Source of the DNA: an uncultured Gammaproteobacteria bacterium
Lineage (GTDB): Bacteria > Patescibacteriota > Patescibacteriia > Magasanikbacterales > GWA2-37-8
Assembly (NCBI GenBank): GCA_964634875.1
Contig: CAZWKA010000003.1
Coordinates: 16,591-80,590, forward strand
Reading direction: 5' to 3'
Length of the DNA: 64,000 bases
The position numbers and the translations under genes were made by a program. This document shows positions 1-64,000 of the stretch, piece after piece (positions within the stretch are counted from its first letter, which is position 1; each line of letters opens with the position of its first letter). The notes under the pieces were generated by a model. The model had not been told where the DNA came from and searched no databases. It worked only from the letters and a program-made list of their open reading frames with translations.

Positions 1-503
1 CGCGCGAAGATGTGCTCGATGTTTTGTCGACTATTTTGGGCGGCGCGATGAGTTCGCGGTTATTTATAGAAGTCCGCGAACGCCGAGGTCTCGCCTATAT
101 GATAAGGAGTGGGGGAACATTTTTCCGTGATACGGGTGCAGTGTATGTCCAGGCTGGCCTTGATCCAGCCCGTATGCCCGAGGCGATTAAAGTCATCAAA
201 GAACAGCTTGTTCGCATGAAAGACGAAAAAGTTACGGAGAAAGAGTTAGAAGATGCTAAAAATAATATTGCCGGGGGTATTGCGCTTCGGATGGAAGATT
301 CGCATAACCAGGCAAACTGGTTTGCCGAAGAATTTATTTTTGCCAACCGTATCGAAACTCAAGAAGAAAAAATTAAGAAGATGAAAAAGGTGACCGCTGT
401 TCAAATTCAAGAATTAGCGAAGCAATTGTTTGATTTCGATCAGCTTCGAGTAGCGGCGATTTCACCGGTCACTCAAGAAAAAATTTTGGAGATGCTTAAA
501 TAA
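1..503 (+). CDS. M16-family (insulinase-like) peptidase, C-terminal portion; 5' end lies outside the window
   Basis: The reading frame is open from the window edge. The translation matches the Peptidase_M16_C-type region. A stop at 501-503 is followed 10 bp later by the tpiA start. Confidence 0.6.
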   Translation, partial: REDVLDVLSTILGGAMSSRLFIEVRERRGLAYMIRSGGTFFRDTGAVYVQAGLDPARMPEAIKVIKEQLVRMKDEKVTEKELEDAKNNIAGGIALRMEDSHNQANWFAEEFIFANRIETQEEKIKKMKKVTAVQIQELAKQLFDFDQLRVAAISPVTQEKILEMLK

Positions 504-512
504 TGTTCTTGT

Positions 513-1283
513 ATGGAAATGCCTACCCGCAAATACTATCTTTTTGCTAACTGGAAAATGTATCTCGATTACGACGAGAGTCTGGCTTTGGCGTCTGAGA
601 TAGCAACCAAGCTCGCCGTGGTGCCGGATTCAGTGGTGGCAGCAGTATTCCCGAGTGCCCTTTCTTTCGTTGGTGTCGAGAAAGTCCTTTCTGCCACGCA
701 AGTCAATGTAGGGGCTCAGAATGCGCATTGGGTAGATAAAGGTGGTTATACTGGTGAAATTTCACCAGAGATGTACCGGCGTGTTGGTGCTACATATGCC
801 CTCGTCGGCCACTCCGAACGCCGTCATCTGGCTGGTGAAACAAATCACGATGTACGCCAAAAAATAGAGGCGCTTTTGCAAGCGGGTGTAACCCCCGTTG
901 TTTGTGTTGGTGAAACTGCTCTAGAGCGGTCAGCTGGTCAGGCTACAGAAGTAGTTGAAGCCCAGCTCCGATCAGCTTTCGCAGAATTATCTTGGCCAGC
1001 GAACCAGCCGGTTATTATTGCCTATGAACCAGTCTGGGCAATAGGGACAGGGGAGGCGTGTGCAGCCCCGGCGGCCGAAGAGATGCATGCTCTTATCGCC
1101 GCGTTTACTCGGGCTTTGGTGCCAACTCCGCCAATTAGTATTTTGTATGGCGGCAGCGTCCGCACCGATAATGTGCAGAGCTATTTGCGTGAAGAACATA
1201 TTGACGGAGTCTTGGTTGGGGGTGCCTCGATAAAAACAGACACCTGGTTTCCGATTGTTGATGAAGTTTGTAAGCTTCTGTAA
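513..1283 (+). CDS. tpiA: triosephosphate isomerase
   Basis: 256 aa with the hallmark motifs FANWKM, VGHSERR and AYEPVWAIGTG. Confidence 0.9.
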   Translation: MEMPTRKYYLFANWKMYLDYDESLALASEIATKLAVVPDSVVAAVFPSALSFVGVEKVLSATQVNVGAQNAHWVDKGGYTGEISPEMYRRVGATYALVGHSERRHLAGETNHDVRQKIEALLQAGVTPVVCVGETALERSAGQATEVVEAQLRSAFAELSWPANQPVIIAYEPVWAIGTGEACAAPAAEEMHALIAAFTRALVPTPPISILYGGSVRTDNVQSYLREEHIDGVLVGGASIKTDTWFPIVDEVCKLL

Positions 1284-1291
1284 ACCACGCT

Positions 1292-2194
1292 ATGATTTGG
1301 ATCATCCTTATTGGTATTATTGTCCTCGGCCTTTTGTGTATTGGCTATATTATCTTTCGCCATTTTCCTCAATTATCCAACCTTGACGCGACCCGCCTGC
1401 CAGAAGAGCAGACAGCGCGCAAGAAAAAAGAAATTATCGACAAACGAGTTGATGAGCAGGCTCGCCATTTCCAGAAGCGGTTTGGTAAGCGCCTTGAGCC
1501 TTTGGCATTGCCGTGGAAAAAAATTCAACTTCGTTTTAGGATCTATGTGGGTAAGATCGAGCGTTTATGGCACCATGAAGAAGTTGTTAAAAAATCAACT
1601 AATCCTGGAGATGCATTAACTGATACTGATAAGGAGCAAAAAATTTTCCAGCATATCCAGGAAGGACAAAATAGCCTGAACCACGAGCATTTTGAGCAGG
1701 CCGAGGAGGCTTTTATCGCTGCAATCAAGATCGACCAGAATTCTCGAGAAGGGTATCGTGGCTTGGCTGATACCTATTTAGCCAAAGGAAATCTGCCTGA
1801 AGCCAAGGAAACCTACCAATTCCTGCTCCAGATGGAGCCGGATAACGACAATGTCCTCGTAAAGCTTGGTGAAATAGCAGAGAGCCAAGGGAATACAGAA
1901 GAGGCTATTGATTGTTACCAGCAGGCTGTAGTAATTAATGACCTTTTATCTCCGCGGTTTTACCATCTGGCCGAGCTCCTCCTCAAAGTCAAGCAGCCCG
2001 ACATTGCTCTTGAAGCTATCCAATCTGCAGTTGAGCTTGAGCCGAAGAGCCCAAAATATCTTGACTTATTAATTGAAGTTGCTATACTACTTTCCGATAA
2101 GAAACTCGCTTTGGAAGTGTACAACGAGCTCCGGCTCGTTAACCCCGAAAACCAAAAATTGGAGAGTTTCAAAAGCCGAATTAGTGAATTGTAG
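1292..2194 (+). CDS. TPR-repeat protein with N-terminal transmembrane helix
   Basis: N-terminal hydrophobic helix followed by repeated 34-residue Ala/Tyr/Leu-patterned units typical of TPR. Confidence 0.6.
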   Translation: MIWIILIGIIVLGLLCIGYIIFRHFPQLSNLDATRLPEEQTARKKKEIIDKRVDEQARHFQKRFGKRLEPLALPWKKIQLRFRIYVGKIERLWHHEEVVKKSTNPGDALTDTDKEQKIFQHIQEGQNSLNHEHFEQAEEAFIAAIKIDQNSREGYRGLADTYLAKGNLPEAKETYQFLLQMEPDNDNVLVKLGEIAESQGNTEEAIDCYQQAVVINDLLSPRFYHLAELLLKVKQPDIALEAIQSAVELEPKSPKYLDLLIEVAILLSDKKLALEVYNELRLVNPENQKLESFKSRISEL

Positions 2195-2200
2195 TTTTTT

Positions 2201-2282
2201 GGGCAGTTACCCAAGCGGTCAACGGGGGCAGACTGTAAATCTGCTGGCTCAGCCTTCCAAGGTTCGAATCCTTGACTGCCCA
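2201..2282 (+). tRNA. tRNA-Tyr (anticodon GTA), type II long variable arm
   Basis: Acceptor stem GGGCAGT/ACTGCCC, anticodon loop CTGTAAA, T-arm GGTTCGAATCC. Close to E. coli tRNA-Tyr. Confidence 0.8.
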
Positions 2283-2317
2283 CACCGGTGAGTGGTGAAA
2301 ATACTCATGTATACCAT

Positions 2318-2393
2318 GCCGCCTTAGCTCAGCTGGTAGAGCAGCTGTTTTGTAAACAGCAGGTCGTCGGTCCGAGCCCGACAGGCGGCTCCA
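2318..2393 (+). tRNA. tRNA-Thr (anticodon TGT), CCA encoded
   Basis: Acceptor GCCGCCT/AGGCGGC, anticodon stem GCTGT/ACAGC with loop TTTGTAA, T-loop GGTCCGAGCCC. Confidence 0.8.
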
Positions 2394-2412
2394 ATAACAA
2401 TTGAGAAAGAAT

Positions 2413-2485
2413 GCCGATGTAGCTCAGTTGGTAGAGCACGTCCATGGTAAGGACGGGGTCAGCGGTTCAAATCCGCTCATCGGCT
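2413..2485 (+). tRNA. tRNA-Thr (anticodon GGT)
   Basis: Acceptor GCCGATG/CATCGGC, anticodon stem CGTCC/GGACG with loop ATGGTAA, T-arm GGTTCAAATCC. Resembles E. coli thrT. Confidence 0.8.
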
Positions 2486-2494
2486 CTAAAAAAT

Positions 2495-2531
2495 AACCGG
2501 TTCTTAAGATAAGAGCCGGTTATTTTATTTT
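2495..2531 (+). terminator. rho-independent terminator after the tRNA cluster
   Basis: Stem AACCGGTTCTT / AAGAGCCGGTT followed by a T-rich run. Confidence 0.7.
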
Positions 2532-2614
2532 TGTGATGTGGGAGGTGTTGACTATGATAAAGATGGTTCTGTTAAAAAATCTTTGTATAGTGTATACTAT
2601 ATATACTTAGTTGT

Positions 2615-5572
2615 ATGATCTTACATCAAAATAAAAAGGAGGGGTCATTTATTCGTTTTCACAAAAGACATTTTCTTGTTGCGTTTATAGTTATGGTAGT
2701 GAGCACAGTATTTGTTACTGGGCTCGTTTTATTTTTTGTTAATTTATATCCACCTGGTTTGTCGCGCGCGGCTACTGTCGTTTGGACAGGTGAGACAGGG
2801 GATGGTTTGTGGCAAACGGCAGGCAACTGGAGCGGATCAGCTGTCCCGACTGCTTCTGATGATGTGACTATAGCTTCAACCAGTACTTTAATTACGGTGA
2901 CACTTTCATCGGGGCAAACGGCTAATTTTAGCACCCTAACTATTGGCGGGGAAACGTTATTGACTAATTTTATCCTCGAAGGGAATATTGGAACCGGTGG
3001 AAGTATTACAATTGATAACTCTGGTGTATTGGAGCAAAAGAATGCTGTTACTCAAACAATTAGTGGTACGCTGACTATAAAGGGCGGGGCAACTGGCGGT
3101 AAGTTAACACATACAGGAAATGCTTCTTCACAGAGTTATATTTTGAATTTTGTAGCTCAAGCTATTGATGTGCAAGCGGGTGGAGTCATTGATATTACGG
3201 GAAAAGGTTATGGAGATGCCAATTCTGGCCCCGGTCCTGGTATCGGTCAATCCAATGAGGGTGTTATTGAGTCAGGTGGTGGGGCGCACGGCGGTAATGG
3301 TGGAACGTATAATTTTTCACAAGGCGGCATTGGTTATTGTTTGGTAACCGATATTACAACCATGGGTTCGCCAGGTGGGCAGGCTGGTGGAGAGACTTTT
3401 AACGACCCAAGGCATGGTGCGGGAGGTGGGCTTGCTCTGCTGCGCTCGATCGCGACTACAACATTAAATGGTTCAATTATTGCTTCAGGTGCCGCAGGTA
3501 CTACTCTTGCAGACAACACGTATAGCGGAGGTGGGGGTGGAGGTGGTTTGCGAATTACTGCTGGCGGTGCGATTGCAGGTACTCCAACCGCAGTAACAGC
3601 TAACGGGGGCGCTGGTTTTGGTGAAGGTTCGGCCGCTGGCGGAGGTGGTTGTATTCAGTTGTCCTACCATACAACAAACTCAATTACCGCTCTTGGAGAC
3701 ATGGTAACGGTTGATGGCGGTGCTCAGTTTGTAGGTGCAAATCCGACTGCTGGTTTATTTTACGCTGCCCAAACTAATGCAGTCCCAACTACTACTGTTA
3801 CCAGCGTTGTTCAATCAACGACTTCCACAGTTACTTTTGTCGCCAGTGTCACTGATGTTGATTTAGACGTAACAAGCCTTGTGGTAGAACATTCGCTCGA
3901 CGGCGCAAACTGGTCGTCTTCTACGCTGGGTAGTGTTACCCCAAGCCAGGGGTCGGTCAGCACTTCAACCGGCCGTATTTCTGGTATTGCCACCGACACT
4001 GCTACTACGACACTAACAGCAGTTTGGAATATCGGGATCGACGCGCCGACAACAACAACCTCGACTGCCTACATGCGTTTTGTTCCAACCGACGGCGCAC
4101 TTACCGGCGCTGTGGCCACTTCGACAGTTTTTTCTATTGTAACGGTTCCCCCGAGTGATTTAAATATTACGAGCGTGACAGACCATGAAGCGAATTTTAC
4201 CTGGTCAACCCAGGATGTTTTTACAAGTTATGCGCTGCAAGATGTTGCTAATGCCGTTTCATCCGGATGGGTTACCGGGGATAGTCATCAGATTACTGAT
4301 TTAACCTGTGGAGTTGCATATACTTTTGCTATTAAAGGTAAAAGCAGTGCGGATGTTGAAACTGGTCTTTCCGCTAGTATTGCGACCACAACACTTAATT
4401 GTGGTCCAGCCTTTTCGGCGAGCGGGGGTGGTGGGGGTGGTGGAGCAAGTGATTCAGGAAGCTCTGCTCCAGCGCCGAGCCCAAGCACAGACGCGCCACA
4501 GCAACTGGTAACTGTACCTTTATTTTTACAACCACCGGTAACTCCTGAAGTGCTATTAAATGTACCTCTTACGCCCGTGCCGCAGGACAGGCTTTTGCAA
4601 CCGCTTACGGTTTTGCCGCCACCAACGACACCGTTGGTTCCAGACACCGTAGTATTGCCGCCACCGTTGCCTCCTCAGGAAGTGCAGTTGATTTTAAACC
4701 AGCAAGAACAAATAGCGCAAATCATTACCCAATCCGCCCAGGTCATTGCTCCTGTACTACAAGTAACCACGCCGGTAACGGTCGGTGCAGCGACGCACAG
4801 TGTAACGGTTTCCGCTGCTTCCGCATCGAGTATTACATTTGTTCTTCGTTCTAATCCAATTACCCTTACTCTACAGGCCGGTGAGCAGCGTGAGGCTGAT
4901 ACAGACGGGGATAGTGTGACAGATGTCTTGGTGTCATATAAAGGCTTGTTGGAAGGAAAACCGCTTTTGGCTTTAGCGCCGCTGATTAATCAGGATGAAG
5001 CTGTGGGTCCGTTTACCATCAATACCGGTGCCCTGCAGACAAAATCAACCGATGTGTTGCTTACCTTTGGTGTGAAGGATATTCGTTCGATAGAAATTTC
5101 TAATACACCAGATTTTGTTTCGAGCGTGCACTTTGTTGCTGCTTCTTCAACGCGCTGGAGGCTTCCTACTGAGGCTGGTGTCGCTACGGTGTATGCCCGT
5201 ATTTATAAAAATAATGATACGGTCGTTGGGGTGAGTGATAGTATCTTTGTCCGACCAGAAGCTTTGCCTAATTGGTCGGCTGTGATCCCGAAACCCGTTG
5301 CAACCTCCACCGTACCGGTACAAAAAGCGAAGCCAGTACCTGTGGTGTTTAAAACTCCCCTGAGAGCTGGTAGTGTGGGGAATGAAGTTCGCATGCTTCA
5401 AGTAATTCTTAAAGCGCAGGGGTTATTTCCCGTGCAGCAAGCCGTAACCGGTTACTTTGGTCAGTTTACGTACCAAGGGGTTGTCGCTCTGCAAAAGAAA
5501 AATTCCCTTACCCCTATCGGTCAGGTTGGGCCGCAGACGAGGGCACTTCTGAATGTTTTATCTGCTGAGTAA
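2615..5572 (+). CDS. large cell-surface protein with N-terminal TM anchor, Gly-rich beta-helix-like repeats, FN3-like segments, Pro-rich linker and C-terminal peptidoglycan-binding domain
   Basis: 985 aa. N-terminal hydrophobic helix, GGxGGxG runs and a PxxP-rich region. The C-terminal GNEVRMLQVILKAQG...GYFGQFTYQGVVALQK fits the PG_binding_1 pattern. Confidence 0.6.
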   Translation: MILHQNKKEGSFIRFHKRHFLVAFIVMVVSTVFVTGLVLFFVNLYPPGLSRAATVVWTGETGDGLWQTAGNWSGSAVPTASDDVTIASTSTLITVTLSSGQTANFSTLTIGGETLLTNFILEGNIGTGGSITIDNSGVLEQKNAVTQTISGTLTIKGGATGGKLTHTGNASSQSYILNFVAQAIDVQAGGVIDITGKGYGDANSGPGPGIGQSNEGVIESGGGAHGGNGGTYNFSQGGIGYCLVTDITTMGSPGGQAGGETFNDPRHGAGGGLALLRSIATTTLNGSIIASGAAGTTLADNTYSGGGGGGGLRITAGGAIAGTPTAVTANGGAGFGEGSAAGGGGCIQLSYHTTNSITALGDMVTVDGGAQFVGANPTAGLFYAAQTNAVPTTTVTSVVQSTTSTVTFVASVTDVDLDVTSLVVEHSLDGANWSSSTLGSVTPSQGSVSTSTGRISGIATDTATTTLTAVWNIGIDAPTTTTSTAYMRFVPTDGALTGAVATSTVFSIVTVPPSDLNITSVTDHEANFTWSTQDVFTSYALQDVANAVSSGWVTGDSHQITDLTCGVAYTFAIKGKSSADVETGLSASIATTTLNCGPAFSASGGGGGGGASDSGSSAPAPSPSTDAPQQLVTVPLFLQPPVTPEVLLNVPLTPVPQDRLLQPLTVLPPPTTPLVPDTVVLPPPLPPQEVQLILNQQEQIAQIITQSAQVIAPVLQVTTPVTVGAATHSVTVSAASASSITFVLRSNPITLTLQAGEQREADTDGDSVTDVLVSYKGLLEGKPLLALAPLINQDEAVGPFTINTGALQTKSTDVLLTFGVKDIRSIEISNTPDFVSSVHFVAASSTRWRLPTEAGVATVYARIYKNNDTVVGVSDSIFVRPEALPNWSAVIPKPVATSTVPVQKAKPVPVVFKTPLRAGSVGNEVRMLQVILKAQGLFPVQQAVTGYFGQFTYQGVVALQKKNSLTPIGQVGPQTRALLNVLSAE

Positions 5573-5573
5573 T

Positions 5574-5611
5574 AAAAAAATATCCACCTTGAGTAAGGTG
5601 GATATTTTTTT
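5574..5611 (+). terminator. rho-independent terminator
   Basis: Stem ATATCCACCTT gagt AAGGTGGATAT followed by TTTTTTT. Confidence 0.8.
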
Positions 5612-5681
5612 GATGCTCCACTTCGTCCTATCGCTCATACGAACTAATTCGTAGGAATGATAGGGTGGGCGAAGTGGGGTG

Positions 5682-5714
5682 GGGGCTCCGCGCGTTTTTG
5701 GCGCGCGGAGCCCC
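5682..5714. repeat. perfect 13-bp GC-rich hairpin at the left edge of a high-GC islet
   Basis: GGGGCTCCGCGCG-tttttgg-CGCGCGGAGCCCC. It is preceded by a second long imperfect inverted repeat at 5617-5680. Confidence 0.7.
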
Positions 5715-5726
5715 TGGATTGGCTTT

Positions 5727-6380
5727 CTAGCGGCGCCAGAAAGCCAGAAACATGAGGGCGAAGGGTGCGGTGCAGACCGCGCCGAGGAACACGAACGCGA
5801 CGAACCGTGCTCTCGGCGAGATCCGGCTGACGCGCCGGATGGCCTGGGTGCGGCGCTCCTGCTCGGGGATCAGCGTATATGGCTGCGTGCCGTTGCTGAT
5901 GGGGTGCCGCTGCGTGCCCTGCTCTGTGATGGGGAACAGGCCGGTCTCAGCCCCACGCAGAACCGCGAGCTGCATGGTTCCCTCTCTGGACAGGTCGAGT
6001 GTCGGGATCTCTTTGGTGTCGTCCTCGTCGCCCATGCTCTGCACCTCTTTGGTGGCGGTGAGCTGGCGCTCGAACGCGGCCAGGCGCAGGTTCAGCAGGG
6101 TCTTGTCCGGATCCTCCTCCAGTTCGTCAAGGAGGGGGGTGAGAGCCTGAAGCGGGGTGACAGACGAGGCCGGCGGCGGCACCTCAAGCGGCCGAGCCAA
6201 CAGTGTCAGCGCGTAGGCCTCCTGGTGGAAGCCGCGCGGGTTCGTGGGCGTACGCTCATCCCCGAAGAGAGGGGGTGTGCGGCTCGAGGGCGGGCTGTCG
6301 GCAGAGCTCTGCGGCGGGCACGACGGGTCAATCAGGGGCTTGGCGAAAAGGGGCGGAGTCAGACTGCTGTGCGTCTTCAT
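5727..6380 (-). CDS. proline-rich protein with C-terminal transmembrane tail anchor, encoded in a high-GC islet
   Basis: ATG at 6380 has GAGGT 6 nt upstream. The C-terminal stretch FVAFVFLGAVCTAPFALMFLAFW is hydrophobic. GC is visibly far above the flanks, and the opposite strand also shows long ORFs, as expected for GC-rich DNA. Confidence 0.45.
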   Translation of the reverse strand: MKTHSSLTPPLFAKPLIDPSCPPQSSADSPPSSRTPPLFGDERTPTNPRGFHQEAYALTLLARPLEVPPPASSVTPLQALTPLLDELEEDPDKTLLNLRLAAFERQLTATKEVQSMGDEDDTKEIPTLDLSREGTMQLAVLRGAETGLFPITEQGTQRHPISNGTQPYTLIPEQERRTQAIRRVSRISPRARFVAFVFLGAVCTAPFALMFLAFWRR

Positions 6381-6420
6381 GACTGTTACCTCGCTGGGTG
6401 GCAAAAAAGGTCGGGCATTG

Positions 6421-6469
6421 TAGCGGTGAAACAGTCTGATTAATAGCTTTATTAGACTGTTTCACCGCT
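6421..6469. repeat. 17-18 bp inverted repeat (hairpin) at the right edge of the high-GC islet
   Basis: AGCGGTGAAACAGTCTGAT ... ATTAGACTGTTTCACCGCT with one mismatch. Confidence 0.7.
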
Positions 6470-6685
6470 AGAACACTTTTTTAAGGAACAAAAAAACCTG
6501 CGGCTTTCGCCTACAGGATGCTCCATCCTAGCACATTTTTAGGGTTTTGTCAAGGGTGTTTTGGGGTATTTTGGCTAATTTTAGCTATTTTTATAGTTTT
6601 AGAGTAGTTCAAATACCACTATTTACTGTTGCGGGCAAACATTTTTAAGCAGTATCTTTTCTTGAGGCAAGAAGTTATTAGTGGT

Positions 6686-6710
6686 AAACTATAATTTCTA
6701 ATTATAGTTT
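6686..6710. promoter_or_regulatory. 10-bp perfect inverted repeat AAACTATAAT-N5-ATTATAGTTT immediately upstream of the J-domain gene start (candidate operator)
   Basis: Seen directly. Ends 9 bp before the ATG at 6719. Confidence 0.4.
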
Positions 6711-6718
6711 CTATATGT

Positions 6719-7660
6719 ATGCCTGGTAATCGAGAATGGCTGGTCCCCGCTGAATTTATAAAAAGAAAACCAACAAATTTGTATGAGGCACTTAAACTGC
6801 CTTTCCTTGCCTCGCCCGGCGAAGTGAAGGAGTCATATCGCCGTCTGGCAATGCGCTATCACCCAGACCAGGCCGGCACCAAGACTCCAGAGGAGATTCA
6901 AGCTGATGAAGAGCGTTTTAAAGAAGTTGATGAAGCGTACCAAATTTTAGCTCAGCCTGAAAAAAAGTTGAAGTATGATTTTGATACCATGGAAGCAGAG
7001 ACTGAAAAAGCAATGCACACGTGGAAAGAATGTGGAGGGCCAGATTTTGCCAATAAGCCGCAAGAGTACGAAATGCTCGCTCGCGATGAGGAAGCTTTTT
7101 TTAACAGCCTTTTTCGGACTGATCAGGCGAAAGAAAAAGCAACCAAAGTGTTGTCTGACCTTGGTTTTCACCGTGCCCCTGATGTGAAAGACCGTTTCCC
7201 GTATACTTTTATAGATACCGACCCTGGCGATACTGATGGGGCGTCAAACATTGTGTATGAAGCACGGGCGCTCCGTAAGGACGCAAAAGACCTTGGAAGC
7301 GCTGCTCAAAAAATTGTGGAGGAATGGGGCGAAAAGGAGGGTGTCCTTGACGCTCTCGGAATAAAACAGAAAATACGCGATTATATTGACACCGCGCGCC
7401 GAAAATTTTTTACGCCCCAGGCGATCGCTTATAGCGAAGCCGCTATAAAAATGTATGGCTCAAAGCAAAAGCGAAGGCAGACCGAATTTTTTTTAACCAA
7501 CTCCGATAGTCTGCTTAAACAGATGAAGGCGTACGACGAAACTGCCCAAGTTAATTTGTTGCCACAACAAGAAGGTGTTGATAAAAAAAAGCTGGCCACT
7601 TCTTTGCGAGGGCGGCGTTTATTATTTGTCGGACATTTAGAGACGATCGGTCTCGAGTAA
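6719..7660 (+). CDS. J-domain (DnaJ-like) protein
   Basis: N-terminal YEALKLPFLASPGEVKESYRRLAMRYHPDQ carries the HPD motif. The rest is an uncharacterised charged region. Confidence 0.7.
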   Translation: MPGNREWLVPAEFIKRKPTNLYEALKLPFLASPGEVKESYRRLAMRYHPDQAGTKTPEEIQADEERFKEVDEAYQILAQPEKKLKYDFDTMEAETEKAMHTWKECGGPDFANKPQEYEMLARDEEAFFNSLFRTDQAKEKATKVLSDLGFHRAPDVKDRFPYTFIDTDPGDTDGASNIVYEARALRKDAKDLGSAAQKIVEEWGEKEGVLDALGIKQKIRDYIDTARRKFFTPQAIAYSEAAIKMYGSKQKRRQTEFFLTNSDSLLKQMKAYDETAQVNLLPQQEGVDKKKLATSLRGRRLLFVGHLETIGLE

Positions 7661-7722
7661 GCTCTTTGTTCAGGGTGGCAAAAAAGGCCTGTTCAATCAA
7701 TGTATATTTTTAATTTTCGCCT

Positions 7723-8160
7723 ATGCTTAACCGCGATCTCATCAGCACCCTGACCCTCACTATCAACGCACCGGTCGCCAAAGTCTGGGACGGCCTTACG
7801 AACCCCGCGATGATCAAACAATGGCTCTTTGGCACCGATACCAAAACCACCTGGGAACCAGGCAGCGACCTTATTTTTAGCGGCGAATGGAGTGGGCAGG
7901 CCTACGAAGACAAAGGCAAAGTCGTCGTGTTCGAGCCGGAAAAAGTTTTGGAATATACCTATTGGAGCGCTTTTTCCAAATTACCGGACGCGCCGGAAAA
8001 TTATAGCCGCGTTAGGTTTGTTTTGTCTGATAAGGGTGATATCACCGAAATGGTGGTAACGCAGACCGGGTTTACGGGTGAAGAAGCGAAGCAGCATTCC
8101 ATGGATAATTGGAGGAGTACGCTGGGGAAGATGAAGGAGTTGGTGGAGGAAAATAATTAG
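7723..8160 (+). CDS. SRPBCC-family (AHSA1/polyketide cyclase-like) protein
   Basis: 145 aa. The VAKVWDGLTNPAMIKQW ... VVFEPEKVLEYTYWS pattern is typical of the SRPBCC/Activator-of-Hsp90-ATPase fold. Confidence 0.65.
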   Translation: MLNRDLISTLTLTINAPVAKVWDGLTNPAMIKQWLFGTDTKTTWEPGSDLIFSGEWSGQAYEDKGKVVVFEPEKVLEYTYWSAFSKLPDAPENYSRVRFVLSDKGDITEMVVTQTGFTGEEAKQHSMDNWRSTLGKMKELVEENN

Positions 8161-8171
8161 GTTTTTATTTT

Positions 8172-8753
8172 TTATCCCACTTGTCTTATCCAATCTCGGA
8201 TGATGCTTTGAATTCTCCCTATCTCTATTTCCGGCAATTCTCCGGTATGCATAATTATGTTTCTTGATAGTTCTAGGTCGTTAAAACGAGATGATATCCA
8301 GTGTTGATCGGGAAATAGATCGGAGAAATTCTCCCAATTAGCAACTATGATTTGAGCCAAGTTGCCAAACATTGTGTAACCTATTAACGAAGAGGATCGT
8401 GGAGTGTGGTATTTATTTTTCTCTTCTTTAGCCCTTAGATTTTCTGCTTGTTCCTGTACTTTCTTGGGAACATTGTCTTTCCACCATCCAATCCCAGCTC
8501 TCAATAAAAGTCGTTCTTCAATTAATTCTCGAACTGCGTTTTCCAAACAAAAGAACGATTGGTATGTCTTTGACATAAGACTAGCTCGATGTACTAAGAT
8601 TGGGCTGAAATCAGTTTCTTCCAAGACAGTGTCTTCCTCTTCTTTAACTATTCCCGAGTCAATCCCATCTCTCGTAAGTTTAATTAAGCTTTCGGTTGCA
8701 AGAATGCCATTAAAAACTAATTTTTTGAGCTGCTGTAAATTTGTTTTGTACAT
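8172..8753 (-). CDS. HEPN-domain protein (Rx4H motif), second gene of a two-gene cassette
   Basis: C-terminal LSRNIIMHTGEL matches Rx4-6H. Mostly helical composition. The local DNA is AT-rich, about 37% GC by eye. Confidence 0.55.
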   Translation of the reverse strand: MYKTNLQQLKKLVFNGILATESLIKLTRDGIDSGIVKEEEDTVLEETDFSPILVHRASLMSKTYQSFFCLENAVRELIEERLLLRAGIGWWKDNVPKKVQEQAENLRAKEEKNKYHTPRSSSLIGYTMFGNLAQIIVANWENFSDLFPDQHWISSRFNDLELSRNIIMHTGELPEIEIGRIQSIIRDWIRQVG

Positions 8754-8762
8754 AAGCCGGCC

Positions 8763-9389
8763 TTACTCAAATAAATTTTCTCTCAAGCTTTTAAAAATTG
8801 CACTATAGACACTTATATCAGTTGTTGCTGGCAAGTGTATTTCTATATTGTGATGGAAACTTAATGCTTTGGCTTCTTCCGGCGTTATCGGTTTTTGTGT
8901 TTTTTCATTTGTGCCACCACCTTTTTTTGTCTTCTCTTCTGTGGTTGGAGGAGGTGATATTTTAGGCGAAGCGCCAAATTTTGCTAGACCAACCAGTGCT
9001 TTATATGTCGCAAAGTATCTAGTGACCGTTTTCTCATCTTTGCCCGTAACTCGTGCCATTGCCCCTTTTATTGTATCTTCTGATTGCGTGTGCATCTCTG
9101 TATTGATTGCATAGATGTCTTTGTAGAGTTCAATTAATCTTTCCCCAATGACAAAAGGGTGGTCTTGTCGATCTTTCAGTCGGTCATAGTATTCTGTTGG
9201 AGCTCCGTCATCATTAAGTATATTAAGTCGTTTTAGAAGGGGGATTATTGCTCGGTCGTTAGAGCTTGCAAATCCCATTTGTTTAAGAAGTTCATTAGTA
9301 AATTTTTTTGGTTTTTCCGCAACTTTTATTTGTTCGAGAATAAAACTTATTTTATTGTTAGCGACCATGTAAGGGTATGTTTCTGGCAT
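8763..9389 (-). CDS. hypothetical protein, upstream partner of the HEPN gene (possible antitoxin/specificity partner)
   Basis: 208 aa. Stop lies 9 bp before the HEPN start on the same strand. No recognisable catalytic motif. Lys/Glu-rich middle region. Confidence 0.5.
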   Translation of the reverse strand: MPETYPYMVANNKISFILEQIKVAEKPKKFTNELLKQMGFASSNDRAIIPLLKRLNILNDDGAPTEYYDRLKDRQDHPFVIGERLIELYKDIYAINTEMHTQSEDTIKGAMARVTGKDEKTVTRYFATYKALVGLAKFGASPKISPPPTTEEKTKKGGGTNEKTQKPITPEEAKALSFHHNIEIHLPATTDISVYSAIFKSLRENLFE

Positions 9390-9473
9390 ATTTCGATTAT
9401 TTATTAATTAAAGACATTGTAATTGAAAGCATTGCAAAAAGCAAAGGTCATTATTGTTTATTGAGTGAAAGCA

Positions 9474-9500
9474 AAAAAAGCTCATTTTTTGAGCTTTCTT
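9474..9500. terminator. bidirectional terminator hairpin
   Basis: AAAGCTCA-tttttt-GAGCTTT flanked by A/T runs. Confidence 0.6.
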
Positions 9501-9515
9501 TCAATTCTTTATTTA

Positions 9516-10664
9516 TCATTTCCTCCTCGTAAACCACCAGCTCGCCAACAGCGTCGTTAACGGCACAGCCAGCACCAGCACGCAACTGCCCACCAGCGTA
9601 CGCACTAATTCTTCGGCAATAAAATTACTATTAAGCATGATCCACAACTGGGTGGATTTTTGCATGCTGTAGAGTAATAAGAGTGGGAACGACACGCCGA
9701 CGTAGGCGAGGACGAGCGTGTTCACGAGCGAGGCAATATGTTCGCGGCCAACCGAGAGGCCGCTTTTGTATAATTGAGCCAGGGAAACGGTGGGGTTGGC
9801 AGTATGGATTTCTTCGATTACAGCGGCTTGGGCTGTGGTGATGTCGTCAAGGACACCCAGGACGCCAATGAGAATGCCGCCGAGGAGTACGCCGCGCAGA
9901 TCTATCGTGCCGGCACCAAGTTGCAGGTAAAAGGCTTCTTCGGTACCGGTGCCTGCCAGTTTGGCAAAACGAACAAAGACAATGTCGATAATAATAGCGG
10001 CGCCAAGGGTGAGGAGGGTGCTGATAAGGGCGATGGTAGTGCGGCGATTAAAGCCGTGCGAGAGGTAGAGCGAACAAAAACAAATCAGGAGGGCGGCAAT
10101 GATGCAAGCGACCAACGGGTCGTGCCCGGCAGCGATGCGAGGGATTAGGAAGCGGAAAATGACCAGGGTTGTAAAGACTAGGCCGAGGATGGAGGTGAGA
10201 CCGCGCTTGCGGCCAAAGAATATGGCGAGCGCAAAAAAGACGGCGACAAGTATGAGGACGTTGGGCAGGCGGTACTTATCGGTAATGTAATAAAAGTCTT
10301 CTTTAATGCCGCCGGCGGGCTTGGTAATTATTACCACGTCACCCGCTTGTACTTTTTGGTATTCCTGGATGGCAAAGAGGCCACCGTGGTCGATAGTAAT
10401 TTTTTTACCTTTTTCATCGCCGCTCACAATCTCAAGTTCCAGTTTTTGGTATTCCTGCGGCGTACCATCCGCGTCTTTGGTGCCGCTCTCCACGACCTGC
10501 AGAACTTTGGCGCGGGCAAAGATGTCCGGTGCATCATTTACAATGGGCGCGTCTAAGTCGAGCGGCGCTTCTTCGAGTGTCTGCATCTGTGCCCGGTGGG
10601 GGAAAAATGCGGACAAAAAGAGAATGATACAAAAGAGGCTGCGGGTAAAGAAAGTGTGGTGCAT
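9516..10664 (-). CDS. YibE/F-family integral membrane protein
   Basis: 382 aa. N-terminal extracytoplasmic domain followed by about 8 TM helices, the typical YibE/F layout. Confidence 0.7.
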   Translation of the reverse strand: MHHTFFTRSLFCIILFLSAFFPHRAQMQTLEEAPLDLDAPIVNDAPDIFARAKVLQVVESGTKDADGTPQEYQKLELEIVSGDEKGKKITIDHGGLFAIQEYQKVQAGDVVIITKPAGGIKEDFYYITDKYRLPNVLILVAVFFALAIFFGRKRGLTSILGLVFTTLVIFRFLIPRIAAGHDPLVACIIAALLICFCSLYLSHGFNRRTTIALISTLLTLGAAIIIDIVFVRFAKLAGTGTEEAFYLQLGAGTIDLRGVLLGGILIGVLGVLDDITTAQAAVIEEIHTANPTVSLAQLYKSGLSVGREHIASLVNTLVLAYVGVSFPLLLLYSMQKSTQLWIMLNSNFIAEELVRTLVGSCVLVLAVPLTTLLASWWFTRRK

Positions 10665-10739
10665 ATGCTTAGCAGTATACCATGAAGCAGACTGTCCAAA
10701 AACTAGGCGACCGCCAGGGAGATGGCGGTCGAGAGGGGG

Positions 10740-11006
10740 CTAGAAACCGTACGATTGTCGGGTGCGGTTGAAGTAGGGTTTGGGAAAGCTAAAGCTGTAG
10801 TAGAATGAATCATCGGGGTAGACGACGCGGTACCAGTTTTGGGTAGGGCGAGTAGGTGGGTGCCAGGGGTCTGCCGGTTTACTGTAATAGTAAAACTGGG
10901 TCGATCCGTTGATGAGGACAGCTTGGGCTGGGGCAGCCAATGCGCCCGAAATGCCGAGAAATAGCGCGAAGCCAAGGGCGGTGGCTATAAGGGTATTTTT
11001 TGTCAT
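10740..11006 (-). CDS. small secreted Tyr-rich protein
   Basis: ATG at 11006. Signal peptide MTKNTLIATALGFALFLGISGALAAPAQA. About 88 aa. Confidence 0.4.
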   Translation of the reverse strand: MTKNTLIATALGFALFLGISGALAAPAQAVLINGSTQFYYYSKPADPWHPPTRPTQNWYRVVYPDDSFYYSFSFPKPYFNRTRQSYGF

Positions 11007-11137
11007 AGAGAGTAAATCAGGTTTGTGTGTGAGTATAGCACACCAGGCTGAAGGTACAAACACTACAACCGCCAGGTGTAGTGGCGGTTGCGATGTCTCT
11101 ATGGCCTTCGGATTAGCGAAGGATATGTGCAGTATAT

Positions 11138-11150
11138 GCAACTAAGTTGC
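11138..11150. promoter_or_regulatory. palindrome GCAACTAAGTTGC (copy 1 of an operator-like repeat)
   Basis: Part of the ~27-bp motif GCAACTAAGTTGCGTTTGTCAAATAGG. Sits between two minus-strand small-protein genes. Confidence 0.5.
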
Positions 11151-11179
11151 GTTTGTCAAATAGGAGTTGTGGAAAACTG

Positions 11180-11545
11180 TTAATAACTAGAGTACCTGCC
11201 GTAGTATACGACGGGTGTAGGGCGGTAGCTGTGGTACGTAGGGTAATTGCGCGTTTGCCACGAGCGTAGCGGAGCATATAAACGGGTTGGTGTGGTACGC
11301 AAATAGGCGGGGGCAGGCGGGGGCACGTAACCGCGCTTGGTGACAGGCTGGTTGGGTATCGTGGTGGGGGAGGCATGGTCGGCAGCATCATGTCCATCTG
11401 CTGCATGTTCTGTTTCTTCGTTGTCGTCGTGGCTGTGCCCCGGTTCAACTATGGTCCAGGCCTGGGCTGATTCAGTTGGTCTGAGAATGGCGAGGCTAAG
11501 CGCCAGAAAGAAAAAAATTCCTATCCACGCGTGTTTGTTTTTCAT
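11180..11545 (-). CDS. small secreted His/Asp-rich protein (possible metal-binding)
   Basis: ATG at 11545. Signal peptide MKNKHAWIGIFFFLALSLAIL. Acidic His-rich segment HSHDDNEETEHAADGHDAADH. Confidence 0.4.
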   Translation of the reverse strand: MKNKHAWIGIFFFLALSLAILRPTESAQAWTIVEPGHSHDDNEETEHAADGHDAADHASPTTIPNQPVTKRGYVPPPAPAYLRTTPTRLYAPLRSWQTRNYPTYHSYRPTPVVYYGRYSSY

Positions 11546-11637
11546 AGGTAGTAGATTACATATATACAGTACTCTTGTAAGCCTCATGGTTTGGGGCGCA
11601 CAAGAGTGCTCGAGGCCGACGATCCGACCTCGGTTTG

Positions 11638-12309
11638 TTATTCGTCTGCTGGTTCGTCGATCAGTGTGCTGGGTGCTCGGGGAACCAAATCTAGCTGAAG
11701 GTACTGTGGCGACGCGGGTTGTTTTGGTTCTGTTTCCCGCTTGAGAGCGAATTTCCACCCCAGCATGAGCGGTACCAAGTGCCATTCCCAAGGGTGCCCG
11801 TTCGCCAAGTTGAGCGGTGCCAGCATGGCTGCTTCGCTGCCGATGACAAAACCTTTGTACCGGAAACTGATGCCGCCGAGCAGCGGGCCGAGTTTGACTT
11901 CGGTCTGGCTCTGGTAGGGCTTTTCAATTTCTAGCACGATTCCAGGCAGGTGCAGTTCGAGCGACCAATGCTCGCTAAGGTGGATATCAAGCCCGCCGGT
12001 AAGGTGAATGTCGCCACCCGCCCGGTCGCCACCAATTGCCGCGTGCAGGCCGGCAACAATGCCAAAGTCGACGCTGCCCGCTTCGGCGAAAGGGAATTCA
12101 AACTCGAAACAGAGCGGGGTCATGAGTTGGAGGATAAATCCGCTTCCACCCTTGAGGCCAGTTGTGGCCGTGCGGGAACTATCGTATTTGGTGGGGGAGG
12201 CTACCGCTTGGCCGGAAAATATTGGGCCACCGCACCACAAGGCTGAGGGGGATTCGGCCCTCGCAACAATGCTCCAGGCAAGGAGCGTGACGATAACGAG
12301 GTAGCGCAC
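11638..12309 (-). CDS. secreted beta-strand-rich protein (porin/OmpW-like pattern)
   Basis: GTG start at 12309 with AAGGAGA 5 nt upstream. Signal peptide. Alternating hydrophobic pattern and a C-terminal aromatic residue. Confidence 0.4.
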   Translation of the reverse strand: MRYLVIVTLLAWSIVARAESPSALWCGGPIFSGQAVASPTKYDSSRTATTGLKGGSGFILQLMTPLCFEFEFPFAEAGSVDFGIVAGLHAAIGGDRAGGDIHLTGGLDIHLSEHWSLELHLPGIVLEIEKPYQSQTEVKLGPLLGGISFRYKGFVIGSEAAMLAPLNLANGHPWEWHLVPLMLGWKFALKRETEPKQPASPQYLQLDLVPRAPSTLIDEPADE

Positions 12310-12324
12310 AGGCTTCTCCTTAAA

Positions 12325-12337
12325 GCAACTTAGTTGC
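12325..12337. promoter_or_regulatory. palindrome GCAACTTAGTTGC (copy 2)
   Basis: Lies 16 bp upstream of the GTG start of the 11638..12309 gene on its promoter side. Extended motif GCAACTTAGTTGCACTTGTACCACAGG. Confidence 0.5.
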
Positions 12338-12368
12338 ACTTGTACCACAGGAATACCTAGTTGTCAAT

Positions 12369-12381
12369 GCAACAAAGTTGC
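12369..12381. promoter_or_regulatory. palindrome GCAACAAAGTTGC (copy 3)
   Basis: Upstream of the Fur-family regulator gene. Extended motif GCAACAAAGTTGCGTTTATCCACAGG. Confidence 0.5.
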
Positions 12382-12450
12382 GTTTATCCACAGGTGCTAC
12401 TTGAAAAAACTCAGTATTTTTGCTAGACTACCAGCATTAAAGCATTTTTT

Positions 12451-12891
12451 ATGACTACTTCGCACCAAGTTATCGCTGACCTTAAGGATCGGGGAGAGCG
12501 CATTACCGAAATCCGGCGCATCTTGGTAGACATTCTCGCCAAAAGTCACAAGCCGTTATCGGTGCAAGATATTTTGGCGAAATTAAAAATTCGCTGTATT
12601 GAGGCGAATAAAACCACCGTCTATCGTCAATTGGAAACGCTCCATAAGTATAATTTTATTTACGAAGTGCGTTTGGCGGATCGTTCGGTTTTGTACGAGC
12701 TTGCCAGTGAAGACGATCACCACCATCATTTAGTGTGTCTCGGTTGCGGTACGATAGAAGATGTGTCGTTTAAGGACGACGTGGAACGCCAGGAAAAAAA
12801 TATTTTAAAAATAAAGAAATTTAAAGTTGTGCGCCACTCGCTCGAATTTTTCGGCTGGTGCGCTAAATGTCAGAAAAAATATGGCAAATAA
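12451..12891 (+). CDS. Fur-family metalloregulator (Zur/Fur-like)
   Basis: 146 aa. HHHHLVCLGCG ... CAKC metal-binding motifs and a winged-helix N-terminus. Confidence 0.8.
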   Translation: MTTSHQVIADLKDRGERITEIRRILVDILAKSHKPLSVQDILAKLKIRCIEANKTTVYRQLETLHKYNFIYEVRLADRSVLYELASEDDHHHHLVCLGCGTIEDVSFKDDVERQEKNILKIKKFKVVRHSLEFFGWCAKCQKKYGK

Positions 12892-13810
12892 TTTTTGGAA
12901 ACAAGTATCGCGTGCTCTCGGTATCGTTGTTGTTCTCGCAGCAGTAGCTTTGGTTTTTTATTTTTTGGTTACGCGAGAAAATAAAATTACCCCACCCGAT
13001 GATCGACTTACAGTTAGCACTTCCTTTTATCCGTTGACGTTTTTAGTTGAGGGTATTGCGGGCGATCTTGCAATAGTGAACACCATTACCCCGGCCGGGG
13101 CAGAACCGCATGAGTACGAACCAACGACGCAGGATCTGGTAGCGATCGAAAAAAGCAAGCTACTTTTTTTGAACGGCGCTGGTTTTGAATCGTGGGCCGA
13201 GGGGTATGTTTCTGCTGGCGCCACTATTGTTCCGGTCGCTGACACGCTGGTAACGCAGAATTTTGTTGCGGGAGAAAGTGTGGCCCGCGATCCGCATGTC
13301 TGGCTTGACCCCACGCTCGCCAAAGCCTCGGCTCAGATTGTGCTTGATGCCTTGGTTGCAGCTGACCCTGGTCATGAACAAGAATACAAGGTAAACGCCG
13401 AAACCTTTTTAAAACAATTTGATGATCTCGACGCCGCCTTTCAGGCAGGCCTTGCTACATGCGCACGCCGTGATATTGTTACGGGGCATGCTGCGTTTGG
13501 GTATTTGGCTGCCCGGTACACATTAACCCAGGTACCGATTTCGGGTTTGTCGCCGGACGAAGAGCCTTCACCGCGGCGGATGGCCGAGGTGGCTGAGTTT
13601 GTTAAAAATAGTGGGGTAGAGTATATTTTCTTTGAAAGCCTGGTGAACCCAGAGCTTGCAGTAACAATTGCCAATGAAGTTGGTGTCAAAACGCTAGTAC
13701 TTAATCCGCTTGAAGGGTTGACGCCAGACGAAGTATCTCAAGGTAAAAATTATTTTACGGAAATGCGCCAAAACCTTGCTCACCTTAGAACCGCTCTCCA
13801 ATGTCAGTAG
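12881..13810 (+). CDS. metal (Zn/Mn) ABC transporter substrate-binding protein, TroA/ZnuA family
   Basis: Overlaps the regulator stop by 11 nt. N-terminal anchor. Cluster A-1 binding-protein motifs EPHEYEPT and DPHVWLDP. Confidence 0.75.
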   Translation: MANNFWKQVSRALGIVVVLAAVALVFYFLVTRENKITPPDDRLTVSTSFYPLTFLVEGIAGDLAIVNTITPAGAEPHEYEPTTQDLVAIEKSKLLFLNGAGFESWAEGYVSAGATIVPVADTLVTQNFVAGESVARDPHVWLDPTLAKASAQIVLDALVAADPGHEQEYKVNAETFLKQFDDLDAAFQAGLATCARRDIVTGHAAFGYLAARYTLTQVPISGLSPDEEPSPRRMAEVAEFVKNSGVEYIFFESLVNPELAVTIANEVGVKTLVLNPLEGLTPDEVSQGKNYFTEMRQNLAHLRTALQCQ

Positions 13811-14565
13811 ACCATAACAAAAATATACTCGAAGTTAAAAACGTTTCGTTTGCCTATAGTGCAAATGCACCGGTTTTGACCGCTATTTCTCTCAATATTC
13901 ATTCGGGGGATTATTTAGGTGTTATTGGTCCGAACGGTGGCGGCAAGACCACGCTTCTCAAAATTATGCTCGGACTCCTTCAGCCAACGAGTGGGAGTAT
14001 TTCTTTGTTCGGCCAAGACATCCGCGATTTTAAAGATTGGCCAGCGATTGGGTATGTGCCTCAGAAGGCGGTTAATTTTGACCTCAAGTTTCCGGCTACT
14101 GTCAAAGAAGTAGTAGCAATGGGGCGGTTTGGCAAACGGGGGTTGTTACGTCTTCCGACCAAAGAAGACCGGAACCAGGTGGAAGAAGCGTTGCGCCAGG
14201 TTGATATGATTGAATACCGAGACCGTTTGATTGGTGATTTGTCGGCTGGGCAGCAGCAGCGCGTGTTTATTGCCCGCGCACTGGCCACGGAACCGAAAAT
14301 TATTTTTTTGGATGAACCAACGGTTGGAGTTGATGTTGCAACCCAGGAACAATTTTATCGTTTGCTGGAAAAACTAAACCAAACACTCGGTCTTACCCTC
14401 GTGTTGGTGTCGCACGATATTGATGTTATTGCGAACGAAGCAACGGAACTGGCGTGTATTAACCAGACTTTGGTGTATCACGGCAGCCCGAAAGAATTTG
14501 TAAAAGGGGAGTACTTGCAACAATTATATGGTAAGAACCTTAAGTTTATTTTGCATGATCACTAA
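13801..14565 (+). CDS. metal ABC transporter ATP-binding protein
   Basis: Walker A GPNGGGKTT, signature LSAGQQQR, Walker B IIFLDEP. Confidence 0.85.
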   Translation: MSVDHNKNILEVKNVSFAYSANAPVLTAISLNIHSGDYLGVIGPNGGGKTTLLKIMLGLLQPTSGSISLFGQDIRDFKDWPAIGYVPQKAVNFDLKFPATVKEVVAMGRFGKRGLLRLPTKEDRNQVEEALRQVDMIEYRDRLIGDLSAGQQQRVFIARALATEPKIIFLDEPTVGVDVATQEQFYRLLEKLNQTLGLTLVLVSHDIDVIANEATELACINQTLVYHGSPKEFVKGEYLQQLYGKNLKFILHDH

Positions 14566-14568
14566 AGG

Positions 14569-15384
14569 TTGAAAAGTAAAAGTATGTTTTTAGAAATTTT
14601 TCAATATTCATTTATCCAGCGTGGCCTTGAGGCTGGGATTTTGATTGCGATTATTGCCCCGCTTATTGGTATTTTTTTGGTACTCCGCCGGTATTCTTTG
14701 ATTGCGGATACGCTGTCACACGTTTCGCTCGCCGGTGTGGCGATTGGTCTTCTGGCAGGTATTAACCCCATCATTACTGCGCTTGCTACTTCGGGCGCGG
14801 CTGCCCTCGCAATTGAAAAATTGCGTAGCTCCAAAAAAGTATACGGCGAAACTGCCTTGTCAATTTTTCTTTCAGGGGGCCTCGCGCTCGCGGTGGTGCT
14901 TATTAGTCTGGCGCACGGCTTCAATGTTAACTTGTTTAGTTACTTGTTTGGGAGCATTGTTACGGTAAAGCAAAGTGATGTTATGTTGATCGCTGTTTTG
15001 GGCTTGGTCATCATTGTCCTGTTATTTTCATTTTATAAAGAGCTTGTCTATATTTCATTTGACGAAGAGGCGGCCAAAGTCAGCGGGATACCGGTAAAGG
15101 CAATCAACTTTATTTTTATCTTGCTGGCGGCTATGACGGTCGCGCTTGCGATTCCAATTGTTGGTATCCTTTTGATTTCGGCCTTGATTGTGATCCCGGT
15201 AGTTACGGCGCTACAGCTTAAGAAAAGTTTTTCTACTACCTTGTGGTATGCCGAGGGCTTTTCAATTTTTTCGGTGGTGAGTGGAATCCTGCTCTCGTAT
15301 TATTTTGACCTCTCGCCGGGTGGTACGATCGTGCTTATTACTTTGGCTTTGTTTAGCCTAATTTTAGTCTTTAAACGGGCTTAA
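14569..15384 (+). CDS. metal ABC transporter permease (ZnuB-like)
   Basis: 271 aa with 8-9 TM helices. Operon position. Confidence 0.8.
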   Translation: MKSKSMFLEIFQYSFIQRGLEAGILIAIIAPLIGIFLVLRRYSLIADTLSHVSLAGVAIGLLAGINPIITALATSGAAALAIEKLRSSKKVYGETALSIFLSGGLALAVVLISLAHGFNVNLFSYLFGSIVTVKQSDVMLIAVLGLVIIVLLFSFYKELVYISFDEEAAKVSGIPVKAINFIFILLAAMTVALAIPIVGILLISALIVIPVVTALQLKKSFSTTLWYAEGFSIFSVVSGILLSYYFDLSPGGTIVLITLALFSLILVFKRA

Positions 15385-15451
15385 CTGCCAGCACTTGATT
15401 ATTTACCGGCCTTGTGGTAGAATACGACACGAAATAACGTAACTCTCTTAT

Positions 15452-15607
15452 ATGTCCCAAGATAATCTGGTTAAAATGGAATGTTCGGTCTGCAAGCGAA
15501 CTAACTATTTCACCAAAAAAAATAAAAAAATCCTCAAAAACCGTCTCGTCATGAGCAAGTTCTGCAAACATGACAAGAAACATGTTGAACACAAAGAAAC
15601 CAAATAA
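15452..15607 (+). CDS. rpmG: 50S ribosomal protein L33
   Basis: 51 aa MSQDNLVKMECSVCKRTNYFTKKNKKILKNRLVMSKFCKHDKKHVEHKETK. Absent from the ORF track only because it is under 60 aa. Confidence 0.8.
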   Translation: MSQDNLVKMECSVCKRTNYFTKKNKKILKNRLVMSKFCKHDKKHVEHKETK

Positions 15608-15617
15608 GGGTTGATTA

Positions 15618-15648
15618 AAGCGAGCTCCCGCTCGCTTTTATCTCTTTT
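15618..15648 (+). terminator. rho-independent terminator
   Basis: AAAGCGAGC-tccc-GCTCGCTTT followed by TTATCTCTTTT. Confidence 0.7.
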
Positions 15649-15651
15649 AGA

Positions 15652-16518
15652 ATGCCTATGAATTTTTTTCGTTCCCTCTACAACAGCTTGTTCAATGTGG
15701 AGTGGCTCCGCCAGCGTTTTTTGTTTCCCGGAGCAGCGTGGGCTTACTTTTTTCTATTGTCACTCATTCTTAGTGCCTTTGCTTTGATCCCCGTCGCGGT
15801 TGGTGTTCCGGCGGCACTTCGTGAAGTGCGCTCCGCACTTGAAACTAAAGTCCCGGATTTTAAGGCTGAGATCAAGAGTGGCGAACTTGCCTTGACCGGA
15901 GTCCCTAACCCGTATACTGTTTCGACAGTGGAAGGTGATAAAAGTTTAACGCTCTACGTGGATACCGTCGCCACGACGACGTATGATGCCGAGGAGTTGG
16001 TGCAAAGTCCGAACGGCAGTGTTATGTTGGTAACCAAAGACTCACTTGAGATTTATGAAGCGGCCGAACGCCGTAGCCAAAGTTTTTTGTGGAAGGATAT
16101 AGGTGATCTTGTTTTCACCAAAGCGACTTTGGATACATATTTTGATACGCTCACCTCACCGGTAATTGTTGTTGTGGTTGGTTTATTTGTCTTGATTCTT
16201 ACCTACATCGGGTTTATTATTGCGAAGCTCCTAAGTATCTTGATGGTAACACTCATCGTGTTGGTCGCCTGCCGGATAGCGGGGCGGGGCTGGCGTTTTG
16301 GTCAGTTATTTACCATTGGACTATACGCTTTTACCTTGCCGTCACTGATCGCGCTTGTTCTGTGGTTGGTCGGCCTACCAGTTTCGTCGATGCATTTTTT
16401 GGCTCTTCTTGCGTTTATGCTAGCTGTGGTGTTTACTAAAGATCGTGTTGCCCCAGAACCAATTGTGCCGATTGAAAAAGAAGTAGACAAAAAACTTGAC
16501 CTTGACCTCGAAAAATAA
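15652..16518 (+). CDS. integral membrane protein of unknown function
   Basis: 288 aa. Two N-terminal helices, a soluble loop, then 4 helices. Confidence 0.45.
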   Translation: MPMNFFRSLYNSLFNVEWLRQRFLFPGAAWAYFFLLSLILSAFALIPVAVGVPAALREVRSALETKVPDFKAEIKSGELALTGVPNPYTVSTVEGDKSLTLYVDTVATTTYDAEELVQSPNGSVMLVTKDSLEIYEAAERRSQSFLWKDIGDLVFTKATLDTYFDTLTSPVIVVVVGLFVLILTYIGFIIAKLLSILMVTLIVLVACRIAGRGWRFGQLFTIGLYAFTLPSLIALVLWLVGLPVSSMHFLALLAFMLAVVFTKDRVAPEPIVPIEKEVDKKLDLDLEK

Positions 16519-16546
16519 TTTTCTGGCGCCCTCGGGCGCTTGCCTT

Positions 16547-16617
16547 GGGCGCGTCGTATAATGGTAGTACGTTGGTCTCCAAAACCAACTGCGTAGGTCC
16601 GATTCCTACCGCGCCTG
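16547..16617 (+). tRNA. tRNA-Trp (anticodon CCA)
   Basis: Anticodon stem TTGGT/ACCAA with loop CTCCAAA. D-arm GTAT..GTAC. T-arm GTAGG-TCCGATT-CCTAC. Resembles E. coli tRNA-Trp. Confidence 0.7.
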
Positions 16618-16622
16618 CTGAT

Positions 16623-16659
16623 AAAATCATAGCTTATTAATTGAGCTATGATTTTTTTG
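16623..16659 (+). terminator. rho-independent terminator
   Basis: AAAATCATAGCT-tattaatt-GAGCTATGATTTTTTT. Confidence 0.75.
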
Positions 16660-16734
16660 TTAGCGCAGGCTGTTAGAAAGGTTCATTCTATGATAAAATA
16701 AAATTTATTCGTTAATTATAGTATTACAGCCTCC

Positions 16735-17862
16735 ATGAAGATCGCTACCAATGTACATCGGGATGCCTTTGGGGGTATTACGGTCTCCAATCTTGCTCTT
16801 TTTGATTGGCTGAAAGATAAAGAAGATACGGTTGTAGGTATTGAAATCATTACGGCTCGACACCTGCTCGGGCCAGAAATATTTCGACACTATTTACCGT
16901 CTTTTTTTCATCACCACATTATTAACGGTATTGATATAATGCCTCGTTTTTCGTGGGAAAAATGGGGGAGCCCTCGAAAAAAATGGAGTATTCTCATAGA
17001 AAAAACAAAAGATATTTTACGCCAAGAGTCGCCGGATGTTGTTTTGATTAATGGAACGTATAGTACGCCTTGGATTTTGGCCCAGGCCGCACAAGAGTTG
17101 GGAATACCATTGGTTCTACGCTATGCCGGAGTGCTTCAAAAAGAAGTAAGTCATAAGAATTTTTTTATAAAAAGGCGGTTGCTAGCTTATGAAAGGTGGC
17201 TTGCTTCGTCCGCCACCAGCATTATTTTTCCTTCTCGTGTTTGCCAAAAAATTGTAGAAAAAGAAATAGTAGGACACGCTGTTCAGCGCAGCATGGTTAT
17301 TCCGAACCCTGCAGTCCCTCCAAAAAATTTGATGCGAAGAAAAGCGGGGCGTTTTACCATTTGTGCGATAGGGAGGTGGACATCAATCAAAAATTTTCAA
17401 GCATTTGTAGCTTTACACCACGAGCTTCTTTCTCAGCAATGGCAACATCGGGCGGTTATGGTAACTTCGTATTGGGATAAAGCATTTGATATTCCTGAAA
17501 CGATTGAAAAGAAAAAACAAATGAGTCAAGAAGATCTTTTCAAATTTTATCGCTCCATTGATCTTCTTGTTGTTCCTTCGCATTTTGAGACATTTTGCAA
17601 TGTTGCCGCAGAAGCGCTGGTGAGCGGAACGTCTGTTTTAGTATCAAAAAATGTAGGATTTTCTGAAATACTTATAAAGTGCGGATTAAAAAGAATGGTA
17701 ATTGACTCGTTTGATAATCCTGTAAAGGTTGCTCAAGCGGTACAGCGAATTGCCAAAACCAAACTTTCACAAAGCGAAATAAAAAAAGTTGCTTGTTTGC
17801 TCAACCCGCAAGGGATACACCAGAGCATGCTCGATGTTCTAAATAGCGTTATAAAAGTATAA
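16735..17862 (+). CDS. glycosyltransferase, GT4-like (GT-B fold)
   Basis: 375 aa. The C-terminal VVPSHFETFCNVAAEALVSG matches the EX7E motif region. Confidence 0.65.
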   Translation: MKIATNVHRDAFGGITVSNLALFDWLKDKEDTVVGIEIITARHLLGPEIFRHYLPSFFHHHIINGIDIMPRFSWEKWGSPRKKWSILIEKTKDILRQESPDVVLINGTYSTPWILAQAAQELGIPLVLRYAGVLQKEVSHKNFFIKRRLLAYERWLASSATSIIFPSRVCQKIVEKEIVGHAVQRSMVIPNPAVPPKNLMRRKAGRFTICAIGRWTSIKNFQAFVALHHELLSQQWQHRAVMVTSYWDKAFDIPETIEKKKQMSQEDLFKFYRSIDLLVVPSHFETFCNVAAEALVSGTSVLVSKNVGFSEILIKCGLKRMVIDSFDNPVKVAQAVQRIAKTKLSQSEIKKVACLLNPQGIHQSMLDVLNSVIKV

Positions 17863-17898
17863 CTAATAGTACCAAGGTCGTTCGTAGAGTGTTTTGTA

Positions 17899-17937
17899 AA
17901 AAAATACCCAAACTTTTTAAGTTTGGGTATTTTTTTG
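17899..17937. terminator. bidirectional terminator hairpin
   Basis: AAAATACCCAAAC-tttttaa-GTTTGGGTATTTTT. Confidence 0.75.
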
Positions 17938-18006
17938 TGGCCACGAGTGGGGTCGTTAGCGCGCACGCCTCGTGGATACGTGAGTGGGCAGGGGAAAGCG
18001 GTCGAG

Positions 18007-18435
18007 CTAGTTGAGGGGCTCGAGGGCGATCGTGACCCAGCGCTCGCTCTCGAGCTGCTGCTGCCGGGGCTGTCGTAGCCGCTCCTGGCTTAGCCGAAAC
18101 GAGGCACGCAGGAACGTCTCGAAGGCTGAGGCGCGTAGCGGGTTCATCTTGATGTAGTAGCACCGCCACCAGTTGGGGTTGGCTCGGTCGAAGGTGGTCG
18201 AACGGGTCGTCCGGCTCTTCTGGACCATGACGAGGATGCGACGCCCGGGACCCTTGTCGTCTTCCCGAACGAGCTCGCCTTCGTCGTCGATGCCGACGAA
18301 TTCCCTGAGGACGCGCAGAATGTCCTCGTGGAAGATGGAAACCTGGCCTGGCCACCGTGCCGCTTCTCCGTCGGAGAGCTGGTGGACCAGGATACCGGGC
18401 TCAGCCACCTCTTTACTCGCTGCTTCGATCATCAA
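18007..18435 (-). CDS. hypothetical protein encoded in a high-GC islet
   Basis: ATG at 18435 with AAGGAGG 5 nt upstream. 142 aa with no recognisable motif. GC visibly about 60% versus low-40s flanks. Confidence 0.4.
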   Translation of the reverse strand: MMIEAASKEVAEPGILVHQLSDGEAARWPGQVSIFHEDILRVLREFVGIDDEGELVREDDKGPGRRILVMVQKSRTTRSTTFDRANPNWWRCYYIKMNPLRASAFETFLRASFRLSQERLRQPRQQQLESERWVTIALEPLN

Positions 18436-18556
18436 GGCCTCCTTGGGGGTTGATAACGTGGCAGTTTATATAGCATGCCTGGTTTTGTCAATGATTAGAC
18501 CTGTCCAACAAAAAAAGACTATCGCAGAGACAGTCTTTTTGTTGGTTAAGACGTGG

Positions 18557-19783
18557 TTATTTTTTCTCAATATAATAGACGGCACCATTAAAATCGTCTG
18601 TGACAAAGAAGGATTTTTCATCGTTTACCAGTATACCGGCGGGGCGACCATGTACAGTTGTACCTTGCAAAAATCCGCTCAGAAAATCAGTTTGTTTTCC
18701 GTCTTGGGTAGTGGCAATTACGGTGTAACCAGCTTTAAGGGTTTTGTTGCCAGAGCCATGCAGGGCAACCAAGAGTTGGTTGTTGAAATAGGTAATACCC
18801 AAGGGTGCGCTGTGGGCGGGGAGTTTTACATCGGCTAGGGGGACGGTGCTGCAATCAAACGTTTTGCTCCATTCTTTACTAGTATCAGGTTCAATTGTGG
18901 TATTGGATTCGTAACAGTAGGGCCAGCCATAATTTTTGCCTTCCAACACTTCGTAAATAGTGTCGGGCGGTTGATTGTCGCCGAGGTGGTCAGCATTATT
19001 ATTGGTGGCAATCAGGGCGCTGCCCACAAACGTGAGGCCGACAGCGTTACGCAGGCCGCTGGCAAAGACTTTGCTATCGCTTCCATCCGGGTTCATGACC
19101 AGGATACTAGCCCGGCTTGGTTCGTCTTCTTTTTCTTCGCACGAGTTGCAAGAGCTACCAACCGAAACATAGAGCTTATTATTCTTCGCGACAACTGTTC
19201 GGGTAATATGCCAACCGCCTTGACCCAGCGTTCGGCCATAGGCGGGGAACGTGGCAATCGTTTCTGGTTTGGTTGTGGGGGCATTGTCACTGTTTGTGTA
19301 AGGATAGCGGATAAGTTTGTCGGTTAGGGCAATATAGAGCCAGGTTTTGCCGTCCGTGTCTGTATAAAAAGCCAGGCTGTGTGGGTTGCGGAGGTTTGAC
19401 ACGTAGGTGTGCGTGCCGGTGAATTTTTTGGTTTGTTCGTCAAATGCATCAAAAATATAGACTTTTCCGCGCCTCGTATCGCTAGCATTGTACATTTCGC
19501 CAAGGAAAAGGCGATTATCCGGGCTTTTAGCCATAAAGCGCAAGCGTTGGTAGCCTTCAGCAGCAACGCTAAGAGTGTGGTCATTAGGGTGGGTGAGTGA
19601 AAATGCCCGGCCATTTTTGAGTTTGACGGTAGTTGTCGTTGGTGCGGGTGAAGACACTGACGGTGGGGTGCTGGTTGAGAGAGGTGTTCCGTTATCGAGT
19701 GGTTCATCAAAGAATTGCCCGTTCGTGCAGCCTGCGCCAAGGAGTACTAAGATTAAGGGCAGGGCAAAAAGTATTTTTTTCAT
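18557..19783 (-). CDS. lipoprotein, PQQ-dependent sugar (glucose/sorbosone) dehydrogenase-like beta-propeller
   Basis: Lipobox LLGAGC. GWPYCYE and beta-propeller repeat patterns. Confidence 0.6.
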   Translation of the reverse strand: MKKILFALPLILVLLGAGCTNGQFFDEPLDNGTPLSTSTPPSVSSPAPTTTTVKLKNGRAFSLTHPNDHTLSVAAEGYQRLRFMAKSPDNRLFLGEMYNASDTRRGKVYIFDAFDEQTKKFTGTHTYVSNLRNPHSLAFYTDTDGKTWLYIALTDKLIRYPYTNSDNAPTTKPETIATFPAYGRTLGQGGWHITRTVVAKNNKLYVSVGSSCNSCEEKEDEPSRASILVMNPDGSDSKVFASGLRNAVGLTFVGSALIATNNNADHLGDNQPPDTIYEVLEGKNYGWPYCYESNTTIEPDTSKEWSKTFDCSTVPLADVKLPAHSAPLGITYFNNQLLVALHGSGNKTLKAGYTVIATTQDGKQTDFLSGFLQGTTVHGRPAGILVNDEKSFFVTDDFNGAVYYIEKK

Positions 19784-19954
19784 ACTAAACTCAGGTGGAT
19801 TAAAAATGACCTTAGTATCCTAGCATCATTTTTTGGAATGGGCTACTAAAGTTATTTTACGGCCAGGAGCTCTTTCTTTTTTTGACCTGTGGGTTGTTAG
19901 CTTGGAGTTTATGGTGTATACTCCCTATACTTAATTAACACTAATCGTACTCTT

Positions 19955-20710
19955 ATGGATGATCAAAGATCATTTTTCCAGCAGCTTTCCCCCAAAAGCG
20001 CGATGACTGTAGGCCTCCTGGGCGGCCTGATGACCTTGTGTACTATCGGCTTTTTTGTCCTGCTCGGGCTTAATCTCAAAAATGGTTTTTCGTCCGGTGG
20101 AAGCAAGCCGCTCGCTGTGCAGCCAGCCGCTCCACAAGGTGAAGTTCAGCCTCCTGCCCCTACCGGGCCGGTTGATGTTGGTGTCGGGCATTTCCCGATG
20201 AAAGGCAAGAGTGATGCCCCAGTAACGGTTATACAGTTTGCGGACTTCCGCTGCCCATTCTGTGAGCGTTTTTATAGTGATGCGGAGCAGGGGATGTTGA
20301 GGGATTATGTTGCGACGGGCAAGGTAAAATATTATTTCCGTAATTTTGCTTTTCTTGGTCCTGAGTCGACACTTGTTGCCGAAGCGTCAGAGTGCGCTAA
20401 TGACCAGGGCAAGTTTTGGGAATTCCATAATTGGATCTTTGAGAACCAGGCTCCAGAGTCTGACTCAACCTATTACTCCCAGGATAATTTGATTAAGTAT
20501 GGTGTGGGTGTTGGCCTCAACAAAGCAAAGTTCACCCAATGTTTGACTGACCGCACCTTCGCCGCAAAGGTGCAAGAAGATTTGAACGAAGGTCAGGCAG
20601 CCGGGGTTAATGGTACGCCGACCACGTTTATTGACGGTGTTGCGCTTGTTGGTGCACAGCCTTACGCCGCCCTACAGCAAGCGATTGATCAGGCGTTAGC
20701 CAATAAATAA
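19955..20710 (+). CDS. membrane-anchored DsbA-like thiol:disulfide oxidoreductase
   Basis: N-terminal TM helix. CPFC active site within a thioredoxin-like context. Confidence 0.75.
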   Translation: MDDQRSFFQQLSPKSAMTVGLLGGLMTLCTIGFFVLLGLNLKNGFSSGGSKPLAVQPAAPQGEVQPPAPTGPVDVGVGHFPMKGKSDAPVTVIQFADFRCPFCERFYSDAEQGMLRDYVATGKVKYYFRNFAFLGPESTLVAEASECANDQGKFWEFHNWIFENQAPESDSTYYSQDNLIKYGVGVGLNKAKFTQCLTDRTFAAKVQEDLNEGQAAGVNGTPTTFIDGVALVGAQPYAALQQAIDQALANK

Positions 20711-20834
20711 AAATAATTTTAAATAACTCTGATTGTTATAAATCGGAGTTATTTTTTTAGCCGAAGCAGCTCTTTACATTTTTGAGTTTCAAGCGTACGC
20801 TTACACATAATAATTAATTTTTAATTACATAGGT

Positions 20835-21422
20835 ATGAAAAAAGCAATTTTTGCTGTAGTTCTGGGTATTGTAGTTATGGGCGCTGGATGCAGTGCTGCA
20901 AGTAACCCTGACCAGTCGAATGTTTCGGGAAATGGAGAAACTAAAACATACGAAAATTCTTTGTATAGTTTTCAATTTAAATACCCCGCCAATGCTCAAG
21001 AATCTGTTTTGACTCTCGGAAATTTAGATGAAAAATTAGTACAGTTTGAGTTACCTGTTGACCAGTACCCCTCAACCAATCTGGCTGAAGCTCAATTCAT
21101 TGTTACAGCCCTTCCCCTCGATGAATTGGACAGCTGTCTGTCTTTGGCTTTGCCAGATGAGTCGGTAAAATTTGATACTGCCAACAAAATAGTTATCAAT
21201 GGTCAGGATTTCTATTCTGCCACGGTTATTGATCAAGACAGCGCTGATTTGTATGAATCTCGAATTTACAGGGCGTTTAATGACTATGTCTGTTTTGAGT
21301 TTGAAGAAGCAATTCACACTACGAATGTAGAAGAAGGTGTAACTGAAGTCGACAAATCATCTGTCTGGCAGTCGCTCGAGGAAATGCTCCAGTCGGTTAC
21401 TTTCGACCGTCCTAACGTTTAA
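20835..21422 (+). CDS. lipoprotein of unknown function
   Basis: Signal peptide with lipobox VMGAGC. Acidic. Confidence 0.5.
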   Translation: MKKAIFAVVLGIVVMGAGCSAASNPDQSNVSGNGETKTYENSLYSFQFKYPANAQESVLTLGNLDEKLVQFELPVDQYPSTNLAEAQFIVTALPLDELDSCLSLALPDESVKFDTANKIVINGQDFYSATVIDQDSADLYESRIYRAFNDYVCFEFEEAIHTTNVEEGVTEVDKSSVWQSLEEMLQSVTFDRPNV

Positions 21423-21452
21423 TTTTAAACGTAACACGCCAGCTTAAAATAT

Positions 21453-21716
21453 ATGGCCACTTCTTGTGCACATATTTCCGAAATTAAAGCTGTTACCCCG
21501 ATAACACCGGACGGCTGCACAGACTGTCTTACGACTGGTGACGAGTGGGTGGCGCTCCGTCTCTGTCTGTCGTGCGGAAATGTAGGTTGCTGTGATTCTT
21601 CCAAAAATAAACATGCGACCAAACATTTCGAGGCAACCGGCCACCCGATCATGCAGGCCTACCAAGAGGGCAAAGAATGGAAATGGTGTTATGTGGATAA
21701 GATATATGTACTATAA
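21453..21716 (+). CDS. zf-UBP-type zinc-finger protein
   Basis: The CAH...C..C....W..L..C..CG..GCC....H...H pattern matches UBP-type zinc fingers. Confidence 0.55.
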   Translation: MATSCAHISEIKAVTPITPDGCTDCLTTGDEWVALRLCLSCGNVGCCDSSKNKHATKHFEATGHPIMQAYQEGKEWKWCYVDKIYVL

Positions 21717-21850
21717 AAAAATAACCCCAGGGTTTCCTGGGGTTATTTTATAATGAAGACTGTCCTCACCCTGCCTGCATATGTACATATTCGGGCACGG
21801 TGAGATAAAGGGGACAGTCTTGAGTCTGTGGGGTTGGGGGGTCGTAGCGG

Positions 21851-22285
21851 TTAGCTGAATCGGGAAAGGTCAGTCGGGAACTCGGTCTCGATCACCAGCT
21901 GTAGCGCTGAAACAGAAACCGGTTTCACTAGTGTGCCTTTGATGCCTAGGTTTCGAAGATCCAGACGTTCATGTCCGGTCGCCAGATAGGCGGGAACGTG
22001 GGCGAGAGTGCTGTCAGCCCGCAGTTGCTCGACCAGCCAGAATCCATCGTGCACGGGCATAGAAGCGTCAACGAAGACGAGTTTAAGTCGTTCGCCGACT
22101 GCTCTCGCCTCGTCCAGGCCATCAGCCGCATTCGTGGCGCTGATGATGTGGTAACCTGCGCACAGGCCACTAACGAGCATCGAGAAGAGCTCGGTTGTGT
22201 CAGGGCAGTCATCAACAACCAGGATGACAGGTCGGCCTTCCGGCCTGCTGGATGTGGGGAGTGCTTCTGGAGTATGGGTCAGCAT
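21851..22285 (-). CDS. stand-alone response-regulator receiver (CheY-like) domain protein, high-GC islet
   Basis: ATG at 22285 with GGAGA upstream. VILVVDD...LVFVDASMP...LATG...K motifs. The ORF may extend to 22345. Confidence 0.55.
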   Translation of the reverse strand: MLTHTPEALPTSSRPEGRPVILVVDDCPDTTELFSMLVSGLCAGYHIISATNAADGLDEARAVGERLKLVFVDASMPVHDGFWLVEQLRADSTLAHVPAYLATGHERLDLRNLGIKGTLVKPVSVSALQLVIETEFPTDLSRFS

Positions 22286-22386
22286 GAGAATTCTCCGCGT
22301 GAAGTGGAATAGAGGTACCCTGTGCCTAAAACACTCTTTTGTCAAGCCCAGACCCCATTTCTTGAAAATAACGGGTGGCCAGGGTA

Positions 22387-22399
22387 GTTGCTAAGCAAC
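22387..22399. promoter_or_regulatory. 13-bp perfect palindrome GTTGCTAAGCAAC upstream of the NUDIX gene
   Basis: Seen directly. Same half-sites (GTTGC/GCAAC) as the triple repeat at 11.1-12.4 kb, but in inverted order. Confidence 0.35.
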
Positions 22400-22432
22400 A
22401 AATGATTTTATCTTGTACTAGGTTATATACGT

Positions 22433-22870
22433 ATGGAAATTACCCGCCATTTTACCGCCACCACATTTATTGTGTATAACAAAAAAGTACTTCTACATTT
22501 GCATAAGAAGTTGGGTATTTGGCTTCCGCCGGGCGGACATCTTGATCGTGACGAGCTTCCAGAGGTGGCAGCGCTGCGCGAAGTTAAAGAAGAAACAGGG
22601 CTTGATGTCGAGTTGTACCAGCCTCCGAACAGTTTTACTTTTAAAAGCGTGGGTGTGCTGAAGCAGCCCTTTTGTATTTTGCTCGAAGACATCAATCCGT
22701 TCCATCAACATATTGATTATAATTACCTGGCTCGGGCAACGACCGCTGAGGTAAGTGAAGAAGGAACGCAAAAGCATGGTATGCGCTGGCTCAGCCTTGA
22801 AGAAATAAATGTGCTTGATGCGCCGGATGATGTAAAAAATTTAGCAGCCGAGGCATTGGCGCTTTTGTAA
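22433..22870 (+). CDS. NUDIX hydrolase
   Basis: Nudix box GGHLDRDELPEVAALREVKEETGL. Confidence 0.8.
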   Translation: MEITRHFTATTFIVYNKKVLLHLHKKLGIWLPPGGHLDRDELPEVAALREVKEETGLDVELYQPPNSFTFKSVGVLKQPFCILLEDINPFHQHIDYNYLARATTAEVSEEGTQKHGMRWLSLEEINVLDAPDDVKNLAAEALALL

Positions 22871-22875
22871 AAAGT

Positions 22876-23523
22876 ATGGAGAAACGTAAGCCCTTATTGT
22901 CTGCGCGGACAACCTACAGTATTGGCGCTGCGCTCATCAGTATTGGACTCATCATCAAAGGTGTCTATTTTTTGTCTAGCGCTTTTCAAGGGAATGAATT
23001 GTCGGTTCCGCTACCAGTAGTAACATCGACGTTACTGAGTTTTGACATTGCGTCCTCAACAGCCCAGATTCCCGTTGCGACTTCGACGCTTTCGTACCGT
23101 TTAATAATACCTAAGATCGGCGTTGATATGCCGATTGTGATTGACGAAAAAAATGAAACACGCGGCCTCGCCCAGGGAGCTTGGCAAATTCCAGGAACCG
23201 CTGTCCCTGGTGAAGAAGGAGGATATGGCAATATTGTGCTCAGCGCCCATCGGTATTTGTACACGTCTGGTCCGCGGACTTTTTTTAATCTCGACAAGCT
23301 TGAGGCGGGGGATGAAATTAGTATTGAGTGGCTTGGAAAAACCTATGTGTATGTAGTTGATGGTTCTGCGGTCGTGCCGCCAACTGCAGTTGAAATTTTG
23401 AACCCTAGTGCAGAGCCTCGTCTCACGCTCTTCACATGTACACCTGTTTTTACTACCAAAAATCGGTTGGTTGTAACTGCGTATCTTAGTACGCCGCATT
23501 CTTCCACAACCACCCCTAAGTAA
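22876..23523 (+). CDS. sortase (class A/E-like transpeptidase)
   Basis: N-terminal TM helix. Catalytic His (LSAHR), TLxTC motif (LTLFTCTP) and Arg. Confidence 0.8.
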   Translation: MEKRKPLLSARTTYSIGAALISIGLIIKGVYFLSSAFQGNELSVPLPVVTSTLLSFDIASSTAQIPVATSTLSYRLIIPKIGVDMPIVIDEKNETRGLAQGAWQIPGTAVPGEEGGYGNIVLSAHRYLYTSGPRTFFNLDKLEAGDEISIEWLGKTYVYVVDGSAVVPPTAVEILNPSAEPRLTLFTCTPVFTTKNRLVVTAYLSTPHSSTTTPK

Positions 23524-23586
23524 GACTTGACACAAAAATTGACTTTATGATGGGAGGGGAGTAGGAATAAGGAAGTAGTTACACTA

Positions 23587-24936
23587 TTGTTAGGTATGAA
23601 ACAGGATTTTTTTACAAATATTTGTTTACGTTTACTAGGGGTGAGCCTGTTAATTCTAGGTACTTTATTTTTTTGTGTTAATACCCGCGCTGCAGCCTCC
23701 CTTGTTCCGATTGAAGCTGATGATTTTGGTTTTTTGACTGTGTACAGTAGTTCAACCGTAACTGTTGCTGACGATGCTGCGACAGTTTTATATATAGTTG
23801 ATGGCGCCACTGTGGTCACGACTACACTGAGTATTAATGGTCAGGTAGATTTATATTTAACGCCCGGTGAGTATCAGTTGAGCCAGCAACCAAGTGATGG
23901 TTACACGCCAGTTTTTTTTGTTGATAGTGAAGATCCCGAAACTCCGCAGTGTGATACGTCCGGACGCATACTCGTCCCTGCTGAGCAGGGAGGGGTTCGT
24001 TTGGTCTGTAATATTTTACAAAGCATCTACGTTCCTACAGAAGAGGAAGTTCCGCCTTTTGTCCCAACCACCAGCACACTCCATATCAACCAGCTCGTTA
24101 TCAACGACAATGGTGACAACAAAACAGTTATAGATTTTCCTTTTGATGTGGCGATTGACGGGGTAACAACGACTTACCCTGGGGCGAGTACAACAACAAT
24201 TGTAAACCTCTCTGCAACGAGCACGTATAGTGTTGATCTTGCTGTGCCTGGCAGTTATGCTCGAACGCTTAGCGGGGATTGTTCGGGTACGAGTTCCGAG
24301 GTCGGCACTCTTGTAACGTGTACTATTGCTCTCGATGATCAGGAATTATTTTTGACCGATGTGCGGGCGGAAGCGGTTGATACGACATCAGTAAAAGTTA
24401 TGTGGACAACGAGTCATGCTGCTACGAGCCGGGTGATTTATGACGTGGTGAATCACGATGCCACGACTACGCCTCCATTGTATGGTTATGCTTTTACGAG
24501 TAATGAGCAGGGCGAGTTTGTTACAAATCACGAAGTGATTATCGCCGGTCTTGCTCCAGATACGCTTTATTATTTTCGCGCCGTCTCGCACGGCTCGCCA
24601 GAAGTAGTTAGTAACGAGGTGTCTGTTAAAACTATCGCCGCGACTGGCGGTGGACAGAATTTTAGCACGGGTGCGGGCGGGGGAGGGGTTGTTGCCCCGC
24701 CGCCAACAGCACCCACACCTGCTCCGGCACCAGTCCCAAGCGCACCGCAAGCAGTTTTAGGTGAAAAGATAGAAGTCACAGCTCCGCTGCCGAGCCCTAC
24801 TCCACAAGCCGTACTCGGTTTTCAAACTTTACCAGTAACTGGTGGGCGCGCGCCTTCACGTTTACCTGATGTAGCGGTGGACTGTATGTTATTAGGTGGC
24901 CTGCTCGTACTTCGAACCAGGCTCCTCGCTGAGTAG
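23587..24936 (+). CDS. LPXTG-anchored cell-surface protein (sortase substrate)
   Basis: Signal peptide. LPVTGG followed by a hydrophobic helix and an RTRLLAE tail at the C-terminus. Contains an FN3-like segment. Confidence 0.75.
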   Translation: MLGMKQDFFTNICLRLLGVSLLILGTLFFCVNTRAAASLVPIEADDFGFLTVYSSSTVTVADDAATVLYIVDGATVVTTTLSINGQVDLYLTPGEYQLSQQPSDGYTPVFFVDSEDPETPQCDTSGRILVPAEQGGVRLVCNILQSIYVPTEEEVPPFVPTTSTLHINQLVINDNGDNKTVIDFPFDVAIDGVTTTYPGASTTTIVNLSATSTYSVDLAVPGSYARTLSGDCSGTSSEVGTLVTCTIALDDQELFLTDVRAEAVDTTSVKVMWTTSHAATSRVIYDVVNHDATTTPPLYGYAFTSNEQGEFVTNHEVIIAGLAPDTLYYFRAVSHGSPEVVSNEVSVKTIAATGGGQNFSTGAGGGGVVAPPPTAPTPAPAPVPSAPQAVLGEKIEVTAPLPSPTPQAVLGFQTLPVTGGRAPSRLPDVAVDCMLLGGLLVLRTRLLAE

Positions 24937-25083
24937 TAACAGTATTTTTAATGTTAGAACACATAACCCTTCCTTCGGAAGGTTAAGTGTTTTTTGCTCA
25001 CCGGTTTTTAAAATTGATAAAAGGGCGGTTTGTGCGTGCAGTAGTGTGTTTTATAAACATCTAAAAAGGTATATACTAAGGCC

Positions 25084-26361
25084 ATGAAGCGTGCGCTTAA
25101 AAAATATTTTATCCCCCACGCGGAGAATAAGTACCACCCGCATTTTTTGCATGCCAAACGTGCGTTGGCATATTCGACTTTTTTTATTTGGATTAAAGCA
25201 TTTTTAGTTGGCTTAGTTTTGGCTATTCCGCTGCCTGCTTTTGTTGCGCCCGATGTCTTATCGGGCGAGCAGGCTCGTCTGGTGCAGCTGACAAATACGC
25301 TGCGAGCACGAGAAAACCGCGAACCACTGGTTGTTCGACCTCTGCTCAACCGTTCGAGCGCGCTCAAGGCGGATGATATGGCGGTGCAGCAGTATTTTAG
25401 CCACAACGGTCCCGACGACCATAATCTGAAATTTTTTCTTAAGGCTGCCGGATATGGTTACCGCACAGCCGGAGAAAATTTAGCCATGGGTTTTTTCAGC
25501 GCCGATGAAGTGCTTTCGGCGTGGGTAAAAAGTCCGACGCATTATAAAAATTTAATTGACAGTGAATACCTGGAGCTTGGCACAAGCATGGTGGCTGGTT
25601 TGTATAATAATATTCCCACTGCTTATGCCGTAGCGCATTTTGGTACACCGCCGATTACGGCTCCAAGCGCTGCCTCGTCAACTCCGGTAGTGCCTGCTAT
25701 CGCTGAGCCTGTAGTCACTGATCCGGTCATCTCAGTACCTCCAAAAAGCGTCCCAGCCCTCCGGGTGCTAAGCCAGAAGAGTGGTGTTGCTGTAGTAAAA
25801 ACTCCGGCTCCTGTAGAAATCATTCCGCCTCGATTGGCCTATGACGCTGATCGTTCGCAAGTGCTCTGGAAAGAAGCTGAAGGCGGAGTGCTGGTTCAGA
25901 TCCAGGCATATATCCAAGGTTCCGTAAAAACTGCTCAGGTAGAGATTGCTGGCCATACTGTAACTCTTGAGCCAGAGCTAAGTAGGAGCGAACAAGATAT
26001 GAGGCGCTACGCTGGATCACAGGTTTTACCGCTTAGTAAGTCGGAGTTGTTCCGAGTGGTGGTGCCGCCAACTCTTTCCGTAATTGGTGAGGGTGGGGAA
26101 ATAATTACCGGTTCTGTGGCCTGGCATGCTCCACCGATTATTACACCAAGCTCGTGGCAGCGCTATACTGTTGCCCGCCGGAGCATTCCTTTGGTTGCAA
26201 GTATTGTCGATTTTTCAAACAGCGTCTATATTGGTTTTTTGGCTTTATTCTTAGCGGCCTTTGTTGCTTTGGTTGTTGTGGAGGCTCGCAAACAACACCC
26301 TCATGTTATTGTCCAAACCCTGGGGGTGATTGCGTTGCTCCTGGTGCTTATCATAACCTAG
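25084..26361 (+). CDS. CAP/SCP (PR-1-like) domain protein with N- and C-terminal TM segments
   Basis: CAP-domain motifs (GENLA..., HYKNLID...). C-terminal hydrophobic anchor. Confidence 0.65.
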   Translation: MKRALKKYFIPHAENKYHPHFLHAKRALAYSTFFIWIKAFLVGLVLAIPLPAFVAPDVLSGEQARLVQLTNTLRARENREPLVVRPLLNRSSALKADDMAVQQYFSHNGPDDHNLKFFLKAAGYGYRTAGENLAMGFFSADEVLSAWVKSPTHYKNLIDSEYLELGTSMVAGLYNNIPTAYAVAHFGTPPITAPSAASSTPVVPAIAEPVVTDPVISVPPKSVPALRVLSQKSGVAVVKTPAPVEIIPPRLAYDADRSQVLWKEAEGGVLVQIQAYIQGSVKTAQVEIAGHTVTLEPELSRSEQDMRRYAGSQVLPLSKSELFRVVVPPTLSVIGEGGEIITGSVAWHAPPIITPSSWQRYTVARRSIPLVASIVDFSNSVYIGFLALFLAAFVALVVVEARKQHPHVIVQTLGVIALLLVLIIT

Positions 26362-26386
26362 TCCACACCCCTGTAGCGTCGAGGGG

Positions 26387-26415
26387 TTGACAAAAATGCT
26401 AAAAAGTGCTACTAT
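26387..26415 (+). promoter_or_regulatory. sigma70-type promoter TTGACA-N17-TACTAT for the cold-shock gene
   Basis: Seen directly. Leaves a 5'UTR of about 95 nt, typical for csp genes. Confidence 0.6.
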
Positions 26416-26507
26416 ACATTCACCTAAGCAGTCTTCACGTAGAGATGCCGTCGAGTTTCTACCTAAGACAAACTGTCTTAAGTCTTAATCCACCCATCTT
26501 TATCACT

Positions 26508-26705
26508 ATGAAAGGTGTTATCAAACGCTTAACGGATAAAGGATTCGGCTTTATTACTCCAGACGGAGAAGTAAAGGACGTTTTCTTCCACATGAGCGAC
26601 CTCAACGGCGTGCAATTCAACGATTTGCAAGTCGGCCAGGCTGTAACTTTCGAAGTTGCCCAGTCTGACAAAGGCCCTAAGGCCGTCAACGTTACTTTGG
26701 CGTAA
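26508..26705 (+). CDS. cold-shock protein (CspA family)
   Basis: 65 aa. MKGVIKRLTDKGFGFITP...VFFHMSDL carries the RNP1/RNP2 motifs. Confidence 0.85.
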   Translation: MKGVIKRLTDKGFGFITPDGEVKDVFFHMSDLNGVQFNDLQVGQAVTFEVAQSDKGPKAVNVTLA

Positions 26706-26808
26706 TAGCCCTAGTTACTACAAAAACCGCTCTAGCAATAGAGTGGTTTTTGTTTTTGCCAAGTTTTAGAGAGAGTGCTATGCTTTTAATAGTTTGTTTT
26801 TAAAAATT

Positions 26809-27321
26809 ATGTATATGGTGCACAAAGCAGAAGGCGCTGGTTTTGAACCCCCATCAACCGGCGATGCGGGCGGTGCTAGTCAAAAAGCCGAAAATACTTC
26901 AGGTAAAGAAGTTAGTTTTGCTTTAAAAATGAAAATACAAATGATGATAGTTGAGAAGCTTCAGGACCTTAAAATAGCCGCCCCTAAGCGTGCAGGAGGG
27001 GACGAGTCGGTTTCTTTGAAAGAAGACTCTAAAAAGCTGAATAAAGAAGTGGCTGCCCTAGAAGAGTATTTAGCTGAGTATAGTCTTATTTTTAATGCTT
27101 TATTGGATCAGCCCAAAATTAAAGACCTGGCTTTGACCGATCCCCAGGCCGCAGCAGACGCGATTTTTGTCCGTCTCAAAAAACTCAAACCTGTCTTTGA
27201 CGAACATTTTCCAAGAGACGTACGCCCGCTGGTCGTTGATAAACCTTCGGCTGAAGATCTGCGGTGGCTACACTTTTTGACGAAGGAAACAGATAGTGTT
27301 GATACTGCCGCGTTCAATTAA
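26809..27321 (+). CDS. hypothetical protein
   Basis: ORF with a charged N-terminus. Start uncertain: the first in-frame ATGs are 26809 and 26815, and the ORF-track start 26794 is TTG. Confidence 0.35.
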   Translation: MYMVHKAEGAGFEPPSTGDAGGASQKAENTSGKEVSFALKMKIQMMIVEKLQDLKIAAPKRAGGDESVSLKEDSKKLNKEVAALEEYLAEYSLIFNALLDQPKIKDLALTDPQAAADAIFVRLKKLKPVFDEHFPRDVRPLVVDKPSAEDLRWLHFLTKETDSVDTAAFN

Positions 27322-27339
27322 TGTTTTAAAATTTTGTGT

Positions 27340-27897
27340 ATGAATATGCCGCTTAAAATTGTCGGGATTGTTGGAAGTTTACGTACAGGTTCATATAATA
27401 GGGCTCTTTTGAATGCTGCGCGTGAATTGGTGCCAGAAGGGGTTGAGCTTGAGATTTTGGAAATTAGCACCTTTCCATTATTCAACCAGGATATGGAACA
27501 AAATTTGCCGCCTGATGTGGTGCAATTCAAAGAAAAAATTAAAGCCGCGGACGCTGTGCTTTTTGTAACTCCGGAATATAACTACTCTATCCCGGGTGTT
27601 TTGAAAAATGCCATTGACTGGGGTTCACGTCCCTATGGCCAGAATAGTTTTGACGACAAGCCGGTGGCTATAATGGGTGCGTCGATGGGGATGCTCGGGA
27701 GCGCTCGCGCTCAATACCAGCTCCGCCAGACGTTTGTCTTTTTGAATATGCACGCTGTTAACCGACCCGAGGTGATGGTGCCGAGCGTGCAGGATAAGGT
27801 TGATCAAAACGGTGTTGTTACTGACGCACATACTCGGGACAAGATACGAGAATTGCTCGAAGCGCTGGTTGGCCATACTCGTCGTTTGAACCACTAG
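27340..27897 (+). CDS. NAD(P)H-dependent FMN reductase (flavodoxin-like fold)
   Basis: LKIVGIVGSLRTGSYNRALL ... PEYNYSIPGVLKNAIDW. Confidence 0.8.
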   Translation: MNMPLKIVGIVGSLRTGSYNRALLNAARELVPEGVELEILEISTFPLFNQDMEQNLPPDVVQFKEKIKAADAVLFVTPEYNYSIPGVLKNAIDWGSRPYGQNSFDDKPVAIMGASMGMLGSARAQYQLRQTFVFLNMHAVNRPEVMVPSVQDKVDQNGVVTDAHTRDKIRELLEALVGHTRRLNH

Positions 27898-28012
27898 CCT
27901 GTCAATAAAAAAATTCATTTTCAGTCTCTTGTTTGATTGAAAGAGGGTTTTTAGGTATACTTATCTTGCTTGCGGATCCATTTTTTTAAGGGTACGGATG
28001 GGATCAGTCAGA

Positions 28013-28041
28013 TTGACAAAACCCTTAAAAAGGGATAGAAT
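28013..28041 (+). promoter_or_regulatory. near-consensus sigma70 promoter TTGACA-N17-TAGAAT
   Basis: Seen directly. The -35 element sits in the loop of a 9-bp hairpin (TTTAAGGG...CCCTTAAA). Confidence 0.6.
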
Positions 28042-28069
28042 ATCTAATCAATAGTTATTCAAACGTGGT

Positions 28070-28792
28070 ATGAAACGAGTTTTGCCTTTGGCTACGGTTG
28101 ACCCGTCAACCAAAAACCGGCCCACTTATTACAAGGTCATGGAAGTAGTTGGCATGACTATTTTCGCGATCTACATGGTTCTTTTGGCTAGTTTGCTGAT
28201 TCGTTCAGCAGGCGTTTTTGATTTTACCCTGATGGGCTTGGCGCTTATTTTAATCCTGCCTATCGCAGGGTATATTTTGGCTGATTTTTTTTCGGGTTTT
28301 GTTCATTTTTTAGGCGACACATTTGGTACAGAAGATATTCCCTTTTTCGGGCCTCATTTTATCCGGCCGTTCCGCGCTCATCATATTGATGAAAAAGAAA
28401 TTACTCGGCATGGGTTTATTGAAGTAAATGGTACAAATTGTATTATTTCACTGGTAGTTATTGTTCCGGCTTTTTACTGGCTGCCCATCATGAGTTCGTT
28501 TACCTATTTTTTGATCGGTGAAGTGATTTGGTTCATGATTCTTTCGATTTTTTTGACTAACCAAATCCATAAATGGGCTCACCAAGATAAACCACCCGCT
28601 TTCATCCGTTTTTTGCAGCGGTACCGCCTTATCCTGTCGCCTGAACATCATCAGGTGCACCATACTGCGCCGTTTGCAACGTATTACTGCATCACCTCTG
28701 GCTGGTTGAACGCACTACTCGCTAAACTTCATTTTTTTGACGGTATTGAGCGTATTTTCAAGTCAAAAAATTCCCAAAATAAAATTGTTTAA
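28070..28792 (+). CDS. membrane lipid desaturase of the CarF/TMEM189(PEDS1)-like family
   Basis: Multi-TM protein with His boxes HIDEKEITRHG, NQIHKWAHQ and HHQVHH. Confidence 0.55.
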   Translation: MKRVLPLATVDPSTKNRPTYYKVMEVVGMTIFAIYMVLLASLLIRSAGVFDFTLMGLALILILPIAGYILADFFSGFVHFLGDTFGTEDIPFFGPHFIRPFRAHHIDEKEITRHGFIEVNGTNCIISLVVIVPAFYWLPIMSSFTYFLIGEVIWFMILSIFLTNQIHKWAHQDKPPAFIRFLQRYRLILSPEHHQVHHTAPFATYYCITSGWLNALLAKLHFFDGIERIFKSKNSQNKIV

Positions 28793-28825
28793 AGCTAGGG
28801 TGAGTGGTCTGCTAGCTTGGTATCC

Positions 28826-28862
28826 CGATCTGCCTGTGGCAGGTCGGTTTTTTAATTTTGAG
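28826..28862 (+). terminator. rho-independent terminator
   Basis: CGATCTGCC-tgtg-GCAGGTCGG followed by TTTTTT. Confidence 0.7.
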
Positions 28863-28965
28863 CCCTGACCAAATACGTCTCTGTAGTTCTTACCTTTGAC
28901 CTTGTCTTTTTCTAAGAATAATGATAAAATGGCTGGGATTTTAATATTTTCTGACCTCTCTGCCT

Positions 28966-31809
28966 ATGTCGATCTTAACCAAGATTTTCGGTGACCCGAA
29001 CGCCAAAGTGCTCAAGGAACTCCAGCCGCTGGTGCAAAAAATTAATGACTTAGAAAGTTCGCTGGCCGGGCTTTCGCATGCTGAGCTTCAAGCAAAAACT
29101 CCGGAGTTTAAAGCCCGCCTCGCAAAAGGTGAGACGCTTGATGACCTTTTGCCGGAAGCGTTTGCGGTTGTGCGCGAAGCCTCGAAGCGCCTTACGGGCA
29201 TGCGGCATTTTGATTCACAATTGATTGGTGGTATCGTGCTTCATCGCGGGAACATTGCTGAGATGCATACTGGTGAAGGTAAGACCTTGACCGGGACGTT
29301 GCCGGTGTATTTAAACGCGCTCGCCGGAAAAGGTGCGCACGTTGTTACAGTGAATGATTATTTGGCTAAACGTGACGCTGTTTGGATGGGGCAAATTTAT
29401 GATTTTTTGGGGCTCAGCGTTGGTATTATCCAGAACCAGCTCGTGTCGTATCGGTACAATGCTTTGGCCAAAGCTACTCCTGCGCTTGCCGAAGGAAGTA
29501 CGGAAGATGCAGAGCGTGATCAAAAAGGAATGTTTAAAGTTGAATATGATTATCTTGATGCCTGTAGTCGGCCGGCCGCTTACCAGTGCGATATTACCTA
29601 TGGCACCAACAATGAATTTGGCTTTGATTATTTGCGCGACAACATGGTCCAGTCCCTCGACGATCGGGCGCAGCGTGATTTGCATTTTGCGATTGTCGAT
29701 GAAGTTGACTCGATTTTGATTGACGAAGCGCGAACCCCGCTTATTATTTCGGCTCCCGCGGAAGAGGCCGCGGATATGTACTATCGTTTTGCCGACCTGG
29801 TTGCGCAGTTGGTTAAGAATGATGATTATAATGTTGATGAAAAATTGCGTTCCGCCACGCTGACTGACACGGGTATCAAAAAAATTGAAGGGTGGCTGGG
29901 TGTTGAGAATATCTATGCTGAAGGCGGCATCACTACCGTGCATCATGTAGAGCAAGCTTTGCGTGCCCGAGCACTTTTTGCACGCGACCGAGATTATGTT
30001 GTTGAGAACGGTGAAGTCGTGATCGTTGACGAGTTTACGGGTCGTAAAATGCCGGGGCGGCGTTATAGCGAAGGTCTCCATCAGGCGATTGAAGCCCAAG
30101 AACGCGTCAAGATCCAGCGTGAAAGCCGGACCATGGCTACGGTTACTTTCCAGAATTATTTCCGCATGTATGCCAAACTCTCAGGCATGACCGGTACGGC
30201 TGTAACTGAGGCCGAAGAATTCGGTAAGATTTACAAGCTCGAGGTTGTTGTTATTCCAAGTAATAAAAAAAGCCAGCGCATCGACCATCCGGATCGGATA
30301 TATAAGACCGAGGACGCTAAATTCCGGGCGATCGCCAAACAAGTCCGTGTGCTCCAAGACCAGGGTCAGCCGGTTTTGATCGGTACTATTTCCGTCCAGA
30401 AAAATGAACAGCTTGCCTTGTATTTGGAGCAGGAAGGTGTGCAGTACCAAATGCTCAACGCCAAGAACCATGAACGTGAAGGTGAGATTGTCGCCCAAGC
30501 CGGTCGTCCAGGGGCAACGACGCTTGCCACCAACATGGCTGGGCGTGGTGTCGATATCATTATGGGTGGTAACCCGCCCGAAAAAGAATTGGCTGAGAAA
30601 TCCCGTGGTAGCGGTGGTTTGTTTGTGATTGGTACCGAACGCCACGAATCACGCCGGATCGACAATCAGCTTCGTGGACGTTCGGGTCGTCAAGGTGACC
30701 CGGGTGAAACGCAGTTTTATCTTTCGACTGACGATGATCTTATGCGTATTTTTGCCGGTGAACGTTTGAAGAGGGCGATGGATGCTCTGCGTGTACCGGA
30801 TGATATGCCGATTGAACAGCGGACTATTACCAAATTGATCGAGTCAGCCCAGCGCAAAGTAGAAGGTTTTCATTTTGATACGCGCAAACACCTGCTTGAG
30901 TACGATGATGTCCTTAATCGCCACCGTGAAGTCATTTATGGTATGCGCCGCGAGATTTTGGAGAGCTATAAACAAGAAAAGGACCGATTGGCTGGGATCG
31001 TTTCGGAAGCAAAGGTGGTCGGGGCACCTGGTGAGGAGACTCAAGTTCCTGCCGGGGAAGCTGCACTGCGTCAGCGTGTTTTTCAGATGATCGAAAATGA
31101 GATCGAGCAACTCGTTTCGTTCCACACCAGTGCAGAAGACAAGGCTGAGTGGCAAATGCAAGAAATTTATCAAACAGCCGCTACAATATTCCCATTTTCG
31201 GCCGAAGAAAAAGAAGTGCTCTTGAAATTTGGTTCTTGGGGCGAAGAGAAAATGGAAGCGGTGGAAGAGCGTACCCGAGTGATCACCTATTTGACTGACC
31301 TGGCGAAACGTAAGTATGAGGATTTGCTGGTTAAGAAAACGGGTAAACCCGAATATATTTTGGAGATCGAAAAGCAAATGCTCTTACGTTCCATTGATAA
31401 TTTATGGATAGAACATCTTGTAGCCGTTGATTACCTCCGTACGGGCATTGGTCTGCGTGGGTATGGCCAGCGCGACCCATTGGTTGAATATAAAAAAGAA
31501 ACGTACCGGATGTTCAACGAGCTCTTGAGTCTGATCCAAAAAGAAGTGGTGTATACCATCTTTAAAGTTAGTATTGGTATTGAATTGGCTCCAAGTATTA
31601 TGGAGGCCGGCAACATGCAGTTCCAAGGTGCGGCAAAAACCATGGGTGGTGAAGTCGCTGCTCCGGCTAGTCGTGATCCAAAAAATGTCGAAGGTGAAAC
31701 GATGGGGCGTAATGATGTTTGCTTCTGTGGCAGCGGGGTCAAATACAAACGCTGTGGCATGGTGAATAGCCAGGAGCACCAAAAAAATTTGACGAGTAAG
31801 AAGCAATAA
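28966..31809 (+). CDS. secA: preprotein translocase ATPase SecA
   Basis: 947 aa. Unmistakable SecA sequence with Walker A GEGKTLT and a C-terminal zinc-binding CxxC...C tail. Confidence 0.95.
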   Translation: MSILTKIFGDPNAKVLKELQPLVQKINDLESSLAGLSHAELQAKTPEFKARLAKGETLDDLLPEAFAVVREASKRLTGMRHFDSQLIGGIVLHRGNIAEMHTGEGKTLTGTLPVYLNALAGKGAHVVTVNDYLAKRDAVWMGQIYDFLGLSVGIIQNQLVSYRYNALAKATPALAEGSTEDAERDQKGMFKVEYDYLDACSRPAAYQCDITYGTNNEFGFDYLRDNMVQSLDDRAQRDLHFAIVDEVDSILIDEARTPLIISAPAEEAADMYYRFADLVAQLVKNDDYNVDEKLRSATLTDTGIKKIEGWLGVENIYAEGGITTVHHVEQALRARALFARDRDYVVENGEVVIVDEFTGRKMPGRRYSEGLHQAIEAQERVKIQRESRTMATVTFQNYFRMYAKLSGMTGTAVTEAEEFGKIYKLEVVVIPSNKKSQRIDHPDRIYKTEDAKFRAIAKQVRVLQDQGQPVLIGTISVQKNEQLALYLEQEGVQYQMLNAKNHEREGEIVAQAGRPGATTLATNMAGRGVDIIMGGNPPEKELAEKSRGSGGLFVIGTERHESRRIDNQLRGRSGRQGDPGETQFYLSTDDDLMRIFAGERLKRAMDALRVPDDMPIEQRTITKLIESAQRKVEGFHFDTRKHLLEYDDVLNRHREVIYGMRREILESYKQEKDRLAGIVSEAKVVGAPGEETQVPAGEAALRQRVFQMIENEIEQLVSFHTSAEDKAEWQMQEIYQTAATIFPFSAEEKEVLLKFGSWGEEKMEAVEERTRVITYLTDLAKRKYEDLLVKKTGKPEYILEIEKQMLLRSIDNLWIEHLVAVDYLRTGIGLRGYGQRDPLVEYKKETYRMFNELLSLIQKEVVYTIFKVSIGIELAPSIMEAGNMQFQGAAKTMGGEVAAPASRDPKNVEGETMGRNDVCFCGSGVKYKRCGMVNSQEHQKNLTSKKQ

Positions 31810-31810
31810 C

Positions 31811-31874
31811 AAAAAACCATCCGCCATGCACTGAATACATTTTGTATACTCAGTGCATGGAGCGGACGGTTTTG
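31811..31874. terminator. long imperfect hairpin (about 28-bp stem) after secA, likely bidirectional terminator
   Basis: AAAACCATCCGCCATGCACTGAATAC ... GTATACTCAGTGCATGGAGCGGACGGTTTT. Confidence 0.6.
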
Positions 31875-31907
31875 TCCTTTTAGGAAAGGGTGGGCGTCTG
31901 CGTTGTT

Positions 31908-32312
31908 CTACGGTTCGATGATGTCGGGGTAGTCCGACAGGTCGCAGGGGTTACGACGGCTGAGCAGTTCAGGGGCGGGGTGATCCGCGCTCAAGTAGAA
32001 CATGAATTCAACGTCCTCGGGGCCGATGTGGAGCGCGACGTAACCGCTGATGCTACCAATGGTTTGTTTGGTATATACCTTGGTGTGTCCATGGTAGTCG
32101 CGGAAGGCGATCTTCGCTGGTACGCCGCGGTTGGCGAGGATGACGCAGGTCGGCCACTTCTTGGGATCAGTGACGCGCGGAGCATTGGGGTCGCCAGCGA
32201 CTCGGAGGGCTTCGCCGAGTTTGGGGTCAGTTGGCGATGTATCCTCCCAGCCGGAGCAGTTGCCAAACCCGAGACAGGTAGTGCCCAACAGTGCTAACAG
32301 GTGTTTGTTCAT
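31908..32312 (-). CDS. small secreted protein encoded in a high-GC islet
   Basis: ATG at 32312 with AAGGAGA upstream. Signal peptide MNKHLLALLGTTCLGFGNC. Confidence 0.4.
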   Translation of the reverse strand: MNKHLLALLGTTCLGFGNCSGWEDTSPTDPKLGEALRVAGDPNAPRVTDPKKWPTCVILANRGVPAKIAFRDYHGHTKVYTKQTIGSISGYVALHIGPEDVEFMFYLSADHPAPELLSRRNPCDLSDYPDIIEP

Positions 32313-32383
32313 CAAGTTTCTCCTTGCGCGAGGAATGTTTACACGGTATTGTCATCGTGTCAATATTGTTTGTTAGGTATAGT

Positions 32384-32845
32384 ATGATTGCTTCAAAAAA
32401 ACACTGGCTCCTCAAAAGCGAACCATCCGCCTATTCAATTGATGATTTTAAACGCGACAATACCACTATTTGGGAAGGCGTTCGTAATTATCAGGCACGG
32501 AATTTTATGCGTGATGAAATGCGCGTAGGGGATTTGTTTTTATTTTACCATTCTAATAATGATATGGTTGGCGTCGTGGGTGTGGGCAAGATCGTTGAAG
32601 TGGGTGTGCCTGATCCCAGTGCGCTTGATGTGAAGAGTGATTATTTTGATCCTAAAGCAAGCAAAGAAAAAAATGTTTGGACAACGGTGCGCGTACAATT
32701 CGTTAAAAAGCTGCCGCGCTGCATTTCACTTGATGAAATAAAAAAACATCCTGTGCTTAAAAAAATGATGGTGGCGCAAAAGGGAGTTCGGTTGTCAGTA
32801 CAGCCTGTGTTGGTCGAAGCGTATGCTACGCTTATGGCGCTATGA
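32384..32845 (+). CDS. EVE (PUA-like) domain protein
   Basis: HWLLKSEP...WEGVRNYQARNFMRDEMRVGDLFLFYHS is the typical EVE N-terminus. Confidence 0.75.
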   Translation: MIASKKHWLLKSEPSAYSIDDFKRDNTTIWEGVRNYQARNFMRDEMRVGDLFLFYHSNNDMVGVVGVGKIVEVGVPDPSALDVKSDYFDPKASKEKNVWTTVRVQFVKKLPRCISLDEIKKHPVLKKMMVAQKGVRLSVQPVLVEAYATLMAL

Positions 32846-32973
32846 AATGGTAATAAAAATATCCCGATCGTGTCGGGGTATTTTTTTATTTCCTTGAGTG
32901 TGTCCACAAATTTTTATGAACACAATGGGGGAGGAGAATGGCGGCTGGGTTAAGCGGCTCGTTCTCCAGGTGG

Positions 32974-33465
32974 CTAGGTTAGGCCGAGAAGTCCGGCAAG
33001 GATATAGAGACCAAGTGCGACAGCGACACCGAGTAGCACAGCGTACAGCCTTGTCTGGCTTGGCATATGTTCAAACGGTGGCAGAATAACCTCTTCGGTG
33101 TTGTCTGCCGGATCGCGGGAGAGGGGCGGGATTGTCGGCGCCGTCGCCCGCTTGGTGAGCACTGTAGGTCGCATTGTCCGGGGAGGATAGATGGGTACCG
33201 GCACTGCCCCTAGTGGCCTCGTGTGCCTTTGGACTTCATAGACAGGGTCAGCATCGATGTTAGTCTGCCCAACTTCTACTTGAGGTGCTGGCGGGGGCGT
33301 AGGCAGGCCGAGGTAGTTGGCTTCGAGCACCGTGGGTTGCACCGGCAGTGCTGCGGGTGGTGGCTGGGGTGTCTCGCCAGGCCTGCCCAAGATGCGTTCG
33401 AGCAGGGTGGGCTGGTTACGCTTTGCGACCGGGGTAACTGGGGCTCGTGGTCTCAGTTTTGCCAT
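32974..33465 (-). CDS. proline-rich protein with C-terminal TM tail anchor, high-GC islet (paralog-like of 5727..6380)
   Basis: ATG at 33465 with GAGGA upstream. C-terminal LYAVLLGVAVALGLYILAGLLGLT. Pro-rich throughout. Shares the ..QRH..P..G.. segment and overall architecture with the 5.7-kb islet protein. Confidence 0.45.
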   Translation of the reverse strand: MAKLRPRAPVTPVAKRNQPTLLERILGRPGETPQPPPAALPVQPTVLEANYLGLPTPPPAPQVEVGQTNIDADPVYEVQRHTRPLGAVPVPIYPPRTMRPTVLTKRATAPTIPPLSRDPADNTEEVILPPFEHMPSQTRLYAVLLGVAVALGLYILAGLLGLT

Positions 33466-33486
33466 GGCGTTTCCTCGTTTGAGGGG

Positions 33487-33540
33487 TTTTTCCAGTTTTT
33501 GGAAGAGCCAAGTAGCTTGGCGGTTCTAAGAACTGGAAAA
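33487..33540. repeat. nested inverted repeats (hairpin within hairpin) flanking the high-GC islet
   Basis: Outer TTTTCCAGTTTTTGGAA...TTCTAAGAACTGGAAAA. Inner GCCAAG-tag-CTTGGC. Confidence 0.6.
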
Positions 33541-33657
33541 TTGCCTAAATAGCAGCTTATCGTATATCTTTGTCTTTTCTTTGTCAATTGGTGCAGAAGC
33601 GCCCTGTTGGTAGCAGTCACTCTTTCTGTTATAGTAAAAATAGACGCTTTTATACGT

Positions 33658-34254
33658 ATGCCTCAAAAATCAAAACAACAGGCGCTTGACCGTGTAGCCG
33701 AAGAAATCCGGCAATGTTTGGTTTGCCAGAAAGGTAAAACCGGACTGGCTGTACCGGGCGAAGGGAACCCGGACGCCAACATCGTTTTTCTCGGTGAGGC
33801 CCCGGGCAAAGAAGAGGCTAAAACCGGTCGGCCGTTTATTGGGCGGTCGGGAAAATTATTGCGTGAAATGATCGGTAAGTTGGGTATCCGTCCAGAGGAT
33901 GTTTTTATTACTAGCCCGGTAAAATATTTACCCACATATATTACTCCAACGCCCGATGATATTGCGCATGGTAAAATTCATTTAGAAGAGCAGTTGTCTA
34001 TAATACAACCGGCGGTCATTGTTCTTTTGGGTAGGGTGGCGGCCTTGGCTGCGCTGGGTTCGATTGGTCCGGTTTTAAAAAAACACGGGACGGTTATCTC
34101 CAAAGATGGAAGAAATTATTTTTTGACTATCCATCCGGCGGCTCCGTTGTATGCCCCTAAGATGAAAGTCGTCATTGAGGAGGATTTTAAAATACTGCGT
34201 CTTTTTTTAAAGCAGCAATTTTCTTTGAAAAATACCGGGATGAAGACTAAATAA
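33658..34254 (+). CDS. uracil-DNA glycosylase family 4 (Fe-S type)
   Basis: GEGNPDANIVFLGEAPGKEE...GRPFIGRSGKLL motifs. Cys residues near the N-terminus. Confidence 0.75.
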   Translation: MPQKSKQQALDRVAEEIRQCLVCQKGKTGLAVPGEGNPDANIVFLGEAPGKEEAKTGRPFIGRSGKLLREMIGKLGIRPEDVFITSPVKYLPTYITPTPDDIAHGKIHLEEQLSIIQPAVIVLLGRVAALAALGSIGPVLKKHGTVISKDGRNYFLTIHPAAPLYAPKMKVVIEEDFKILRLFLKQQFSLKNTGMKTK

Positions 34255-34349
34255 TGGCTTAAAAATGGCCTTTTTTTAACTCCTTATCCACTTGTCAAAA
34301 AGAGTAGAACAGAGTAAGATGCTGGAGAAATTAGTTCTTAATTATCAGT

Positions 34350-36398
34350 ATGCCTGCTAAACCTCAGCATTTCAGCAAGACGCCGACGCATTCCCAGGTA
34401 AAATCGAGACTGGCCGGTATTTTAATACTCGTTGTTTTTTGTGCAGTTGTGGCTGCGCCAGCCTACGCCAATAAAGGTATTGATTGGGTAAACAACACCG
34501 CCAACCTCGGGTTGCCCCGATTACCGGATAACGGTTACAACCTTGGTCTTGATCTCCAGGGTGGCGCACACCTCGTGTACCAAGCGAAAACAGATGCTAT
34601 TGCCGAAGCTGATAAAGCTAGTTCGGTTGAGGGTGTGCGTGATGTTATCGAGCGTCGTGTCCGTGGTGGTTTGGGTGTATCAGAACCGCTCGTCCAGACG
34701 ACTAAGGTTGGGAGTGATTACCGCATCATTGTTGAACTGCCTGGCGTGACGGATGTTAATCAGGCGATTAAGAGTATTGGCGAAACACCTGTTCTAGAAT
34801 TTAAAGAAGAAAATACTGCCCCACCACGGGAATTGACTGCAGCCGAAACAAAACAGCTCACTGATTTTAATAAAGCCGCTGATACAAAAGCGAAAGAAGC
34901 CCTTCGGGCAGTGCAGCGCGGCATGAACTTTGCTGAAGCCGCGGCTAAGTATAGTGAGGATGAAAAAACTAAGACCGCCGGCGGAGATCTAGGTTTTATT
35001 GATGAGACCGTCTATCCAGAATTATTTGCCTGGGCTAAAACCCACAAAGTAAATGAAGTCGGTAATGCTTTGGTTACGACGCCGACAGGTCTGAATGTCG
35101 TAAAAAAAGTAGCAGAAAAAGAGGGTGAAAAAGAAGTTACAGCTTCGCACTTGCTGATTTGTTTTGCCGGTGCCACGCGCTGTGATGACGCGCAATATTC
35201 TAAGGAAGATGCTCTTAAGAAAATCCAGGAAATTAAAGCAACGATTACTCCAAAAAACTTTGCCGAAAAGGCAAAAGAATTTTCGACTGAACCCGGGGCT
35301 GACCAGAGCGGTGGCGTACTTGGCACTTTTAAAAAAGGAGCTTTGGTAAAACCGTTTGAGGATGCTGTTTGGGATCAGAAAGTTGATACCATTTCTGAGC
35401 CAGTGGAAACGGAGTTTGGTTACCATCTTATCCATAAGACCGGTGAGGCAATCGCTAAGCAGTACCAGGTTGCTCGCATTTTGGTAGCCACTAAAACCAA
35501 GACAGATATCGTCCCACCAGCAGAACAGTGGAAATCAAGCGGCCTTACCGGTAAGCAGCTCGAACGAGCCGAGGTTACCCAAAACCAAATTACCGGAGAT
35601 ATCCAGGTAAGCCTTAATTTTGATGATGAAGGTTCTAAGTTATTTGCTGATATTACCGGCCGTAATGTGGGGAAAGCAGTAGCTGTTTTCCTTGACGGTG
35701 AAATTATCAGTGCCCCGGTTGTTAACGCGGCAATTACCACGGGGAGTGCGGTAATTACGGGTGGGTTTAGCTTGACTGACGCTAAGCTTTTGGCGCAGCG
35801 CCTTAATTCAGGTGCGTTGCCGGTACCAGTTGAGCTCCTCAGCCAGCAAACCGTGGACGCTACGCTTGGTGCTGATTCGCTTGATAAGAGTTTCCGTGCT
35901 GGTGTCTTTGGTTTGATTGCAGTTATGGTCTTTATGATTCTTTATTACCGCTTACCAGGCCTTTTGTCCGTACTATCCTTGGCTTTCTACGCCCTCCTGA
36001 GTTTGGCGGTATTCAAATTGATGGGTGTAACATTGACGCTCTCTGGTATTGCTGGGTTTATTCTTTCCATCGGTATGGCGGTTGACGCTAATGTGCTTGT
36101 ATTCGAGCGTCTTAAAGAAGAGTTGGCTGCGGGTCGAACGCTTAAGTCAGCTACTGAAGAAGCCTTTATTCGTTCGTGGCCTTCAATTCGTGATAGTCAT
36201 ATTACCGCCCTCATCAGCTGTGTCTTCTTGATTTGGTTTGGTACTGGGTTTATCCAAGGTTTTGCCGTTATCTTGGGAATTGGTACTTTAATTAACCTGT
36301 TTACCGCCATCACGGTAACGAGGACAGTCATGCGGTCGGTTTTCCCTTTCCTTAATGAAAAAGGAAATATTCTCTTTTTAGGATATAAAAAAGATTAA
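34350..36398 (+). CDS. secD: protein translocase subunit SecD with two inserted parvulin-type PPIase domains
   Basis: The SecD N-terminal TM helix and C-terminal 6-TM RND-like domain are present. Two parvulin signatures are inserted in the periplasmic domain: AGGDLGFIDETV and SGGVLGTFKKGALVKPFEDAVW. Confidence 0.8.
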   Translation: MPAKPQHFSKTPTHSQVKSRLAGILILVVFCAVVAAPAYANKGIDWVNNTANLGLPRLPDNGYNLGLDLQGGAHLVYQAKTDAIAEADKASSVEGVRDVIERRVRGGLGVSEPLVQTTKVGSDYRIIVELPGVTDVNQAIKSIGETPVLEFKEENTAPPRELTAAETKQLTDFNKAADTKAKEALRAVQRGMNFAEAAAKYSEDEKTKTAGGDLGFIDETVYPELFAWAKTHKVNEVGNALVTTPTGLNVVKKVAEKEGEKEVTASHLLICFAGATRCDDAQYSKEDALKKIQEIKATITPKNFAEKAKEFSTEPGADQSGGVLGTFKKGALVKPFEDAVWDQKVDTISEPVETEFGYHLIHKTGEAIAKQYQVARILVATKTKTDIVPPAEQWKSSGLTGKQLERAEVTQNQITGDIQVSLNFDDEGSKLFADITGRNVGKAVAVFLDGEIISAPVVNAAITTGSAVITGGFSLTDAKLLAQRLNSGALPVPVELLSQQTVDATLGADSLDKSFRAGVFGLIAVMVFMILYYRLPGLLSVLSLAFYALLSLAVFKLMGVTLTLSGIAGFILSIGMAVDANVLVFERLKEELAAGRTLKSATEEAFIRSWPSIRDSHITALISCVFLIWFGTGFIQGFAVILGIGTLINLFTAITVTRTVMRSVFPFLNEKGNILFLGYKKD

Positions 36399-36422
36399 TC
36401 CTCTCTTTACTAGCATGTCTCT

Positions 36423-37337
36423 ATGAAAAAAATTCCTTTTATTAAGTACCGAAAGACCTGGTTGGCACTTGCCTTGATTACCCTTGTTATTGGCGCAGGC
36501 ATGCTCTTGAAATGGGGTCTCAAGCCAGGTATCGATTTTACTGGTGGGTCACTTTTTGAACTGTCGTTTGGCAGTGCTGCTCCGGCAACAGAACAGATTG
36601 AACAGAATATAAAGAGTCAGGGTGTTGAAGAAGTGATTGTCCAGCGCTCAAGTGATAACCGTTTCATTATTCGTACTGGTTTTTTGAACGAAGACCAACA
36701 CCAGAAAGTTATCGGAGCACTCCGGAAAGAATTTGAGAATAAAGATCGTTCGCTTACCGAAGACCGGTTTGAGACTATCGGCGCCACCATAAGCCAGCAG
36801 CTCCGGCAGCGGTCACTCTGGGCGGTAATCCTCGTGAGTCTGAGTATTATTTTGTATGTTGCATTTGCTTTCCGTCAGGTTAATCGTCCGTTGCCTAGTT
36901 GGCAGTATGGTTTGATTGCAATCATAACCCTTTTGTATGTTGTTGTTATCGTTGGAGGTGTCTTTGCTGCGCTCGGCCGGTTTAAAGGGGTTGAAGTCGA
37001 CGTGGCGTTTGTGGTAGCAATATTGACTGTACTTGGCTATTCGGTAAATGATAGCATCGTCGTATATGACCGTATCCGCGAAAATTTAACCCGGAATCGA
37101 ATCGATGATTTTGGCGAGCTCGTTAATACCGGGCTTAATGAAACATTGGCTCGTTCAATTAATACCGTGGCAGCTGTTTTGTTTCCATTGTTTGCCCTGT
37201 ATTTTTTTGGCGGTTCGACTGTTCATTATTTTGCCTTAGCCTTGCTCCTGGGTATGGCTATTAGTACAATTTCTTCTATTTTTGTCGCCAGTCCGCTTTT
37301 GGTAGTAGCTGAAGAATGGCAGCGCAAGAAGGCCTAA
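36423..37337 (+). CDS. secF: protein translocase subunit SecF
   Basis: 304 aa. One TM helix, a periplasmic domain, then 5 TM helices. Immediately downstream of secD. Confidence 0.85.
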   Translation: MKKIPFIKYRKTWLALALITLVIGAGMLLKWGLKPGIDFTGGSLFELSFGSAAPATEQIEQNIKSQGVEEVIVQRSSDNRFIIRTGFLNEDQHQKVIGALRKEFENKDRSLTEDRFETIGATISQQLRQRSLWAVILVSLSIILYVAFAFRQVNRPLPSWQYGLIAIITLLYVVVIVGGVFAALGRFKGVEVDVAFVVAILTVLGYSVNDSIVVYDRIRENLTRNRIDDFGELVNTGLNETLARSINTVAAVLFPLFALYFFGGSTVHYFALALLLGMAISTISSIFVASPLLVVAEEWQRKKA

Positions 37338-37370
37338 GAAATTCTTGGACTCTTCGCAGTAAAAAATCAT

Positions 37371-37408
37371 CTTAACAATCTTGCCTTGCCAGGTAAGATT
37401 GTTTTTTT
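37371..37408 (+). terminator. rho-independent terminator after secF
   Basis: AACAATCTTGCC-ttgcc-AGGTAAGATTGTT followed by TTTTTT. Confidence 0.7.
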
Positions 37409-37503
37409 ATCAAGAATATGGTATATTCTCATTAAAGTATGAAAACACTGGGATGGTAAAACATGATCTCTTTTACTAGCGCGGTGTTTTAATGTTTTAT
37501 GGT

Positions 37504-37665
37504 ATGAGCGACTCCTTTATACGTCATATTGTGGCTCTTATCGCCACCCTTATTTGTTTGATGGCCTATTTTGCCGGGTATGTATCTGGCGGTTTTGGGT
37601 GGTGGTGGACAGGGTTTGCGTTGCTTATCATTTATGGCGGGGTGTACCGGATTATTGATAAGTAA
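37504..37665 (+). CDS. 53-aa two-helix membrane protein (not in ORF track; candidate pilin-like/VirB2-like subunit, speculative)
   Basis: ATG at 37504 and TAA at 37663-37665. Translation MSDSFIRHIVALIATLICLMAYFAGYVSGGFGWWWTGFALLIIYGGVYRIIDK. Ends 21 bp before the next gene. Confidence 0.3.
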   Translation: MSDSFIRHIVALIATLICLMAYFAGYVSGGFGWWWTGFALLIIYGGVYRIIDK

Positions 37666-37686
37666 ATTTGAAATTTGTAGTGCGGT

Positions 37687-39153
37687 ATGGAAACTTTTTT
37701 GACACTACCTTTTGGCATATCGTTCAGCCTCTCGTTTTGGCAGAACCTTTTTTTGTTACCTCCATACCAGCTCATTATCATGATTTTTGCGATCGGTGGC
37801 TGGGCAGTCTTGGCGCTTATTTTTTTCTTTATGGGCTCTGAGCTCTGGAAGGACTACCGCCAGGGTAAGTACACTAAAAATTGGCAGTGGGTTGTTTTAG
37901 CAGTAGATGTTCCGGCGCTTTTTATCCAAACGCCAAAAGCAGTTGAGCAGATTTTCGTACATCTGAGTGGGGCTAAAACAACCCCAAATGTGGGCGAAAA
38001 GTATTGGCAAGGTAAAAAGCAGAAGAGTTTTAGCTTTGAAATTGTCAGTATTGAAGGGTATATCCAGTTTTTAGTCCGTTCTGAAGTTGAATACCGTGAT
38101 TTAGTAGAGGCGGCTATTTATGCCCAGTATACTGAAGCCGAGATTACGGAGGTTGAAGATTACGTTGATAATATTCCTACGCACTATCCCCACCCAAATT
38201 ATGATATGTTTGGCATCGAATTTGCGCTCGATAAACCAAGTCCATTTCCCATTCGTACATACCCTAGTTTTGAGTATAACCTGAGTAAAGATGCGGTATT
38301 TAGTGACCCCATGGCGGCAATTCTGGAAAATTTTAGCCGTATTGGGCGAGGAGAAAATTTTTGGATGCAAATTATTTTAGAACCAATTAGTAGTAAGTGG
38401 AAAGAAGAGGGGATCGAACTTGTTAAATCAATTATAGCGAACAAGGGGTATTCGGGTGGACACGGAGGCCATGGTGGCGGTGGTAGCATGTTAACGGGTG
38501 CTTTGTCGGCAGTCATGGGGGTTTTGCACGTCATCATTAAAGAAATTGGCAGTGCACTTCTTGGTGGGGGCGAAGAGGAACATGGTGGAGGGCATGAGGA
38601 CGCACACGAAGAAGGCAAACTTAGTGACCTGTCACCTGGTAATAAGACGGTCATTGAGGCGGTTGAACAGAAAATTTCTAAAATTGGTTTTAAAACTAAG
38701 TTGCGTATTCTGTATGCGGCGCGTAAAGAAGTGTTTAACCCAAGCAAATGTCTTGACGGTTTTGTGGGGGCGATGAGTCAATTTAACATCCAAGACAGCA
38801 ATTCCCTGGTGCCGCACCATGATACTTCCGCGCAGTATTTATTTGCTAAATCCCGAACCGACCATCACAAACACCATTTTACTAGCGCTTTTAAGAAACG
38901 TAAGTTGAAGGCGCTTGGGGATCCTTATATCCTCAATATTGAAGAGCTAGCGACAATTTGGCATTTCCCGCTGCCGTTTGTTAAAACGCCACTTATTCAG
39001 AAAGCTGGTGCCAAGCGTGCCGAACCTCCGATGGGTCTACCCGTCGAAGCCAGCGAAAGCCCGCTCAAGCGCCGTACGCCGGTCCCTCAGGCAGCGCCGC
39101 CGCAATCAACCGTGCCGGTACAGGAAGCACCCGAAGATTTGCCCTATGGTTAA
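37687..39153 (+). CDS. membrane protein homologous to the N-terminal (non-ATPase) half of the VirB4-like ATPase at 48943..51498, with Gly/His-rich insert
   Basis: N-terminal TM helices. FEIVSIEGYIQFLVRSEVEYRDLVEAAIYAQYTEAEITEVEDY parallels FEIVVKENKISFYVAVPDKIRDLVEQQIHAQYPHAEITEESDY in the 851-aa protein. EELATIWHFPLPFVKTP parallels EEMASFWHLPVPHTETP. No P-loop. Confidence 0.5.
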   Translation: METFLTLPFGISFSLSFWQNLFLLPPYQLIIMIFAIGGWAVLALIFFFMGSELWKDYRQGKYTKNWQWVVLAVDVPALFIQTPKAVEQIFVHLSGAKTTPNVGEKYWQGKKQKSFSFEIVSIEGYIQFLVRSEVEYRDLVEAAIYAQYTEAEITEVEDYVDNIPTHYPHPNYDMFGIEFALDKPSPFPIRTYPSFEYNLSKDAVFSDPMAAILENFSRIGRGENFWMQIILEPISSKWKEEGIELVKSIIANKGYSGGHGGHGGGGSMLTGALSAVMGVLHVIIKEIGSALLGGGEEEHGGGHEDAHEEGKLSDLSPGNKTVIEAVEQKISKIGFKTKLRILYAARKEVFNPSKCLDGFVGAMSQFNIQDSNSLVPHHDTSAQYLFAKSRTDHHKHHFTSAFKKRKLKALGDPYILNIEELATIWHFPLPFVKTPLIQKAGAKRAEPPMGLPVEASESPLKRRTPVPQAAPPQSTVPVQEAPEDLPYG

Positions 39154-39186
39154 AAATAAAAACTGCCTCCATAAGTGGGGCAGTTT

Positions 39187-40104
39187 TTATTTTTCTTGGT
39201 AACGGTTTTCGGCGGCTAGGAGCGTATTGTAGAGTAGTAAGGCGATAGTGATGGGGCCGACACCTCCGGGGGTTGGGGTAACCGCTTGTGCCTTTTTAAT
39301 CACTTCTTCAATATTGACATCGCCAAACACCTTATTGTCTTCAATGGCGACCCCAGCATCGATTATAATACTGCCGGGTTTGACCATATTGCCGCGGATT
39401 AAATTCTTTTTGCCAACACCACTAATGAGTATGTCGGCACTTAGGCATTTTGCTTTGAGATTTTTGGTCTGGCTGTTACAGGTGGTGATGCTTGCTTTTA
39501 GGTTGGGCAAGATGATGCTCAGCGGTTTCCCGACTAAAAGTCCCATGCCAACAAGGCAAATATCTTTACCGGCCACGCTAATGCCAAGGCTGGCAATAAT
39601 TTCGAGAATCGCCCCGGCGGTCGGTGGAATAAACATATTTTTTCCAAGAACCATGCGGCCAATACTTGATTCGTTAAGACAATCAATGTCAAATTCAGGT
39701 TGAACCGCATTAATGAGTGTGGTTGTTTCAAGGTGTTTTGGAACAGGCAGTTGGATGATAAGCCCAGAGATTTTTTTACTACGCTGGATGCTTTTGATTT
39801 TCTTGAGAATAGTTTCTTCGGTGGTAGTGGTATCGAAGCGAAAGAGGGTAAAATCAATCCCTAGTGTTTTGGCAATCTCACCTTTTTTGCGCACGTAGGT
39901 CTCTGATGCCGGATTGTTGCCAATTAAAATAACTCCTAAGTGAGGAGTATGGCCGTTTTGATGCAGCACGCGCACGCGGCGGGCGGTTCGCCGGTTAATA
40001 GCGGTGGCAATTTTTTTTCCGTCTATGAGTGTTCCCATGGGAGTATTTTTGCCTAGTATAAGGCTGTTTTTAGTATTTGTCAATTTTGCCTTGAACTGAG
40101 CCAT
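39187..40104 (-). CDS. folD: bifunctional methylenetetrahydrofolate dehydrogenase/cyclohydrolase
   Basis: IDGKKIA...LGVILIGNNPASETYVRKK...GDVNIEEV...PTPGGVGPITIALLL motifs. An alternative ATG at 40038 lacks a Shine-Dalgarno sequence. Confidence 0.9.
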   Translation of the reverse strand: MAQFKAKLTNTKNSLILGKNTPMGTLIDGKKIATAINRRTARRVRVLHQNGHTPHLGVILIGNNPASETYVRKKGEIAKTLGIDFTLFRFDTTTTEETILKKIKSIQRSKKISGLIIQLPVPKHLETTTLINAVQPEFDIDCLNESSIGRMVLGKNMFIPPTAGAILEIIASLGISVAGKDICLVGMGLLVGKPLSIILPNLKASITTCNSQTKNLKAKCLSADILISGVGKKNLIRGNMVKPGSIIIDAGVAIEDNKVFGDVNIEEVIKKAQAVTPTPGGVGPITIALLLYNTLLAAENRYQEK

Positions 40105-40125
40105 CGCACCTAGTATACTGGTGTC

Positions 40126-41706
40126 ATGTGCTATTTTTCCGAACGTCAGCTTCGTTATTTCGGTGGTTTCCTTGTGGCAGTCTGGGCAATTTTTTTATTA
40201 GCCCGACCGATTAACTTAATGGTTGCCGATTTAGGACGGCATCTCCAGAATGGTCGCGTCATCGTTAATAGTGTTTTAGATGGTGATGCGTCAGCGCGGA
40301 ATGCGGTTTTACATACAAATTTTTATTCCCACACCCTATCACTTTTCCCGTTCATTAACCATCACTGGGGAAGTGGGGTAGTATTCTATGCCGTTTTCAT
40401 GGCAGGTGGTTTTACGGCACTCTCACTGTTTTTTATTCTCTTGAGTCTGGTAACCCTCTGTTTATTTTTTACCGCCGGGCTTAGGGGGAGTAATTTTTTT
40501 GTTGTTATCATTAGTTCGGTTTGGCTTGTTCCGCTTTTAGCCGACCGCACTGAAATAAGGCCTGAAATATTCAGTTATTTTTTCTTAGCTCTATTTTTTA
40601 CGCTCTTGTGGCGGCACACACGCGGGCAATTGCGGCGACATTGGTTGTTGTATCTGCTGCCCATTCTCCAGCTGGTGTGGGCTAATGTACACGTTTATTT
40701 CTTTTTAGGTTTGGTCTCTATCGGATCATTTTTTATCGAGGCATGGTTTGAGCGTCCTCGGGACTTGGTAAAAGTTAAGTTTTTGGGTAAGGTTGGTTTT
40801 CTTAGTATTGTTGCTGCCTGCATAACACCTTTTGGCCTTCGCGGGCTTTTGTATCCTTTGGCTATTTTTAAAAATTACGGGTATACCGTCCTTGAAAACC
40901 AGTCTTTATTTACGTTGGTTAAAAACGGGTTAACCTATCCTAACATCATTATTTTTTGTCTTACGGCAGTAGTCCTTATTGTGGGGTACGCAAGTATTAT
41001 TTTTCGTCAGCCGCGTTACTTTTTTAGAGCTGAGGTTTTACTGGTGTGCGTTGTCCTGGTTGCCGGATTCTTTGCTGTCCGTAACCTTGCCTTGTTGGGA
41101 TTTTTTGGGGTAGCTCTGCTACCGCTTCTGGCTGCGGAAGTTAAAAAGACTTTTTTTCCACAACGTAACTTTAGTAAAAAATGGCTAGTTATTGCTGGTA
41201 CAGCTGTCTTTTTTCTGACCATCGGATGTAATTGGGGGCGGCTTTCTATTCATGCCAAGAATTTTGGTGTCGGGCTTGCCCCAGGCGTTGCTCGGGCAGC
41301 TGAATTTATGCAAACACAAGGAATGGACGGGTCTTTATTTAATAATTTTGATAGTGGGGGATATCTTATTTGGTCCCTGCATCCCACTATTAAGGTATTT
41401 GTCGATAATCGACCAGAAGCGTATCCCGCACCCTTTTTTACTGAGCGATATATTCCTATGCAGTCTGATGATGAGACGTGGAAGAAAGAACTCTCGGTTG
41501 AAGATTTTGATACGATCTTTTTTTCGCTCAGCGAAAGCACTCCGTGGGGTCAGCGGTTTTTGGTGAATCGGGTGCAGGATCCTGCCTGGGCACCAGTTTA
41601 TTTAGATGCGTACGCACTTATTTTTTTACGCCGCACACCTGAGAACGCGGCAGTGATCAACGAGCATGAAGTTTCGCCCGATCGTTTTGGAATAACTGGT
41701 GATTAA
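40126..41706 (+). CDS. polytopic membrane protein (possibly GT-C-type glycosyltransferase-like)
   Basis: 526 aa. About 10 N-terminal TM helices plus a C-terminal soluble domain. No definitive motif recognised. Confidence 0.4.
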   Translation: MCYFSERQLRYFGGFLVAVWAIFLLARPINLMVADLGRHLQNGRVIVNSVLDGDASARNAVLHTNFYSHTLSLFPFINHHWGSGVVFYAVFMAGGFTALSLFFILLSLVTLCLFFTAGLRGSNFFVVIISSVWLVPLLADRTEIRPEIFSYFFLALFFTLLWRHTRGQLRRHWLLYLLPILQLVWANVHVYFFLGLVSIGSFFIEAWFERPRDLVKVKFLGKVGFLSIVAACITPFGLRGLLYPLAIFKNYGYTVLENQSLFTLVKNGLTYPNIIIFCLTAVVLIVGYASIIFRQPRYFFRAEVLLVCVVLVAGFFAVRNLALLGFFGVALLPLLAAEVKKTFFPQRNFSKKWLVIAGTAVFFLTIGCNWGRLSIHAKNFGVGLAPGVARAAEFMQTQGMDGSLFNNFDSGGYLIWSLHPTIKVFVDNRPEAYPAPFFTERYIPMQSDDETWKKELSVEDFDTIFFSLSESTPWGQRFLVNRVQDPAWAPVYLDAYALIFLRRTPENAAVINEHEVSPDRFGITGD

Positions 41707-41818
41707 TTTTTTGTTTTTACTGCTACGGGAAATTTTTGAAATAAAATAACGATAGCGTCAGCCGAATTTGCGGCACTAGGTTTTTTCGGGACTGCCAGGC
41801 CGTGTAGGATTGTAAAAA

Positions 41819-43075
41819 TTATTTTACAATCGGTACTTCTTTAATTGCCGTAGTAAAGCGTTGTGATTTGTGTTCGCTCAGCATACTCCATTTCTTTTTA
41901 ATGCCACTCCCAGCCATAAAAAGGGTGTCTTTTCCAAAATGACGGTTAACCTGGTCAACCGCTTTCATAAGTTCTTTATTTTTTTCAAACGCAACCGTTG
42001 TAAAGAGGTTTTGTTGAATCGTGTTTTCTGGTAGTAGCCCCACGCAGCAGACGCCGGCTTTGGCGTAGCGGTAGCCCTCACGGTAAATGGCGTCTACCAG
42101 CTCCATGGCCTTGCTAACTAAGAGTGGGGTGTATGAACTGGCTACGGGCAGGTGAATGCCTTTGCTGCCGATGTATTTTTTATCAAGGTTAAAATGGTTG
42201 GTGCGGATGTAAATATAAAAATATGAGGTTACTAATTTCTCCTCGCGCAGTTTTGCTGCGGCGCGTTCGGTGTATGTTGCCACCGCTTCTTTGAGCTCGT
42301 CTTTGGTAGTGATCGGTGTGCCAAACGAGCGCGTGCACATAATGCCTTTTTTTGGTTCCGGATTATCATCCAGCTTGAAGCAGGGGATGCCGCGCAGCTC
42401 GTAGACAATATGAAGGCCAGAGATGCTCAGATTTTTACGGATCCAAGCGTCTGGGCGGGCAAGGAGTTGTCCGGCGGTCATGACACCAAGCACCTTTAAT
42501 TTTTTGGTTGATTTTCGGCCGATGCCCCAGAGCTCTTCAACAGGTAGGTCGTGCAGGATGAAGTCTACGTCCTCGTTGGCAATGTCGCAGACACCGTTAA
42601 AGTAGGGGTATTTTTTGGCTAGGTGGTTTGCTACTTTGGCAAGAACCTTAGTTTTGGCAATACCGATTGAAACCGGGATGCGTGTCCACTGACGCACGGT
42701 CTGACGAATTTTTTGCCCTAAGGCTTCATTGCCCTGATCACCGGTAAATTTTAAGAAAGCTTCATCGATGGAATATACCTCTATTTCATCAGTGAATTGT
42801 TCAAGGGTCGTCATAACCCGCTGTGAGATGTCACCGTAGAGTGAAAAATTTGATGAAAAGACTTTGACATTATTTTTCTGAATAATATCTTTATATTTAA
42901 AGCATGGCGCCCCCATAGGAATACCTAAGTCTTTTACTTCTTTGGAACGCGAAATAAAGCAGCCGTCGTTATTCGACAAAACAGCTACCGGCACTTTTTC
43001 GAGAGCTGGTTGAAACGCTCGTTCACACGAGACAAAAAAATTATTGCAATCGACGAGAGCAAAGACTTCGGACAC
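41819..43075 (-). CDS. umuC: Y-family translesion DNA polymerase (UmuC-like)
   Basis: N-terminal ALVDCNNFFVSCE...VLSNNDGC...SIDEAF motifs. Confidence 0.85.
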   Translation of the reverse strand: MSEVFALVDCNNFFVSCERAFQPALEKVPVAVLSNNDGCFISRSKEVKDLGIPMGAPCFKYKDIIQKNNVKVFSSNFSLYGDISQRVMTTLEQFTDEIEVYSIDEAFLKFTGDQGNEALGQKIRQTVRQWTRIPVSIGIAKTKVLAKVANHLAKKYPYFNGVCDIANEDVDFILHDLPVEELWGIGRKSTKKLKVLGVMTAGQLLARPDAWIRKNLSISGLHIVYELRGIPCFKLDDNPEPKKGIMCTRSFGTPITTKDELKEAVATYTERAAAKLREEKLVTSYFYIYIRTNHFNLDKKYIGSKGIHLPVASSYTPLLVSKAMELVDAIYREGYRYAKAGVCCVGLLPENTIQQNLFTTVAFEKNKELMKAVDQVNRHFGKDTLFMAGSGIKKKWSMLSEHKSQRFTTAIKEVPIVK

Positions 43076-43080
43076 AGAGG

Positions 43081-43518
43081 TTATTTTACTTGACGAACCA
43101 CACCGGTCACGACACCGAGAATGGTAAAATTGTCGTCGGGGTTAATAAGGAGTGGGGCATAGTCCGGGTTTTCGGCTTTGAGCCAGGTTTTGCCTTTATC
43201 CTGCCAAAAGCGTTTCACGAGGAATTCACCTTCTACTGCCGCGACTACAATTTTATTGTGCATGGGTCGAAGCGATGCGTCAACCACGAGCAAGTCGCCG
43301 TCACAAATAGCGGCGCCTTCCATAGAAGAGCCGCTGACGCGAACCAGGTAGGTAGCCGGACGATTGTGGATTAAAAGATCGTTCAGATCAATTGTGTCTT
43401 CCACGTAGTCGTCAGCAGGGGATGGAAAACCTGCGGAAAGCGGGCTCGAGTATAAAGGGAGTGTGGTCGTTTTGCTGGGGCGCGGTAGAAATAGTTTTGT
43501 AGTTTTAGAAAGTTCCAT
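43081..43518 (-). CDS. umuD: LexA/UmuD-like S24 peptidase (UmuD)
   Basis: Ser-Lys dyad context VSGSSMEGA ... VKRF. Stop lies 5 bp before the umuC start. Confidence 0.75.
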   Translation of the reverse strand: MELSKTTKLFLPRPSKTTTLPLYSSPLSAGFPSPADDYVEDTIDLNDLLIHNRPATYLVRVSGSSMEGAAICDGDLLVVDASLRPMHNKIVVAAVEGEFLVKRFWQDKGKTWLKAENPDYAPLLINPDDNFTILGVVTGVVRQVK

Positions 43519-43520
43519 AG

Positions 43521-44543
43521 CTATACCTGTGAATCAATGGTGGTCAATAGTTTAATGAATTCTTTAGTGTATTTTTGTGGATCAAGCGAAATACGGAAGT
43601 GTGTTTCGGAAATCGGTCGTACTAGGTTGAACGGGGCTTTATCTATGGCGCGTTTAAAATGTTCACGGATATGGGTGTCTGGCTTAATAAGCACAAATGT
43701 CGCATCCGATGAGTAGGCGGTAAAATGCTTGAGCTTGGCAACGCTAGTTATAAAGGTGTTTCGGTCGTTGATGATACGCTCACGCAGTTTTTTATAATAC
43801 CCGGTTGCGCCAAGGGCGGCAATGGCGGTTTCTTCTAATATTCGGCTAAATCCCAAATAATATGGCTGGTAGCCTAATAGTTTTTGCGCTTCGCTGCCAC
43901 AGAGTCCATAGGCGATACGCAGGCCTGCTAACGCGTAGAGCTTGGAAAATGTTCGGGTAATGATTGGGTTTTCGTAATTCGTAACTAGTTTTGTGGCAAG
44001 GGCATCTTCGTTTTTTCCGGCTAGTCCCGCGTAAGCGCCATCAATAATTACTAATGTTTTTTTAGAAATAGCTGTAAGTAATTTTTCTAAATCACGAACG
44101 GCTACAGAGTTGCCGGTGGGGTTGTTGGGCGAAGTAATGAGAATAACTTTTGGTTTTGTTTTTTTATATTGGCGAATACAGTCATCGATATCAAAAATAA
44201 ATTTTTTACCGGTATCGATCATTTTAAAAGTGTTGATAGTAAAGCCTCGGGCAGCCGCGTATTTGTCGTAATAGACATAGTGGTACTCGTGCGTCAGTAC
44301 GGAATCTTTCTTGGGGTCAAGGCTGTTAAAGACAGCGCGCAAAAAATCTTCACTTCCGTAGCTAAGCGCAATCTGGTTTTCGGGAAGTTTAAATTTCTGG
44401 GCGAGTTTTGGAACAAGGAGCGAGGTGTAGTATCCGGCTAAGTACTGCGAAGCGTGGCTTGGTTTAAAATTCTTGAGCACTTTTAAACAGGCCGGAGCAG
44501 GTCCCACGGTCATTTCGTTCCGGTTGAGGAGGATTTGGCGCAT
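43521..44543 (-). CDS. class I/II PLP-dependent aminotransferase (histidinol-phosphate aminotransferase-like)
   Basis: 340 aa. Lys-containing SFSKLYALAGLRIAY motif typical of HisC/CobD-type enzymes. Confidence 0.6.
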   Translation of the reverse strand: MRQILLNRNEMTVGPAPACLKVLKNFKPSHASQYLAGYYTSLLVPKLAQKFKLPENQIALSYGSEDFLRAVFNSLDPKKDSVLTHEYHYVYYDKYAAARGFTINTFKMIDTGKKFIFDIDDCIRQYKKTKPKVILITSPNNPTGNSVAVRDLEKLLTAISKKTLVIIDGAYAGLAGKNEDALATKLVTNYENPIITRTFSKLYALAGLRIAYGLCGSEAQKLLGYQPYYLGFSRILEETAIAALGATGYYKKLRERIINDRNTFITSVAKLKHFTAYSSDATFVLIKPDTHIREHFKRAIDKAPFNLVRPISETHFRISLDPQKYTKEFIKLLTTIDSQV

Positions 44544-44547
44544 ATCT

Positions 44548-45126
44548 TTAGATGAATTTGTCAGCCAATTCAGTATTTCGGTAGTTTATAAAATACTGTA
44601 AAATTGTCTCAAGATCAGTGCTGTCATAGACAACAGACGAAAAATCTATTTTACTAAATTTTTTTTCGCAGAGTTCTTGGAAGAATACCGTTAGTGTTCC
44701 GTAGAAGTTTTTGTAATTATACACTGCAATTGGTTTGTCCAATAATTTGTTTATTTTCCCACCAGCAACAGTTATCAGTTCCTCAATGGTTCCATATCCT
44801 CCGGGCAGAATAAGCATCGCATCGCATGTGCTAATAATCCGATCTTTTCTCTCTCCGATGGTATCTACCATAATCGTTTGGTCTAGATGGGGGTAGGCTT
44901 CGTACCCTTTGGTTACTGCTATTAAATCTTTTGACATTATTCCGATGAGTTCGGTACCGCCAGCTTTTTTGTAGGTCTCAGCTAATTCGAGCATCATCCC
45001 GTAAGCTGTTCCGCCGTAGACGATAGAATGGCCTTTTTCGGCCAGTGTTTTGGCGATGAGGCGAGTAAGTTCGATATACTCGTCACCAACATGCAGGGAA
45101 GAAGTTAGTGAGATACCTATTTTCAT
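44548..45126 (-). CDS. LOG-family protein (cytokinin riboside 5'-monophosphate phosphoribohydrolase-like)
   Basis: PGGYGTIEEL motif within a Rossmann-like context. Confidence 0.7.
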   Translation of the reverse strand: MKIGISLTSSLHVGDEYIELTRLIAKTLAEKGHSIVYGGTAYGMMLELAETYKKAGGTELIGIMSKDLIAVTKGYEAYPHLDQTIMVDTIGERKDRIISTCDAMLILPGGYGTIEELITVAGGKINKLLDKPIAVYNYKNFYGTLTVFFQELCEKKFSKIDFSSVVYDSTDLETILQYFINYRNTELADKFI

Positions 45127-45132
45127 ATAAGT

Positions 45133-45549
45133 TTAGTTAGTAAGATTGATGAGGCTTAGATCGCCGTTGATTACCAGTGGGTTCATGCCCAGTAATTCAT
45201 CGTGTAAAATACCGTCGGGTAGAGGATTATAAAAAAAGATTTTTTTATTCAGTTCAAAAGCTTTGAATACCTCAAGGAAGGTTGCTCCGCCAATATAATT
45301 AGGCTGGCCATTTTTTTCAAAATTGAGCACCAAAATGCCGTCTTGGGGGCGTATTTTAACTTCGTGCTCACGGATAGTGGCGGCTTTCCAGGTGAGGTAT
45401 TCGGCGCTGCCAGGAGTAAACGAAGCTTCTTTACCGGGTTCGTTGTAGCTAATCGGAAGGGTAATTTCGTGCCCACTGTCTTCCAAAATTTTTTTGATTG
45501 GTGAAATTTTATCGTAAAATGATTTGCTGCAGCAGATAAAAATTTTCAT
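45133..45549 (-). CDS. nucleoside 2-deoxyribosyltransferase-like protein (putative)
   Basis: 138 aa starting MKIFICCSKSF. Weak resemblance to NDT/DUF4406 flavodoxin-like proteins. Confidence 0.35.
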   Translation of the reverse strand: MKIFICCSKSFYDKISPIKKILEDSGHEITLPISYNEPGKEASFTPGSAEYLTWKAATIREHEVKIRPQDGILVLNFEKNGQPNYIGGATFLEVFKAFELNKKIFFYNPLPDGILHDELLGMNPLVINGDLSLINLTN

Positions 45550-45812
45550 ACTACTGTTTATTTTTTTGACTTAGTTTGCTGTATGATTCGAGTGTGGGGC
45601 AGTGTCAAGTTTAAGAAGCGCTGTTCCTCGCGCACTCCCTCCGGGGTTAACAAAATTTAACAATAGAAAAACAGGAGTCAGGACTTTTGTTGCGGTCTAC
45701 GAAAAAATCGCTGAACTTGTCGTTTCCCATACGTTACCATACAACCCCTATCATTTCTAGGTCAAAATAATTGCTTTTTTTACTATACTAAGGTAGGTTT
45801 AGCCCAAGGAGC

Positions 45813-46226
45813 GTGGATATGAAGAACATCATTTTTGCTTCCTTGGCAGTTTCCTGTGGCATTGGATGTGCGCATCAGCCGCGCGTGGCTCCGCTACTGC
45901 CGGTCAAATCACGCCCAGGCCTTAACCGCGAGAAGATCCTGGTCGAAGTTGCTCCCTCAAACTTGTTTGGGCAGCATTATGCAGGCCTTCGGGCTGTGGT
46001 CATATCATTTCAGCCCCAAGAACGTGTCTGGACGTATTCTGGGGGCAACTATGGCCGTACCCCGGTATGCCCCGGTGAGCGTTCGGTGCCATTTTTTTTC
46101 CAGCCGCGTCCAGAGTACGTGTCTCCGGACCTGCGCAACCTCAAAACAGGGCGACGAGCCAAAATGTACTTTTTTCCAAGTACAACCAGGCAAGTTGAGG
46201 TGATCTTTATTTGTCCGGATATGTAG
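45813..46226 (+). CDS. small lipoprotein/secreted protein in a moderately GC-elevated segment
   Basis: Signal peptide MKNIIFASLAVSCGIGCA. No homolog recognised. Confidence 0.4.
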   Translation: MDMKNIIFASLAVSCGIGCAHQPRVAPLLPVKSRPGLNREKILVEVAPSNLFGQHYAGLRAVVISFQPQERVWTYSGGNYGRTPVCPGERSVPFFFQPRPEYVSPDLRNLKTGRRAKMYFFPSTTRQVEVIFICPDM

Positions 46227-46376
46227 CTAACCCTGCCTCCATGGTGTGCGTGGGGTTAGAAAAAGATGTATATTAAAAAATCCCTCCTACCGATATTCGT
46301 TCGCTACCTGCGGGGACGAGTGTTGGCGAGGGATTTTTTATTTTTTAACGGCTGCTATGTGGGATGTATAGCTGTG

Positions 46377-46447
46377 TTCGGGGACCAGGATTCGAACCTA
46401 GATACACAGCTTCAGAGGCTGTAGTCCTACCATTAGACGATCCCCGA
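46377..46447 (-). tRNA. tRNA-Gln (anticodon CTG)
   Basis: On the minus strand. Acceptor TCGGGGA/TCCCCGA, D-stem GTCT/GGAC, anticodon stem ACAGC/GCTGT with loop CTCTGAA, T-arm GGTTCGAATCC. Confidence 0.7.
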
Positions 46448-46459
46448 ATTTTTGTTGTA

Positions 46460-47200
46460 CTACTCTTCTTTTGAGCTGGTGAAGAGCACTGTTGGTTCAC
46501 CGCTCGTTTTTTGGGTAGCATGACTATAGTCATGCAGTGTGTCCAAGATTGTAGCATATGGATAGCGCGAGTCAAGCCCGCCCTCCCACCCGTTATCATT
46601 AACGATAAACTCCCGTTTTTGTTCGTCAAAACCAACTAAAACCATCATGTGGTACGATGAGCCGGTTGGTAGAAAGTTGAGGCGTGGGTTATTGAGTCCA
46701 AAGCCGTAGTGGAGGGAAATCACGGGACGGCCAGCGGCGATTTCGGTTTTAATTTCTTTTAAGGTGGGGTTGCGTTTGATAGTTGCTGTAAACGAAGTTG
46801 CTTCGTTGATAAGGCGGGCAGTTTCGGCTGCATCCGTATTGGCGTTATAGCCAAATTTTTTGTTTTCCCACGCCACGAGTTCTAAGATGCGCTTTTCTTC
46901 TTCGGCGCGATTAGCTGGTTTTGTGCCGCGGTAAAATTGTTCAACCATGGCAACGCTAGCCTCTTCACAGGCGTTATTCCAGGGTTTTGTCCAATTATTA
47001 TTAACTACTTCAGGTATGAAAGGTACGTCTAAATTAACCACCGTCTGTTCCTTTTCCTCGCTGGGCTTGGGAGGTGTGGGAGTGGAAGAGGTGGTTTTGT
47101 CAGGGGTGGACGTTTCGATCGTGGTGGTGTGTGGAAGTGTTGGTTTGCCACAGCCGGAAAGCAGGGAAACAGCAGTAAGAAGGAGGAACAGTCTTTTCAT
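46460..47200 (-). CDS. lipoprotein with papain-like Peptidase_C39-like (BtrH-like) domain
   Basis: Lipobox LLSGC. Cys in NNACEEASVAMV and His in SSYHMMVLVG are separated by about 110 aa. Confidence 0.55.
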   Translation of the reverse strand: MKRLFLLLTAVSLLSGCGKPTLPHTTTIETSTPDKTTSSTPTPPKPSEEKEQTVVNLDVPFIPEVVNNNWTKPWNNACEEASVAMVEQFYRGTKPANRAEEEKRILELVAWENKKFGYNANTDAAETARLINEATSFTATIKRNPTLKEIKTEIAAGRPVISLHYGFGLNNPRLNFLPTGSSYHMMVLVGFDEQKREFIVNDNGWEGGLDSRYPYATILDTLHDYSHATQKTSGEPTVLFTSSKEE

Positions 47201-47206
47201 ATGCGG

Positions 47207-48862
47207 TTAGCTTACCAGTTCGCCGCCAAATTCGCTAGCCAGCGTATTAAGGGTCGTATCTGGTGTAGCAGCTCCATAGGGTGAGGCGGCGGGTACTACC
47301 TTAGAATTGAGATTTATTTTTTCATTACATAATTTTTCGAGCGCGTCTTCAACGGCGCGGCGGTTTTTGTGCTCTTCTAGTTTTTCTTTATGGAAAGCAT
47401 AAGGGACGGCGAGGTGCAGTCCTTCGTGGTCGATGCTTTCAATTGAAGACATTTTCAAGATAAATGTCAGTGAGTGGTTAGTTTCGGAGAGTTTAGTCAT
47501 CAGGTCGTTCCATTTACTTTTAATATCTTCAAGCGTCGTGGTTGGAGGTTGGTGGTGGCCGGTAAGTGTGGAAAGGGCTGATTTGATTGACTGGCCAATG
47601 CTTTGTTCGGGTATCTTTTCTGATTCGGCTAGTGGCTGTGGTTCCACCATCTGTTTTACGGGGGCGGCTTTTAGAGGGGTGGTGGTCTGGGTCGCTGGTT
47701 GTGCGGCAGCGGAAGCTGTGGAGCGTAATCCAACTGTTGGTGGGGTAATCGGTGCTGCTTCAGGGGAATGGCAGAATTCTACTGCCAAGAGTTCTAGTGG
47801 TAAAAGGGGAAAGGGCGCACTTTTCATTTCGTTGCGTCGTTTGATGGCCAGGTCCAGAAGCCGAACTAGAGACGGTGCAGAAATTGCGACGCTTGTTTTT
47901 TCAAGCGCACCAAGTGTTTCGGTGCTGTAGAGACCCGAGAAAAAACTAGTGTCTTTGGTGCTTTGGATAATCAGGAGTGCGTGGAGCATTTCAATAAGGT
48001 CAAGCGCAAATTGTTGGGTGTTTGCTCCTTCAGTATGGAGTCTGCCTAGGAGTTTTACTGCTTCTGTGCTATTGAGTGCGATTAAGTGTCCGGTGAATTC
48101 GAGTACTCGAACTGTGTCGGAGCTCGGCAAGATCATTTCAGCATCAGCCTCACTGATTTTTTTTCCACCCGGGGTGGTGAGTGACAATATCTGGCCAAGC
48201 AAACTTTCGGCGTCGCGCAAGCCTCCTTCGCTTTTCCTGATAATGCGGTCAAGCACTACTTCGTCAACGGTTACCCCTTCGGCAGTAGTAATTTTTTTCA
48301 AACATTCCTTCATGAGGGCGTACGGGATGTTTTGAAAGTGAAATCGCTCGCAACGGGAGACAACGGTGGCAGGTAGTTTGTGAAGTTCGGTAGTAGCTAA
48401 AATAAAAATAGCATGCTTCGGAGGTTCTTCCAGCGTTTTTAAGAGCGCGTTGAACGAGCTGGTTGAAAGCATGTGGACTTCATCGATGATAAAGATTTTG
48501 TATTTTGAAGCTGTTGGTTTAAATTGAGCATTTTCAATGATGTTTTCGCGGACATTGTCTACACCGGTTTGTGAAGCAGCGTCAACTTCAATAACATCAA
48601 TACTGCGACCTGCTGTGATATCTGTGCATGACCGGCAGGTGTCGCAGGGCTCAGCGCTGTCTACGGGGCGGTTTTGACAATTGATGGCCTTGCTGACCAG
48701 GCGGGCAATTGTTGTTTTACCCGTACCGCGTGGCCCATAGAAAAGATAGGCATGGGAGACGGTGCCACGTTTAATTTCGTTTTGGAGTGTTTGGAGGATG
48801 TGTTCTTGCCCAAAGACTGAAGAAAAATTTTGAGGACGGTATTTGCGGTAGAGTGTAGTCAT
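47207..48862 (-). CDS. dnaX: DNA polymerase III subunit gamma/tau
   Basis: YRPQNFSSVFGQEH, GPRGTGKTT, zinc module CDTCRSC, DEVHMLS. Confidence 0.9.
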   Translation of the reverse strand: MTTLYRKYRPQNFSSVFGQEHILQTLQNEIKRGTVSHAYLFYGPRGTGKTTIARLVSKAINCQNRPVDSAEPCDTCRSCTDITAGRSIDVIEVDAASQTGVDNVRENIIENAQFKPTASKYKIFIIDEVHMLSTSSFNALLKTLEEPPKHAIFILATTELHKLPATVVSRCERFHFQNIPYALMKECLKKITTAEGVTVDEVVLDRIIRKSEGGLRDAESLLGQILSLTTPGGKKISEADAEMILPSSDTVRVLEFTGHLIALNSTEAVKLLGRLHTEGANTQQFALDLIEMLHALLIIQSTKDTSFFSGLYSTETLGALEKTSVAISAPSLVRLLDLAIKRRNEMKSAPFPLLPLELLAVEFCHSPEAAPITPPTVGLRSTASAAAQPATQTTTPLKAAPVKQMVEPQPLAESEKIPEQSIGQSIKSALSTLTGHHQPPTTTLEDIKSKWNDLMTKLSETNHSLTFILKMSSIESIDHEGLHLAVPYAFHKEKLEEHKNRRAVEDALEKLCNEKINLNSKVVPAASPYGAATPDTTLNTLASEFGGELVS

Positions 48863-48942
48863 ATCAGAAAGTGAGAAGCTAAAAACGAAAAGTGTAAAAT
48901 ATTGGTGTCGCCGCGACGACTCGATTATTTTTAGTTTTTATT

Positions 48943-51498
48943 TTATAACGTAGCTTCGCTGAAATCTATATCATCAGGTTTGCTGGAACCAAGCTGGGCA
49001 CGATCCATGATTTCGGCATTGACGATCTCGCGCGGACGGCCATATTTGAGGCGGGAAAGTTCTTTGATGGCAGCCGCTAGTTCCTTGTTACCTTCTTTGG
49101 GACCGTATGTCAACATATTAAAAGGTTTGGCAGCAGTATTGTCGATAAGAAGTTTAATATACGCAGTATATTGTTCGACGTTAATCAGGTCGTACGCACC
49201 AAATACAGGCGCGAATTCCTTGGCGAGAACTTCGGCGTCTTCAACACCGATACGGAAGGAAACAAGTGTGCCCGCGTTACCAAGCACGGCGTCGCGCACT
49301 GTGGTTTTACCTTTGTTGTCTTCAAGTTGCTTCATGTACTGGTGGGCAATGATTAACTCTAAGCGATACTTGCGAGCTTCGGATAAAATGGTGGCAATCG
49401 AGTCAGTAATAAAGTTTTGGAACTCATCGATGTAGAGGAAAAAGTCGTTGCGCTGGTCTTCTGGAAGCGAGGCGCGCTCCAGGGCAGCCATCTGAAGTTT
49501 GCTTACAATAATCATGCCCATCAGGTTGGCATTAATTTCACCCACTAAACCTTTGGCTAGGTTAACGAGGAGAATTTTTTTACCATCCATCACTTCGCGG
49601 AAATTAAAGCCGGAATGTGATTGGCCGATGATGTTACGAACCATTTCGTTTTCAACAAAACGTCCGACTTTGGAGATGAGATAGCCGAGCATTTCTGATT
49701 TGTGGAAGTCAGATGTTTTAGCCATTTCTTTATCCCAATAAGCGCGCACCACCGGATCTTTCAGTTTTTTCTTCCACTGATTTACAAAGGTGTCGTCGCT
49801 GAACATGCGGGGAATTTCAGCAATAGTGCCCGGGTTTTCAAGGTCCGACATGAGGGTTAACATGACGTTGCGCATGTTATGCTCAAACATTGGACCGATC
49901 ATCGACGGATCAGTAACCATTTTATAAAAAATGGAGATCATTTCTTGAGTGGCAAAGTCTTTTTGTTCCTCGCTTCTGACCTCGAGCATGTTCAGGCCGA
50001 TCGGGCGTTCAATGTCTGAGGGGTTGAAATAAATAACATCGTCGGCACGCTCTTTGGGGACGTGTTGCAGTACGTATTCGACAAAGTCACCGTGGGGATC
50101 GATAACACAGACCCCCTCACCGTTTTGGATGTCTTGAACTGCCAGGTTTTGGATAAAGACCGATTTACCGCCACCCGATTTACCGATGACATAGAGGTGT
50201 CGCCGGCGGTCGGAAACTTTCATTTTTACGAGTGTTTCTTCGCCACGGTACATGGCGCGTCCTAAGAGGAGGCCTTCTTTAGGCATGTTGGCTGGCGGCG
50301 GCGCTTTACGGGCTCCGAGCCAGTTAATGTGAGGGGTTTCGGTGTGAGGGACGGGAAGGTGCCAAAAACTAGCCATCTCCTCGGTATTCATAACCATGTA
50401 AAAACCTTCGCGCATGGAGCGATAGATCGACTCTTGGATCAGTGCGGTTTGGCGACGGGGGATGGCTGCGCCAAACGAATTGCCGTAACGGTAAATATTG
50501 TACTGGCTGAAGGAGTTGATGATGTTCTCAAGATTCAATTGGGCTTTTTCTTTGCTAGCAGCTGAGCTGATGAGGCGGATTGTAACTTCAAGTCCGCCGT
50601 GGCTGATTTTTTCTTCCATGTTTTTGACCATCTCTTCTTCCATTTGGGTGAGGTGGTATTTTTCACTGGCTGGTTTACTTGGGTCGTGCTTTTTTGGGAA
50701 AAGCAATTTGCCCAACTTCCCAATTTGGTGGAAAAAAGCGATGCGGTTGGCAACATCCTCAAATTTTTGGCCTTCGCGGATTTCGCGGATGATGTGCACA
50801 GCTTCATGGCGCCATTTTCCGCTGGCTGGACGGACGACATATTGGATGATAGCACCTTCATCTTCAGCGATTTTGCTCAGCGGGTTGAGGATGGAAAGAA
50901 GCGGGTCAGCGTCCATTTTTTTGTAGGTTTTGAAAGGAAAAATTGATTTGTGTTTGAACCACAAATAAGCTCCAACAACATGGCTCGTTGGCTTAAAAAT
51001 GTTATAATCGCTTTCCTCGGTAATTTCGGCGTGTGGATACTGGGCATGGATTTGTTGTTCGACCAGGTCGCGGATTTTATCAGGTACGGCAACGTAAAAT
51101 GAGATTTTGTTTTCTTTTACGACAATTTCAAAAGCAATATGGTCATTGCGTCCGCGCAGCCAAGGGCCCAGTCCTTTTTCTTTGTGCAAACCGGCGATGG
51201 AAGAAAAGAAAGTGTCAGCAACGGCGATTTGTTCACGGACCTGGTTGATATTGTCTTCATTGCCACCTTCTTGTTTTTCACTTTTTCTTTCTTTGGGGAC
51301 ACGGATAAGGAAGATGGTGCGGTGGAATGCCTTGCCTGCTTTATTTTTAGCGTGCAAAACCCCTCGAGCCGTAAACAAAATAGCCAGGAAAATTCCGACT
51401 ATGATAAGGCAGAAGAAAATAGCCGCGCTAATCGGGCTCGCTAGAGCGGCGTTGGCCGCTTCCCTTAGAAAATCAATAAAAGGGGTCAAGAGTTCCAT
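48943..51498 (-). CDS. membrane-anchored FtsK/HerA-superfamily ATPase, VirB4/TraC-like (N-terminal TM + ~420-aa domain + P-loop NTPase)
   Basis: Walker A VIGKSGGGKS, Walker B FFLYIDEF, then EARKYRLELIIAHQY (RKxG...TQ-like). Confidence 0.55.
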   Translation of the reverse strand: MELLTPFIDFLREAANAALASPISAAIFFCLIIVGIFLAILFTARGVLHAKNKAGKAFHRTIFLIRVPKERKSEKQEGGNEDNINQVREQIAVADTFFSSIAGLHKEKGLGPWLRGRNDHIAFEIVVKENKISFYVAVPDKIRDLVEQQIHAQYPHAEITEESDYNIFKPTSHVVGAYLWFKHKSIFPFKTYKKMDADPLLSILNPLSKIAEDEGAIIQYVVRPASGKWRHEAVHIIREIREGQKFEDVANRIAFFHQIGKLGKLLFPKKHDPSKPASEKYHLTQMEEEMVKNMEEKISHGGLEVTIRLISSAASKEKAQLNLENIINSFSQYNIYRYGNSFGAAIPRRQTALIQESIYRSMREGFYMVMNTEEMASFWHLPVPHTETPHINWLGARKAPPPANMPKEGLLLGRAMYRGEETLVKMKVSDRRRHLYVIGKSGGGKSVFIQNLAVQDIQNGEGVCVIDPHGDFVEYVLQHVPKERADDVIYFNPSDIERPIGLNMLEVRSEEQKDFATQEMISIFYKMVTDPSMIGPMFEHNMRNVMLTLMSDLENPGTIAEIPRMFSDDTFVNQWKKKLKDPVVRAYWDKEMAKTSDFHKSEMLGYLISKVGRFVENEMVRNIIGQSHSGFNFREVMDGKKILLVNLAKGLVGEINANLMGMIIVSKLQMAALERASLPEDQRNDFFLYIDEFQNFITDSIATILSEARKYRLELIIAHQYMKQLEDNKGKTTVRDAVLGNAGTLVSFRIGVEDAEVLAKEFAPVFGAYDLINVEQYTAYIKLLIDNTAAKPFNMLTYGPKEGNKELAAAIKELSRLKYGRPREIVNAEIMDRAQLGSSKPDDIDFSEATL

Positions 51499-51524
51499 GC
51501 CGGAAACTTAAGGAGTCAAATATT

Positions 51525-52025
51525 TTATTTTTTGATGTGCACGATCCGATCGGTTTTGATCTTTGCTTCTTGTTCCAGGAAAAAACGGTTCACACCCGGC
51601 AGTAATTTAAGCCATTCAAAAATAAGCTTAAAGATTTTTTTAGCTTTGATATGGGTTGAAAGCATGAGTTCTCGGATTTTGAGAGCCACTTCTTCACCTT
51701 TGATCTTAAATTCCTGTTTAGCGACAGGGGAGAGTCGTTGGTAAGAATCCCCCAGGCCTTCTTCAAGAACTTTTTCAATACTGATGGTGATCTCGTCGCG
51801 TTTGACGGGGATGACTACTTTTTTAGGGCGGTGCAGGCTCGGAAAATGAAAACGAGCCTCGGGGTTTTTACCTGGGCCAGTGGATTTTTCATTCCCAGAA
51901 GGCTCCTCACGCAGGACTTCATGGGCGCGTTCCGGGCTCGGGGTGCTTTTCCCTTGTTCGGGGCCAGGAGCGTTTTTTGGTTTTTCAAATCGAGAGGGCG
52001 AGAGTGGAAGTTCGTTGTCACTCAT
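51525..52025 (-). CDS. hypothetical protein upstream of and co-oriented with the VirB4-like ATPase
   Basis: ORF with an ATG at 52025. The ORF track extends it to a TTG at 52064. Charged, Lys-rich C-terminus. Confidence 0.4.
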   Translation of the reverse strand: MSDNELPLSPSRFEKPKNAPGPEQGKSTPSPERAHEVLREEPSGNEKSTGPGKNPEARFHFPSLHRPKKVVIPVKRDEITISIEKVLEEGLGDSYQRLSPVAKQEFKIKGEEVALKIRELMLSTHIKAKKIFKLIFEWLKLLPGVNRFFLEQEAKIKTDRIVHIKK

Positions 52026-52207
52026 AGTGCTCACTAGTGTAGCATGTTTTTTGCCCAACAACAATATCTTGTGGGAGCGAAATTTAAAAGTATGTTACTC
52101 TCGGTTTGTCATTCTGAGTGAAGCGAAGAACCTCTTCGAAAAGTCTTTCTGTATCCTGAGGCGGACATTGATCGGTCAGCGGTTCGGGGGCGGATTGGTT
52201 CTCTTTA

Positions 52208-53605
52208 TTACTGGGTTTTCACGACAGTGCCTTCTTTTGTATCTTCCACTTCATAACCTAAGTTTTCAATTTCTTGCCGGAGACGGTCGCTTTCAGACCA
52301 GTTTTTGGTTGTGCGGGCTTCGTCGCGCTGAGTTATTAAAGTTTGAATAGTAGCTGGTATAGTTGTTACTTTTTTGTGTAAGATAGGTTCTTCTAAGTTA
52401 TCTTCAATTTTAAGACCAAGAACTTGGTCGAAATGGGATAGAGTTTGAAAATCAATTGCTTCTTGTTCAAACGCTGTCCAAATTGACGCAAGGGCTGATG
52501 GTAAATCTAAGTCGTTGTTTACATGCTTAATAAAGGTGTCTTTAGTTTTTTGCAAGACATCGGGTGATATAGTTTTGTTTTCTTTTTTAAGCCAACGAGC
52601 TTCGCTGTAAAAATGCTCCAGGCCGGTTTTTCCTCCTGCAAGAGTGTCCCAATTAAAGGTGAGTTGTTTTCGATAGTGTGTTTGCAAACAAATAAACCGA
52701 TAGGCAAGGGGAGGGATATCCTTATCTTTTAAGGATTGGAGCGTTAAAAAGTTCTCGCCCGATTTGGCCATTTTTTCGCCATTTGGAATAACTAAAAATT
52801 CGCCGTGCATCCAGTAATTGGCCAAAGGTTTTCCTTCGGCTGCTTCGCTTTGGGCGATTTCGTTGGTATGGTGGACGGGGATATGGTCAATGCCGCCGCA
52901 GTGGATGTCGAAGGGCTGGCCTAGATATTTGGTGGCCATGGCCGAGCATTCAATGTGCCAACCAGGGAAGCCAATGCCCCAGGGGCTTTCCCATTCCATT
53001 TGGCGTTTGGTAGTGTGATCCGAAAATTTCCAGAGGGCGAAGTCGGTGGGGCTTTTTTTATCTCCAATTTCCACTCGCGCACCTGCCTGCAGGTGTTTAA
53101 GATCGAGTTTGGCTAGCTTACCGTAGTCTGGGAGCTTGGTGGTATCAAAATATATCCCGTCTGAAGTCGGGTAAGTAAAACCTTTTTGTTCTAATTTTTG
53201 GATTAAATCAATTTGTTCGGGAATGTGATCGGTGGCTTTACACCAGGTGTTTGGCGGAATGATGTTTAAATCCGCGAGGTCGTGTTCAAAAGCCTGAGTG
53301 TAAAATTTGGCAATATCCCAGGCACTTTTACCCTCGCGCGCAGCACCTTTTTCCATTTTGTCTTCTCCGCTGTCGGCGTCGTCGGTGAGGTGTCCGACGT
53401 CAGTAATATTCATGACGTGGTTAACCTGGTAGCTGTTATAGACCAACACCCGCTTAAGAACGTCTTCGAAGATGTAGGTGCGTAAGTTGCCGATGTGGGC
53501 GTAGTTATAGACTGTCGGTCCGCAGGTGTACAATCTAACCAAACCAGGTTTGGAGGGTGCAAAGGCCTGTTTTTTTCGGTCCATTGTGTTGTAAAGCTCA
53601 AGCAT
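52208..53605 (-). CDS. cysS: cysteine--tRNA ligase
   Basis: HIGNLRTY (HIGH-type) and KMAKSGENF (KMSKS) motifs. Confidence 0.9.
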
Positions 53606-53822
53606 ACCAGAAAATTAGGATAGAAAGCGCCATTTTTACTCTTCGAGTATACTGTATATCTTAGTTCTTGACAAAGTCTTTTTTCCCTCGAATCCTTCTT
53701 ACTTATCAACAGGCATTCATAGCCCTGAGCGCTCTTTTTTGGTATACTATGAGTACTTCAAAGCCTCTTTATCTCTTGCTGCAACGACTAAAAAGTAAAA
53801 GACTTTTGAGTATTTTCACGTT

Positions 53823-54998
53823 ATGTTTTTTTCCAAGCCAAAGTCTTTTTTAGGCATTGATTTTGGAGCTGGCGGCATTAAGCTTGTTGAGCTCAAACAA
53901 GAAAAGAATCGTCCGGTTCTTTTTACGTACGCAATTGCTCTTGAATCACAGGACATCCATCGTGTTTTGAAGCCGGGCGCTGAACGAACGCTTGGGGATC
54001 TGTTGAAAGAAAAAACCTTACCGGAAACGCGTCCGGCGAGCCAGGTTCAGACTGAAACAGTTGCCGCCCCAGAAGACGGCCTCGATGCGGCGAAGATTGC
54101 ACGTTATGCAGCGCTTATCCGATCGGTTTGCAAACAGGCGCGTACCGTGAGCACGACGGCGGTAGTCAGTTTGCCGGTGTCAGCAGTGTTCCACACTATT
54201 GTTAATTTGCCGATTGTTAAAAAGGATGAGATTGATGCTCTTTTAAAAGCCGAGATACGCAAATTACTGCCGTATAAGCTGGAAGACACCGCCCTTGATT
54301 ATGAGCTTTTGCCGCACGCACCTGATGCTAAGGTGCAGACGGTTTTAGTCAATGCGGTTCCGAATAGCATGGTTTTGTTTTTTTCCAAGGTTTTTCAGCA
54401 GGCTGGTCTAAAGTTACATGCTTTAGAACCTGAATCAGTAGCTCTGGCTCGTTCGCTTATTGGCCGCGATACAGCGCTCACAATGATTATCGATATTGGT
54501 GCGGAGCGAACAAATTTTTTTATCATTGATCAGACCGTCCCGATTACGCACCATAGCATCGAGCTCGGGGGCAACAGAATAAATAAAAACCTGGCGAACA
54601 TGCTCGGAGTTGATGATGGTGTGGTAGAACGCCTAAAAGAAGACCTTTTTAATTACCTGCTCCGGTACCCTGAAACAGCTGGTATTGGTCGTGAAAAGTT
54701 TTTAGCATTGTTTACGACTGTGGTTGATCCGATAATGAAAGAGATTGCCTATAGTTTCAACTTGTATCTGCGGCAAACCTGGAATGAAGCCAAGCGTCCG
54801 GAAAAAATTATTTTGACTGGTGGCGGCGGGTTATTTCCTTTTTTAGCTGATTTTATTAGTGAAACCTTTAAGATCAAATGCTATATTGGTGACCCTTGGG
54901 GACGCGTGGTCTATCCCGACACTTTAAAGCCCGTGCTGCGTGATATCGGGCCACGTATGGCGGTTGCGATTGGCCTTGCGCTCAAGAATCTGGTATAA
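53823..54998 (+). CDS. pilM: type IV pilus assembly protein PilM (actin-like ATPase fold)
   Basis: N-terminal LGIDFGAGGIKLVEL. Overall actin/Hsp70-like pattern with a C-terminal ILTGGGG. Confidence 0.75.
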   Translation: MFFSKPKSFLGIDFGAGGIKLVELKQEKNRPVLFTYAIALESQDIHRVLKPGAERTLGDLLKEKTLPETRPASQVQTETVAAPEDGLDAAKIARYAALIRSVCKQARTVSTTAVVSLPVSAVFHTIVNLPIVKKDEIDALLKAEIRKLLPYKLEDTALDYELLPHAPDAKVQTVLVNAVPNSMVLFFSKVFQQAGLKLHALEPESVALARSLIGRDTALTMIIDIGAERTNFFIIDQTVPITHHSIELGGNRINKNLANMLGVDDGVVERLKEDLFNYLLRYPETAGIGREKFLALFTTVVDPIMKEIAYSFNLYLRQTWNEAKRPEKIILTGGGGLFPFLADFISETFKIKCYIGDPWGRVVYPDTLKPVLRDIGPRMAVAIGLALKNLV

Positions 54999-55050
54999 CT
55001 AAATGGTAAGCGAGTTCAGTTTTACACTAAATCACTATTAACCATAGTCT

Positions 55051-55431
55051 ATGGACAAAGATAAAGCTCATATTTTGCTGGTAGAGGATGATGTGTTTTT
55101 ATCGAATATCTATCAGAAAAAGTTTGAAATGGAGGGGTTCAAGATCAGTACTGCAGACAATGGTGAAAAAGGTTTGGCAGATGCAAAACGCAAGAAGCCA
55201 GATATTATTTTGCTTGATGTCCTGCTGCCCAAGCTCGATGGTTTTGCTGTGCTTGAAAAATTGAAAGAAGATCCGGCGACAAAAGAAATTCCTGTCATCC
55301 TCCTGACCAACCTCGGCCAGAAAGATGATGTAGAAAAAGGCTTAGAATCTGGTGCGGCTGATTATTTGATTAAAGCCCATTTCAAACCATCGGAAGTTGT
55401 GGATAAGGTGAAAAAAATATTGCAGCAGTAG
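55051..55431 (+). CDS. single-domain response regulator (CheY/PilH-like)
   Basis: ILLVEDD ... DIILLDVLLPKLDG ... LTN...K. Confidence 0.8.
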   Translation: MDKDKAHILLVEDDVFLSNIYQKKFEMEGFKISTADNGEKGLADAKRKKPDIILLDVLLPKLDGFAVLEKLKEDPATKEIPVILLTNLGQKDDVEKGLESGAADYLIKAHFKPSEVVDKVKKILQQ

Positions 55432-55502
55432 TCTGGCCGTGGTATACTTTTCTTGAAGTTACGTATGTTAGATTTCATTCTTCCACGAAAGGGGGTGACT
55501 CT

Positions 55503-55925
55503 ATGAAAAGACAAGGTTTTACTTTGATCGAATTACTCGTTGTTATCGCGATTATTGGACTTTTGTCCACGCTCGCGGTCGTCGCCCTTGGCTCAGCCAA
55601 AGTTAAGGCCAGAGATTCCAAACGGCTTTCGGATTTAAAACAACTCCAGACAGCGCTCGAACTATATTATACTGACCAGAATAATTATCCGACCGGTACA
55701 GCAGTTACGCTTGGTGCTGGCATGTACGAATGTCTCAACGCCTCCGGTTGGGCTGCGATTGGTTGTACTAACCCGTATATGGGTAAAGTTCCATCAGACC
55801 CTAATGGTAGCGCGTATGTATATACCTACGGGACAAATACATATACCATTACTGATACGCTCGAAGGTACGGTTAACGGTTTGACTGGTGCTATCCAGCT
55901 GACCCCTTCAGGTATTGGGCAATAA
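55503..55925 (+). CDS. type IV pilin (prepilin with class III signal)
   Basis: MKRQGFTLIELLVVIAIIGLL is the canonical G/FTLIE prepilin leader. Confidence 0.85.
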   Translation: MKRQGFTLIELLVVIAIIGLLSTLAVVALGSAKVKARDSKRLSDLKQLQTALELYYTDQNNYPTGTAVTLGAGMYECLNASGWAAIGCTNPYMGKVPSDPNGSAYVYTYGTNTYTITDTLEGTVNGLTGAIQLTPSGIGQ

Positions 55926-56034
55926 TTTTTAACACTGAAAAATCCCTTCCAACATTCCGAGGAGGGATTTTTTTGTTTTCCTTGTCTTTTAATCTTTTCT
56001 TTACTATACTACCGTTAGTTTTTACTTCTTCCTT

Positions 56035-56826
56035 ATGGAATTTTTTCTGACCAACTGGTTCACGTATGCCTTTGTTTTTTTCTGTGGCGTGATTTTGGGC
56101 AGCTTCCTTAATTCATGGATTTGGCGGGCGTGGGAAAATGTCCGGATCATTATGGGTCGTAGTATGTGTGTGCATTGTCGGCGTACTTTGGCGTGGTATG
56201 AGAATGTGCCGATCGTGAGTTTTTTGGCTCTTGGTGGTAAATGCCGAACGTGTTTACATCCAATCCCCAAGCATTATCCGTTAGTAGAAATAGCTATGGG
56301 AGTGCTGCTTACCCTTGTTTTTGCCTACCATGTTAGTCTGCCTGTTTTTAAGGTCGGGCTTTTTTGGCGCGACATTTTTTTTACTACGTTGCTCGTGGTT
56401 ATTTTTGTTTATGACGCTTTGTATATGATAATTTTGCCGCGCGTTGTTTGGCTCGGCGCAGTTGTTGGTTTTGTTTTTAATTATTTTGTTTTAGGCATAC
56501 CACTTCGTTCGTTGATTATAGGAGCTTTGATTGGTGGTGGTATTTTTTTGATCCAGTTTATTATTTCCCGGGGACGGTGGATTGGCGGGGGTGACGTGCG
56601 ATTGGGGTTTATGATGGGTGTGTGGCTTGGTTACCCGTCGATAGTCGTCGCCCTTTTTATCGCGTATGTTGTTGGGGCTATATGTGGTGTGCTGCTTCTT
56701 GCGTTTAAAAAGAAAACCTGGCAGGCTCAAATCCCTTTTGGAACCTTTTTGGCTATCGGTACTCTGGCGAGTCTGTATGGGGGAACGCACATTATTCAAT
56801 GGTACGTCGGTCTTATTGCTGGGTAG
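56035..56826 (+). CDS. pilD: prepilin peptidase (A24 family)
   Basis: CVHCRRTL...GKCRTC zinc cluster. Multi-TM. Asp-containing motifs. Confidence 0.85.
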   Translation: MEFFLTNWFTYAFVFFCGVILGSFLNSWIWRAWENVRIIMGRSMCVHCRRTLAWYENVPIVSFLALGGKCRTCLHPIPKHYPLVEIAMGVLLTLVFAYHVSLPVFKVGLFWRDIFFTTLLVVIFVYDALYMIILPRVVWLGAVVGFVFNYFVLGIPLRSLIIGALIGGGIFLIQFIISRGRWIGGGDVRLGFMMGVWLGYPSIVVALFIAYVVGAICGVLLLAFKKKTWQAQIPFGTFLAIGTLASLYGGTHIIQWYVGLIAG

Positions 56827-56853
56827 CCGACCAGATGTTGTATGTAGTTTGAA

Positions 56854-60022
<3,169 letters not shown>

Positions 60023-60094
60023 GAGGTCTCTTCACTAAAATACCCGGGTTTGTATACCCGGGTATTTTATTAGGTTTGGAATATTTTCTTTCTA

Positions 60095-60547
60095 TCAATA
60101 TAAAACTTTTAAAGTATGGGTCAAAGTCATGACTTTGTTTTTATCAGGACCAGTCACAACAATAAAATACCCCGGGCTCGAAACTGCGGCTTGAAAGCGC
60201 CCGGTAAGTTCGGTGGTCTGCATGTCGCCCTTATTAAATACCCAGGTCTCATCTTCAATAGGCTGTACTAAGACGGCAACGAGACTGGCAGCATCACCCC
60301 AGGCAGTGCCTGGAGCTCCGGAAACCGTTTCTTTGGTTTCAAAATAGTAGACCGGCGCGCGGTAACGGCCAGTGGCTGGATCGTGTTGTTTTATTACGGT
60401 AAAACCAGCTCCTGCGACAATGCTTTTAGAAACACGAGCAGGAATGACGGCTTCGTTTGTTGGTGTTGCTGCGTAGCCAGGAGCAATAAACAGGACGGTT
60501 CCTGCCAATCCAGACAAAAGAAGGGTTAAAATACGTTTGATAAGCAT
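60095..60547 (-). CDS. secreted protein of unknown function
   Basis: Signal peptide MLIKRILTLLLSGLAGTVLFIAPGYA. Confidence 0.45.
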   Translation of the reverse strand: MLIKRILTLLLSGLAGTVLFIAPGYAATPTNEAVIPARVSKSIVAGAGFTVIKQHDPATGRYRAPVYYFETKETVSGAPGTAWGDAASLVAVLVQPIEDETWVFNKGDMQTTELTGRFQAAVSSPGYFIVVTGPDKNKVMTLTHTLKVLY

Positions 60548-60630
60548 GTTGTTAGTATAGACAGCAAAGCAGGTTTTGTCGAGAGCTCCTGCATTGACGA
60601 AAGTAAAAAATTTTGCTAAACTAATGGCCT

Positions 60631-62091
60631 ATGACGCACGGCGACGTAATTATCCGTTTTGATAAGGTAACCTTTGGCTATAGCCATAACCGGCCGCTTC
60701 TTGAGGAGGCTAGTTTTTCGGTACGTGAAAATGCCAAAATTACAATCATGGGCCAAAACGGCGCTGGCAAAAGCACGATTTTTAAGATGATCACCCGGGA
60801 TTTGAAACCAGAAGAGGGTGCGGTACATACCGGAATTGACGCGAGTATTGCGATCGCTACTCAGGTCATGAAGGCTGAAAACCTAGATAAAACCATTGAG
60901 GAATTTTTTGCCCAAGTTTTTGATAAAAAAATGTATGACTTGCCAAAGCGGATTAAGTCTGTTTTGGATGTCGTCCACCTGAGCGCGCCCCTTGATAAAA
61001 AAATCCGCCAGTTTAGCGGCGGCCAGCAGGCTCGCCTTCTTTTGGCCTACGCCCTTATCCAGCAGCCAGATATTTTGCTCCTGGACGAACCAACCAATAA
61101 TTTGGATGCAGACGGTATTGCGCATCTGACGCAATTTTTGATCGAATATCCTAAGACTTGTTTGGTTATTTCACACGATGCTAATTTTTTGAATTCGTTC
61201 ACCCACGGTGTTTTATACCTTGATTCCTATACGCATAAAGTTGAACAGTATGTGGGTGACTATTATGAAGTGTTAGGTGAAATCGAAGCGCAGATTGAGC
61301 GTGAACGGATGAAAAACGCACAGCTTAAAAAGAGTATTCAGGATCGTAAAGATAAAATTAACTTCTTCTCCCACAAAGGCGGTAAGATGCGCGCCTTGGC
61401 AAGTAAATTGAAAGACCAGGTAGAAGAAGCTGAAGAAGAAATGGTTGATGAGCGCCAGGAAGATAAGACGATCAACGAATTTACTATTCCGGCGCAGACC
61501 GATATTGTCGGGCCGGTCGTGACGATCGATTCGGTGGGTATTATGGTTGGCCATGAGCCCGTTCGCAAGACGCTTGCCACACCACTTGAGGTGCGTAAAA
61601 AACAACGGTTAATCATTAAAGGGCCGAACGGTATTGGTAAGAGTACCTTTTTAGCAGCTCTCGCAAGCGGTGAAGAAGCGGGCGCAACTATCGCACCGGG
61701 TGCGCGCGTGGGATATTACCGGCAGGATTTTTCAGGGCTTGATTTTGATAAGACTGCGTACCGGGCGCTTGAAGAAATGATGGACCGCCCGTGGAACCAA
61801 GAAATTTACGCGACGGCTGCCCAGTTTTTATTGTCAGCGGATACGCTCAAAAATAAAGTGGGGTCACTGAGTGAAGGACAGAAAGGTTTGCTCTGTTATG
61901 CCCGATTTGTTTTACAAAAACCAGGTCTCCTTATTATGGACGAGCCAACTAACCATATTAATTTCCGTCATTTACCAATTATTGCGAAAGCCTTGGATCG
62001 ATTTGAAGGGGCGGTAATTGTGGTTAGTCATGCGCCGGAGTTTGTGGATGAGATGAAGTTTGACCAGACGCTTGATTTGGGGGCTTTGTAA
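60631..62091 (+). CDS. ABC-F family ATPase (tandem ABC domains, EttA/Uup-like)
   Basis: Two Walker A boxes (GQNGAGKST, GPNGIGKST) and two LSGGQ signatures, joined by a charged linker. Confidence 0.85.
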   Translation: MTHGDVIIRFDKVTFGYSHNRPLLEEASFSVRENAKITIMGQNGAGKSTIFKMITRDLKPEEGAVHTGIDASIAIATQVMKAENLDKTIEEFFAQVFDKKMYDLPKRIKSVLDVVHLSAPLDKKIRQFSGGQQARLLLAYALIQQPDILLLDEPTNNLDADGIAHLTQFLIEYPKTCLVISHDANFLNSFTHGVLYLDSYTHKVEQYVGDYYEVLGEIEAQIERERMKNAQLKKSIQDRKDKINFFSHKGGKMRALASKLKDQVEEAEEEMVDERQEDKTINEFTIPAQTDIVGPVVTIDSVGIMVGHEPVRKTLATPLEVRKKQRLIIKGPNGIGKSTFLAALASGEEAGATIAPGARVGYYRQDFSGLDFDKTAYRALEEMMDRPWNQEIYATAAQFLLSADTLKNKVGSLSEGQKGLLCYARFVLQKPGLLIMDEPTNHINFRHLPIIAKALDRFEGAVIVVSHAPEFVDEMKFDQTLDLGAL

Positions 62092-62107
62092 AAAATATTT
62101 AGAAAAA

Positions 62108-62135
62108 CAGGCTTAGGCCTGTTTTTTATTTTTGA
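62108..62135. terminator. bidirectional terminator
   Basis: AAACAGGC-ttag-GCCTGTTTTTTATTTTT. Confidence 0.75.
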
Positions 62136-62370
62136 TCAGTTTTATTTTTTCTTGCCGCGATAATTTTTTGATGGCAATTTCGCGCTTGAGGGCGGGGGAG
62201 AGGGTGCGGAAGTTTTCTTGGTGGACGAGTTTGACGGGGCGCCGAGCGCGAGTGTATTTGGCGCCGGTTTTTCCTTCGTTATGGTTTTTAATTCGTTTTT
62301 CGACATCGTTCGTATAGCCGGTGTAGAGGGTTTTGTCGGAGCATTCCAAAATGTAAACTGTGTATTTCAT
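62113..62370 (-). CDS. GIY-YIG nuclease family protein (YhbQ/UPF0213-type)
   Basis: YTVYILECSDKTLYTGYTNDVEKRIKNHN. Confidence 0.8.
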   Translation of the reverse strand: MKYTVYILECSDKTLYTGYTNDVEKRIKNHNEGKTGAKYTRARRPVKLVHQENFRTLSPALKREIAIKKLSRQEKIKLIKNKKQA

Positions 62371-62740
62371 ATTTGTTTATTTTAACATTTAAGACGTCGA
62401 AGTGTATAGCCTGCTCGTTACCTTTTTGGCAGCAAAAAGGTAACCGAAAAACTGCCCGAGCTGCTATCCGCTTCAGCACCACTTCGGATTCGTCGTCGCT
62501 CACCGGCCAATGTTCCTGCGCCGGAACTGTGGCCAGTGTGCCTCTGGGCACCGCTTCTCCTCATCTCGAAGCGGAGCTTCATCGGCTCGGGGCTCGGGGG
62601 AGTGGCGAAGTGAGCGTTGGTCGTGTGAGTGATTGTTTTTTAAAAACTAAAAAACAGCCTTTTTGAAAGCTGTTTTAGTAGGTGCCCCAGAGGTACGTGG
62701 GGCGGCGCTGCACGAAGGTGTGCGAGTGGGGTTCGGTTGG

Positions 62741-63681
62741 TCAGTAGTCCCGCAGGTCGCGGGTTTCGCGTCGCCAGATGCGGCGCTGGTCGCTCCGGTG
62801 CTGCCCGCTCGTGAGGCAGCCATGAAGCAGGTTGCGTCTGCTCCAGACGAAGCTCCGGAACTCTTGCTTCGTCATCTTCATGGACCGACGGAGCTTGATG
62901 ATGTTTCGGTGCCGGACTTCGTGGCCGCGGTTGTAGGACAGGTTGATGTGCTTCTGCTCTTCATCCTTCGAAGACGAATCAGAAGCGATCTTCTTGTCCC
63001 ACTTCGCTTCGAGGAGCTCGAGAGGGGTCAGCTCATCGAGCGGGTGCTTGAGGTACCGCTTCTCGAGCCACCGGACTTCGCGAGTCGATCCCTCTGCCTC
63101 CTTGCGGTGGCTGAGGTAGGCTCGCTGTTCCGCCTTGGTGAGGAGCTCGTGCTCCTTGTCCGTGATGCGCCCGGCGCACTTCAGCTGGTCGGCCTTGACC
63201 ATGGTGAGTCCGCCGATCGTTGGCCAGTCACCCCCTTGGATCTTGGCGAGTAGATCCTGGACTTCGGCGAAGGCTTCGTCGAGCACCTCGGCCCAGCGTG
63301 CCGCTTCCTCGGCCTGACGCTTGCGACTCGCTTCCTCGGCCGCTCGCTTGCGGTCTGCCTGTGCCGCCGTGATCGCGGGGTAGGCGGCTGTGGCTTGTTC
63401 GAGCCAGGTTGTAGTGGGCTGGTAGCTGTCGAGCACGCGGTTGATGAACTCCATGATCTCGTGGTCCACGTACTCGAGCTGCTTGAGCTCCTCGATCTTC
63501 CACTTCAGCTGCTGTGCTTCACGCCCGAGCCGGCGGCGCTCCAGTTCCCCGGAGCGCTCCAGTTCCATGCGCTGTTCAGCGGCCAGGCGCGCCTGTTCAG
63601 CATGCTTCGACCGCATGGTGTAGCTGCGGCCGCGGCTGAAGTAGGGTTGAGGTTCCATGACGATCTCGATCTTGCGTCCCA
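62741..63681 (-). CDS. coiled-coil-rich hypothetical protein encoded in a high-GC islet
   Basis: ATG at 63681 with GGAGAGA upstream. About 60% GC by eye. The long Arg/Glu/Ala-rich helical region suggests a coiled-coil. No catalytic motif recognised. Confidence 0.4.
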
Positions 63682-64000
63682 TGTGTCTCTCCTTGTGTGT
63701 ACGGTTGCCCGCACTCACGAGGATTGACTGGTGGGAATGGGTCAGGTCGTTCGTGCGGTTGTTCAAACAAAAAAGACTAACGTTGGAAACTCATTGGTCG
63801 CCTCCTTGTAAAAGTGCTCGTCGTACCGGACTATCCCGGTTGTTTCGACGGTTTTTGCTCTGTGGTTAGCCAAAGGGAAAAAACCGCTAAAACAAGGCAC
63901 GGAACAAGCCAGTATAGCACAAAAAACGGGTTTTGTCAACCCCCTTTAGGAAGCTCCTGTTACAGTTTTATTGAAGAAATTCGTTGATTTTTTGTTCGAT

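What the first reader, a model, noticed from the sequence alone, without database searches (positions are those of the whole stretch)
37504..39153. A 53-aa two-helix membrane ORF followed by a VirB4-N-terminal-domain-only paralog with a Gly/His-rich insert
The 488-aa product is clearly homologous to the N-terminal ~420-aa membrane-proximal domain of the 851-aa ATPase located 10 kb away. Several blocks are conserved, including FEIV..E..I.F.V.....RDLVE..I.AQY..AEITE..DY and EE.A..WH.P.P...TP. It lacks the P-loop domain entirely and contains a GGHGGHGGGG...EEHGGGHEDAHEEG insert. It is preceded, 21 bp upstream, by a small ORF whose product (two hydrophobic helices, WWW motif) has the size and character of VirB2/TrbC-like or pseudopilin subunits. 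An ATPase-less duplicate of a secretion-ATPase accessory domain is unusual and may act as a structural or stator component.
Basis: partly seen in the sequence, partly recalled or inferred. Interest (0 to 1): 0.65.

Follow-up and report, generated by a model that had tools for sequence, protein, structure and literature searches.

The report
Membrane half of split secretion-type ATPase
A conserved two-gene unit in a candidate-phyla-radiation (Patescibacteria) bacterium encodes a tiny two-helix membrane protein and a membrane-anchored protein with the fold of the VirB4 N-terminal domain. It is the ATPase-less half of a widespread but uncharacterised split motor, not a one-off oddity.

Summary
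A 53-aa two-helix ORF (37504-37665) lies 21 nt upstream of a 488-aa ORF (37687-39153). The 488-aa product is a paralogue (BLASTP E=1e-28) of the N-terminal ~410 aa of the 851-aa ATPase at 48943-51498.

- **ATPase class:** the ATPase domain of the paralogue is coupling-protein-like (TrwB/TraD) by sequence, not VirB4-like.
- **Not unusual:** the 488-aa protein belongs to Pfam DUF8128, with more than 570 clusters at 50% identity.
- **Split system:** in 45 of 80 related genomes its orthologue is followed directly by a separate N-domain-less ATPase gene. The 851-aa fused protein is an ancient paralogue of that system.
- **This clade:** the ATPase gene is not adjacent. One Magasanikbacteria genome carries it unlinked.
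- **Gly/His "insert":** this is a clade-specific composition of a loop present across the family.
- **Small ORF:** it is a real gene. It resembles VirB3 in position and topology, not a pilin.

The substrate and function are unknown.

The parts
37374..37411 (+). Intrinsic-terminator-like hairpin (13-bp stem plus T-run) after secF. It makes the small ORF plus the 488-aa ORF a separate transcription unit.
   Evidence: sequence
37504..37665 (+). 53-aa membrane protein with two hydrophobic helices joined by a GGFGWWW loop. An alternative ATG lies at 37492. Orthologues start at the position equivalent to 37504.
37687..39153 (+). 488-aa stand-alone DUF8128 protein: an N-terminal TM helix, a cytoplasmic alpha/beta domain with the VirB4 N-terminal-domain fold, and a disordered tail. 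It has no ATPase domain.
37762..37848 (+). Single strong transmembrane helix (aa ~26-54) followed by a basic stretch (KDYRQGKYTK), so the domain faces the cytoplasm.
38440..38634 (+). Variable loop (aa ~252-316). Gly/His-rich linkers flank a hydrophobic or amphipathic helix (aa 267-291). The loop is family-wide; its Gly/His composition is confined to this clade.
38935..39048 (+). Most conserved motif of the family, IEELATIWHFPLPFVKTP...KRAEPPxGLPVE (aa ~417-454). In the fused paralogue this is the linker that runs into the ATPase domain, so it marks the fission point.
39127..39150 (+). C-terminal short motif PEDLPYG. It corresponds to PPxNLP(F/I/V) at the extreme C-terminus of nearly all stand-alone DUF8128 proteins and is a candidate docking peptide (inferred).
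48943..51498 (-). 851-aa fused paralogue: a TM helix, a DUF8128 domain (aa ~60-410; nt 50269-51498 cover aa 1-410) and a T4CP-like ATPase domain (aa ~411-851; nt 48943-50268).
51525..52064 (-). Conserved ~165-179-aa hypothetical gene that always sits directly upstream of the fused paralogue. It is a possible further component; this was not tested.

Best explanation
The 488-aa protein is the membrane-anchored, ATPase-less N-terminal half of a two-gene (split) motor that is core to many Patescibacteria.

**The split system**
- The first gene encodes a DUF8128 protein with one TM helix and a cytoplasmic domain of VirB4-N-terminal-domain fold.
- The second gene encodes a soluble ATPase that lacks the N-domain and belongs to the coupling-protein (TrwB/TraD/VirD4) branch of the HerA/FtsK superfamily.
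- In the common arrangement the two genes are adjacent, and the break falls exactly at the linker that is continuous in the fused 851-aa paralogue.

**Inferred mechanism**
- By analogy with VirB4, the DUF8128 subunit tethers the ATPase ring to the cytoplasmic membrane and organises it. VirB4 N-domains embed in the membrane, join protomers and bind VirB3 and VirB8.
- The conserved C-terminal PPxNLP-type tail is a candidate docking peptide.
- The 53-aa two-helix protein, found in the Magasanikbacteria-type lineages, packs against the TM helix as a VirB3-like small membrane partner.

**In this genome's clade**
- The ATPase gene is no longer adjacent.
- The partner is most likely an unlinked ATPase-only gene, as seen in one Magasanikbacteria genome. 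Otherwise it is the fused paralogue 10 kb away.

**Shown:** homology, fold, orthology to the split system, gene order, and selection on both ORFs.

**Inferred:** physical assembly, the role of the tail and of the small protein, and the substrate. The substrate is probably a nucleic acid, given the T4CP-type ATPase and the Zn-finger/Lys-rich tail of the split ATPases.
For: - **Paralogy:** E=1e-28.
- **Family size and conservation:** 2185 or more homologues carry PF26449; there are 1772, 1209 and 573 clusters at 50% identity at E<=1e-3, 1e-10 and 1e-30. Identity is 53-82% across Magasanikbacteria.
- **Split operon:** in 45 of 80 species-representative loci the DUF8128 ORF is followed directly by a separate ATPase ORF that is 40-48% identical to aa 410-851 of the window's ATPase. 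Examples are L039 (471 aa then 516 aa) and L047, a complete chromosome with secF, a 55-aa ORF, a 513-aa ORF and a 683-aa ORF, the last starting 3 nt after the previous stop.
- **Metagenomes:** 43 of 58 loci show the same adjacency.
- **Orthology:** the N-domain of this clade is 38.6% identical to N-domains of the split lineages, the same as within-group diversity. The fused N-domain is 22.7% identical to either. ATPase domains are 66.5% identical split-to-split and 43% fused-to-split.
- **ATPase class:** hhalign against TrwB gives 97.3% probability and E=2e-11, against 4.5% for TrwK. Pfam hits are TrwB_AAD_bind, T4SS-DNA_transf and TraG-D_C.
- **Unlinked ATPase-only gene:** found in Magasanikbacteria GCA_002787355.1 as PIR04088.1.
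- **Small ORF:** conserved, under constraint, and part of three-gene operons in L033, L034, L036, L047 and L064.
- **Role of VirB4 N-domains and features of VirB3:** review PMC12857230.
Against: - No physical interaction was tested or modelled.
- The DUF8128 domain has no detectable sequence similarity to VirB4, TrsD or TrsE; the link is fold-level only.
- The window contains no ATPase-only gene. Whether this genome has one elsewhere cannot be known from 64 kb.
- The genome with the unlinked ATPase was not shown to belong to the same subclade, nor to have a DUF8128 gene that lacks a downstream ATPase gene.
- The ATPase part of the 851-aa model is low-confidence (pLDDT 30-60).
- The T4CP homologue of Southlakia was reported as non-essential (PMC12102498). 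The system may therefore be accessory.
Confidence: 0.62

Rival explanations
1. The 488-aa protein partners with the fused 851-aa paralogue. Its N-domain would pair with the N-domain of the fused ATPase, as the outer and inner VirB4 protomers are joined by their N-domains in the R388 machine. It would then act as a catalytically silent scaffold or stator around one ATPase ring.
For: - Both genes co-occur and are loosely linked (7-10 genes or ~7-10 kb apart) in the window and in several Magasanikbacteria genomes. Locus tags are UX39_C0012G0015/G0005 and A2754_02865/02830. In GCA_030647465.1 they lie at 157 kb and 166 kb.
- VirB4 protomers are connected through their N-domains (PMC12857230).
- The window holds no other ATPase of this type.
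Against: - The two N-domains are only ~23-26% identical, and the duplication predates the split lineages. Each therefore probably has its own partner.
- In most lineages the orthologue has a dedicated ATPase gene right next to it.
- The linkage may be plain synteny among close relatives.
Confidence: 0.2
2. The protein is a functional orphan. The clade lost the split-type ATPase, and the DUF8128 protein with its 53-aa partner was retained for an ATPase-independent membrane role. One possibility is an envelope or secretion-associated scaffold linked to SecDF.
For: - No ATPase ORF follows the gene in about 30 loci of the clade.
- The protein remains strongly conserved.
- secD/secF lie upstream in 50 of 80 loci.
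- The clade has its own features: Gly/His loops, and the small ORF in nearly every locus.
Against: - A Magasanikbacteria genome keeps an unlinked ATPase-only gene.
- The fission-point motif and the C-terminal tail motif remain conserved in the clade, as expected if an ATPase partner still exists.
- The secDF adjacency is interrupted by a terminator, and in other lineages by an unrelated gene.
Confidence: 0.12
3. The protein is a component of a canonical conjugation-type T4SS encoded elsewhere. It would be a TrsD-like or VirB3-VirB4-like accessory working with a true VirB4.
For: - The fold matches the VirB4 N-domain.
- TrsD, an ATPase-less protein remotely related to the VirB4 N-terminus, is the most abundant T4SS component in Patescibacteria and usually sits next to virB4 (PMC12102498).
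Against: - The large ORFs of the window that were scanned against Pfam include no virB4, virB6 or virB8 gene.
- In orthologous loci the adjacent ATPase is T4CP-like, not VirB4-like.
- hhalign of the family profile against pGO1 TrsD and TrsE finds nothing.
- T4CP homologues of Patescibacteria are almost never near virB4: 148 of 5713.
Confidence: 0.06

Closest known systems
VirB4 (TrwK of plasmid R388), N-terminal domain
   Same: - A membrane-proximal alpha/beta domain placed N-terminal to a HerA/FtsK-superfamily ATPase in the fused paralogue.
- A small two-TM protein gene lies directly upstream, as virB3 does.
   Different: - It carries its own TM helix.
- The associated ATPase domain is T4CP-like by sequence.
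- No other T4SS genes are nearby.
- Here the domain is a separate polypeptide.
TrsD/TraD of pGO1/pSK41-type Gram-positive T4SS (ATPase-less protein remotely related to the VirB4 N-terminus, encoded just upstream of the VirB4 gene trsE)
   Same: - The same logic: an N-domain-like protein encoded separately and immediately upstream of the ATPase gene. This is seen in the orthologous split operons.
- VirB3-like small membrane protein genes precede it (pGO1 gene order).
   Different: - TrsD is 227 aa against ~470-500 aa here.
- No profile match.
- The partner of TrsD is a VirB4; the partner here is T4CP-like.
- In the window itself no ATPase gene follows.
Type IV coupling proteins (TrwB, TraD, VirD4) and the 'orphan T4CP homologues' of Patescibacteria (Quinonero-Coronel et al. 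2025, PMC12102498)
   Same: - The 851-aa paralogue and the split ATPases match T4CP models (TrwB_AAD_bind, T4SS-DNA_transf, TraG-D_C).
- They are evidently among the 5713 T4CP homologues found in 2918 Patescibacteria genomes, of which only 148 are near virB4.
   Different: - Canonical T4CPs have two N-terminal TM helices and no large N-domain.
- Here there is one TM helix plus a ~350-aa VirB4-N-domain-like module, either fused or encoded as a separate protein.
- No relaxase or T4SS context.
EccE of mycobacterial type VII secretion (ESX-3/ESX-5)
   Same: - A membrane-anchored, ATPase-less cytoplasmic alpha/beta domain that accompanies an FtsK-like secretion ATPase (EccC).
   Different: The match is only partial, there is no sequence similarity, and the machine and phylum differ.
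VirB3 (for the 53-aa ORF)
   Same: Two TM helices with short cytoplasmic ends, and a gene immediately upstream of the gene encoding the VirB4-N-domain-like protein.
   Different: - 53 aa (~6 kDa) against 10-15 kDa for VirB3, and no C-terminal helix.
- No family hit.
- Present in only 34 of 80 loci.

Membership tests
Pfam DUF8128 (PF26449) | Match to the family HMM | tested here: met
   Precomputed PF26449 hits cover the 100%-identical database protein P0001 and all 120 listed homologues. They also cover the N-terminus of all listed homologues of the 851-aa protein and the called genes in L001-L006. The local Pfam scan returned no hit, probably because that copy lacks the model.
VirB4 family (T4SS ATPase) | N-terminal domain fold | tested here: met
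   [not shown]
VirB4 family (T4SS ATPase) | Sequence match to VirB4 models (CagE_TrbE_VirB, TIGR00929, AAA_10) | tested here: not met
   The 488-aa protein has no hits. For the 851-aa protein, TIGR00929 gives E=0.032 and AAA_10 gives 15 bits, both below cut-off. hhalign of either domain profile against TrwK is negative.
VirB4 family (T4SS ATPase) | Walker A/B ATPase domain in the same polypeptide | tested here: not met
   The 488-aa protein ends after the linker motif and has no P-loop.
VirB4 family (T4SS ATPase) | Encoded with VirB3, VirB6 and VirB8-type T4SS genes | tested here: not met
   Neighbours are secD, secF and folD. The large ORFs of the window that were scanned include no T4SS gene.
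Type IV coupling protein (VirD4/TrwB/TraD), applied to the 851-aa paralogue and the split ATPases | Nucleotide-binding plus all-alpha domain sequence match | tested here: met
   TrwB_AAD_bind E=3e-12, T4SS-DNA_transf 5.5e-10, TraG-D_C 2.8e-7. phmmer against TrwB 1e9r gives 1.4e-6. hhalign against TrwB gives 97.3% probability, E=2e-11. All NCBIfam TraD/VirD4 scores are far below the curated cut-offs.
Type IV coupling protein (VirD4/TrwB/TraD) | N-terminal two-TM anchor without a large N-domain; association with a relaxase or T4SS | tested here: not met
   One TM helix plus a ~350-aa DUF8128 domain. The context is housekeeping: dnaX and cysS.
TrsD/TraD family (pGO1) | Sequence or profile similarity to TrsD | tested here: not met
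   hhalign of A2 against pGO1 TrsD gives 0.3% probability. The template was a single sequence, so a very remote relationship is not excluded.
TrsD/TraD family (pGO1) | Separate gene immediately upstream of its ATPase gene | tested here: inconclusive
   Met in 45 of 80 orthologous loci and 43 of 58 metagenome loci. Not met in the window, where folD follows.
VirB3 (53-aa ORF) | Small protein with two TM helices, encoded directly upstream of the VirB4(-like) gene | tested here: met
   Two hydrophobic helices by sequence inspection; the hydropathy scan at threshold 1.6 flags only the first (alignment). It ends 21 nt upstream of the 488-aa ORF. The criteria come from PMC12857230.
VirB3 (53-aa ORF) | Size of 10-15 kDa with a C-terminal helix; family HMM match | tested here: not met
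   53 aa. No Pfam, NCBIfam or PHROG hit. Database homologues have no Pfam domain.
VirB2/TrbC pilin or type IV (pseudo)pilin (53-aa ORF) | Cleavable leader or prepilin motif (G/FTLIE-type) and a pilin family HMM match | tested here: not met
   The N-terminus MSDSFIRH runs straight into TM1. No leader, no prepilin motif and no family hit.
Physical complex of DUF8128 protein, ATPase and small protein | Direct interaction | not testable with these tools

The most novel reading that the evidence does not exclude
DUF8128 plus the T4CP-like ATPase, fused or split, would be a self-contained membrane motor of Patescibacteria that works independently of the T4SS. It would combine a VirB4-type N-domain with a coupling-protein-type ATPase, making it a third lineage beside VirB4 and VirD4 or a relic of their common ancestor.

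It would translocate nucleic acid across the cytoplasmic membrane, for example during the unexplained uptake of host DNA or RNA by these epibionts. The split ATPases end in a treble-clef zinc finger and a Lys-rich tail. The 488-aa protein and the 53-aa protein would be its membrane stator.
Probability: 0.15. Interest if true: 0.85.

Novelty: new variant of a known kind. Interest (0 to 1): 0.55.

Why it matters
Patescibacteria carry about two coupling-protein-like ATPases per genome. These are almost never next to a T4SS, and their role is an acknowledged puzzle (PMC12102498).

This analysis shows that they come with a VirB4-N-domain-like module (Pfam DUF8128). The module is either fused to the ATPase or encoded as a separate membrane-anchored protein.

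That has three consequences:
- It gives a domain of unknown function a structural identity.
- It suggests how these ATPases are held at the membrane.
- It bears on how VirB4 and T4CP ATPases diverged.

It also nominates a concrete, testable set of candidates for macromolecule import in organisms that live off host nucleic acids: the small TM protein, the DUF8128 protein and the ATPase with its zinc-finger tail. The mechanism of that import is still described as unresolved (bioRxiv 10.64898/2026.06.21.733656).

Tried and rejected
- **Sequence-level link to VirB4, TrsD, TrsE or any solved structure:** none found.
- **Defence-system membership:** PADLOC hits only the ATPase domain (mad8, HerA) and nothing hits the 488-aa protein.
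- **Prophage origin:** phrog_5156 and Bacillus phage G gp156 share the fused architecture. The window context is housekeeping and the genes are core across the clade, so a prophage origin is not supported.
- **Regulatory RNA in the leader:** no Rfam match in 37250-37750.
- **afdb50 fold library:** unavailable.
- **851-aa model:** the ATPase half is low-confidence, so structure could not decide between VirB4-like and T4CP-like for that domain. The decision rests on sequence profiles.
- **Small ORF in distant lineages:** not found within 3 kb in the Uhr-, Buchanan-, Falkow-, Kuenen- and Kerfeldbacteria-type loci. A stricter regex re-count under-detected it and was discarded.
- **Partner ATPase lost or relocated in this genome:** could not be resolved.
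Full report
**1. What is there**

The window is a chromosomal segment of a Patescibacteria (CPR) bacterium of the Magasanikbacteria type. Its content is housekeeping: secA, secD/secF, folD, dnaX, cysS, ligA and tRNAs. The closest homologues are all Magasanikbacteria MAGs.

After secF (36423-37337) comes a strong terminator-like hairpin at 37374-37403 with a T-run. It is followed by a small ORF (ATG at 37492 or 37504, stop at 37665), a 21-nt spacer, and a 488-aa ORF at 37687-39153. folD converges from the other strand. The pair is therefore its own transcription unit. No Rfam family matches the leader.

**2.

BLASTP of the 488-aa product against the 851-aa product of 48943-51498 (-) gives E=1e-28 with 26% identity over 351 columns. 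The 488-aa protein stops just after the conserved EELATIWHFP...KRAEPPxGLP motif. In the 851-aa protein that motif runs directly into the P-loop domain.

The small ORF is a real gene:
- An orthologue with the same two-helix layout and motifs lies upstream of the DUF8128 gene in 34 of 80 related species-representative genomes. This holds whether the upstream neighbour is secDF or murE.
- Sixteen aligned orthologues give a gapless 52-53-codon alignment. Synonymous sites are near saturation (pS 0.72) while pN is 0.37.
- It has no Pfam domain and no name in any source.

**3. What the 488-aa protein is**

It belongs to a large family. There are 2185 or more word-index homologues, and all those listed are precomputed as Pfam PF26449 (DUF8128). 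In the exhaustive search there are 1772 clusters at 50% identity with E<=1e-3 and 573 with E<=1e-30. Nearly all of the best 150 are stand-alone proteins of 414-690 aa. No paper in the searchable library mentions DUF8128.

An AlphaFold2 model built on a 78-sequence alignment is confident, with pLDDT 86.4 and pTM 0.80. It shows:
- a long N-terminal TM helix (aa ~26-63; hydropathy) followed by a basic stretch;
- a cytoplasmic alpha+beta domain;
- a low-confidence loop (aa ~252-316);
- a disordered tail.

**4. What the paralogue is**

The C-terminal half of the 851-aa protein matches coupling-protein models: TrwB_AAD_bind at 3e-12, T4SS-DNA_transf at 5.5e-10, TraG-D_C at 2.8e-7 and DUF87. It also matches TraD/VirD4 NCBIfam models, all far below their curated cut-offs, and TrwB among solved structures.

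A profile of 46 such ATPase domains aligns to TrwB with 97.3% probability (E=2e-11, 267 columns). It aligns to TrwK only at the P-loop. Source annotations call these proteins [quoted passage not shown] or VirD4. They are evidently among the 5713 T4CP homologues that Quinonero-Coronel et al. found in 2918 Patescibacteria genomes. Only 148 of those were near virB4, and the authors suspected exaptation (PMC12102498).

The architecture is thus a chimera relative to textbook families: a VirB4-type N-domain joined to a T4CP-type ATPase.

**5. The decisive context: a split motor**

In 45 of the 80 species-representative loci the stand-alone DUF8128 gene is followed immediately by a separate ORF. These loci include Uhr-, Buchanan-, Falkow-, Kuenen- and Kerfeldbacteria-type genomes and some labelled Magasanikbacteria. 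The following ORF encodes an ATPase without the N-domain, 40-48% identical to aa ~410-851 of the window's ATPase.

Two examples:
- **L039:** a 471-aa DUF8128 protein, then a 516-aa ATPase beginning ...[37 protein letters not shown]. This is exactly the point where the fused protein continues after its linker.
- **L047 (a complete chromosome):** secF, a 55-aa two-TM ORF, a 513-aa DUF8128 protein and a 683-aa ATPase whose start is 3 nt after the preceding stop.

In metagenome contigs, 43 of 58 split-type ATPase genes with enough upstream sequence have DUF8128 directly upstream.

Identity statistics establish orthology:

| Comparison | Mean identity |
|---|---|
| N-domain, window's clade vs split lineages | 38.6% (as within groups) |
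| N-domain, fused vs either group | 22.7% |
| ATPase domain, split vs split | 66.5% |
| ATPase domain, fused vs split | 43% |

The 488-aa protein is therefore the orthologue of the N-terminal half of the split system, and the 851-aa protein is an ancient fused paralogue. The closest precedent for this logic is pGO1. There, VirB2-like and VirB3-like genes precede trsD, an ATPase-less protein remotely related to the VirB4 N-terminus, which is followed by the VirB4 gene trsE.

**6. What is special in this clade**

In the window and about 30 related loci no ATPase ORF follows the DUF8128 gene. The window's only ATPase of this kind is the fused one.

The partner may be relocated rather than lost. 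A Magasanikbacteria MAG (GCA_002787355.1) carries a 580-aa ATPase-only gene that is 75% identical to a split-type ATPase. It sits among dnaG, rpoD, sod and ahpC, with no DUF8128 gene within 10 kb. I could not show that this MAG belongs to the window's subclade, and 64 kb cannot show what the rest of this genome holds.

Continued conservation of the protein (53-82% identity), of the fission-point motif and of the C-terminal tail motif argues that it still works with an ATPase. The tail motif is PPEDLPYG here and PPxNLP(F/I/V) in almost all split-lineage proteins, after a variable 27-145-aa linker.

The fused paralogue is loosely linked, 7-10 kb or 7-10 genes away, in several genomes. That keeps a hetero-assembly of the two paralogues open as a rival.

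**7. The Gly/His "insert" and the small ORF**

Every family member, including the fused paralogue, has a 48-68-aa variable loop at this position. The loop consists of a linker, an amphipathic or hydrophobic helix and a second linker. Only the Magasanikbacteria-type clade fills the linkers with GHGGHGGGG and GHEE runs.

The same clade has the small ORF, and several small-ORF homologues carry Gly/His tails such as MSGHGGGGH......GGGHH and ...SGHH. This parallel is unexplained. Metal-mediated or His-Gly contacts on the cytoplasmic face are a speculation.

The 53-aa protein has no leader peptide, no prepilin motif and no pilin or VirB3 family hit. It has two TM helices with very short ends. Its position directly upstream of a gene for a VirB4-N-domain-like protein fits the operational description of VirB3 (PMC12857230). 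It is half the size of VirB3 and lacks the C-terminal helix. I therefore call it VirB3-like in position and topology only.

**8. Mechanism proposed (inferred)**

In R388 the VirB4 N-domains embed in the membrane, join the protomers of each dimer and bind VirB3 and VirB8. By analogy:
- the DUF8128 subunit anchors and organises the T4CP-like ATPase ring at the cytoplasmic membrane;
- in the split form it recruits a soluble ATPase in trans, possibly through its conserved C-terminal peptide;
- the small protein packs against its TM helix.

The substrate is unknown. Three features point to nucleic acid: the T4CP-type ATPase, the treble-clef zinc finger (PF23477, E=9e-10), and the Lys-rich tail conserved at the end of split ATPases. 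This matters in a phylum whose uptake of host nucleic acid is unexplained. The Southlakia T4CP homologue was reported as non-essential.

**9. Verdict**

The claims of rarity, of a true insert and of pilin character do not.

The family is catalogued only as a DUF. I could not find its VirB4-like fold, the split-versus-fused organisation or the associated micro-protein described in the searchable literature. I rate it a new variant of a known kind, of moderate interest.

Noticed in passing
L047:4521-6572 (also alignment A5 of split ATPases): Split-type ATPases end in a conserved CxxC...VPFxPDGxRPVxCxDCY treble-clef zinc finger (PF23477 zf_Tbcl_2, E=9e-10) followed by a long Lys-rich tail. This suggests nucleic-acid binding. 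The window's fused 851-aa paralogue lacks it.
   Followed up: partly
window 51525-52064 (-); L005:4505-4999; L006:4502-5014: A ~165-179-aa hypothetical protein always sits directly upstream of the fused DUF8128-ATPase gene. Its N-terminus is variable and disordered, and its C-terminal ~90 aa are highly conserved (...EWLKxLPGVNRFFLEQEAKIKTD). It has no family hit.
   Followed up: partly
L007, L025, L027, L031, L032, L038, L044, L064 small ORFs; window 38440-38634: Gly/His runs occur both on the termini of some small-ORF homologues and in the loop of the DUF8128 protein, in the same clade only. This co-variation is unexplained.
   Followed up: partly
window 34350-36398: SecD carries PPIC-type peptidyl-prolyl isomerase (Rotamase) domains inserted in the protein (aa ~249-363). 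The SecDF of L001 shows the same.
   Followed up: no
L003:6762-8179: A diversity-generating-retroelement-like pair (bAvd plus a reverse transcriptase) lies between the DUF8128 gene and the fused ATPase gene in GCA_030647465.1.
   Followed up: no
Bacillus phage G JN638751.1 90952-93072 (gp156); phrog_5156: The whole fused architecture (DUF8128-like N-domain plus ATPase) occurs in a jumbo Bacillus phage and in a PHROG family of unknown function. The 851-aa protein matches phrog_5156 at E=3e-92 and the 488-aa protein at E=5e-11.
   Followed up: partly
window 53823-54998 and 55051-55431: A PilM-like gene (inferred from synteny with the PF11104-annotated gene in L006) and a response-regulator-like gene sit next to cysS, close to the fused ATPase. 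Type IV pilus genes therefore lie nearby.
   Followed up: no
window 41819-43075 and 43081-43518 (-): An operon of a UmuC-type translesion polymerase and a LexA/UmuD-like protein lies between the two DUF8128 genes.
   Followed up: no
L169-L171 (GCA_002787355.1 PCWN01000007.1): In this Magasanikbacteria genome the ATPase-only gene lies ~7 kb downstream of a fused secDF gene, with dnaG, rpoD, sod and ahpC in between. This may be a remnant of the ancestral secDF-DUF8128-ATPase order after rearrangement.
   Followed up: partly
L039:1751-2881 and similar genes in L050, L058, L077, L078, L081, L084: In several non-Magasanikbacteria lineages a protein with a sigma-70 region-4-like part and a HARE-HTH-like C-terminus is encoded between secF and the DUF8128 gene.
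   Followed up: no

Follow-up and report, generated by a model that had tools for sequence, protein, structure and literature searches.

The DUF8128-ATPase encoded in the window, the 64,000-nucleotide stretch of DNA analysed here, unites both classic motors of type IV secretion systems (T4SS) in one hybrid protein, in which a VirB4-type N-terminal domain is joined to a coupling-type ATPase of the VirD4/TrwB type. The genome around the gene is of the Magasanikbacteria type, within the Patescibacteria (CPR). For the role of the protein, the preferred reading is that it may serve as the coupling-type motor of a dispersed CPR T4SS, with confidence and doubt about evenly balanced. An earlier note on this DNA had proposed a dispersed, monoderm-type translocation system, which is still the best reading. 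The same note called such systems poorly characterised, which is half true: the description is partly apt, but the DUF8128-ATPase family has already been annotated and surveyed. New here are an ATPase-less paralogue at 37.7 kb, the presence of the partner domain in Kuenen- and Kerfeldbacteria, the conservation ranking and the distinction of two paralogue types.

Domain architecture and class of the ATPase

The open reading frame of 851 aa was confirmed to encode one N-terminal hydrophobic helix, an intermediate domain and a P-loop ATPase with Walker A and Walker B motifs, as the earlier note had described (Table 1). For an identical protein, P0001, PF26449 (DUF8128) has been precomputed. The AF2 model reached a pLDDT of 86.1 and a pTM of 0.72. 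A single hydrophobic segment was identified at aa 23-44 (Kyte-Doolittle peak 14-51), and in this region AF2 places helices at aa 4-20 and 22-58. Since the anchor is followed by basic residues, the remainder of the protein is predicted by the positive-inside rule to be cytoplasmic. Judged by sequence, both Walker motifs are intact, and in a family alignment of 31 sequences the residues G439, G444, K445, D691, E692, Q694 and Q720 are invariant.

Table 1. Features of the DUF8128-ATPase locus and of the paralogue in the window
Feature	Position	Strand	Evidence or remark
DUF8128 + T4CP-like ATPase gene, 851 aa	48943..51498, including stop codon	-	ORF, Pfam
N-terminal membrane anchor, aa 1-58	51325..51498	-	Hydropathy, AF2 helices
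Hydrophobic core of anchor, aa 23-44	51367-51432	-	
DUF8128 domain, aa 59-412 (~350 aa)	50263..51324	-	VirB4 N-terminal-domain fold
RecA-like P-loop ATPase domain, aa 413-800	49099..50262	-	Pfam, PDB profile, Foldseek, hhalign
Walker A GKSGGGKS, aa 439-446	50161-50184	-	
All-helical insertion in ATPase domain, aa 512-640	49579-49965	-	AF2 secondary structure
Walker B LYIDEF, aa 688-693	49420-49437	-	
RKY...AHQ block, aa 709-720	49339-49374	-	
Partner gene, 166 aa from ATG 52025	51525..52025	-	ORF, BLAST, family of 1,376 proteins
dnaX, co-oriented downstream neighbour	47207..48862	-	Probably outside the system
C39_2 lipoprotein gene, co-oriented downstream	46460..47200	-	Probably outside the system
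tRNA-Gln, co-oriented downstream	46376-46447	-	Probably outside the system
DUF8128-only paralogue, 488 aa	37687..39153	+	BLASTP to ATPase protein aa 113-409

A PF26449 N-terminal domain followed by PF10412, PF01935, PF02534 and PF12696 in one chain of about 850 aa places the protein in the DUF8128-ATPase family; the same string has been precomputed for P0001 and about 120 relatives. In all 39 full-length representatives of the N-terminal domain, the Walker A motif is found at about position 400-460.

At the family level the ATPase belongs with the type IV coupling proteins (T4CPs). TrwB_AAD_bind, T4SS-DNA_transf, DUF87 and TraG-D_C were matched above their curated Pfam cutoffs, with 46.5 bits for PF10412 over aa 425-777 (cutoff 20.5), 39.1 bits for PF02534 (20.1) and 30.9 bits for PF12696 (22). 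The best solved sequence relatives in a PDB profile search were TrwB (1.3e-7) and DotL (5.6e-4), with no VirB4, and Foldseek aligned TrwB with a TM score (by target) of 0.62-0.67 over ~430 columns. By hhalign, 283 columns were aligned with the T4CP TrsK, from Walker A through Walker B, against 76 columns with the VirB4 protein TrsE; the lean of the ATPase HMM to T4CPs is modest (TrwB 36 bits, TrsK 21, VirB4 TrsE 17). Like VirD4, TrwB and TraD, the protein combines a RecA-like NBD, Walker A and B motifs and N-terminal membrane anchoring. Its all-helical insertion at aa 512-640, which lies within the PF10412 match, may correspond to the all-alpha domain (AAD) of TrwB. No T4CP equivalog or subfamily (TraD, CD1115 VirD4-like and others) was matched, the best NCBIfam scores being 53.6 against 366 and 37.2 against 250. 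Unlike a T4CP, in which a two-helix TMD leads straight into the NBD, the window protein has one hydrophobic segment, with the folded VirB4-NTD-like domain placed between anchor and NBD.

This intermediate domain has the fold of the VirB4 N-terminal domain. Unlike in the VirB4 proteins TrwK of R388, TraC of F and PrgJ of pCF10, no NTD sequence similarity is present: CagE_TrbE_VirB was not matched, AAA_10 scored 15 bits against 27.5 and TIGR00929 12.4 against 643, and the N-domain HMM did not rise above 0 bits on TrwK, PrgJ and TrsE, with no match to TraC. The window protein also differs from VirB4 in having its own membrane helix and no separate VirB3. For the VirB4 NTD of R388, a role as the VirB4-VirB4 dimer interface and binding of VirB3 and of the VirB8 tails have been described (PMC9259494). 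The mixed VirB4/VirD4 label of the earlier note is thus apt, with a VirB4-NTD fold in the N-terminal domain and an ATPase that scores as a T4CP, and the Pfam part of the domain check proposed there gave TraG-D_C and DUF87 above the cutoffs, AAA_10 below and no VirB4 NTD. Two other classes were rejected. For FtsK/SpoIIIE, PF01580 scored 13.7 bits against 24, and the 4TM, alpha and gamma domains are absent; for HerA, DUF87 covers only aa 413-517 and the NCBIfam HerA models gave 15-17 bits against cutoffs of 800-970. In the fold search HerA ranks below TrwB. Together, these comparisons place the protein, within the FtsK-HerA superfamily, on the VirB4/VirD4 branch.

The same architecture was identified outside the CPR. 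The family phrog_5156 is matched end to end, through DUF8128 and the ATPase, with 2.9e-92 over aa 117-834, and gp156 of Bacillus phage G with 5e-47; the DUF8128-ATPase family HMMs match both halves of the phage and plasmid homologues. The phage G protein and the plasmid homologues (C. botulinum pCLJ, haloarchaeal megaplasmids) share 22-24% identity with the window protein and are found in mobile-element contexts. Here, gp156 adjoins a second ATPase of the VirB4/TraG type, gp155, and a Halorubrum homologue is embedded in a giant protein of 2,407 aa.

Partner gene, ATPase-less paralogue and neighbouring genes

The upstream companion gene pointed out in the earlier note is real and conserved. Between its end and the start of the ATPase gene lie 26 nt; its reading frame extends to TTG 52064, which would give 179 aa, and NCBI chooses the 166-aa form (P0121). 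The N-terminal ~70 aa are variable and rich in Pro, Glu, Lys and Ser, while the C-terminal ~95 aa are helical and conserved, with the motif EWLKLLPGVNRFFLEQEAKIKTD. In a BLAST search across 80 loci, run with no coverage filter, the best match of the partner sits at the ATPase start in 77, which is every locus with upstream DNA. In Kuenenbacteria (1.7e-20) and Kerfeldbacteria (1.7e-23), too, the C-terminal domain is encoded ahead of the ATPase gene, and the partner is conserved in at least three CPR lineages. Searches against Pfam, NCBIfam, PDB and VirB3 gave no match for it. A small adjacent helical partner is a further likeness to T4CPs, for which TrwA (with TrwB) and CagZ (with Cag-beta) are such partners.

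For the paralogue at 37.7 kb, the homology is limited to the N-terminal domain (BLASTP 1e-27, 26% identity). The protein has an N-terminal hydrophobic segment and a VirB4-NTD-like domain into which a Gly/His-rich stretch is inserted; a P-loop or ATPase domain is absent, and no family was found with the local Pfam copy. It is therefore not a second motor. It matches the N-terminal part of phrog_5156 (5e-11), and a PF26449-only protein of 471 aa is encoded in a relative (L002). The gene lies downstream of secD-secF in the window, and many related loci likewise have a DUF8128-only paralogue close to SecF/SecD. In concept it parallels TrsD of pGO1, which likewise stands alone as a VirB4-NTD-like protein, has no ATPase and was reported to be the most abundant T4SS component in Patescibacteria. 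However, no sequence relationship to TrsD was detected (hhalign probability 0.07), and the paralogue is membrane-anchored, twice as long and encoded beside secDF instead of virB4.

The dnaX, C39_2 lipoprotein, PilM, pilin and PilD genes listed in the earlier note are all present in the window. Of these, dnaX directly adjoins the ATPase gene where the identity of a locus exceeds about 70%; the distance is 1-6 kb in the 61-64% identity group and 2-4 kb in Kerfeld- and Doudnabacteria. The proximity of PilM, pilin and PilD reflects lineage synteny only, since two Magasanikbacteria-type contigs and the loci of Kerfeld- and Doudnabacteria lack this linkage. The C39 peptidase, suggested before as a system component, is linked only inside the Magasanikbacteria lineage and is missing from the Kuenen-, Kerfeld- and Doudnabacteria loci; therefore, nothing ties it to the ATPase. 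The segment 46376..48862 with dnaX, the lipoprotein gene and the tRNA is probably not part of the ATPase system. In Kuenenbacteria, an HU gene is found about 2 kb downstream of the ATPase gene.

Conservation, paralogue types and the probable counterpart in Southlakia

In paired comparisons across the loci of 80 species, the ATPase protein was more conserved than DnaX (75 of 75 loci), CysS (49 of 49), LigA (31 of 31) and SecF (17 of 17). With family members of other CPR lineages the identity amounts to 48-61%, the synteny of the gene is stable across the 80 species, and its GC content is the same as that of its surroundings. The ATPase gene thus behaves as a core gene and not as a relic: unlike T4CP genes, it is chromosomal, vertically inherited and under strong purifying selection, with no relaxase or T4SS gene near it.

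CPR genomes carry two types of DUF8128-ATPase paralogues, one linked to a sigma factor and a non-sigma type that takes in the gyrase-linked sequences. The sigma-linked, SEML1_0293-like clade was monophyletic in 200 of 200 bootstraps, with the window protein outside. The latter groups among the remaining non-sigma sequences, which include the gyrase-linked type and were monophyletic in 29 of 200 bootstraps. Window protein and gyrase-linked type share 39% identity over 821 aa. Downstream of the ATPase, gyrB-gyrA was found in all 47 loci of the gyrase-linked type; ligA follows the sigma-linked paralogue in Kazan.

For Southlakia epibionticum ML1, the sole genetically tractable relative, the data of Wang et al. 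(2023; PMC10633639) give the essentiality calls ES/ES/ES for SEML1_0142 (1,019 aa), flagged there as core and Patescibacteria-enriched, and GD/ES/ES for SEML1_0141, the abutting 139-aa gene upstream. SEML1_0293, a paralogue adjoining CRISPR-Cas, is listed as NE. The SEML1_0142/0141 pair is not discussed in those main-text passages of that study that were covered here. As in the window, a small abutting upstream gene precedes a protein of ~1,000 aa with an N-region of ~380 aa and a P-loop region at 381-800. Gyrase-linked metagenome loci have flanking markers in common with SEML1_0138-0145, namely yifB upstream, two small genes and gyrase downstream. In Se ML1, ATPase and gyrase are set apart by two opposite-strand genes, whereas in the metagenome loci gyrB follows directly. 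The gyrase-linked type differs from the window by the gyrase downstream, yifB upstream and an extra polytopic membrane protein of 117-120 aa; its small acidic partner has no detectable homology to the window partner. Partial synteny and tree position, in place of the Se sequence, suggest that the type of the window protein probably corresponds to the essential SEML1_0142/0141 pair.

Possible role of the DUF8128-ATPase in CPR bacteria

In the preferred reading, a T4SS motor, the N-terminal helix would anchor the protein in the cytoplasmic membrane, where, like its relatives, it most likely forms a hexameric ring. The VirB4-like domain would serve as a docking and dimerisation platform. Its candidate partners are the DUF8128 paralogue that lacks an ATPase and the inner-membrane components of the relaxase-less Patescibacteria T4SS, whose genes lie in another part of the genome. 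ATP hydrolysis would feed a macromolecular substrate into the T4SS or energise it, and the small acidic partner may act as adaptor or regulator, by analogy to CagZ/Cag-beta and TrwA/TrwB. A gene for a VirB2-type pilin (T4SS_pilin) abuts a family member in two loci (L173, 31.5 bits against a cutoff of 26.6; L069, 29.5 bits), and a pilin gene just below the cutoff is found beside a family member in L072 and on plasmid pCLJ. This adjacency is rare, with two of 80 Magasanikbacteria-type and none of 80 Saccharibacteria-type loci, and no case beyond these four in about 165 loci. As the earlier note had stated, no T4SS genes are in view: VirB4, VirB6 and VirB8 were not found among the Pfam-scanned ORFs, which do not cover every ORF of the window, and phmmer detected no VirB2- or VirB3-like ORF. 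Among the ORFs so scanned, virB2, virB3 or virB6 do not lie beside the ATPase gene in the window, and no T4SS gene or relaxase occurs within 10 kb in the scanned window ORFs and five other inspected contigs. This speaks against a T4SS motor, as do the rarity of the pilin adjacency, the modest HMM lean, the indirect orthology to SEML1_0142 and the low bootstrap value of the non-sigma group. A dispersed system agrees with a 2025 survey, in which 148 of 5,713 Patescibacteria T4CP homologues were located near virB4, a low share that itself counts against a T4SS motor, and exaptation was raised as a possibility. Separate virB4 loci were reported in ABY1 genomes, and CPR genomes also encode a canonical VirB4 of its own, SEML1_0008 in the case of Se ML1.

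A self-contained translocase independent of any T4SS, made up of a hexameric pump, the small partner and possibly the DUF8128-only paralogue, is conceivable, though on balance unlikely. It would move nucleic acid or another polymer along the CPR membrane or through it, for example to take up DNA or RNA from the host or to export a component of the cell surface. The absence of T4SS-gene linkage in nearly all loci and the very strong conservation of the gene would fit, as would the occurrence of the family as a lone gene on plasmids of Firmicutes and haloarchaea and in Bacillus phage G; in a 2026 preprint a cultivated relative was reported to acquire host RNA. The P-loop region also gave weak matches to CedD and CedB, ATPases of archaeal Ced DNA import, but with 24.9 bits against a curated cutoff of 600. 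Moreover, one helix cannot form a pore by itself, loci of the window lineage encode no conserved channel-forming partner beside the gene, Se ML1 can grow without comEC-dependent DNA uptake, and the pilin adjacency in several lineages points to a T4SS. An extended version is quite unlikely: the DUF8128-ATPases would form a third, previously unrecognised VirB4/VirD4 lineage (anchor, docking domain and motor), the non-sigma paralogue and its acidic partner would be an essential T4SS-independent translocase in CPR for host-derived nucleic acid or another polymer, and the ATPase-less paralogue would be the 'outer' subunit of a VirB4-like dimer-of-hexamers.

The recurring neighbours dnaX, gyrBA, ligA and HU could point to a chromosome-related role and would be explained if the protein pumped DNA in the manner of FtsK/SpoIIIE, in connection with replication or segregation. 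Even with dnaX adjoining the gene or lying within 2-6 kb of it in Magasanik-, Kerfeld- and Doudnabacteria, the gyrase genes in every gyrase-linked locus, ligA in Kazan and HU in Kuenenbacteria, such a role is very unlikely: the neighbours vary by lineage, and housekeeping neighbours are expected by default in small syntenic genomes. The ATPase of SEML1_0142, the presumed orthologue and essential, shares the ECOD domain e2iutB2 with the motor of Se ML1's own FtsK; however, that FtsK is complete, canonical and itself essential, and the window protein falls short of the FtsK_SpoIIIE profile and domain set. An orphan T4CP/HerA-like ATPase without a core role, either a remnant of an integrated conjugative element or a member of an anti-phage defence island, is hardly credible. 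The annotation of the family as a conjugation coupling protein, the plasmid and phage homologues, the PADLOC mad8 match (6.7e-17) with weak HerA matches on the ATPase half, and the non-essential SEML1_0293 beside CRISPR-Cas could be taken for it. But the mad8 match is limited to the generic ATPase core, the window protein stands outside the SEML1_0293-like clade, no relaxase, integrase or other defence gene adjoins the gene among the window ORFs scanned, and composition is native, synteny stable and conservation higher than for every flanking housekeeping gene tested.

Mostly uncultured and dependent on host cells, the Patescibacteria form a very large branch of the bacteria. According to the literature, the T4SS is essential in S. 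epibionticum, yet the T4SS of Patescibacteria apparently lacks a coupling protein. Unlinked T4CP homologues have hitherto been treated as possibly exapted and dispensable; the present results point elsewhere, since these homologues carry a VirB4-type, putative docking domain and occur as two paralogue types, of which the type in the window is more constrained than DnaX or CysS. If the protein were a T4SS-independent translocase, it would be a missing motor of the epibiotic lifestyle. As a T4SS motor, the DUF8128-ATPase is a concrete candidate, open to testing, for the motor or adaptor that the CPR secretion machine is missing, and in evolutionary terms it provides an intermediate that links VirB4 with VirD4.

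The ATPase gene, its partner and their surroundings

The gene under study codes for a protein with a single hydrophobic segment (aa 23-44), an N-terminal DUF8128 domain (Pfam PF26449) and an ATPase half resembling type IV coupling proteins (T4CPs). The earlier note had described it as an 851-aa membrane-anchored P-loop ATPase, which was found to be correct from the ORF, the hydrophobic segment and the motifs listed in the table; the catalytic residues are invariant throughout the family alignment. The gene order on the minus strand is cysS, partner gene, ATPase gene, dnaX, a C39_2 lipoprotein gene and tRNA-Gln, and the opposite strand, past cysS, carries the genes for PilM, a response regulator, a pilin and PilD. 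The other ORFs scanned are housekeeping genes, for example for SecA, SecDF, FolD, DinB and LigA. VirB4, VirB6 and VirB8 were absent from the part of the window ORFs covered by the Pfam scan, in agreement with the earlier observation that no other T4SS components are in view. The GC content is uniform over the window, and an Rfam scan identified only tRNAs. Promoter and terminator predictions between 46 and 54 kb were no better than those for shuffled sequence, so that the transcription unit could be judged by gene spacing only.

Features of the window and motifs of the ATPase
Feature	Position	Strand	Remarks
Three tRNA genes (Tyr, Thr, Thr)	2201-2486		Precede the gene for the 985-aa protein
985-aa protein	2615-5572	+	C-terminal peptidoglycan-binding domain and fn3 domain
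SecD	34350-36398	+	Inserted PPIC-type rotamase (PPIase) domains, aa ~249-363 (Rotamase_3, 2e-34)
SecF	36423-37337	+	Followed 350 nt downstream by the DUF8128-only gene
DUF8128-only protein, 488 aa	37687..39153	+
Overlapping ORFs, ~800 nt	45550-46376		Several frames; neither Pfam nor Rfam match
Lipoprotein-like ORF, 137 aa	45813-46226		Inside the overlapping-ORF stretch
tRNA-Gln	46376-46447	-	Directly after the C39 gene
DUF8128 + T4CP-like ATPase, 851 aa	48943..51498	-	ORF
Walker A, GKSGGGKS	aa 439-446 of the ATPase
Walker B, LYIDEF	aa 688-693 of the ATPase
RKY...AHQ block	aa 709-720 of the ATPase
Partner, 179 aa (TTG) or 166 aa (ATG)	ATG at 52025	-	ORF; ends 26 nt upstream of the ATPase gene
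Response regulator, 126 aa, stand-alone	55051-55431	+	Flanked by pilM and the pilin gene; highest conservation of all genes in the region (median 76.8% identity between species, maximum 98%)

For the partner, the NCBI annotation uses the 166-aa form. The genetic context was surveyed in 80 loci, each from a different Magasanikbacteria-type species. Because synteny extends over the whole region in these loci, linkage there is mostly uninformative; the partner is the exception. When no coverage filter was set, the best BLAST match to the partner fell at the ATPase start in all loci with upstream DNA (77/80), which bears out the upstream partner gene proposed earlier, and in 42 loci the match passes a 60% coverage filter. 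The partner also stays at the ATPase start in the group of 61-64% identity, although dnaX is 1-6 kb distant there. Its conserved C-terminal domain was identified on the same strand upstream of the ATPase gene in Kuenenbacteria and Kerfeldbacteria, and was not found at the Doudnabacteria locus. Searches of Pfam, NCBIfam, PHROG and PDB gave no match for the partner protein. It has no similarity to VirB3/TrwM or to the protein encoded upstream of the family member on the Clostridium botulinum plasmid pCLJ, and it shares nothing with the 159-aa protein of the Saccharibacteria type beyond a 10-residue IPVxRD stretch (probability 0.5).

Class of the ATPase half and fold of DUF8128

The earlier note had labelled the ATPase as VirB4/VirD4-type, and profile and fold comparisons upheld this, with T4CPs matching best. 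T4CP Pfam families scored above their curated cutoffs, and AAA_10 (VirB4), FtsK_SpoIIIE and TIGR00929 all remained below theirs. In a PDB profile search, the closest solved relatives were TrwB (1.3e-7) and then DotL, with no VirB4 chain at an E-value of 1 or better. The hhalign alignment with the T4CP TrsK of pGO1 spans Walker A through Walker B, whereas that with the VirB4 protein TrsE covers the P-loop region only, and Foldseek aligned ~430 columns with TrwB at a TM-score of 0.62-0.67. A family-specific ATPase HMM was scored against its own members (78-151 bits), against T4CPs (TrwB 36, TrsK 21 and TraD 10 bits) and against VirB4 proteins (TrsE 17, TraC 7 and TrwK 1 bits). These scores moderate the assignment: the ATPase domain leans to the T4CPs but forms a clade of its own.

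The AF2 model of the full-length protein, based on a 79-sequence alignment, is confident (pLDDT 86.1), and that of the N-domain alone is better (pLDDT 90.0, pTM 0.87). Since no P-loop protein other than VirB4 was found among the structural matches of the DUF8128 domain, and since the full-length model is collinear with TrwK over ~900-950 columns, the match was assigned to the N-terminal domain (NTD) of VirB4 and not to the VirB4 ATPase. At the sequence level, no signal was obtained between DUF8128 and VirB4 NTDs or TrsD, so that the kinship, as judged from the predicted models, is at the fold level only. In the structure from R388, the entire interface of the VirB4central-VirB4outside dimer is formed by the VirB4 NTD, which also binds VirB3 and the tails of VirB8 (PMC9259494).

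The protein encoded at 37.7 kb, which had been regarded as a paralog of the ATPase, has only the N-domain in common with it (1e-27 over aa 113-409) and lacks the ATPase. It is a membrane-anchored, VirB4-NTD-like protein encoded downstream of secD-secF, and similar PF26449-only proteins were identified in related genomes. The order SecD, SecF and DUF8128-only protein is repeated in many related loci.

Distribution, genetic context and constraint

A protein identical to the window ATPase is already present in NCBI, encoded on a 155-kb contig, and close relatives (73-89% identity) were identified in Candidatus Magasanikbacteria and the "Patescibacteria group", with the precomputed Pfam string PF26449, PF10412, PF01935, PF02534 and PF12696. 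A profile search revealed members in Kuenen-, Kerfeld- and Doudnabacteria, mostly at ~50-60% identity, and the Kazan group carries the family too. When the N-domain alone was used for an exhaustive search, 1,951 clusters at 50% identity were obtained; among the best 150 matches, every full-length member has Walker A at position ~400-460, showing that the two-domain architecture is fixed.

The same architecture was found in phrog_5156, in gp156 of Bacillus phage G and on Clostridium, Bacillaceae and haloarchaeal plasmids. In a neighbour-joining (NJ) tree restricted to the DUF8128 family, these mobile-element copies are the outgroup to the clade from Patescibacteria (CPR) in 183/200 bootstraps. 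In phage G, two ATPase genes are adjacent, gp155 (6243-7892), coding for a VirB4-type ATPase (P-loop_TraG/AAA_10), and gp156 (7908-10385), coding for DUF8128 with a T4CP-like ATPase and annotated as 'MsbA-like'. On Halorubrum salinarum pHAR01 (7689-14912), a 2,407-aa protein combines DUF8128 (aa ~70-365) and the family ATPase (aa ~700-1053) with >1,300 further residues; similar N-domain matches were obtained on many megaplasmids of Natrinema, Haladaptatus and Haloterrigena.

Linkage to T4SS genes was found in few places. A VirB2-type pilin gene abuts a family member in loci L173 (31.5 bits, above the Pfam cutoff) and L069 (29.5 bits), and pilin scores slightly below the cutoff were obtained beside family members in L072 and pCLJ. 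No further VirB2-type pilin neighbours were identified in ~165 loci, and an iterative pilin search of all loci returned the three seed sequences only. Within 10 kb in the Kuenen-, Kerfeld- and Doudnabacteria contigs, no VirB4, VirB6 or relaxase was found. Quinonero-Coronel et al. 2025 surveyed 2,918 Patescibacteria genomes and identified 5,713 VirD4-type T4CP homologues, just 148 of them near virB4, and no VirB3-VirB4 fusions (PMC12102498).

The proximity of type IV pilus genes had been pointed out earlier, and the C39 peptidase had been considered as a possible wall hydrolase. Neither the pilus genes nor the C39 peptidase is consistently linked to the ATPase outside the lineage; the pilus link was rejected as functional evidence on this ground, and for the C39 peptidase only Magasanikbacteria synteny is left as support. 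In Kuenenbacteria, pilB, pilT and pilC lie 4-9 kb from the ATPase gene. The ATPase gene and dnaX are separated in a divergent Magasanikbacteria group (L065-L082) by a gene (for example L069, 5010-5558) for a conserved ~180-250-aa protein without Pfam match, with the motif EGVFNGEKM..G.EY.VPPNYASKSKLVEGD..KLTI. This VPPNYASKSK protein has no copy in the window, where the sole match was at chance level, inside dnaX. In the related genome L002, a reverse transcriptase gene (RVT_1, 16932-18349) adjoins a bAvd-family gene at a distance of ~4-6 kb from the ATPase gene, an arrangement resembling a diversity-generating retroelement.

Selective constraint was assessed by paired comparisons of the ATPase with a neighbour in the same locus. 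The median identity of the ATPase is 75.2%, and it was more conserved in every locus compared with DnaX (48.0%, 75/75 loci), CysS (60.8%, 49/49), LigA (65.9%, 31/31), SecD (61.9%, 5/5), SecF (54.2%, 17/17) and FolD (48.6%, 33/33). Judged by these identities, the constraint is unlike what would be expected for a decaying orphan conjugation gene.

Two paralogue types and the Southlakia gene pair

Wang et al. 2023 described the T4SS of Southlakia epibionticum (Se) as essential and without a recognisable coupling protein (PMC10633639). The supplementary tables of that work contain two Se ML1 proteins with the layout of the window ATPase (PMC10633639). SEML1_0293 (921 aa, NE/NE/NE) has a sigma factor as upstream neighbour, SEML1_0294, annotated as RpoS, which is essential while the downstream ATPase is not. 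SEML1_0142 (1,019 aa, with its P-loop at 381-800) is listed as ES/ES/ES; the input DNA had 114 insertions, of which only 9-11 were recovered. It abuts SEML1_0141 (139 aa, GD/ES/ES), and yifB and gyrase lie on either side of the pair.

Both types were also found in other loci. Two representatives of 941 and 960 aa directly follow a Sigma70_r4/HARE-HTH gene, like SEML1_0293, and each of their contigs encodes a second, shorter DUF8128-ATPase. The ~370-aa Sigma70_r4 + HARE-HTH protein always precedes the longer paralogue (L173, 6758-7855; L174, 6831-7955). In the metagenome loci of the gyrase-linked type, represented by P0351, yifB is followed by genes for a 120-aa polytopic membrane protein and a ~159-aa acidic protein and then by the ATPase gene, gyrB and gyrA, with gyrB after the ATPase in 47/47 and yifB upstream in 34/34 loci. 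The 120-aa protein, two genes upstream of this Saccharibacteria-like ATPase, is present in 62/63 loci (for example L105, 6159-6521) and is the counterpart of SEML1_0140, for which a growth defect is listed (PMC10633639); an equivalent was not seen in the window. These markers match the SEML1_0138-0145 region, the one difference being that the ATPase and gyrase of Se ML1 are separated by two genes on the opposite strand. The gyrase-linked ATPase shares 39% identity with the window protein over 821 residues. In 200/200 bootstraps of the NJ tree, the sigma-linked sequences form a monophyletic clade with the window protein outside; the latter groups with Kuenen-, Kerfeld- and Doudnabacteria sequences, with the gyrase-linked type in the same part of the tree, although the non-sigma remainder is monophyletic in 29/200 bootstraps only.

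An FtsK-like role of the window ATPase is weakened by its sub-threshold FtsK score and by the canonical, essential FtsK of Se ML1, and because canonical FtsK coexists with the family, a replacement of FtsK was rejected. That the gene is a defence or mobile-element remnant is contradicted by the conservation of the ATPase and by synteny. A serious alternative is an autonomous translocase that operates independently of a T4SS, since linkage of the ATPase to T4SS genes is so rare. The 2025 survey noted that the T4CP homologue of Se ML1 is non-essential, and it considered exaptation possible (PMC12102498).

Taken together, the shared flanking markers, the 39% identity and the position in the NJ tree suggest that the window gene pair is the counterpart of the essential SEML1_0142/0141 pair. 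DUF8128 was not mentioned in the literature searched; the family of the window gene is already known and annotated, and functionally uncharacterised in CPR. New here are the VirB4-NTD fold predicted for DUF8128, the conservation of the partner, the division into two types of paralogue, a constraint of unusual strength and the probable link to an essential pair of Southlakia genes.

Follow-up and report, generated by a model that had tools for sequence, protein, structure and literature searches.

A GC-rich orphan gene in a strain-variable slot of a Candidatus Magasanikbacteria chromosome: a probable case of a horizontally acquired, self-contained single-gene transcription unit

Mobility signatures are common in genomic islets but not obligatory. 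The morons of lambdoid phages are autonomous promoter-gene-terminator units of deviant GC content located between phage genes, while an integron cassette consists of a promoterless ORF and an attC site, with the R''/R' core consensus RYYYAAC / GTTRRRY, and is found in an array next to intI. The recombinase sites that flank dif/pdif modules and some other cassettes are 28 bp long (11-6-11), and subterminal hairpins occur in IS200/IS605-type and MITE elements. In Patescibacteria, hundreds of genomic islands and single-gene transfers have been described (PMC12455944). Here we describe islet F, approximately 1.3 kb (1.3-1.6 kb) of DNA of foreign composition with one orphan gene, situated between two conserved genes of a Candidatus Magasanikbacteria genome (CPR/Patescibacteria) in the 64,000-nucleotide stretch of DNA that was analyzed (the window). 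Islet F was probably acquired horizontally as a self-contained transcription unit with a single gene, and the intergenic chromosomal slot that it occupies varies between strains. It is one more instance of a streamlined CPR genome gaining a gene at a hotspot of its chromosome, and the finding reveals neither a new RNA class nor a new mobile element.

The GC content over 62400-63700 is 0.56-0.67 (200-nt windows) compared with a mean of 0.467 for the window as a whole, in agreement with the original prediction that the composition is unlike that of the neighboring genes. The predicted ORF at 62741..63681 was correct in its length of 313 aa and in its 62741 end, whereas the gene is located on the minus strand and its ATG is at 63682 (Table 1). 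Because of this orientation, the GC-rich non-coding stretch that had been thought to precede the ORF is found downstream of it, past the terminator and before the start of the gene for a GIY-YIG protein. The start codon is supported by the two distant homologues described below, since their N-termini both align from residue 1, and the consensus Shine-Dalgarno sequence reported earlier is present. The codon usage of the orphan ORF is that of a genuine gene of GC-rich origin, with GC1/2/3 values of 0.65/0.42/0.81 compared with 0.45-0.60/0.33-0.37/0.47-0.56 in native genes.

Table 1. Features of islet F and its borders, in window coordinates
Feature	Position	Strand	Description
Promoter-like site of GIY-YIG gene	62379..62408	-	TATACA, 18 nt, TAAAAT, with TG; 9/12 matches; predicted
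Perfect palindrome/hairpin	62417..62444		GTTACCTTTTTG-GCAG-CAAAAAGGTAAC; 12-bp stem, 4-nt loop; at GC-rich/AT-rich junction
GC-rich non-coding tail	62445..62636		GC 0.615; between terminator and palindrome; nested inverted repeats
Intrinsic terminator of islet gene	62651..62676	-	11-pair stem, 4-nt loop, T-tract; predicted
3' UTR of orphan gene	62677..62740	-	GC 0.70; contains CCCCACTCGCACA
Orphan gene, 313 aa	62741..63682 (stop included)	-	ATG at 63682, TGA at 62741-62743
Shine-Dalgarno sequence of orphan gene	within 63687-63694	-	AGGAG, 6 nt ahead of ATG
Half-site-like repeat of palindrome arm	63770..63782	+	AAAAAGACTAACG; other edge of GC-rich DNA; overlaps mini-ORF stop
Mini upstream ORF	63777..63794	-	ATG AGT TTC CAA CGT TAG (MSFQR*); predicted, read from sequence
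Shine-Dalgarno sequence of mini-ORF	63801-63807	-	AAGGAGG, ahead of mini-ORF ATG
5'-leader imperfect hairpin	63840..63895	-	26-nt arms, 77% complementary, 4-nt loop
Sigma-70-type promoter of islet gene	63911..63939	-	TTGACA, 17 nt, TATACT, TG before -10; 11/12 consensus matches; predicted

In total, approximately 15 billion proteins were covered by the searches, and the orphan protein has only two distant relatives among them, P0002 (E 6e-5) and P0003 (E 1e-4), both identified by exhaustive HMMER among 1.84 billion representatives; in a word-seeded search of 5.8 billion clusters the protein matched only itself. No further homologues were identified with a profile of the three-member family or in scans of IMG/VR and of JGI metagenomes. 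By tblastn, no match was obtained in phage (50,697 records) and plasmid collections, and none in 163 related loci outside the loci of the family itself. Rather than a lineage-typical conserved protein, the gene encodes one that neither the two closest relatives nor ~160 other Patescibacteria loci contain. P0002 and P0003 are likewise encoded in GC3-rich DNA (0.70-0.77), and one of the two genes adjoins DNA of 40% GC. The phage structural, scaffold or HNH-like folds that had been suggested were not recovered in Pfam, PHROGs or Foldseek: nothing was found in Pfam or PHROGs below E 0.03, and the best Foldseek hit of the model in the PDB had an E-value of 1.9, which is meaningless at such low model confidence. 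PADLOC and NCBIfam gave no match, and the best hit of a PDB profile search (E 0.04) was an unrelated helical protein. AlphaFold predicts an all-helical protein with low confidence (pLDDT 56 for the sequence alone and 60 with the three-sequence alignment), with helices at residues 23-86 and 91-150 (pLDDT about 60-88). The coiled-coil character originally proposed is only partly borne out: long helices are predicted, and the best heptad a/d hydrophobic score, 0.65, is reached by 23% of shuffles in a crude home-made test and is not significant. The protein contains 61 K+R and 52 D+E, of which 19 K+R and 6 D+E are located in the last 70 residues. We infer a soluble, helical product rich in charged residues, whose basic C-terminal end would bind either nucleic acid or a partner, and an accessory (moron-like) role outside core metabolism.

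The gene next to the non-coding end of the islet encodes a GIY-YIG protein of 85 aa (PF01541, E 2.8e-17). It is of the common stand-alone type, as originally stated, and adjoins the ABC-F gene at the same place in relatives without the islet (82-89% amino acid identity). Being conserved in these relatives, it is a resident syntenic core gene outside the islet, and the earlier suggestion that it hints at a mobile element was not borne out. The -10 of its promoter-like site ends 8 nt before the ATG, and the predicted mRNA is therefore probably leaderless. Homology to the two closest genomes, L002 and L003, covers ligA, ABC-F and GIY-YIG and ends at window position 62373; the AT-rich DNA at 62371-62416 (GC 0.33) has no counterpart in L002 or L003. 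The window, L002 and L003 are about equidistant (82-84% nucleotide identity in ABC-F), and the contents of the slot differ in all three, since islet F is found here, L002 has 62 bp between GIY-YIG and its homologue of p146 (the name used here for the gene on the far side of the islet), and L003 carries a methyltransferase gene of native GC between GIY-YIG and p146. The p146 of the window is 41% identical to the L002 and L003 versions, as compared with 96% for ABC-F and 82-89% for GIY-YIG. A GC-rich HD-domain gene near the slot (GC3 0.63-0.66) is common to L002 and L003. The host was assigned to Magasanikbacteria from the relatives of its ABC-F protein, and no closer relative of it was found in JGI metagenomes, where the best ABC-F identity was 83%. 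Between 60000 and 64410 no integrase, transposase or tRNA was identified, and no clear att site or target-site duplication was found flanking the islet.

The extended -35 motif of the islet promoter, TTGACAAAACC, occurs exactly at four sites in the window, three ahead of GC-rich islets and one ahead of a native gene (28013). The leader (63670-63905) folds with -77.4 kcal/mol (z = -4.2 compared with shuffles), gave no Rfam match, and contains an imperfect hairpin as well as a predicted mini-ORF with its own Shine-Dalgarno sequence. A similar layout is seen at the P0002 locus (L082), where a promoter is followed by AGGAGG, ATG AGA ACG TAG, 114 nt and the main ATG, while the homologue locus L083 has an 18-codon upstream ORF with GGAGG. 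The arrangement of promoter, strong Shine-Dalgarno sequence and tiny ORF is common to two of the three family members, and homology between the leader of the window and those of L082 or L083 was not significant by shuffling. The orphan protein and its relatives define a very rare protein family with three members among ~15 billion proteins, each with an upstream mini-ORF. At the other end of the gene, the terminator predicted at ~62660-62690 is present with 11 pairs and a T-tract, only its position (62651-62676) and its strand (minus) being new. That the promoter, terminator and mini-ORF signals are used is inferred from consensus predictions. The 3' UTR with its CCCCACTCGCACA resembles the one behind the unrelated methyltransferase gene in the same slot of L003 (GAACCCCACCCGAACA). 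The P0003 locus also has a similar 3' end, with a local alignment score of 31 that is higher than in all 200 shuffles. In addition, a 39-bp block across the terminator (about 62637-62675) matches L003 7780-7818 at 92% identity and directly abuts the GIY-YIG start there. The sequence CCCAC[TC]CG was considered as a general pre-terminator element of the lineage and rejected, as beyond the window and L003 its occurrence is only sporadic.

As an acquired unit, islet F would be read from the minus strand in the order promoter (63939-63911), leader of ~220 nt with a mini-ORF of five codons, gene (63682-62741), 3' UTR and terminator (62676-62651). The coding DNA would stem from a source of roughly 62-65% GC (GC3 0.81), and the cargo appears to have arrived recently, because its coding DNA shows no drift towards the host composition. 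For the tail (62445-62636), the likeliest interpretation is non-coding passenger DNA, or the remains of a decayed cassette, drawn from the same gene pool; it would now act as a spacer ahead of the GIY-YIG gene. The inserted terminator would sever GIY-YIG from upstream transcription, leaving the gene's own promoter (62408-62379) to produce what is probably a leaderless mRNA. The palindrome (62417-62444) would mark the compositional junction at approximately -60 of the GIY-YIG promoter, a protein-binding site and a recombination scar both being candidates. A single recent import of the whole of 62445-63760 is too simple, because the AT-rich terminator block amid the GC-rich DNA is 92% identical in L003, which lacks the orphan gene, and because a short segment of the tail is similar to the spacer of L002. 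The 3' UTR, the terminator and perhaps the tail may thus be an older landing pad whose cargo was exchanged. No donor of the islet DNA was identified in the collections searched.

The tail contains inverted repeats at 62455-62486/62567-62598 and at 62551-62557/62568-62574, the latter being the predicted 7-bp stem in which CCGCTTC pairs with GAAGCGG. The earlier description of 62400-62660 as non-coding was confirmed by the absence of codon-position GC periodicity in any frame; in 62400-62640 these values are 0.51-0.63 everywhere in all six frames, and stops are found in all minus-strand and two of the three plus-strand frames. The open plus frame (62373..62666, a 97-aa ORF) lacks codon periodicity and was rejected as implausible. 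A 23-nt piece of the tail (62591-62613) resembles the 62-bp L002 spacer, with a score that is reached by 7 of 300 shuffles. An alignment of the tail with the 3' flank at P0002 did not exceed shuffles, and the idea of homology between the two was rejected. No relatives of the tail were found by blastn-short in the related loci, where only the terminator was matched (L003), and a DNA search of phage and plasmid collections gave no match.

The hairpin at the compositional junction was originally given an 11-bp stem; it is indeed perfect, with a stem of 12 bp and a loop of 4 nt, and its center lies ~60 bp ahead of the GIY-YIG ATG. Seven places in the window have a perfect stem of 11 bp or more, compared with 0.13 expected from Markov simulations. 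Four of the other six are A/T-flanked terminators and two (5682-5714 and 6686-6710) are not, while the palindrome at 62417-62444 has a T-tail on neither strand. It does not fit the integron R''/R' core sequences. The pattern AAAAAG-N1-3-TAACG, designed post hoc, occurs in the window only at 62427..62416 (minus strand) and 63770-63782 (plus strand), with at least two matches in 3 of 100 shuffles. CGTTACCTTTTT (62416-62427) and AAAAAGACTAACG (63770-63782) form an imperfect inverted pair, likewise under a post hoc pattern, and no target-site duplication was seen beside them. Two more GC3-rich islets were identified in the window, islet A (about 5560-6553) and 17937-18491, both with a GC3 of 0.81-0.84 and a promoter of the TTGACAAAACC type, and no homologues of their ORFs were found. 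The 3' regions of all three islets contain a C-rich motif of the CCCCACTCG / CACTTCGCC type, for which the post hoc CCCCACTCG had at least two matches in 5 of 100 shuffles. The sequence CCA(A)CGTTA, common to islet F and islet 17937-18491, occurs at about chance frequency and was dropped. Isolated GC3-rich ORFs are frequent in the ~160 related loci, and un-ameliorated orphan genes of this kind recur in Magasanikbacteria and related genomes. Their common source, if identified, might hint at the partners (hosts, viruses or plasmids) of these uncultured bacteria.

The structured ncRNA that had been proposed for 62400-62660, either as a small RNA gene or as a cis-element in the orphan gene or the GIY-YIG mRNA, would explain why the clearly non-coding stretch, with its nested inverted repeats and perfect 12-bp hairpin, folds far better than dinucleotide shuffles (62380-62690; z -4.8 with -125.5 kcal/mol on the plus strand and z -4.0 on the minus strand). 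However, both strands fold about equally well, as expected of DNA palindromes, which points to inverted repeats at the DNA level and not to a strand-specific RNA. For 62400-62640 no promoter was identified on the plus strand, where the terminator is weak, while on the minus strand the stretch sits behind an intrinsic terminator and ahead of the GIY-YIG promoter. Rfam gave nothing for the tail at gathering thresholds or at E<=10, the only families window-wide being tRNAs, and the best scores on 62300-64000 were 10-17 bits compared with gathering scores of 40-100. A single-sequence covariance model of the tail found nothing in 2 Mb of related loci, including those of P0002 and P0003, and the stretch is not a housekeeping RNA, because it is absent from the two closest genomes. 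We regard an RNA gene here as unlikely. Doubtful, too, is the idea that the GC-rich DNA (about 62416-63782) is a non-autonomous cassette, bounded by the hairpin and the half-site and moved in trans by a recombinase (transposon, dif/Xer-type or integron-like), with the three islets forming one cassette system. It would account for a palindrome of 11-6-11 / 12-4-12 layout exactly at the compositional junction, for the related inverted half-site at the other junction, in a pattern present only twice in 64 kb, and for the GC signature, promoter type and 3' motif that the three islets have in common. CCTTTTT+G-N3-16-GGTAAC, a further post hoc pattern, is limited in 2 Mb (window and loci) to the palindrome and the leader of islet A, and the L003 slot has a different gene with a homologous 3' UTR and terminator, as if the cargo had been swapped. 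These motif patterns were, however, all designed post hoc and are each only weakly significant alone (3/100 and 5/100 shuffles), the TTGACAAAACC promoter is also found ahead of a native gene, and each of the islets comes with a promoter, which integron cassettes do not. Genes for a transposase, integrase or Xer protein are absent in and beside islet F, and no target-site duplication or second complete palindrome was found. The window has one copy each of the palindrome and the tail, neither of which occurs in the related loci, and the palindrome, searched as an exact pattern with free loop, is absent from viral contigs. What was left of the originally suggested terminal region of a mobile element is thus a hint, the weak half-site pair. 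An undescribed system of self-contained GC-rich single-gene cassettes (TTGACAAAACC promoter, orphan ORF with GC3 >0.8, C-rich 3' motif, terminator) would go further still. In such a system the three islets would come from an unsampled GC-rich pool (virus, plasmid or CPR host cell) and be exchanged at fixed intergenic landing pads via the palindrome, half-sites and a recombinase encoded elsewhere, the tail being a functional recombination substrate or RNA; we consider this a long shot.

The abrupt change in composition might also suggest that reads of a GC-rich organism were joined chimerically into the CPR contig, and no single Logan contig spans 62427-62446 with both flanks. The right junction, from the islet through leader and promoter to p146, is nevertheless contiguous in an independent Logan assembly of the same sequencing run, SRR12762304 (62427-64000 and 410 bp past the window), and a second Logan contig of this run spans 61425-62446. 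Both contigs break within the palindrome, and their 20-nt overlap agrees with the window sequence. Moreover, the flanking GIY-YIG and p146 genes are neighbors in both close relatives, the islet terminator is 92% identical to that of L003 at the same site, and the GC-rich ORF lies behind a host-type promoter and Shine-Dalgarno sequences, all of which makes an assembly artefact extremely improbable. The host-type promoter and terminator would also suit a native, fast-evolving gene of the lineage whose high GC reflects amino acid composition or a local mutational bias, and the HD-domain gene of L002 and L003 (GC3 0.63-0.66) illustrates that GC-rich genes can persist. However, amino acid content cannot account for a GC3 of 0.81, the gene is absent at the syntenic site in both close relatives and in all other loci, and its only relatives sit in other GC-rich DNA. 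Had the gene been an old resident, drift towards the host GC3 would be expected at an ABC-F nucleotide identity of 82-84%, and a native origin is very unlikely.

Read as an acquired transcription unit, islet F shares individual traits with several described systems. Its neighbor resembles the small stand-alone GIY-YIG proteins (PF01541, about 85-90 aa) with its 85 aa and is resident and not part of the islet, which sets it apart from homing endonucleases. In contrast to integron cassettes, the ORF has a strong predicted promoter of its own, and neither an array nor an integrase was found. The 28-bp palindrome at one edge and the related half-site at the other recall dif/pdif modules, IS200/IS605-type and MITE elements, whereas islet F is single-copy, with only one complete site and no recombinase or transposase, and no target duplication was found. 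The arms of the palindrome are perfectly symmetric, unlike XerC/XerD sites, and islet F has neither a transposase domain in its orphan protein, as an autonomous insertion sequence would, nor the multiple copies of a non-autonomous element such as a MITE, its palindrome and tail being single in the window and absent from 2 Mb of related loci. Like phage morons, islet F is a lone gene whose GC deviates, with a predicted promoter and terminator of its own, apparently added between pre-existing genes; these are cellular genes (ligA, ABC-F, GIY-YIG, p146) and not a prophage. Islet F matches no PHROG family, and neither the 50,697 phage records nor IMG/VR contained a match. From genomic islets it differs in its size, with one gene in about 1.3-1.6 kb, in lacking an integrase, tRNA and direct repeats, in having no identifiable donor, and in the host-like terminator block, common to L003, amid foreign DNA. 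Nonetheless, islet F has in common with genomic islets, including those of Patescibacteria (PMC12455944), an atypical base and codon composition, an orphan cargo, and a presence that varies among close relatives at a fixed site flanked by core genes, where the cargo differs.

Islet F, the GC-rich DNA of ~1.3 kb that carries the gene for a 313-aa orphan protein (P0001), is real: a self-contained unit with one orphan gene, acquired horizontally and sitting in the variable intergenic slot between a GIY-YIG gene and the gene p146. From ~62445 to ~63760 the GC content is 0.56-0.67, compared with a window average of 46.7%. The three codon positions of the ORF have GC contents of 0.65, 0.42 and 0.81, respectively, as is typical of genuine genes from GC-rich genomes; GC3 of the neighboring ABC-F, ligA and GIY-YIG genes is 0.47-0.56. 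The ORF of the original prediction is present, with an end coordinate that was one off (the true ATG is at 63682). The gene runs on the minus strand, so that the GC-rich non-coding stretch described as preceding it in fact lies 3', past the terminator. This stretch, here termed the tail, showed no codon-position GC periodicity in any of the six frames (0.51-0.63 at every position), and stops interrupt five of them; the tail is therefore non-coding, or decayed past recognition. Two independent Logan contigs of run SRR12762304 reproduce the assembly. One (L001) covers 62427-64000 and extends 410 bp deeper into p146, and the other (L164) covers 61425-62446; their 20-nt overlap falls within the hairpin. 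In view of these contigs and of the synteny of the flanking genes, a chimeric assembly is very unlikely.

Features of islet F, its surroundings and further GC-rich ORFs (window positions unless a locus or contig is named)
Feature	Position	Strand	Remarks
p146	L002 7821-8345; L003 8749-9147; L001 66-443 (window 63968 onward)		No Pfam family
p146 stop	63968-63970	-	Gene mostly beyond window, read in L001; upstream of islet ORF
Islet F promoter TTGACA-17-TATACT	63939-63911	-	Predicted; 11/12 consensus matches
Leader, ~220 nt	Between promoter and 313-aa ORF	-	Folds with z = -4.2
Leader hairpin	63895-63840	-	26-nt arms
Mini-ORF ATGAGTTTCCAACGTTAG	63794-63777	-	Strong AAGGAGG just before
Islet F ORF	ATG 63682, TGA 62741-62743	-	313 aa; AGGAG 6 nt upstream
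3' UTR, 64 nt	Between ORF and terminator	-	GC-rich
Intrinsic terminator of islet F gene	62676-62651	-	Predicted
GC-rich tail, 190 nt	62636-62445		Beyond terminator; GC 0.615
Stem CCGCTTC/GAAGCGG	62551-62557 and 62568-62574		In tail
Perfect palindrome GTTACCTTTTTG-GCAG-CAAAAAGGTAAC	62444-62417		Between tail and AT-rich DNA
AT-rich DNA, 46 nt	Between palindrome and GIY-YIG gene		Holds promoter-like site
Promoter-like site of GIY-YIG gene	62408-62379	-	-10 ends 8 nt before ATG
GIY-YIG gene	62370-62113	-	
Islet A	5560-6553; ORF 5727-6380	-	Up to 0.69 GC
Islet A promoter TTGACAAAACCC	6553	-	
Islet A leader hairpin	6418-6473	-	26-nt arms
18k islet	17937-18491; ORF 18007-18432	-	TTGACAAAACC promoter, AAGGAGG, 141 aa
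Example GC3-rich ORFs	L161 1207-2034; L090 14181-14642; L103 4446-5448		
Example GC3-rich ORFs	L028 3592-4887; L065 2988-3692 and 12137-13345		

Searches with the ABC-F protein led to Candidatus Magasanikbacteria and other Patescibacteria, the closest genomes being those of loci L002 and L003 (ABC-F 96% amino acid identity). The window, L002, and L003 are about equidistant (ABC-F 82-84% nucleotide identity), and no closer host relative was found in the JGI metagenome collection, where the best ABC-F match was 83%. DNA homology to both loci spans ligA, ABC-F, and GIY-YIG, and the GIY-YIG start codon (window 62373) is precisely where high similarity breaks off. The GIY-YIG gene matches PF01541 (E 2.8e-17) and is a resident syntenic gene outside the islet. 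Beyond it, the window carries islet F, as against a native-GC gene for a methyltransferase-like protein of 255 aa in L003 (7898-8665, minus strand) and only 62 bp in front of the p146 homologue in L002. Identity of the window p146 to its counterparts in L002 and L003 is only 41%, compared with 82-96% for the genes on the other side; those two counterparts share 83% DNA identity. Three different slot contents and a diverged p146 thus mark the space right of the GIY-YIG gene as a hotspot of recombination and integration.

The GIY-YIG mRNA is predicted to be leaderless in the window (62379-62370) and in L003 (~7765-7785), a -10-like hexamer ending 6-8 nt before the ATG in both genomes and no Shine-Dalgarno sequence being present. 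Just beyond p146, L002 (8303-9570) and L003 (9233-10036) contain a GC-richer HD-domain gene (PF13023; GC3 0.63-0.66) with 71% nucleotide identity between the two, and L002 has in addition a 125-aa ORF with a GC3 of 0.83. The whole neighborhood is a flexible region. In another locus (L005, 7520-7830), a tRNA gene directly downstream of ABC-F is followed by two tandem ~85-bp copies, each comprising the tRNA 3' end and flank, which look like repeated att-type scars.

A 39-bp block across the islet F terminator (~62637-62675) has a counterpart with 92% identity at L003 7780-7818. There, the block serves the methyltransferase gene, with the GIY-YIG start directly adjoining. The methyltransferase gene and islet F have homologous GC-rich 3' UTRs and terminators, and a 3' UTR motif next to the block is also common to both (GAACCCCACTCGCACA in the window, GAACCCCACCCGAACA in L003). 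With block and motif in common, the window differs from L003 in two ways: another gene is present upstream of the block, and an extra 250 bp, consisting of the tail, the hairpin, and an AT-rich promoter piece, downstream of it. Similarity to the islet 3' UTR and terminator was likewise found at the 3' end of the locus encoding P0003, a distant homologue of the orphan protein (score 31, above 200/200 shuffles), and 23 nt of the tail (62591-62613) are similar to the L002 spacer, with a score reached by 7/300 shuffles. On the simplest reading of these sequences, the slot has a partly conserved 3' landing pad and exchanged cargo, and the present cargo appears to be recent because its GC3 is un-ameliorated.

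Among 5.8 billion protein clusters, the islet F protein matches nothing but itself. When 1.84 billion representatives were searched exhaustively with HMMER, P0002 (254 aa, E 6e-5) and P0003 (184 aa, E 1e-4) emerged as distant relatives; a three-member profile gave no further ones, nor did scans of IMG/VR, JGI metagenomes, phage records, and plasmids. All three members have the N-terminal segment RGRSYT..HAE.AR..AE..ELERSGEL.RR.L, and a C-terminal RRxWRRExR is common to P0001 and P0002. The DNA that encodes P0002 and P0003 is GC3-rich in both cases (0.70-0.77). The P0003 gene comes after a GC3-rich gene whose product resembles the RNA-polymerase alpha-CTD (PF03118, E 1e-15), and the GC-rich segment of P0003 abuts 40%-GC DNA. 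P0002 is encoded near a tRNA-Ser gene, and its leader has the layout seen in the window: promoter, AGGAGG, ATG AGA ACG TAG, and 114 nt to the main ORF. The 5' end of this tRNA-Ser(GCT) gene has an exact 18-nt copy 110 nt upstream (L082, 1333-1350 and 1443-1534).

The AlphaFold model of the orphan protein, of low confidence (pLDDT 56-60), is all-helical (helices ~23-86 and 91-150). Charged residues make up 36% of the protein, and the C-terminal 70 residues are strongly basic (19 K+R vs. 6 D+E). The coiled-coil label of the original prediction is not justified on a crude heptad test, which was not significant; nor is a phage scaffold or HNH assignment justified, as family libraries and a PDB sequence search gave no credible match and Foldseek with the low-confidence model found nothing (best E 1.9). 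The protein can fairly be described as helical and highly charged, with a basic tail.

The tail had also been suggested to be a structured ncRNA. The region 62380-62690 does fold better than shuffles, but on both strands (z -4.8 and -4.0); the tail contains inverted repeats (62455-62486/62567-62598, with nested stems), and since such repeats at the DNA level produce two-strand folding, the folding singles out no RNA strand. The Rfam check returned no family for the tail, at gathering score or at E<=10. No plus-strand promoter was found, and on the minus strand the tail sits between a terminator and the next promoter. Neither a covariance model in 2 Mb of Patescibacteria loci, including those of P0002 and P0003 (L082 and L083), nor blastn against phages and plasmids gave a relative of the tail. 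The ncRNA suggestion is not supported and is at most a remote possibility.

No transposase, integrase, or tRNA was found at islet F, nor is any target duplication visible. The window has perfect stems of 11 bp or more at seven sites, with 0.13 expected; the palindrome at 62444-62417 is one of them and lacks a T-tail, unlike four of the rest, which are terminators flanked by A/T. Its outer arm holds one of only two occurrences of AAAAAG-N1-3-TAACG in 64 kb (at least two matches in 3/100 shuffles), the other being inverted at 63770-63782, at the other edge of the GC-rich DNA. Outside the palindrome, the related string CCTTTTTTG...GGTAAC is confined, across 2 Mb, to the islet A leader. Islet F could conceivably be part of a palindrome-bounded cassette system, but the case for this consists of post hoc motifs: both patterns were designed after inspection of the sequence and therefore count as leads only.

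In our working model of the self-contained unit, the islet F gene would be an accessory, moron-like gene, expressed from a promoter of its own and controlled through the leader and the mini-ORF. Its product would be a helical protein whose basic tail binds nucleic acid or a partner. The non-coding tail may be passenger or decayed cassette DNA, and the palindrome, at about -60 of the leaderless GIY-YIG promoter, could bind a protein or be a scar of recombination.

The window holds two more islets with the same signature, islet A (GC3 0.84) and the 18k islet (GC3 0.81), each with its own TTGACAAAACC-type promoter and terminator. Neither protein has a protein-family match, and that of the 18k islet has zero relatives in 5.8 billion protein clusters. 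Since this promoter motif drives a native gene at 28013 as well, it is a host promoter type, not a cassette hallmark. The islet A product is a proline-rich protein of 217 aa with a C-terminal hydrophobic anchor and no Pfam or PHROG match; its 3' UTR contains a perfect 13-bp GC hairpin (5682-5714), followed by the terminator (5574-5611). Right at this terminator ends a plus-strand gene (2615-5572); its 985-aa product, probably a surface protein, combines a membrane anchor at the N-terminus with repeats rich in Gly/Thr/Ser and a Pro-rich linker. The 18k islet 3' UTR holds CCCCACTCG, as does islet F. A GC-rich (0.64) gene at 32974-33465 (minus strand) encodes a 163-aa proline-rich, C-terminally anchored protein without a family match; with a GC3 of only 0.59, it belongs to a compositional class apart from islets A, 18k, and F.

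Isolated ORFs with a GC3 of 0.75-0.94 are frequent in genomes of 39-53% GC (~160 Patescibacteria loci). They are mutually unrelated by blastp, and most have a strong AAGGAGG-type ribosome-binding site. Embedded isolated GC3-rich ORFs are a general feature of the group, and in Patescibacteria hundreds of genomic islands and single-gene transfers, accounting for up to 13% of genome length, have been described (PMC12455944).
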